DNA of 24,403 nucleotides from Cyanophora paradoxa CCMP329 (taxonomy: Eukaryota; Plantae; Glaucophyta). The notes under the pieces are model-generated. The model was not told the origin of the DNA. It did no database searches and was given only the letters and a program-made list of their open reading frames with translations. The DNA lies in NCBI GenBank assembly GCA_004431415.1, contig QPMI01000171.1:1-24403 (forward strand), given 5' to 3'. Each line of letters begins with the position of its first letter. Within the stretch, counting starts at the first letter, position 1. Below, piece by piece: positions 1 to 24,403 of the stretch. A program made the position numbers and the translations under genes.

Positions 1-638
1 CCCTGCGCCTGGTCCCTCTCGCTCCCCGCCCCTGCGGCCCGCCCTCCCCCGCCCTCACGCGGCACCCGCAGGGATCCGCATTGCAGGCGGGATCATTCAG
101 CCCGCTGCTGGGCGGGGCGGAGGCCGCCGCGGAGCCGCCGGTGTCCCGCCGCGGGGGGCGGCGGCGGTGAGCCCGCCGCGGGAGGCGGGCGGAAGCGGGC
201 GCGGGAGGCCGAGGCGGAGGAGGAGGCGCCCGCGCACGTGGCGCGTAAAAGGCCGCCTCGAGAAGATCATCGGCGGCTTCGAGGTCCGCCCCGCACCCCC
301 GCCCGGCCCGCCGCCCGCCCCGCCCGTTGAAACACTGCGGAGCGCAGGTGAAGACGGAGGCGGGGAGGCGGTGTGCGTGCCGCCGGAGCTGGCGGCGGCG
401 CACCCCTTCCGGCGCGGGGACGCGGTGGAGGGGGAGGCGACCCAGGGGCCCCCCTCCCCGGGAGGCACCGCCCCTGCCCCGCCTCCTCTCCGTCCTCCCC
501 CACACCCCCAAGGCCGCGCCCGCTGACGCCCGCGCTCGCCTTTCTTTCGGCACAGAGACACGCGTTTACATCGCGGGCGCGAGCGCTCACGGGGCGGCGG
601 AAGCCGGGCCGGCGCCGAAGGAGGGGGCGAGGGGGTAG
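1..638 (+). CDS. 3' end of a spliced gene, hypothetical protein (possible OB-fold-like C-terminal segment); 5'-truncated by the window
   Basis: Acceptor CTCAC..CGCAG at ~70; intron ~283-347 joins TWRVKGRLEKIIGGFE|VKTEAG(E)AVCVPPELAAAHPFRRGDAVEGEATQG (1-nt indel needed); GC-AG intron 465-555 with CTGAC branch joins to ETRVYIAGASAHG..EGARG*, stop 636-638. The fold guess is inference. Confidence 0.5.
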
Positions 639-2730
639 CCCTGGACGGGGTCAGGGGCGCGGGAGGGGCGGGGCGAGCGGGGGACCTCGCGGGGCACGGC
701 GCGCAGCGGGCCCAGCCCGCCCCGCTCCGGTGCCTGCGCGGGGCGTGGCGGCGCGGGGGCGGGGGAGGGCCGGCGGGGCGCACGCCGGGGCCGTGGGGGC
801 CTCGGCCCCGTTGAGGGCGATGAATCCTCGTAGGCCCGCGCCTGCACGCGCCGCGTCACTGGCGGCATGCCGCGGGGGGAGCAAGGAGAGGCGGGGGCCG
901 GCCTTGGCCTCGTGGGCGCGGGCGGCGGGGCCCCAGGGCTCCTCCGGGGCGCTGGCGTGCCAGGGGGCCCCCGCGCTGGCGTAGCGCTGCCAGAGGCGCT
1001 CGCGGGCGATCTCGAGCGCCTCCTCGTCGCTCATCCCCTCGGGGATCTCGATCGTGAAGCCGGCGCCCGTCGCCACCGCTCCCGCGCCGCGAACCCCGCC
1101 CCCAGCCCCGCCGCTGCCCACCAGCGCAGCGTCAGGGGCCAGAGAAGGATGCGTGCGGGGGGCGGGAGGGGCGGACGGCCGGCGGCGCGGAGGGCGCGCT
1201 GGGTGGCGGAGAGGGGCGGCGGGCGGGGCGGGGCGGCTGGCCGAGGCCGCCCCCGCGAGGCCGGCCTCCGCCAGCGCCGCCATCTGCGCCCCTCAGCCGC
1301 CGGGCGAGGCCCGAGGGGCGGGGTACCGGGGGTCCTCCTGCGGCACCACGAGTACCGCCCCGCGATCTGCCCCGCCCGCTCCAGACGGCCCGCGATGTGC
1401 GGGGGACGGGGGAGCGCACCGGCGTGGCGGACGTCGGGCGGGAAGGGCGCCGCGAACCGCTCCACGAACTCTGCCTCCCGCAGCCCGCTCCCTTCGAAGC
1501 ATGGAGAGGATGAGACGGGCCGGACAGGCGGGAAGAAGAACTGGCGCACTGGCCGTAACGGGCGCGGGGCCCGCCGCCGTACTCGGCGTGCGGTGCGGCG
1601 CCGCTGCTCGAGCCGCTGCCGCAGCACCTCCGCCGCTGCCGCCCCGCGTCGGCGCGCCGGCGGGAGGTTGCGAGGCCGGGCGGGGCGGGGCGGGCCGTGC
1701 TGGAGGGAGAGGCCGTCGGGGACGACGACCTCCCAGCCGTTGCTCGTCGCCACCACGTCCGATGCCCGCCTGCCCGCCCGTCACGAGGGGAGCCCGCGCG
1801 GGCGGCCTGCGCGGCGTCTCACCGCTTGGCGTCGCGGACGGCGGCGAGCGGGTCCTTCGGGGCCCGCAGCTCCCCCGCGAGGGCCTCCAGGTCCACCCCG
1901 GCGCCCCCCGCGGCCGCCCCCCGCCCGGCCCCGCCGAAGGTCGGGCCCTCGCCGCCCGCCCGAGGCCGCCCCCCGCCACCCCCAGCGTCGCGTACTCCGC
2001 CCACTGCCCCCGGCACTGCTCGCTCGGCCCCAGGCGGCGCGCTGGGGCGGGGCGCGGGGCGCACGGGGGAGGATGCCTCGGGCACGACGAGCAGCGCGTA
2101 CGGGTCTGCGGGGCCCGCCGCGTCGCACCCGCGGCCGACGCTCCCTGGGGCATCGGCGCGCACTGACGCCGGAGAGGTCGACGGGCGCCGCCGCCGCGCG
2201 TCCCGTTCCGACGCGCTCCACGAACTCCGCCATCGCCTGCGCCTTCATCCTGCGCCCGCGTCGGCACCGTCGTGCGGGGCGGGAGGCCCCGAGCGGCCGC
2301 GCGGACTCGTGGTAGCGGGCCCAAAGGCCGCCCCCGAACTCGAGCTCCTTGTGCGCGTCGCCTCCCGCTGCGCGAGCCGCCCCCGACACACCTCCGCCGC
2401 TGCGCAAGGCCCGCGTCAGCTCAGCCGAGCCGGCAGCGCGGCGGAGCGGCGAACCTTGCTCCGCGCTCATCTCCCGCCCGCCCTCGCTCAGCGCGAGGAC
2501 CTGCGGCCGCTCGGCAAGGCGCGCAAGGGCAGCGGCGCTCGCGGGAGGGACGTGTGAGCGCTCTCAGCGCGCCTGGAACCCGTTCGAAGCGCGGTGCAAG
2601 AGCGCGGAGCGCCTGCGAACGACGTTTGTTTCGGCGCGGCGGACCAGGCGCATCATACCGCTCGCACACACCGTTGCAGGTCTGCGATCAGCGCGCGGCC
2701 GGTCGGGGAGCCGCCGGATGCGTTCGACAT
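587..2730 (-). CDS. Multi-exon hypothetical protein, no family recognised
   Basis: ATG at 2730 (MSNASGGSPTGRALIADLQR), several canonical minus-strand introns, and coding-like segments HKELEFGGGLWARYHESAR, PYALLVVPE, VDLEALAGELRAPKDPLAAVRDAKR, VATSNGWEVVVPDGLSLQH, EAEFVERFAAPFPPDVRH, FTIEIPEGMSDEEALEIARERLWQRY. Last intron 641-685, last exon GYPLAPSFGAGPASAAP* (stop 587-589). Many indels. Confidence 0.6.
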
Positions 2731-2816
2731 TGCGCTGAGCTGGGTATGCGATTCGCGGCGCGAGAAGCGGCGGCGCGGCTATCGATGGCACGAATTTGAA
2801 CGCGCCCGGGGCTCGA
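2731..2816. promoter_or_regulatory. Very short divergent (bidirectional) promoter region
   Basis: 86 nt between the inferred ATGs at 2730 (-) and 2817 (+); contains CGAATTTGAA (2791-2800). Confidence 0.5.
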
Positions 2817-5800
2817 ATGCGCTGTCTGCAGCTGATAGCAGCGCTGGCGGTGCTCGCAGCCGCAATCAGCGCAACGGGGTGAACGCGCTGCAGTTCAACC
2901 TGACGCAGTCGGAGTGGATCGAGCTGACGTTTCCCGGCGTGCGTTCCCGACGTGTGCCCGCGCTGCCGAGGCTGCACATGCTGACGGCGAGCGCGCAGTG
3001 CCCGTGCCTCGTATCGTTCGAGCTGCAGGCTGATGCCGCGGACGTGCGGCTCGCGCGCGGTGGCGAGCGGCGCTGCGAATCTGTCCTGGAGCGGAGAAGG
3101 GCTGCTCCAGGCGCGCGCAGATGCGGCCGTCGACGGGGATGAGCTGAGGCTGGCCTTCGGGGCGGATGCTGCGGGCGCCGGCGTGTCGCTCTCCAGCGCG
3201 CGTCACGGGGCGAAGCGCGCCGCTGGCGGAGGTCGAGGCGGCGCACGCGCCCGCCAGCGCCGGCCGCTGGCTGGCCCCCGCCCCGCGCATCCGGTCCGAC
3301 GCGCCGTTCCTGGAGGCGCAGGCGCCGGCGCGGCGCCCCGGAGCCGAGCGCCGCGCGAGCCTCATGCGGCGGCTGTTCGGGGGCGGGGCGACGGCGCGGC
3401 CCTCGCCCTCGCCGGAGGGGGCGGAGGAGCAGGGGCGGGCGGGGCGTGGGAGGCGGGGAGCGGGCGGCGGGGCGGGCCGCCTCGCGGAGGCGGCGTCGCT
3501 CTACGAGGCGGCGGGCGACTTGGGGCGCCCACCCCGCCGCCCTCCCGGCGGGCCGGCCGAGCGTACTACGCCGCCGCCCTCCTCCGGCGCTTCGCGGGGG
3601 CGCGGCGGCGAGGGCGGCGGCGGCCGTGCTGCTCCGGCCGCGCGCTGCTGGCGGACCCGTCCCACGACGGGGCGGCCAGGCGCTCGCCGGGGCGCAGGGG
3701 GCGACCCTGGTCCGGGCGCCGGGGGCGGCGTGGTGGGGACGGAGGAGGCCCTCGAGGTGGCGGCGCGCCAGGCGGCGTGGCGGCCGCCGCGCCCGCGCCG
3801 ACCACTTCCTCGACCTCTGCCGCGCCGGCCGCCCAGGCCGCCCCGCCCTCCAGCGCCCGCACCTTCTCCTTCTAGCCTCACGCGGCGGGGCAGGCGCGGC
3901 GGCAGGAGGCGGTGGAGGCGGCGTGCGCGATCGCCGAGGAGCTCGAGCCGCGCCTCGAGGAGACCACACGCTGGTTCCGTGGCGCGGCCCCTTCCCCCGC
4001 TCGCCACGCCCCGGCGTACGCGGCTCACGGGGCGCGGCGGGGGCGCAGGCGGGGCGGCGACATCGACAGGGGACGCCGCGGCGGCCGCCCGCCACTTCTC
4101 CCGCCTCCGCGTGCGTCCCCCGCCCTCCTGCCCGCTGCTTCCCTCAAATCGAGGCGCCTGTGCAGGAGGTGGCGCGGGAGCCGAGCACGCGCGCCGTTGC
4201 CGCCTCGGGCCGCCTCCTCGCCCTCTCCCGCGCCCTCGTCTGGGACTCCTGGGACGAGGCGCGCGCCCCGCCGCCTCGCCCGCCGCTGCTGCTCGGGCTG
4301 ACGGACGGCAGGCGGTGGCGGAGGCGCTGAGGGCGTCGCGTGGCTCCTGGCGCAGCCCGAGGCCGCCGCCGCCTCCGCGCCCATCACCCCCTGGTGGTCC
4401 GCCCCGGCCCTCTCTCCAGCGCTTCCGCGCCGACGGGGTGGGCAGGGCGATGTCGCTGCCGCTGCCGGCGGCGGCCAAGCGCGCCGCCCTCGTCCGCTCC
4501 GCCCGCTTCCTCCTCCGCCAGGTCGCCGCCGCCGGCCACGCCGCGCCTTCCGGCCCCGTCCGCGCTCCTCCCGCCGGCCGCCCCTCCGGCCCGCCCGCCT
4601 CCGCATCGCCTACTACAGCTCCTATCTCGGGTGCGCCCGCCTCCTTCCGTCTGTCAGGGCCTCGGCGCTCATGGCGGCGCAGGAAACCTCGATGGGATGG
4701 TCCTGGCGGCAGGTCTTCGGGCTGCAGGACCGGAACCGCGTGGAGATCTACGTGTACAACCGCTGGGAGGGGCTCGGCCTTGGCGACAGCCCTGTGCTGC
4801 GCGAGGTCGCCGCCGCCGCGGCGAAGCAGTACGACGTGCGGGGCTGGAGCGCGCGGCGCATCGCCGAGCAGATCAACACCGACGGGGCGCACGTCCTCGT
4901 CCACCTCGACTTCTGGACCGCCGTCCGCCCCGCCCCCCCCCCCCCCCCCCCCCCCCGTCCACTCCCGCCGCACCTCACCCGTGCCCCTTCTCGCAGGGTG
5001 ACTCCCCGAAATTTCGGCGCTGCGGCCGGCCCCCGTGCAGCTCCACTCCACCATCGGCTCCACCGGCGCTCCCTTCTTCGACTACCTGTACCCCGCCCCG
5101 CCGCCCGCTGCGCGTACCCCAGCGAGAGGGGGGGCGGCAGGTTTGGGGACCGCGTGTCGACGGCCCCCGAGGCGGCCCTCGGGGAGCTCTCGGAGAAGGC
5201 CCTCGTCCTCCCTCCCCCGCTCTCCATCGCCATGAACAGGCCCGCCCCGCTCTCGGCATCCGTTCCCCTGCTTCTGACGAGGGTGCAGCCTACGGAGCAT
5301 ACTCTCCAGCGAGGCGCTGCAGCAGACCTCCCGTGAGGAGGAGGGGCTACCCCCCGGGGCCCGCGTGCTGGCCGTCCACCATCGGTCCGCCCCCGTACCC
5401 CTCCATCCCCGCGCGCCCCGCGAGCGTACCCACCCCCACCAGACCGTGAAGCTGTACCCCGAGCTCATGGACGTGCGCCCTGCCGGGCCTCTCTGCTCGC
5501 CCCGGCCCGCCTGAGCTGCGTGGCGGGGCAGGTGTGGGGGAACGCGCTGCGGCGGTCGCCGTCGTCGGTGCTGTGGATGCTGGAGGAGCTGCAGCTCGAC
5601 GTGGCCCCCGCGGCCGGCGCGCACTCGCCGCCCGTGGCCTCCCCGCCTCCCGCCTCCTCTTCGCCCCGCGCCGCCCGACGTCGTCGCCCAGGCCGCCCCG
5701 GCCCCCGCCGAGGCCCGCGCCCCCGCGCTGATCGGGGCCGCGGCAGGCGCGGCGCGCCGCCCTCGCCGACCTCTACCTCGACACGCCCTCGTGCGCACCC

Positions 5801-6344
5801 CCTCCTTTCGCCCCTTCCCGCCCCCAACACCGCCCCGCGCAGTACAACGGCGTGACCACCCTCCTCGACTACCTCTTCGGGTACCCACGCCCCGGCAGCG
5901 TCCCCATCTCCACACCGCCCCCTCACCGCCCCCGCAGCGGGGTGCCGGCGGTGACGCTGCGGGGCGACTCCATCTCCTCCCGCGTCGCCTCCGCGTGCGC
6001 CCGTGACGGCACCCGGCCGGCCCGCACCCAGCCGCGCCTCGAGCTCACCTCCGGGGCGCAGGATGTGCACTCGGCTCGGGGGCGCCAGCTGCGAGGTGGA
6101 CGGGCGCAGGAGGCAGCGCGGCTGGCCCGCCCGGGCGGGCCCCGTGGCGCGCAGCCTGAAGGCGTACGAGGACTGGCCGCCCTGGGGCCCGGGCCCTGCC
6201 GCGGGGCCGCGGGCCGGCGCGCGCTCTTCGAGACGGCGGCGTGGCGGCCGGCCTGGACGCCGCCCTCGCCATGGCCGCCGACCTCGCGCCGCCGGCGAGG
6301 CCCCCGCCCACCTCATCCTCGCCGCGGCGGCCCCCTCCGACTGA
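2817..6344 (+). CDS. TPR-like repeat + glycosyltransferase family 41 (O-GlcNAc transferase/SPINDLY-like) protein with predicted N-terminal signal peptide
   Basis: Reconstructed exons match OGT catalytic lobes: RLRIAYYSSYLG|ETSMGWSWRQVFGLQDRNRVEIYVY; ARRIAEQINTDGAHVLVHLDFWT; ALRPAPVQ..STGAPFFDYL; TSREEEGLPPGARVLAVHH..VKLYPELMD|VWGNALRRSPSSVLWML; LADLYLDT..YNGVTTLLDYLFG|GVPAVTLRGDSISSRVAS; ALFETAAW. N-terminus MRCLQLIAALAVLAAAISATG. TPR-like helices at ~3470-3790. Confidence 0.9.
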
Positions 6345-6448
6345 GATGCAGGCTAGATGGCTCTAGGTAGGGTAGTGACAGTTCTCGTATGCTTTTTCGT
6401 CAACGTTCAGTGCGATCGAATTCGCAAGCCGCTGAAGCCTCGGTCAAG

Positions 6449-6504
6449 CTTGAGGCTTGAGGCTTGAGGCTTGAGGCTTGAGGCTTGAGGCTTGAGGCTT
6501 GAGG
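6449..6504. repeat. Heptanucleotide microsatellite (CTTGAGG)x8, followed by degenerate GCTTGA units to ~6536
   Basis: Eight perfect units counted directly, in the intergenic region ~90 nt upstream of the VIT-vWA ATG. Confidence 0.95.
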
Positions 6505-6591
6505 CAGAGGCTTGATACGAGCTTGAGCTTGAGCTTCGTTCGCCTTCGTACGGACCTGAGGCGCTGAGTCGTACGGGCTGAGCCGAGCGCC

Positions 6592-9513
6592 ATGCTCTCC
6601 GCGCGGCCGCCCATCGGCCTCATTCCATCCGAACCGGCGAGAGTGATCCTCTGCATCGGCATCTAGTCCGCCCACAGCGAGCGTTAACCGCATGGCGTCC
6701 GAGAAGGCCCCGAGCCCGCTGCGGGCCGTGTACGTGACGGGAACCATCGACACCTTCTTCAGCGACATCTCGAGTGCGTGCTGGTTGCTGCCAGCGCTCC
6801 TCCATGCGATCAAGCACTGACGGCGGCCCGCGCCCCGCGCAGTCCGGCAGGTGTACAAGAACGAGAGCGCGGGCCCGATCGAGGCGGTCTTCCGCTTCCC
6901 GCTGCCCGAGGGCGCGGCGGTGATCGGCTGGGAGGCGCGCGTCGGCGACCGCCGCATCGCCGGCGTCGTCCGCGAGCGGGAGAAGGCCGTGCGCTGCCCG
7001 CCCGCCCCCCGTGCTCGCCCGCCCGCGCCGCCGCTCAGCGTCGCTGGCGCAGGCGGAGGAGTACTCGGCGGCGATCGCGGGCGGGCACGGGGCGTACCTC
7101 CTGGAGCGGGAGGCGCCGGACGTGTTCACCGCGAGCGCGGGAACCTGCTGGCGGGGCAGGAGGCGGAGCTCGCGCTCTCGTACGTGTGCGAGCTACCGAT
7201 GACGGCGGACGGGGCGGCGCGCTTCACGCTCCCCACCACGATCCCGCCAAGTACACGCCGGCGCGCACCGCCCCCGAGGAGGCCGCCGCCGTCAACCCCT
7301 CAGCGTCGCCCTCACGTGCGGCCCGCGCCTCCCCGCCCGCCCGCCGCCCGCCGACGCCCGCGGCCCGCCGGCGCGCGCAGGTGCCGTACGCGATGAGCCT
7401 GGAGCTGCACGTGGTGGCCCCGCGCCCATCGCCTCCATCGCCTCCCCGACCCACGCCCCCGACCTCGGTCCGCCCGCCCGCCCCGGACCCGCGCCGCGCG
7501 CCGGCCGACGCGGGGCAGAGGTGACGGTGGCGGGGCGGGAGGGCGGGTGCGGCTGGCGCGGGCGGTGCCGATGGACGGGGCGCTGGTGCTCGAGGTGGCG
7601 CACGCGGCGCCGCGCGCCCCGCACGCCTGGGCCGAGCGCGCCGAGGACGGCTCCGCCTGCCTCGCCCTCTGCCTCTGCCCCGAGTTCGAGGCGGGGGCGC
7701 CGCCGGCCCCCGGCGAGTTCCTCTTCCTCGTCGACCGCAGCGGCTCGATGGCCGGCTCGAAGATGGAGCAGACGAAGAACGCGCTGCAGATCATGCTGCG
7801 CGCGCTGCCCCCGGGCTCCGCCTTCGACCTCGTCGGCTTCGGCTCCTCCTTCCGGCGCCTCTTCGCCGCCCCGGCGCCCTACGGCGACGCCAGCCTCGCC
7901 GAGGCGGCCCGTGCCGTCGCCGCCCTCCAGGCCGACCTCGGCGGCACCGAGCTGCTCGCCCCGCTCCGCGCCCTCCTCGCCGCCCGGCCCCGCCGGCCGG
8001 CCCCGCCACCTCTTCCTCCTCACCGACGGCGAGGTCAGCAACACGGAGGAGTGCATCGCGGCGGTGCGGGCGGCCCCCGCCGGCACGCGCCTCTTCGCCC
8101 TCGGATCGGGGCCGGGCGTCGGAGCACCTGGTGAACGGGCTCGCGCGGGCGGGGCGTGGGCACGCGGCCTTCATCGCGGACGGGGAGCGGGTGGAGGGGG
8201 CGGCGCTGGGGCAGCTGCGGCGCGCGCTGCTGCCAGCGCTCGCTGAAGCGGCTCTCGACTGGGCCTCCCCGGCGCCGCGCAGGCCCCGCCGCCCTCCCCG
8301 CCGCCGCCCGCGGCGAGCGCCTCCTCGCCTACGCCCTCCTCCCGCCGGCACGGGGCCCTCCCCGCCTCCGTCACCCTCACCGCCCGCGGCCCCGCCGGCC
8401 CCGTCGCCTTCTCCGTGGCCGTGCCCCCCGGGGCCGGCGGGCGGGTGACGGCGCTGGCGGCGCGGGCGGCGGTGCGGGAGCTCGAGGAGGCCCCCGACGG
8501 GGCGGCGGCGCGGCGGCGCATCCTCGAGCTCGGCCTGCGCCACTCGCTCGCCACGCGCGAGACGGCCTTCGTCGCCGTCGAGCGCCGCGACGGTGCCGCC
8601 CCGCCCACGAGCCGGCCCGCCTCGCCCTCGTCCCTCCATGCCCCTCCGCGTCCGCCCGCCCCGCCCCGCCCGCCCGAGCGCCGCACGAGCGCCGCCGACG
8701 CTCCGCCTCGCGCAGGAGCGGGAGCGGGAGCGGCCGGCGCCGATGCCGCAGGCGTGCATGCGCATGGCGCGCTGCCGGAGGGCCGTCTCGCCGCCGGCGG
8801 CGATGCTGGCGGTGGACGCGGTGATGCTGCAGGAGCAGTGCGAGGAGCTCGAAGTGGAGGCCGCCGAGTTCAAGCGCTCCGCCGCCCGTTTGAAGCGCTC
8901 GGACGCCCACTGCCGCACCCTTGTCCGCGCCACCTCGTCTGCCCGCCCAAGGCGCCCCGGCCTCGCCGGCTCAGCCGCCGCCGCCTCGCCTCCGCCGTCG
9001 CCGTGCGCCCCGCCCCGCGCGCCCTCTCCGGCGCGCCTGACCCGCGGCGCCGGCGCAGTCCGTCGGCGGCCTCTTCCGCAAGAAGGAGAGGGGCGCCGCG
9101 GGGCCCCCGAGCTCGAGCCCGGCCGCGAGCCCGGCGGCGGCGCGCGCCGAGCTCAACCGCGGGACGCCCGCGGCGCGGAGGAGGCGGCGCCGGGCGGCCG
9201 CGGGGGAGGGCGGCCGGCGGCACGACGCGGTGCTCGCCCTGCAGGCCGCCTCGGGCTTGTGGGCCCTCACCCGGCCCTCGCCGCCGCCCTCGGCGCCCGC
9301 TCGCCGCCCTCGCCGCCGCCGCCCCGCGGCGGTCCCCGAGGCGGTGTGGGGCACGCTGCTGGCGCTCGCCTTCTCGAGGCGGCCTGCGGGGCGCACCGCG
9401 AGGAGTGGGGGCTCTGCGCCGACAAGGCCCGCCGCGCCCTCGACGCCCTCGGCGCCGCCCCCGCCCCGCACCGCCTGGGGCCCCGCCGCGCCGCCGCCGT
9501 CTCCGCCGCCTGA
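6592..9513 (+). CDS. VIT + von Willebrand A domain protein (VWA5A/BCSC-1-like)
   Basis: VIT: PLRAVYVTGTIDTFFSDI..VYKNESAGPIEAVFRFPLPEGAAVIGWEARVGDRRIAGVVREREKA..AYLLEREAPDVFTASAGNL. vWA MIDAS: FLFLVDRSGSM, ADLGGTEL, LFLLTDGEV. C-terminal ILELGLRHSLATRETAFVAVE, LALQAASGLW, WGTLLALAF, EEWGLCADKARRAL. Alternative start ATG at 6692. Confidence 0.92.
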
Positions 9514-10358
9514 TCATTATGGCATGAGCCCGCTTATCGAATCTAGAAGGCCGCTGGTCGCGCTGCGGCAAGCTTAAGCCCCGCCTCTCAAGTTCGTACA
9601 TGTACAGCCAGCAATCTAATCAGAGCTTGAACTTTGGAAATCAAGCTTACTGGTTTTTAGTTGTAAAATTAGAACCATGGCCAGCCTGGCAGCCTGGCAT
9701 GCGCAGCTGCAGTGCCACGGTGAGGCAGTTTTATTTTCAGCTAGGCTTCCGAGTTCAAGCGGCCCGGCCCGGCGGCCCGCGGTTTCGAATTTTCATTTTA
9801 GGCCTGAGGGCACAAGATGACCGTGGCGTTGGTACTGCGGCACTGAGGCATTTTTTTATTCAGTACGGTACGTGTGAGTCGATAATGTATCGGACAGTCG
9901 TGGCGTGCGTGATCATGACCGTGGGCGTGCGTGATCATGACCGTGCCGCAGTGCACGCGATGTACATGTACATGTCACGTGCCGGTTGCGATGTCATCAG
10001 ACTCTGAGAGCGCAATATTAATTCGCGATCGAGTCTATTGCAAGCTTTAAAGGCGAGCGCTAGCGCAAGGCGAGCGCATGTTGACCGTTGAGGCGAGCGC
10101 AGGTCCAGCTTTAGCATGAGGCCAAGGCTCCGTCCAGCATAAGGTCCCCATTGCAATGCAACGGCCTAGGCCTGAGCGCTAGCGAAAGCGTATTGTTGCA
10201 TCGCAGGCCCGGGGAGCAGCTCCGCATACGCGCGCACCGATCGATCGAGTGGACGTATACGTACGCGTGGCCATATGCATGCGCCGGCCCGGCCCAGGAC
10301 GTCGACGTAGAGCCACGGCCTCTAGATCTAGATCTGCGAGCTCGGCTCCTCGAGCTCG

Positions 10359-10824
10359 GCCTCTGCGCATGCGGCCGCGCGGCGCCGATCACGTGCACGC
10401 GTCGGGCTGATATAGCTTCGGGCTGTGCAGCAGCGCCTCGGGCTTCGGGCTGTGCAGCAGCGGGAAGGGCTTCGTACCAGCTGCAGTGCTCGGCGCTTCG
10501 CCTGCTCTCACTGCTGTGCTTTAGCTGCTCTGCTGCGTCACTCGCTTGCAGACGCCCATCGCCCGGTGGAATTCGAAGGACGCGGAGCGGTTCTCTGAAG
10601 TAGACTCGCCGGGAATCGAAGTAAAGGGGGGGAGGAAGCTGGAGGGGAGGAGCCACCAGGGACGGGTACCGCACCAAGTTAGTGCACCGCCAGTCGGTAA
10701 AGAACTGCGGACTGCGCAGTCAACAGGTCTGCCTCTCCCGCAGCGCCCTCCCGCAGCCAGCTAGCTGTTACATTAGTAGCACTGCGAGGCCGTTACTGAC
10801 TGCGCCGCGCGTTGCCGTTGGCAG
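10359..10824 (+). promoter_or_regulatory. Upstream cassette copy 1 (putative promoter + non-coding exon + 5'-UTR intron 10727-10824) of the rhodopsin gene; paralogous to 19742-20160 (-)
   Basis: Colinear blocks shared with the reverse complement of 19742-20160, e.g. 10522-10571 vs 19988-19939 (41/50 ungapped) and 10603-10620 vs 19926-19909 (17/18). Intron has GT donor, ACTGAC branch and GCAG acceptor ending 8 nt before the ATG. Confidence 0.75.
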
Positions 10825-10832
10825 AATAAACG

Positions 10833-12439
10833 ATGGTCCTCCTGCAAGTGTCGGCCCCCCAGATGGCCGGCAACATTGCCGACTCTGGCCTCAGCCATGT
10901 CTTTGACCTGCAGACCAACCCCCGCACCAACACTATCGTTGATGGCACCGCGACCACCCGCGTCGCCGGCGTGACCGTGCCCGCGGCCAGCCGCTGGTCC
11001 AGAAGGTTGCCGACGCGGCGGCAATCGCGTGATCCGCTTCTGCCGCTCAACAACAACGGTGCCCTCACCTTCGACCAGGCCCAGACCTCAACCAGATGTA
11101 TGGCAGCCAGACGGTGCTCTTCGACACCAACACTGGCGAGCCGGCCCCCCTGCCCGGCCAGGAGATGTCCCCACCTTCGCCCGGTGGTACCAGACTTACG
11201 CGCTGAACAACAAGAACCGTCAGTCGGCGTTCGTCCCGAACGGCCAGTGCTCCTTCACCTACGATCAGTTCGCGTCCTTCTACGCGGGCTCGTACCTGAA
11301 GGACCCGGAGTCGGTGCAGCTCGCTATCCAGCGGACGTGCTACAACCGCATTACCGGCCTCGGCCCCGACTTCTACTCGCCGGAGGACGCCGCCGAGCGC
11401 GGCAGGTCTTCTTCTGGATTGAGTTCGGCATCCAGGCGGCGATGTTCACCCTCTTCCTGATCCTCACCCTCCGCCGTGAGGAGCACAAGCGCCGCTTCCA
11501 CTACATCACCACCCTGTACTCTGGCATTTCCACGATGGCGTACTACTGCATGGCCCGCGGCCAGGGCTCTGTTGCCCTGTTCGACACCTGGTCGGTGCGT
11601 AGCAGATGTGGGCTCCAGTTTGCGCAAACTCGTGCTCAGATGCGTCGCAGAACGGCGACTTCAGCCCGTACCGCGTGTTCTACTATGCGCGCTACATTGA
11701 CTGGTCAGTGGCACAGTTCGTGTTAGTGTGGCCTTCATTTGTCTTACATCTTGGCTCAGGTTCCTGACCGTGCCGCTCATCATCCTGAACCTGTGCCTGT
11801 TGGCTAGCGCAACCAAGGCTCTGACCATTGGTCTGGCTCTCTCTGCATGCTCATGGTCGGCACTGGCCTCATGGGCGCCCTCTCCATGTGAGCACAGCGG
11901 CTGTTTTATCGCTCTATTGGGATCGTTAAATTCTGAACGTGTCTTGTTCAGCACCGGCACCAAGTGGGCTGGTTCGGCATCTCCAACATGTGCTTCATCC
12001 CCATCATCGTCGCGTGGGTGACCGTTCTCCGCAAGAACGCCCGCGAGAAGTCCCCGGAGGTCGAGAAGGTGCGGCATGTTCCTCTGACTGTAGGGTCTAC
12101 GCTCACGAGCGAGCAGACCTACAACATCCTCATCATCATCTCCATCATCGCCTGGTTCGCGTACCCGCTTATCTGGATCATCGCCACCGGCACGCACGCC
12201 ATCTCCTTGCGGCCGAGATCGTCTCGTACGCCGTTGTCGACACCTTCTCGAAGGGTGAGCTCATCAAAGAGCCGGCCATATATTCCTTTTCTGATCTTTG
12301 TTCCAGCGCTCTTCGGTGTGATCCTGCTCTTCTCGCGCTCGGCGATTGAGGATGCTTCGTTCAAGGACCCGAGAAGATGAAGCTCCCGACCTCGTACACT
12401 AGCTCCACCATCTACTCTGGTGTGCTCTCCAAGGCGTAG
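10833..12439 (+). CDS. Type-1 (microbial) rhodopsin, bacteriorhodopsin-like 7TM, with ~190-aa N-terminal extension
   Basis: Introns 11595-11650, 11704-11759, 11888-11951, 12069-12116, 12255-12306. Helix B RRFHYITTLYSGISTMAYYCMARGQG; helix C YARYIDW|FLTVPLIILNL; helix D (D)MLMVGTGLMGAL; helix F AWFAYPLIW; helix G EIVSYAVVDTFSK|ALFG with the retinal-binding Lys. Stop is 12378-12380 as written, or 12437-12439 if one more 1-nt deletion is corrected (..EKMKLPTSYTSSTIYSGVLSKA*). Confidence 0.95.
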
Positions 12440-12698
12440 TGGGCCTTTTTCTCGCGTGCCGGCGCTGTTCCGTGTCTGTCACTAGATTAGGCGCCGATGC
12501 GTTGAATAAACCGAACAACGCCGCTCCGCTTAGTCACGTTGCAGTCGTGGCGCAGTGTACCGTAATGTGTTTATGCAAATTATGGTGTTTTTCACGGTGG
12601 GTAAGAAGACACAAAAGGACTGAATGGCAGAGCAAAAAGGGAAGTGCCGCATTAACGTTTTCTCATGGTGGATCAGCACTAGAGTGCACTAGAGCTGC

Positions 12699-13031
12699 GG
12701 CTCGAGCTGAAACCCCCGGCTTGAGCTGGCTCGAGCCGGCCGTTCCAGGTTCGAGCTGGCTCGAGCCCTCCTAAGGGGGGGTGTACCCGGTCCCGGACTT
12801 CGGCGCTCGAAGAAACTCTGGCCTCTAGCGATAGCTCGTGCGGATATATGCGGAATGCACATAATCTTACAGAATAGAGGCAGGCTAGCCTGTATTTGAT
12901 ATCGATGACTCAGGCCCGCGACACGAGCTAGAAATTAAATGAGCTAGCACTGTTTCCGTCAGAGGCCGCCTCTCCCCCCCCTGGCTCGAGCCCCGGCTTG
13001 CATGGCCGGCTCGACCTTGTTCGCCCCCCCT
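12699..13031. repeat. GGCTCGAGC-rich repeat cluster with an imperfect 19-nt inverted repeat (possible MITE remnant)
   Basis: GGCTCGA(G)C at ~12699, 12728, 12758, 12983, 13008; 12774-12792 AGGGGGGGTGTACCCGGTC vs revcomp of 13013-13031 AGGGGGGGCGAACAAGGTC (15/19). Confidence 0.4.
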
Positions 13032-13165
13032 ATAGCTAGGTTGCTGGGCGGGGAGGAATGCATTCCACAATTTCGTCTTGCATGCCTGCCCTTCGCCTGC
13101 TTCAACAAACCAAATATTTTTTTGGCTGCTTGTTGAAGCTTTGGGGTCCGATGCACATGACCAAT

Positions 13166-14797
13166 TCAATGGTTGCCTTCGAAGATGTAGGCTTTCTGCA
13201 GAAAGCGATGAAGCACTTGCGCAAGTTCAGCAGGCTTCTCGCTGTGCACCCAGTGGCCTGCAGGAGGAAACTCAGAACTTCTGTGTCAGTGGTCTTGACT
13301 CTAAGACTTCAAGACTTGCCTGCTCCTTCGATGGTTTTTATTTCAGCTCTTGGAAAGAGGGCCTTGATTGTGTCCTCATGTTCAGGCAGAATGTAGTCAG
13401 ATGCTGATCCTCGGATGAATAAAGTTGGACCATCATAGGTACGTCCTGAGGAGAGAACAAATACAAATTAGTGGAAGGACAAATATCTAAAGAGTCTAAC
13501 TTCTGCACACCCTGACCAGCTGTGTTTGCTTGAATCCACCTAGATGGAAAAGATGCCAGTGATGGCCAGCATCGCTCAATTGACTGCACATGCATAGGAT
13601 CATGGTGGATGTGAAACTGTGCTGAGAACCAACAATAGATCTGACCTCGAGATTAACCCTCCATTTATATCCAGTGGCAGAGTGAACGAGATTCGTGAGA
13701 AGAAAGCCTCGCACTCTTGGGTCCTGGAATGAAATAGGTTTCAGAATGGGAAAAGTATTGTCAGCTCATCATGCACACCTTCACATGCGGGGCTAATGTT
13801 GCATCTGCATCTGCTCGAGATTTGAGAGTTGAGAGGTCGACACTGTGGACAGGTCAGGCTCATGATTGTTTGCGCAACAGAAAATCAGCACTTTTACATA
13901 CTTTCTCAGAGGCCGAATTACGCCATCAAGCATAGCATTGTGATCATATGTGACTGGTGCTATGTCCACAACGATCAAGGCGGACACCAGGGACGGATTT
14001 TCCAGTGCAAGCTGCATGAAAAACTTGGGATAAGGACAAATCGACCTCAATCAAGCAGTATGCTGCACGCACCTGTGCAACAGCCTTTCCCCCCATGGAG
14101 TGCCCTGCGAGCACCCAGGGGTGAGCATATGGTACAACCTAAAAAACCTCTTGATAACCAAATACAATTGCAATGATCATTATTACCCAGCCATATTGCC
14201 GATGAGAGGTTGTGGCATCCCATCCAAGCACGCAAATCATGTGCCATTAGCTCTGCAAAGAGCAGGCCGTTGGCTGTAAGTTGTGCGAGCACAAACAAAC
14301 GTTCTCGAACCGTACGACATGTCAGGGTGATGTTCGGAAGTGCCGTGATTGCGAGCTGCGAGGCAGCGTCATGAGAACTGAAGTTCGAGGCGTCAATGTG
14401 GTCTCACCGTCCAACATGTATGCCGTCTCGAACGGGCGCTGCTGCAAAGGCTCGTTCGCGTATTCCGCGTCCATCTTCGAAATGAACCCTCGCCAGTTGG
14501 GCAGCGCGCCGAACTGAGCAGGGCTTCAGACGGGCAAGCAGAACTGGCGCGCGTTTAGATCACCCACCAGTCCGTGCTGCGCCTGGGTCAACTAGACACG
14601 TGCGCAATGCGCTTGTCGTTTCGTACCAAGATGCAGATCGGCGGGCGCCGGTGCGGTGTGTCGTGCGAGCCGTGCCGAATGCTCGAGAGGGCGACCGCGG
14701 GCGGGTCTACTGGCGGCCGCGTGAGCACTCCTCGACGCTGGAGCGCGTACCGCGCATCGCGCTGGGCGGTGCGAAGCCAGGGGACAACCACGCGCAT
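13166..14797 (-). CDS. ABHD11: Alpha/beta hydrolase, ABHD11/YbfF esterase family; Arg-rich N-terminus suggests a mitochondrial presequence
   Basis: Spliced motifs PPICIL|HGL|FGALPNWR, YMLD|ARNHGTSEH, G|HSMGGK (nucleophile elbow), LIVVDIAPVTY, RGFLLTNL..YKWRVNLE, AGHWVHSEKP; stop 13166-13168. Confidence 0.88.
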
Positions 14798-14848
14798 TTT
14801 GGCGAATTCGAGCTGTACCCTGCGTCAGAGGTTGAGCGCGGTTAGGTT
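14798..14848. promoter_or_regulatory. Extremely short divergent promoter region between ABHD11-like and USP genes
   Basis: 51 nt between the inferred ATGs 14797 (-) and 14849 (+); contains CGAATTCGA at 14803-14811. Confidence 0.45.
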
Positions 14849-17800
14849 ATGGTGGGCCGCGAGGGCTCGTCGGGCGGTTCAGGCGAGCGAGCGAGCTGTA
14901 GCTAAGCGCATCCGTCCGCCGCACACCTGACGCGCGATCGCAGCTTCCATTGACGTGCTCCTCGCGAGCACGAAGGATCTGCTCCCGCGGCGCATCCCGT
15001 TCGTCCGATCGACGAGACCGGAGGACGACGCGATGGAGCTAAAGATGCGGTTCGGGCAGCGCAGTCGTCGTCGCGCCCGTCGAAGCCGGCCAGCTCTCCG
15101 GGCGAGGTGCGCGATCGGCGCGCGTGCGCGCTGTATCGTACTGGTTCTGTACGCAGACTGAAAGGCTCCTCGCAGGACCCCGACAACAGCTGCAGCCGCC
15201 GCCGTGCTATCTCTTCCACCAGACCGGATCGGCAAGCTGCTGCACTGGCAGCGGCAGACGAAGATCGGATGCGGTCTTGAAAACATGGAAACAGCTGCTT
15301 TGCAAACGCAGTGCTTCAGAGCCTTACGTACACGCCGCCGCTCGCCAACTACCTTCTCTCTGGCGAGCACTCGAAGTCCTGTGCGTCGCTGCTTCGCGCT
15401 GCATTTCTCTTGAAGGCTGTAGATTGAGCTTTTACGCAGGCCGGAAAGCGCCGGAACAGTTCTGCGCAATGTGCTTGCTCGAAAAGCACGTTGGCCGGGC
15501 GCTCTCGCAGAACGGCGGGGCATTTCACCCTACGCGATTGTGAGGCGTATGCGAGGTCAAGCCTTTCTTTTTTCAATCCTCAAAACCGTCTTTCTCATTT
15601 TCGTGATGCGTTCCAGAGATCGCTTCGCATTTCCGGATAGGCAGACAGGAAGACGCGCACGAATTCGCCCGTTACCTCATCGAATCGATGCAAAAGATTG
15701 TTTGCGGGGTCTGGGGTGCGGTTGAAATTTTTTTCTGCCGTATTTCTCTAATCCGCACCCCAGAAAAGTGGAGCCCGCGTTTCAGAGACCACAGTGATCC
15801 AGCAGATCTTTGGGGGATACCTCAGAAGCCAGGTATGCTTCCTGCTCCAATAAGGCCGCCGTCGTGCGCCGAGCCGCCATTGCAGGTCAAGTGCTCGCAG
15901 TGCCAGTACGGGAGCAACAAGTTCGACCCGTTCCTGGACCTGAGTCTGGAGCTCCGCGGCGCGAACTCCGTGGAACAGGCGCTCAGCAACTTTACCGCTG
16001 CCGAAGTTCTGGACGGCGAGAACAAGTACCGATGCTCCAAGTAGTCCCGTCCCTGTCAGCCTCCGCACCCCGGCGCTGATGGGCCTCAGGTGCAAGAAGC
16101 TCGTCCGGGCGACGAAGCGGCTCACGATTCACCACTCGCCCAACGTCCTGACGATCCAGCTGAAGCGCTTCGACTTCGGGCGGCACTCGGAAAGATCAAC
16201 AGCCCGTGGCGTTCGGCCCGACACTCGACCTCGGCCCCTTCGTGTCGTGCCGCGAGGTCCGCAGCATAGCATGGCTAGCGGGGCGTCGGGCGCTGACGCG
16301 GCGGGCGGCAGCGGGAGGGCCACCAGTACGCGCTGTACGCGGCGGTCGTGCACGCCGGCCACTCGATGCACTCCGGGCACTACTACGCGTACGTCAAGAG
16401 CCCCTCGGACTTCTGGCACTGCATGGACGACTCCTCGGTGCGCCCCTCGGGGCCGGGGCGGGTGGGGCGGGCGGGGCGCGGCGGTCCTAGAGCCGGCGCG
16501 CAGGTGCGGCCCGCCTCGGAGGCGGCCGTGCTGCGAGAGCCGGCATACGTGCTCTTCTATCGCCGCCGCGCGCCGGCGCCCCTGCCAGAGATGCGCGAGG
16601 CCGGCCTCCTCGAGCGCCTGGGCGACTATGCCCTCGCCTCCTGAGGCGCGTCCGCCGCCCTAGCGCCCCGCCTCCTCGCGCTTCGCCTCGAGTGCGGCGG
16701 CCTGACTCGACGCGGCGCAGGTACGGCACGTCGGCGAGTCTGCCGTTCTGAAGGAGCGCCCGTACATCCTCTTCTACGTCCGCACCCGCCCCACGCCCCC
16801 GCTCGGCCAGAGCGGCGCAAAGGCGGCCAGCCCGCACCCAGCGAAGGGCGGCGCAAGCCCACGGCACGCGGCGGAGGCACAGCCGCCCCCAGCAGCAACC
16901 GTGGGCCCTGCGGGCAAAGTGACGCGGAAGAGGATGGCGGAGGAGCCGGCCCCCGCCCAAGAACGAGTGCGCCTGTCTTGGCCGGTACTTGAAACGCATT
17001 ACTGACCGCCACTGTAGGCGAGGGCCGGCGCAGGAGACACAGAAGCGGGACGGGAGGCTACAAAGCGAAGGAAGCCGGCCCTGGAGGTAGACACGGGCAC
17101 AGCAGCGGAGTACGGGCGCCATCTCACGGGAGCCATGAGCCCGAGCCCGACGCCGGCGAGTCCCGGCTGGATGCGCTCCGCAGCGGCCTGCGTGTCCTGC
17201 GCTCGCGCGCGGATGCACGCCGTGCGGCGCGCGAGCACCCCGGGCCAACACCGCGCTCGGAGGAAGCCGAGTCGCCACCAGTGGAACCGAAGGAGCCTGC
17301 GGGCAGGCGGCTGCAGCGAGCAAGGGTCCCAGTCCCGCTGAGGACGAAGAAGAATATGCTGCTCGTCAGCAGAGTCTAAACCAAGCTCCAGTCGTTCAGC
17401 AGCTGCCCCAAGGGAGCGCTTCATCCCCCCAGTGGAGCGCGCGAGCGCATTCGACTTTAGTGGTCCCCTGGGCAAATCCGGTGCGGGATCTGCTAGGTGC
17501 TGGCAATCTTTTCGCTGCACTGACATCGGCAACGCAGTGGGACAGTGGGACGGCGATGGCAGTCCGGGCGTGTTGTCCGAGCGGGAGCGGCAGCGAGTGC
17601 TCACGTTCAGCAGCGGCATGCAAGGCCCCCGGCAGCAGCGCGACGAGTGGGACGAGGCGTACGATACAGGCCGCACCAGAAGGTCAGCGGAAGCACGAAG
17701 GCGAGGAGGCGAGCAGCAGGAACAGCAACCCCTTCCAGAGTCTCCACGACGTGAAACGGGTGGAGGCCGCGGCGAGGCGCGGGGAGGCCGCGGGGGAGGC

Positions 17801-18016
17801 CGCGGAGGTACGGAGGAGACCGTGGAGGCCGTGGCGGAGGCCGTGGCGGGAGTCGAGAACGCGGCGGAGGGCGCGGCGGAGAGCGCGGGGGCAGGGGCCG
17901 TGGCGGAGGCCGCAGCGGAGGTCGCGGCGGAGGTCGAGGCCGAGGGGATTTTCCCGCGGGGCGGTAGTCGTGGCAGATCGTTCGCACGAGGACGTAGCCA
18001 GCTAGTAGTTTATTGA
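14849..18016 (+). CDS. Ubiquitin-specific protease (peptidase C19), USP36/USP42/UBP23-like; long isoform with basic/RGG C-terminal tail
   Basis: Cys box GCGLENM(G)[12 protein letters not shown]; RQEDAHEF; [17 protein letters not shown]; ENKYRCSK|CKK; LTIQLKRF; His box [23 protein letters not shown]. Tail has [19 protein letters not shown] and GGRG repeats (~17760-17990). 3' end approximate because of indels. Confidence 0.92.
16504..16644 (+). other. Alternative terminal exon A of the USP gene (paralogous to exon B starting at 16721)
   Basis: After donor 16438 (DDSS|GTGCGC) two phase-0 acceptors occur: 16503 gives [29 protein letters not shown]; 16720 gives [26 protein letters not shown]... 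Confidence 0.75.
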
Positions 18017-18465
18017 TGCTCACTGCACTAGAGCTAGATGTGAAGCTTCGTGAAGCTAGATCTGTCACATATACAGATCTGTCTGATGTCGACGTCCGTG
18101 TCATAGAGACCTGATTCTGAACTCAATGATGCACATGAAGTCCTGATTTTAATTCGCATGCTCTGTATTTGAATGCGAAGAGTCGACGTCGCCGCATGAA
18201 ACGCCCTCCCTGCCAGCTGTGGCAAATTACACGCTTATCACCATGTGTCCCTGAAACTTAATTGCATCCTCTCGATTCACCTTCACATCCCGCACGCACA
18301 CTTCCCGGCCCAAACTCTAACTAAAAGCCGGAGTGCAAAACGTATTCTCCAGCCCGGCCCTAGAAATGCACCCTCTCCTTTCCCTTTGTCTTCCGCAGCA
18401 ACATATGCCTGAGTGAAATAACCAGAAAAACTAATTGCGATTTATCTCGTTACACCGCCGACATC

Positions 18466-19588
18466 TTACAGCTGGCGCTGCACGAAGATCGCGAGGATGT
18501 GAAGAACGCAACAGCAAGGTCGCGGGGGTAAGCGAGAAGCTCGCGCTGTTGGCCGCCGAGGAGCAGCGAACGCGGGCGTAGACGTCCTGAGACGCAACCT
18601 CGTGGTCTTCGGTAGGTGTTGCCGTTCACAGAGACAGTGGTGTCCAGGGTGACGGTGCCGATCTTGTAGCAGCCCATCGGCATGCTGCGAGACAGTTTAG
18701 ATAAGGCATGCACAAACTGACCCTCGTCTGCAAAACACGCACGTGGCCTTCTGCAGGGCACGGCCGAGGGATGGTGGTGCACTTGTCATCAGCGAAGTGC
18801 GAGAACCATCTGGAGGTTGCGGTCGCAGGACAGCTGCACGTGCAAGATTAGCCAAACAGCGAAAGTAGAAGAACAGAGAGCAAGTGCACCTATCAGTAGT
18901 TGTAGCTGGCGGTGGCCTTGTCGACGTTGGCGGTCTCAGGCTGGAACCGGAAGTTGTCGTTCACGAGGAGAAGAAGTGGAACGCCGAGCAGGTGGCGACG
19001 GCGTCGCGGCCACGGCAGTCGCGCCGGGGCATGCAGTCGCCTGCGAGCGGTGGTCTGGCCAAGAACGGCCGCGACGGTGAGGAAGTTGGTGGCGGTAGAG
19101 CGGAGGTGAACTGCGAAATGCGTTACAGAAGTAACTACTTGTCTCCTGAAAGATGCGCACAGTCGGGGCCACGCCGCCGGTCGGAGCGGTGCGGGGGTGA
19201 ACGGGAAGTTGGTCAGCCAGTGGCGCCAGCGCCCGCCGAATAGCAGGTAGAAGTCGAGAAGGTGTAGGTCCAGGGCTGCAGAAACTTAGCGGTGTATCAG
19301 GACATCGTGGAAGGTGGAATCACCAGGGGGGCGAAGTTGGCGGTGTTCCGGTTGGACGCCTTAATGACCTCGTCAGAAGTACCGATGGGGCGGTACGCCT
19401 GGCCAACCATATCGCCATCAGCGTACGGCTGCAGGCAGGTCGAGTCCGAGTACAGGCTGCCGGTCTGGTGAGTGTGAAACCCACCGCTGACCTCCGCCCG
19501 CAACGGACCCGACAATGCGAAGGTTCTGGGCGGTGGCGATGGCCGCCAGCCCGAGGAGGGCAACGGCGAGGACGGCGAGGGACCGCAT
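18466..19588 (-). CDS. Secreted/cell-surface protein of unknown family with signal peptide, scattered Cys and a hydrophobic C-terminal tail (GPI-anchor-like)
   Basis: MRSLAVLAVALLGLAAIATA|QNLRIV; segments TGSLYSDSTCLQPYADGD, PWTYTFSTSTCYSAG, NDNFRFQPETANVDKATASYNY, MPMGCYKIGTVTLDTTVSVNGNTY, DVYARVRCSSAANSASFSLT followed by a hydrophobic stretch ending (L)AIFVQRQL* (TAA 18466-18468). Three coding introns and two 5'-UTR introns (19605-19705, 19742-19821). Several indels. Confidence 0.8.
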
Positions 19589-19741
19589 CCTAACGGACTC
19601 TTCCCTGCGCACCCATTGAACAAACCAGGGTCAGCTCCAGATCCAGCCATACGATCCTCGCGCTCCAGGGCTCGCTAGGACCGCGGCAGAGCCACAGCGC
19701 CGCACCTGTATTTATTGGGCGAAATGCGCGGTTTGCGCGAT

Positions 19742-20160
19742 CTGCGCAGGTAGAGAACAATAGCACAGTCAGCTGCTGGCTGCTGGGCTGCGCGGGGCTC
19801 TGGGCGCGCTGGAAGGCTGACCTCGTTTATAACAGAGTCCGACTGCACTACTTGGCGCCGTACCCTTCGGTGGCGGCACCCTCCCTCGAACTTCCTCCCC
19901 CCAACAGATTCGAATCCCGGCGAGTCACTTCCGAGACCTTCCAGCAGGCCATCGGCGCATACAAGCGAGCGGCGCAGCAGAGCAGCTATAGTCAAAGCAG
20001 GCAGCGCGACCACAGGTGCGAGCCCGCGCTGCTTGCTGGACACCCCGCCCGCCTGCCCCAGCTCGACAGCGCTGCGCAGCAGCTGAGCGGAGTGGAAGCG
20101 CGCGAAGCTGGAAACCGGAACAGAGGAGGCGCTGATCGCGCTGATCGGCGCCGCAGAGGC
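19742..20160 (-). promoter_or_regulatory. Upstream cassette copy 2 (putative promoter + non-coding exon + 5'-UTR intron 19821-19742) of the surface-protein gene; paralogous to 10359-10824
   Basis: Same ordered blocks as copy 1, in the same orientation relative to its downstream gene; donor GTCAGCCT vs GTCTGCCT, shared GCAGCCAGC(T)AGCTG and CTGACTG(C/T)GC inside the intron. Confidence 0.75.
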
Positions 20161-20815
20161 GAGGGACCCGCCGATAAGCTCCGTCCGTCGTCTCCTTCCT
20201 ACCTCGGGAGTAAGCTAAGACCGATGAGTGGCAGCCGGCCGGGATTGTCACCTTGACGCGCGCGCTCCCTCGCGTCGACACGCCCCTCGGACGCTCAAGC
20301 TCGACCACAGCTGCTGAGAGAGGCGCCTGGGCTGCTTTGCCCAGTTTGGAAGGAGCGCCCGTGATCAACGGCTGGCGGACGCGGGATGCCGCGTTGCGCC
20401 TTCTCTAGCCGTATGTCTCGGTGTGTGCGAATTCATTTTAACCAGCAGCGTCCCGCCATGGTATACGTATGAGACGTCGCCGGCTTTCATTCGCTGCCAG
20501 CGAGCGCTGCTCTAGATCTCAAGCCGAGCTTTGCCGAGCTCCTCGGCGCCTTCCGGGCTCGCGATGGGGACGGCTGCTCCCTTCCGAGTTCCCACCAGCC
20601 CCCTCTATTCAAATTCGAGTATCGGAGTCGGGGCGCGGCGCGTGGTCGGCGGTGTGAAAGGGCGTCGGCCGCGGCTGAGCCCAGGCCCTGGAGCAGTGCA
20701 CGTGGGCGGAAGCCCGAGGAGCCGTCTTCGAATCATGATCAACTACTGAAATGATCAACTACGTATATGTGTTGGAATCATTCTGTGTGTACCACGATCA
20801 ACAGTTAGAGGTTGC

Positions 20816-22456
20816 TCAGTGCTCCGGAGAGAGAGGGAGGCCTTCGGGGAGCGGGCCCAGTCGGGAGGTCCAGAGGACGGGTCCCGGGGTCTCCACCTCC
20901 ACGCTTGTGCCAGTCAGCTGCGCAGCCGACAGTTCTCAGGCTCAATCGAGGCTTGAGCGCTCACCTCTTTACACACAGGCGAAGGTCCATCGCGCACCTC
21001 GTTAGACACGCTCAGGAGCTGCCCGAACTGGAGGGGTCGCGAGGGGTCCAGCTCCCACTTGAGGCCACGCGTCCGCACCGACAGCGACCCAGCCCCAGGG
21101 TGAAGCAGGCCCACCTGCCCGCTCTCGAACCGCGGGTCCAGCTGCAGCTGCGAGGACGGCAACAATATTATTGGCAAGCAGAGTCTCAAATTCGTCGAGG
21201 AGCAGCAATTCCGGCGGCGCACGAGATGGAATCCGGCTGGGAGGCACGTCACGAGCGAGTCCCGCCCCAGCAACCTGCACCGGAATGTCAGGGGCACGCG
21301 AATCGAGAGAGGTGGGTCATGCGAACGTCAGGGGACGCGGGTGAGCGGATGCCTGCCCGAGATGTTAGAGTCACTGACGATAAAGGGGGTCTCTGAAGGC
21401 AAGGATGCGAACGAGGGCCATTGCGTCATTCTGCCAAAATTAAAGAGCGTCAGTGATCATCGGAGAGAGCCGCTGGCATTAATGAGCGAAGGAGCGAACG
21501 CACGATAGTCGCAGCTCCTGGTCAAGCGGCCACCAAGGGCGCCAGTGATGCAGACGAGCACACAGTCCTGTAGGCGACGCTCATCCCGTGAATGTCAACT
21601 CCATTCAAACCAGGCAACGAACCTGCCACAAGCACGCTGCGCAATCCACTCGTCTACAGCCGCGAGCGCCTTGTGAGCCGCCGAACGATCGTCGTGCGTA
21701 TCTGGAAGCCCCGTCAGACTACCAAATGCTCAAATGCCAGCGGAGGCCGAACCCGAAATGAACGAGACCCGCGCCCGAGCGGCGTTGACTGTTTCCCGCG
21801 CGCCTGCTCGGTGTAGAAGCTCCTCACGTCGGCGCGCATGCTCGAGAGATCGCCTTGACGACGTCCGGCACGTAGCTGCGGCGGTTCAAAGAATTGATTG
21901 CATCAACGCAACAGCCAAGAAACGCGGACGCACATTTCGAGCTCACCAGCGCACTCGGCGCTCAGAGTGTCGAACAGGTCGTTCATCGCGCACGCATCGG
22001 CAACGACGAACGAAGCGCTCCGCCACAGGTGTCGGAGAACGGGACTGCGCGAAGCAGGCCTGACACAGGGCCGCCCGTGGTGACCTGCGACCCGTGGCGC
22101 ACCTCTGGGGGCCTGGCAGAACGATGAGCGCGAGCAGCGCCTCACGCCCATCCGGCGCCACCAGAATCTTCTTCCCGACCCGTGGCGAGATCTGCACGAC
22201 TCGAATGGCACGCGGGCGGCAGCGCAGGCGGCGGCGGCGCAGAAGGTGACAAGCCAGCGCTGCGGGCGCACGAAATCGAAGACATTCCCCACGTTCATGA
22301 CGTGCTTCTCGAGCGTCTGCAGGGCGCGCGTCTCTGCAAGTGCGTTTGAGCGGGCGGTGCAAACAAGACTAGCGCCCGCCGGCCCGCACCAGTGGCGAGG
22401 GCGGCGTCCGAGGTCTTGAGCTCGCTTCCTGGATCGCGCGGATCGAGGAGGGACAT
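20816..22456 (-). CDS. Thiamine pyrophosphokinase (TPK1)-like protein with degenerate catalytic motifs
   Basis: LALIVLPGP; VLRHLWRSASFVVADACAMNDLFD; YVPDVVKGDLSSMRADVRSFY; ITGALGGR(F)DQ; VRTRGLKWELDPSRPLQFGQLLSVSNE|LTGTSVEVETPGPVLWT, colinear with eukaryotic TPK1. Start 22456 (an in-frame ATG at 22627 is also possible); stop 20816-20818. Confidence 0.85.
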
Positions 22457-22667
22457 CGTTCTGAGCGCTTGTTCCGGGCAAACTTCCGCACTGGGGTACG
22501 TTTGCAATTCATTCAAGTGGGCGCCAACTTGCCGCCAAGCCACCCAACCGCGCAAGCAGCCTTGCATCAGAGGATCATTCGTAGCGCCGGGCGTCCACTG
22601 ACGTGCAGCGAGCCTCGCCTGCGTCATTTCCCCGCTCGAGCTGGCCCGCTCCGCGGCGGACGATCAG

Positions 22668-23684
22668 ATGGCGGCCGCGTGCTTGGAAAGCGGGGCCGTG
22701 CGCTGGAGCGAGCTCCGCGGTCGCACGTCCAGGTGCGCGCCCTGAGCCGCCGGCGCCCACCGTGCGGTCGAGCGGCGCCGTGGCAGCGCGGTTCTGCACG
22801 AGGGCCTCAGGAGGCGCTGTCTGCTGCGCATGAAGAATGCGAGAAACGAGCACGTACGGCAATGCAGGGGCTCGGAATCACAGGCAAGCCTGGCGTGCCG
22901 CGCTATGCATCGCAGCTGATGCGGGCACGGCAGGGCGCAGTTTTGGAGAGGCAGCTGGCTGAAATCATAGCGAGCGAGCGAGGAAGCGTCGACTGGGAGC
23001 GCGAGCGGGCCACGTATCATCAGCTTCGCGTCCGCGCAATGAACTCGGCTGGCGTCGCGGTGCAGCCGTCCGATGAGGAGCTCTTGCAGTTCCTCACCGA
23101 AGAGCTCGCCCGCGAGATCAGAGCAGAACGTGCCCATAAACTCCTCTTCCCTCAAGCGCGCCAAATCTGATGTCGCTGCAGGCGAGCTCCTGCAGTACGA
23201 GGACACGGAGGCGTTTGAGGAAGCCGACGCACAGTCACAGCTTGCGCATATTCCGCCTGATGCGGAATGTGGTCATGCGGACACGGAGATGGTAGAAGCG
23301 TGGGAAGATCCGGCCCGGCAGCGCGCGGAGTCCTCGCAGACATGCGTCTGCCCGTGTGTCGTCGCGCCCCCGTCCTGCAAGTCGACGATGGGCTGCGCTG
23401 CCCCCAGCTCTGCGGATTCGAGTCCAGGACGGGGGTTCGCAGCACGCGTCGATGGGCCGTCCGAAAGATTTCTGACCTGGTCTGCAGGTGTCCCCGGCCC
23501 AGCTAGCGTCTAGTCTTGCGATGGCCTCTGCTGCACACAGGTGCCAGGCCCGCGCCCGCGCCGAATCACACAGTGACCCTCGTGCAGGACGGACTGCACC
23601 GGGACCCTCTCGTGCTTCTGCGTTCCTCACGTTGGCCTACATATGCTCTGCAGCGTGTGCGACTTCGAGGCGCCAGTCTTGTAG
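22668..23684 (+). CDS. RPAIN: RPA-interacting protein (RIP/RPAIN) homolog
   Basis: N-terminal LRRRCLLRMKNARNEH|LMRARQ; acidic middle DEELLQFLTEELAREI..ELLQYEDTEAFEE; C-terminal Zn-finger pattern CPVC..LRCPQLCG..H.C..LHMLCSVCDFEAPVL* (TAG 23682-23684); canonical introns. Confidence 0.8.
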
Positions 23685-24004
23685 GGCTCCGCTCTTGCTC
23701 CCCGAGTCCGTCCCTGCATAGCATGGCGAGATCCAGATAAATAGCGATTCCTTCATGATCAGGTAAATTTCAAGCACTCAGCAATACATCAGCTCTCACA
23801 GATTCGAAGCAAAAAAATATGCCATGCTGGCAATGTGCACGGAAAACGGCTGCGCCCTACCGTAATCTAGATCTACAACTGCTGCGAGCGGAACTAGGGG
23901 GATGCGAGAGATAGCGCACGCCGATGGGCCGGCGCCGGCATCGAGCCTCGGAGCGCGGGGGCGGGATGGGTAAAGCGGCCTTGCGGGGCCGCGGCCGGGG
24001 ATCA

Positions 24005-24403
24005 TCAACGGTGGGACTTGGAGCCAGAGAAGAAGTCGGCGATCTTGGAGAAGAAGCTGCGCTCTCGCTGCGCTGCGGCATGGACTTGAGGCGGGTCGCG
24101 TTGGGCGGCAGGTCCAGGTTCACGCCGGGCTCCGCCGCCCGCAGGATCGCCTCGACGCGGACGGCCACCTCGGACATCGGCGGCCGCTCGTCGGGCCGCT
24201 CCGCCCAGCACTGCTCTATCAGCGCGATGACTCCTCGTTCACGTTCTTGCCGGGCTTGAGCTTGCTCGCCGCACCCCCTTGGTCGCCACGCCCATCGCCG
24301 CCTCCAGCGGGGTCAGCCGCCCGTAACGGCAGGTCCCCCGTGATGATCTCCACACTGCGCCCCCGCCCGCCCCCGCGTCAGCATCGATTTATCTGCGCGG
24401 GGC
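24005..24403 (-). CDS. C-terminal exon of a TKL/Raf-like protein kinase (subdomains IX-XI); 5'-truncated by the window
   Basis: Acceptor (CTGAC..GCAG) at ~24356, then WEIITGDLP(Y)GRLTPLEAAMGVATKG..VIALIEQCWAERPDERPPMSEV..SFFSKIADFFSGSKSHR* after indel correction. Confidence 0.85.

Follow-up and report, generated by a model that had tools for sequence, protein, structure and literature searches.

Segmental duplication of cis-regulatory DNA, also described as promoter duplication or capture, puts homologous promoters on unrelated genes. In promoters derived from transposable elements (solo LTRs, SINEs) a short portable sequence carries a transcript start at its downstream edge. The locus described here, from the glaucophyte Cyanophora paradoxa CCMP329, lies in a stretch of 24,403 nucleotides, called the window below. 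It resembles the first system in having homologous regions, low in copy number, upstream of two genes whose coding parts are unrelated; each region faces its gene and adjoins a transcript start, which for gene B is a predicted one. It differs in that the secure duplicate is only about 180 bp long and is known from sequence and RNA contigs. With the second system it shares the short portable sequence and the position of the transcript start, but only two copies were found at 80% likeness or above, and tRNA-like or LTR hallmarks were not found here.

One of the two genes encodes a rhodopsin. A rhodopsin-like protein, cyanophopsin, has been described in Cyanophora paradoxa (Frassanito et al. 2010 and 2013, as cited in PMC4510345). 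The searchable literature yielded nothing on a cyanophopsin promoter. Over the aligned exon pieces the rhodopsin in the window is 92–97% identical to a 334-aa UniParc entry, P0002, which shares one 90% cluster with the 446-aa model P0005 and which we take, from its length, to be the published cyanophopsin.

Extent and copy number of the shared core

Inverted, colinear similarity was present at both sites proposed by the initial annotation, about 9.2 kb apart, and it was narrower than first described. Secure homology amounts to a core of about 180 bp (Table 1), in which 127 of 152 aligned pairs are identical (~84%) with 29 gap columns; many 1-nt assembly deletions occur in the window, and fine details of this alignment may be distorted by them. 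The whole local alignment scored 106, against 23.5 ± 3.0 in dinucleotide shuffles (z ~28), and the core tested separately (10510–10690 versus 20000–19840) gave z = 40, a score reached by none of 500 shuffles. When 9600–10900 was compared with the whole window by sensitive BLASTN, the single significant match was 10422–10767/20088–19770 (E = 8e-26), with no other below E = 0.09. Parts of the core ranked first and second among the 538 inverted pairs returned by a repeat search of the window (10603–10679/19850–19926, 77%; 10519–10571/19939–19991, 81%). The 27-mer, the 18-mer with its W position, GGGGGGAGGAAG and the GGGTAC...AGTGCA block occur in the window at the two copies only. Both copies have the same orientation and position relative to their genes.

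Table 1 Features of the two loci (positions in the window)
Feature	Position	Strand	Basis or remark
Weak upstream block (GCCTCTGCG ... GGCGCCGATCA)	10359–10391	+	Marginal significance; partner 20142–20160 (−)
27-nt tandem duplication, 2.2 copies, copy A only	10415–10474	+	Poorly conserved stretch between weak block and core
Core copy A, shared segment upstream of rhodopsin gene	10510–10686	+	Limits of secure homology; RNA depth
27-nt block in core copy A	10522–10548	+	
18-nt block in core copy A	10603–10620	+	
G-run/GGAAG block in core copy A	10627–10638	+	
GGGTAC...AGTGCA block in core copy A	10664–10686	+	
Rhodopsin exon 1, entirely 5′UTR	10672–10726	+	RNA contig 5′ ends
Rhodopsin 5′UTR intron, 98 nt, GT..AG	10727–10824	+	RNA joints, two runs
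Remaining rhodopsin gene	10825–12595	+	ATG 10833, coding end near 12439
Core copy B, inverted, upstream of gene B (g3763)	20000–19844	−	Limits of secure homology
Gene B putative exon 1 (5′UTR)	19822–19842	−	5′ end by homology with the homologue's adapter-bounded transcripts
Gene B 5′UTR intron 1, 80 nt (GTCAGC...GCGCAG)	19742–19821	−	Local splice-site pattern; homologue mRNA joins the flanking exons exactly here
Gene B 5′UTR exon 2, 36 nt	19706–19741	−	87% identical to homologue transcript (L003 41–79 versus 19743–19705)
Gene B 5′UTR intron 2, 101 nt (GTGCGG...GCGCAG)	19605–19705	−	Homologue transcript jumps from 19705 to 19607; splice sites
Gene B exon 3 onward	18466–19604	−	ATG 19588, product ~300 aa

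Similarity drops to background on either side of the core. The upstream flank gave p ~0.03 in an anchored alignment and no significance in a local one (141/500 shuffles), and shared 11-mers are frequent in this GC-rich DNA (87/1000). The weak block at 10359 may be what decay has left of the duplication's left end. Downstream, the anchored alignment of the two copies gave p ~0.05 for exon 1 plus intron 1 and p ~0.10 for the intron alone. Thus of the diverged inverted copies originally drawn at 10359–10824 and 20160–19742 the core was upheld, whereas the upstream blocks and the similarity of the introns are marginal (p ~0.03–0.1). Likewise, introns are present at the predicted sites of both genes but the homology of their sequences, which had also been proposed, did not reach significance. 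A match between the 3′ part of the rhodopsin intron and gene B exon 2, both of which contain AATAAA(C/T), was considered and was not significant.

Selection on regulatory motifs had been suggested by the block-wise look of the conservation. Random permutation of matches and differences in the core, in fact, produced as much clustering (longest match run 16 in the core, mean 17.3 in permutations, P = 0.60). As the differences are spread as by chance, nothing in the sequence by itself points to constraint.

In the DNA run X1, locus A and locus B were the only sequences to match the core with a likeness of at least 80%, and the depth in this run is fully explained by the two loci (15 + 17.8 × 81/197 = 22.3). 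Core copy B lay there on one 11.8-kb contig together with 12867–15600. The core is therefore not a high-copy repeat, and the initial suggestion of a dispersed promoter-carrying repeat was not borne out at this threshold, beyond which more diverged copies would fall. Exact-pattern scans of public metagenome contigs found no core copies.

A fragment of a low-copy mobile element that brought its promoter with it, for example a solo LTR or a degenerate SINE of tRNA origin, could have inserted independently before both genes. LTRs initiate transcription at their own internal boundary, the antisense strand of the core carries a B-box-like TTCGA(A/T)TCCC, and in the published Cyanophora paradoxa assembly repeats make up 29.4% of the genome, 11.5% of them of unknown type. 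Nevertheless, two copies only were found in X1 and no further copy within the window, and reading of the sequence showed that a T-arm cannot be drawn around the B-box-like motif. Searches for a tRNA, a SINE or an Rfam family were also negative (ARAGORN; Rfam at the gathering score and even at E = 1). Such an origin is thus improbable.

Position of the core relative to the two transcripts

On contig tig00000734 the rhodopsin gene is model g3759 and gene B is g3763. Their coding parts are unrelated, one being a PF01036 rhodopsin and the other an orphan protein that has a signal peptide and matches no Pfam family; as in the first reading, no likeness between the two proteins was seen. The true product of the rhodopsin gene matches P0005, which scores 130 bits against the PF01036 profile (cut-off 24.6); the exon pieces in the window score 18.8 and 28.2 bits. 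Downstream of 10825 this gene has several introns of 48–56 nt and a 15-nt micro-exon. A search for rhodopsin 5′ fragments in the protein collection found none, and the 5′UTR of a distant glaucophyte rhodopsin transcript (L001/L002) had no similarity.

Rhodopsin RNA contigs begin at 10672 (run X17) and at 10705 (run X21, with an Illumina adapter directly before it), although contig ends only approximate start sites. In the X17 contig, 25 unexplained letters with no match in the window precede 10672. The contigs are spliced at 10726|10825, and the joint 10723→10822 (cut +3) was seen in both X17 (depth 6328, side 52) and X21 (side 19), as predicted for the intron at 10727–10824. Depth over the rhodopsin exons was 1e3–5e4, and in three RNA runs the rhodopsin contigs exceeded those of neighbouring genes in depth by a factor of 10 to 1000. 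Across 10094–10671, by comparison, X17 and X19 had no depth except for a copy-B-type contig in X17, and X21 gave a faint copy-A signal (depth 9–22, about 18). Nearly the whole core is therefore upstream of the rhodopsin transcript, which argues that it acts as a promoter and not as a leader.

For gene B the evidence comes from a homologue whose protein is 73% identical and whose spliced transcripts, four contigs from four runs, have a three-exon 5′UTR. The junctions in these transcripts coincide with GT/AG sites in the window at 19822|19821, 19742|19741, 19706|19705 and 19605|19604. This matches exactly the introns that had been predicted at 19742–19821 and 19605–19705, and their splice sites fit those of confirmed local introns. 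In three of the four transcript contigs an adapter marks the 5′ end 13–21 nt before the first junction, so the homologue starts at a position that corresponds to the first bases past the AGTGCA with which the core ends. By analogy, gene B would start in the same place, at about 19842. The shared part had first been taken to include the 5′UTR; it is instead mostly upstream of the rhodopsin RNA starts, and the mRNA of the homologue begins right after it.

The product of gene B has a signal peptide and, at its C-terminus, a hydrophobic helix, as anticipated for a surface-type protein, and no Pfam domain was matched in it. It is an orphan secreted protein, probably anchored in the membrane. Its family is restricted to Cyanophora, and in the predicted structure of the homologue (pLDDT 33.9) confidence is confined to these two features. 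PF11912, a weak lead from an Atlas feature search, had no Pfam support and was discarded.

It is very improbable that the shared segment is not a promoter but works after transcription, for example on translation or stability, either as a 5′ leader or as an RNA of its own, structured or non-coding. Contigs of RNA that carry copy-B letters do cover 19988–19938, inside core B, and the Augustus model g3763 runs through the core. These contigs are at odds with a gene B start at about 19842 unless they come from a minor upstream start or from a long 3′UTR of the upstream, co-directional thiamin pyrophosphokinase gene; splicing of this RNA at AAG|GT 19938|19937 and a divergent transcript are further candidate explanations. 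Against a leader, the core is missing from rhodopsin RNA that is otherwise abundant. Neither copy, moreover, has a more stable fold than its shuffled versions (z = +1.8 and +0.7), and neither Rfam nor the tRNA search gave a match. The structured-leader and B-box alternatives of the initial annotation thus received no support; covariation between two sequences is too sparse to be informative. The sense strand of core copy A also lacks an ATG and the antisense substitutions are not codon-like.

Coding remnants were also rejected. Long antisense open reading frames run over both copies, but a 19-nt indel breaks the frames and, in a manual count, the differences in the 50-nt block fall at five third, four second and one first antisense codon positions, which is not codon-like. 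The lack of a sense-strand ATG in core copy A likewise eliminates a conserved uORF or a shared targeting-peptide exon.

A probable duplicated proximal promoter

The best explanation is that a proximal promoter was duplicated onto two unrelated genes, and a probability of about 0.65 is assigned to it; the promoter function of the core is an inference. A short piece of cis-regulatory DNA would have been copied, in inverted orientation, to a site 9.2 kb away, and the duplicate may once have reached from some 150 bp further upstream through into the first intron. Duplication of this DNA would leave the very highly expressed rhodopsin gene and the gene for the orphan secreted protein with homologous proximal promoters. 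In both genes the shared segment would face the gene and stop at the transcript start or within a few bases upstream of it. Transcription would then yield a first exon that is non-coding and very short (about 20–55 nt), followed by a 5′UTR intron of 80–98 nt; gene B would add a second small exon and intron, and the start codon would follow. The core would drive initiation at both genes, and the shared sequence may give them some common regulation. A duplicated proximal promoter is a known kind of event. Of the expression module that was initially thought to have been copied onto a second gene, what survives is a regulatory region common to two unrelated genes in the same relative orientation, most of which is not 5′UTR.

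Alternatively, a small segmental duplication or gene-conversion patch may have come to lie upstream of both genes by chance, its similarity reflecting only its youth and one or both copies being idle for expression. A fairly recent neutral duplication would look no different from the core, with differences spread at random and similarity falling to background on both sides, and 34.7 Mb of duplicate features are reported in the published assembly. Both copies, however, end at the transcript start and face the gene, and a 180-bp duplicate would seldom be so placed twice by chance. Such a remnant is accordingly considered unlikely.

If the core is a working promoter, the rhodopsin copy would be a compact, defined candidate for one of the strongest promoters of this little-studied alga, and its counterpart on the second gene would offer a natural test of which bases are important. 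The locus would also be a clean glaucophyte example of the duplication of regulatory rather than coding DNA. It is distinctly doubtful that Cyanophora has copied the core, as a portable promoter unit that is strong or responds to light, onto several unrelated genes; in that case the rhodopsin would belong, together with an abundant surface protein, to one small regulon made by promoter copying. As it stands, the locus is a well-documented small duplication and not evidence that light sensing and the cell surface are functionally linked.

In three runs the copy-B-type RNA contigs had depths of 4.3, 0 and 196.9, against the 1e3–5e4 of rhodopsin; these depths are not a valid expression measure, and what little evidence they give points to very unequal RNA levels of the two genes.

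Extent of the inverted duplication

The upstream regions of the rhodopsin gene and of gene B, an unrelated secreted-protein gene, are best explained by a proximal promoter that was duplicated in inverted orientation and now stands ahead of both genes (probability about 0.65). In a repeat search of the window the two arms took ranks 1 and 2 among 538 inverted pairs, and the local alignment of the copies scored 28 standard deviations above dinucleotide shuffles. A sensitive BLASTN search of 9600-10900 against the whole window gave a sole significant match, 10422-10767 to 20088-19770 (E = 8e-26), with nothing further below E = 0.09. The motifs named in the initial annotation proved to be confined to the two copies within the window.

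That annotation had drawn the colinear copies as 10359-10824 and 20160-19742, and this is secure for the core only. The core (10510-10690 against 20000-19840) gave z = 40 in a shuffle test, with 127 of 152 pairs identical and 29 gap columns, among them one stretch of 17 nt that copy B lacks. The upstream flank was not significant by local alignment, its score being reached by 141 of 500 shuffles, and was marginal when anchored (26 of 1000). The two copies have a 9-mer and an 11-mer in colinear order (10359/10381 and 20160/20152), but sharing an 11-mer is not unusual in this DNA (87 of 1000 shuffles; 12 of 234 control pieces). Anchored alignment was also marginal for exon 1 with intron 1 (54 of 1000; intron alone, 100 of 1000). 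As only the core, tested apart from the flank, exon and intron, is strongly significant, the secure duplicated unit is ~180 bp. Inside it, the mismatches and indels are no more clustered than random permutations would make them (longest match run 16, expected 17.3, P = 0.60), so the block-wise conservation formerly read as a sign of selection is by itself no evidence for it.

A contig of DNA run X1 fits the window up to 10357, two bases before the left edge first proposed for the cassette, and then continues with at least 255 unlike, AT-rich letters (TAATTAATAATT...). This break may reflect an insertion or a structural variant, or another locus that has 9897-10357 in common with this one.

The copies might instead have belonged to a dispersed repeat. 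The X1 depth over 10488-10684 was 22.3, which is accounted for by locus A (15) plus the copy-B piece (17.8 x 81/197), the latter sitting on an 11.8-kb contig that also holds 12867-15600. No X1 contig beyond these two reached 80% likeness on the core, although some records may have been dropped by a filter. Since this approach picked up copy B, whose core is ~84% identical to that of copy A, another copy about as diverged would be expected to appear, which argues against a high-copy repeat. A structured leader RNA had also been suggested. It is disfavoured by the results for the core: neither the gathering score nor a cut-off of E = 1 gave any Rfam match, a tRNA search was negative, and both copies folded no better than shuffles; covariation from two sequences was uninformative. 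Core A has no sense-strand ATG. Antisense ORFs in the copies were considered as coding and rejected, being broken by indels and having substitutions that are not codon-like.

Probable transcript starts at the two genes

Contigs of X1 and of the RNA-like runs X17, X19 and X21 were mapped on 9700-15600 (5901 letters). Rhodopsin is very highly expressed, with contig depths of 1e3-5e4 in the RNA runs compared with 3-285 for neighbouring genes. An RNA joint 10723->10822 (cut +3, GT..AG, 98 nt) in X17 and X21 confirmed the predicted 5'-UTR intron exactly. On the 5' side of the donor, the X17 contig extends to 10672, preceded by 25 letters (CGCGGGCCTCGTCCGAGCCGCAGCC) that occur nowhere in the window, and there is no AG ahead of 10672; the contig may be chimeric, the letters may belong to an unknown exon further upstream, or there may be another cause. 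In X21 the contig begins at 10705 immediately after Illumina adapter, which marks a common fragment end. In the stretch 10094-10671 the RNA depth was zero in X19, zero in X17 save for one depth-4.3 contig with copy-B letters, and limited in X21 to a faint copy-A signal (~18). From these 5' ends and the little RNA upstream, the rhodopsin mRNA begins at ~10672-10705, giving an exon 1 of 22-55 nt. The core is almost wholly upstream of the transcript and is therefore promoter-proximal DNA, not leader.

For gene B, its N-terminus was used as the query in an exhaustive HMMER search, in which 1.8 billion representatives contained one real relative: P0007 (303 aa, 73% identical over the N-terminal 77 residues), either a paralogue in C. 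paradoxa or an orthologue from a sister species. In tblastn, P0007 aligns colinearly with gene B from 19588 down to ~18470. P0007 was found in Logan assemblies of four runs; three of its transcript contigs (L003, L004 and L006) have Illumina adapter at both ends and L005 has none. Its 5'-UTR consists of three pieces whose junctions coincide with candidate splice sites of the window. The first ends ...TAAACGAG, where the window has ...TTATAAACGAG/GT at 19822/19821; the second, of 36 nt, is 87% identical to 19741-19706; the third matches 19604 onward, to the ATG at 19588. In exon-by-exon BLASTN the P0007 transcript jumps from 19705 to 19607, and the three short 5'-UTR exons of gene B, joined and aligned with it, gave the same junctions. 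The donors and acceptors fit the pattern of ten introns confirmed in the window. Both introns predicted for gene B thus match spliced transcripts, those of the homologue rather than of gene B itself. Judged by the adapter, the 5' ends of the three contigs fall 21, 20 and 13 nt ahead of the first junction, corresponding to ~19842, right after the AGTGCA that ends core B, which suggests that transcripts of the gene B family likewise begin at the end of the core.

On this evidence, copying of the proximal promoter in inverted orientation would have placed it before two unrelated genes, both with a first exon that is non-coding and very short and then an intron in the 5'-UTR. It is uncertain whether exon and intron belonged to the duplicated unit: the architecture is alike at both genes and the sequence similarity marginal, and in a genome so rich in introns many genes may just happen to have one in the 5'-UTR. 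Unrelated genes are known to acquire duplicated promoters, and the present glaucophyte pair adds a well-supported new case.

RNA contigs from X17 (depth 4.3) and X21 (196.9) carry copy-B letters at 10552, 10557, 10560, 10564 and 10566, which places them over 19988-19938, within core B. They align no further than 19938 (AAG/GTCTCG), whereas the DNA contig continues. This RNA could be a minor upstream start spliced at 19938, the 3'-UTR end of the upstream thiamin pyrophosphokinase gene, or a divergent transcript. The RNA levels gave no sign of co-regulation of the two genes: copy-B-type RNA was absent from X19, where rhodopsin was highest, and orders of magnitude below rhodopsin in X17 and X21, contig depth being a poor measure and the RNA possibly not gene B mRNA. 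The thiamin pyrophosphokinase gene is co-directional with gene B and ends ~1 kb upstream of its start.

Features of the duplicated region and its surroundings
Feature	Coordinates	Strand	Evidence
Core copy A	10510-10686	+	
Core copy B	19844-20000	-	
Rhodopsin 5'-UTR intron	10727-10824	+	RNA joint, X17 and X21
Gene B 5'-UTR intron 1	19742-19821	-	P0007 transcripts
Gene B 5'-UTR intron 2	19605-19705	-	P0007 transcripts
Expressed gene, at least 6 introns of 55-65 nt (CT..AC joints)	12874-14805	-	RNA joints
Thiamin pyrophosphokinase, C-terminal vitamin-B1-binding domain (PF04265)	20914-21297	-	E = 3e-7

Gene models and neighbouring regions

The best protein matches of the rhodopsin exons, each searched separately, were EukProt models of Cyanophora paradoxa (EP00741). 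The reading frames of tig00000734_g3759.t1 (P0001) are identical to those of the window, frame errors included, and gene B is tig00000734_g3763.t1 (P0006). The 'tig' names are those of the published PacBio assembly (~100 Mb, 67.6% G+C; means of 9.2 introns per gene, 86 bp per intron and 770 bp between genes). Single C/G letters present in all DNA and RNA contigs are missing from the window at 11085, 11168, 11402, 11844, 11965, 12204, 12367 and further positions; these are assembly deletions, and there are 20 gaps relative to the DNA contig within 3.2 kb. As a result the rhodopsin frame is interrupted several times and the 315-aa model g3759 is corrupted. The true product matches P0005 (tig00000663_g3005.t1, 446 aa). 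As X1 has a single rhodopsin locus at normal depth, tig00000734 and tig00000663 may represent one locus assembled twice. A 15-nt micro-exon (CACCGGCACCAAGTG; part of ...ITGTKW...) lies between two short rhodopsin introns (11888-11965), and appears as the letters between in RNA joint 11887->11966 of X17 and X21.

The Augustus model g3763 starts at an ATG inside core B (19884-19953 (-)) and takes promoter and 5'-UTR exons as coding. This is regarded as an artefact, since it is with the ATG at 19588 that the signal peptide begins; the model probably also contains a false intron bypassing a frame error after ...NLRIVG. The gene B product (~300 aa) begins with a signal peptide and has a hydrophobic helix at its C-terminus; in a structure model that was poor overall, these two parts alone were confident. 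With these features, no Pfam domain and its single relative, the earlier label 'cell-surface protein' is reasonable, and the protein is unrelated to rhodopsin.

From the 3' end of rhodopsin towards the next gene, DNA depth climbs to 42-45 over 12655-13048 (15-18 in other parts); several short contigs and loose ends also occur here, and the segment is probably a dispersed repeat. The expressed minus-strand gene at 12874-14805 lies between rhodopsin and a ubiquitin-hydrolase gene, its 5' end ~140 nt from where RNA coverage of the latter starts (14941). At the other side, ~9 kb (1-9500) has 70-81% G+C, compared with ~60% in the remainder; the last coding stretch stops near 9525, with its RNA extending to ~9900-10004.
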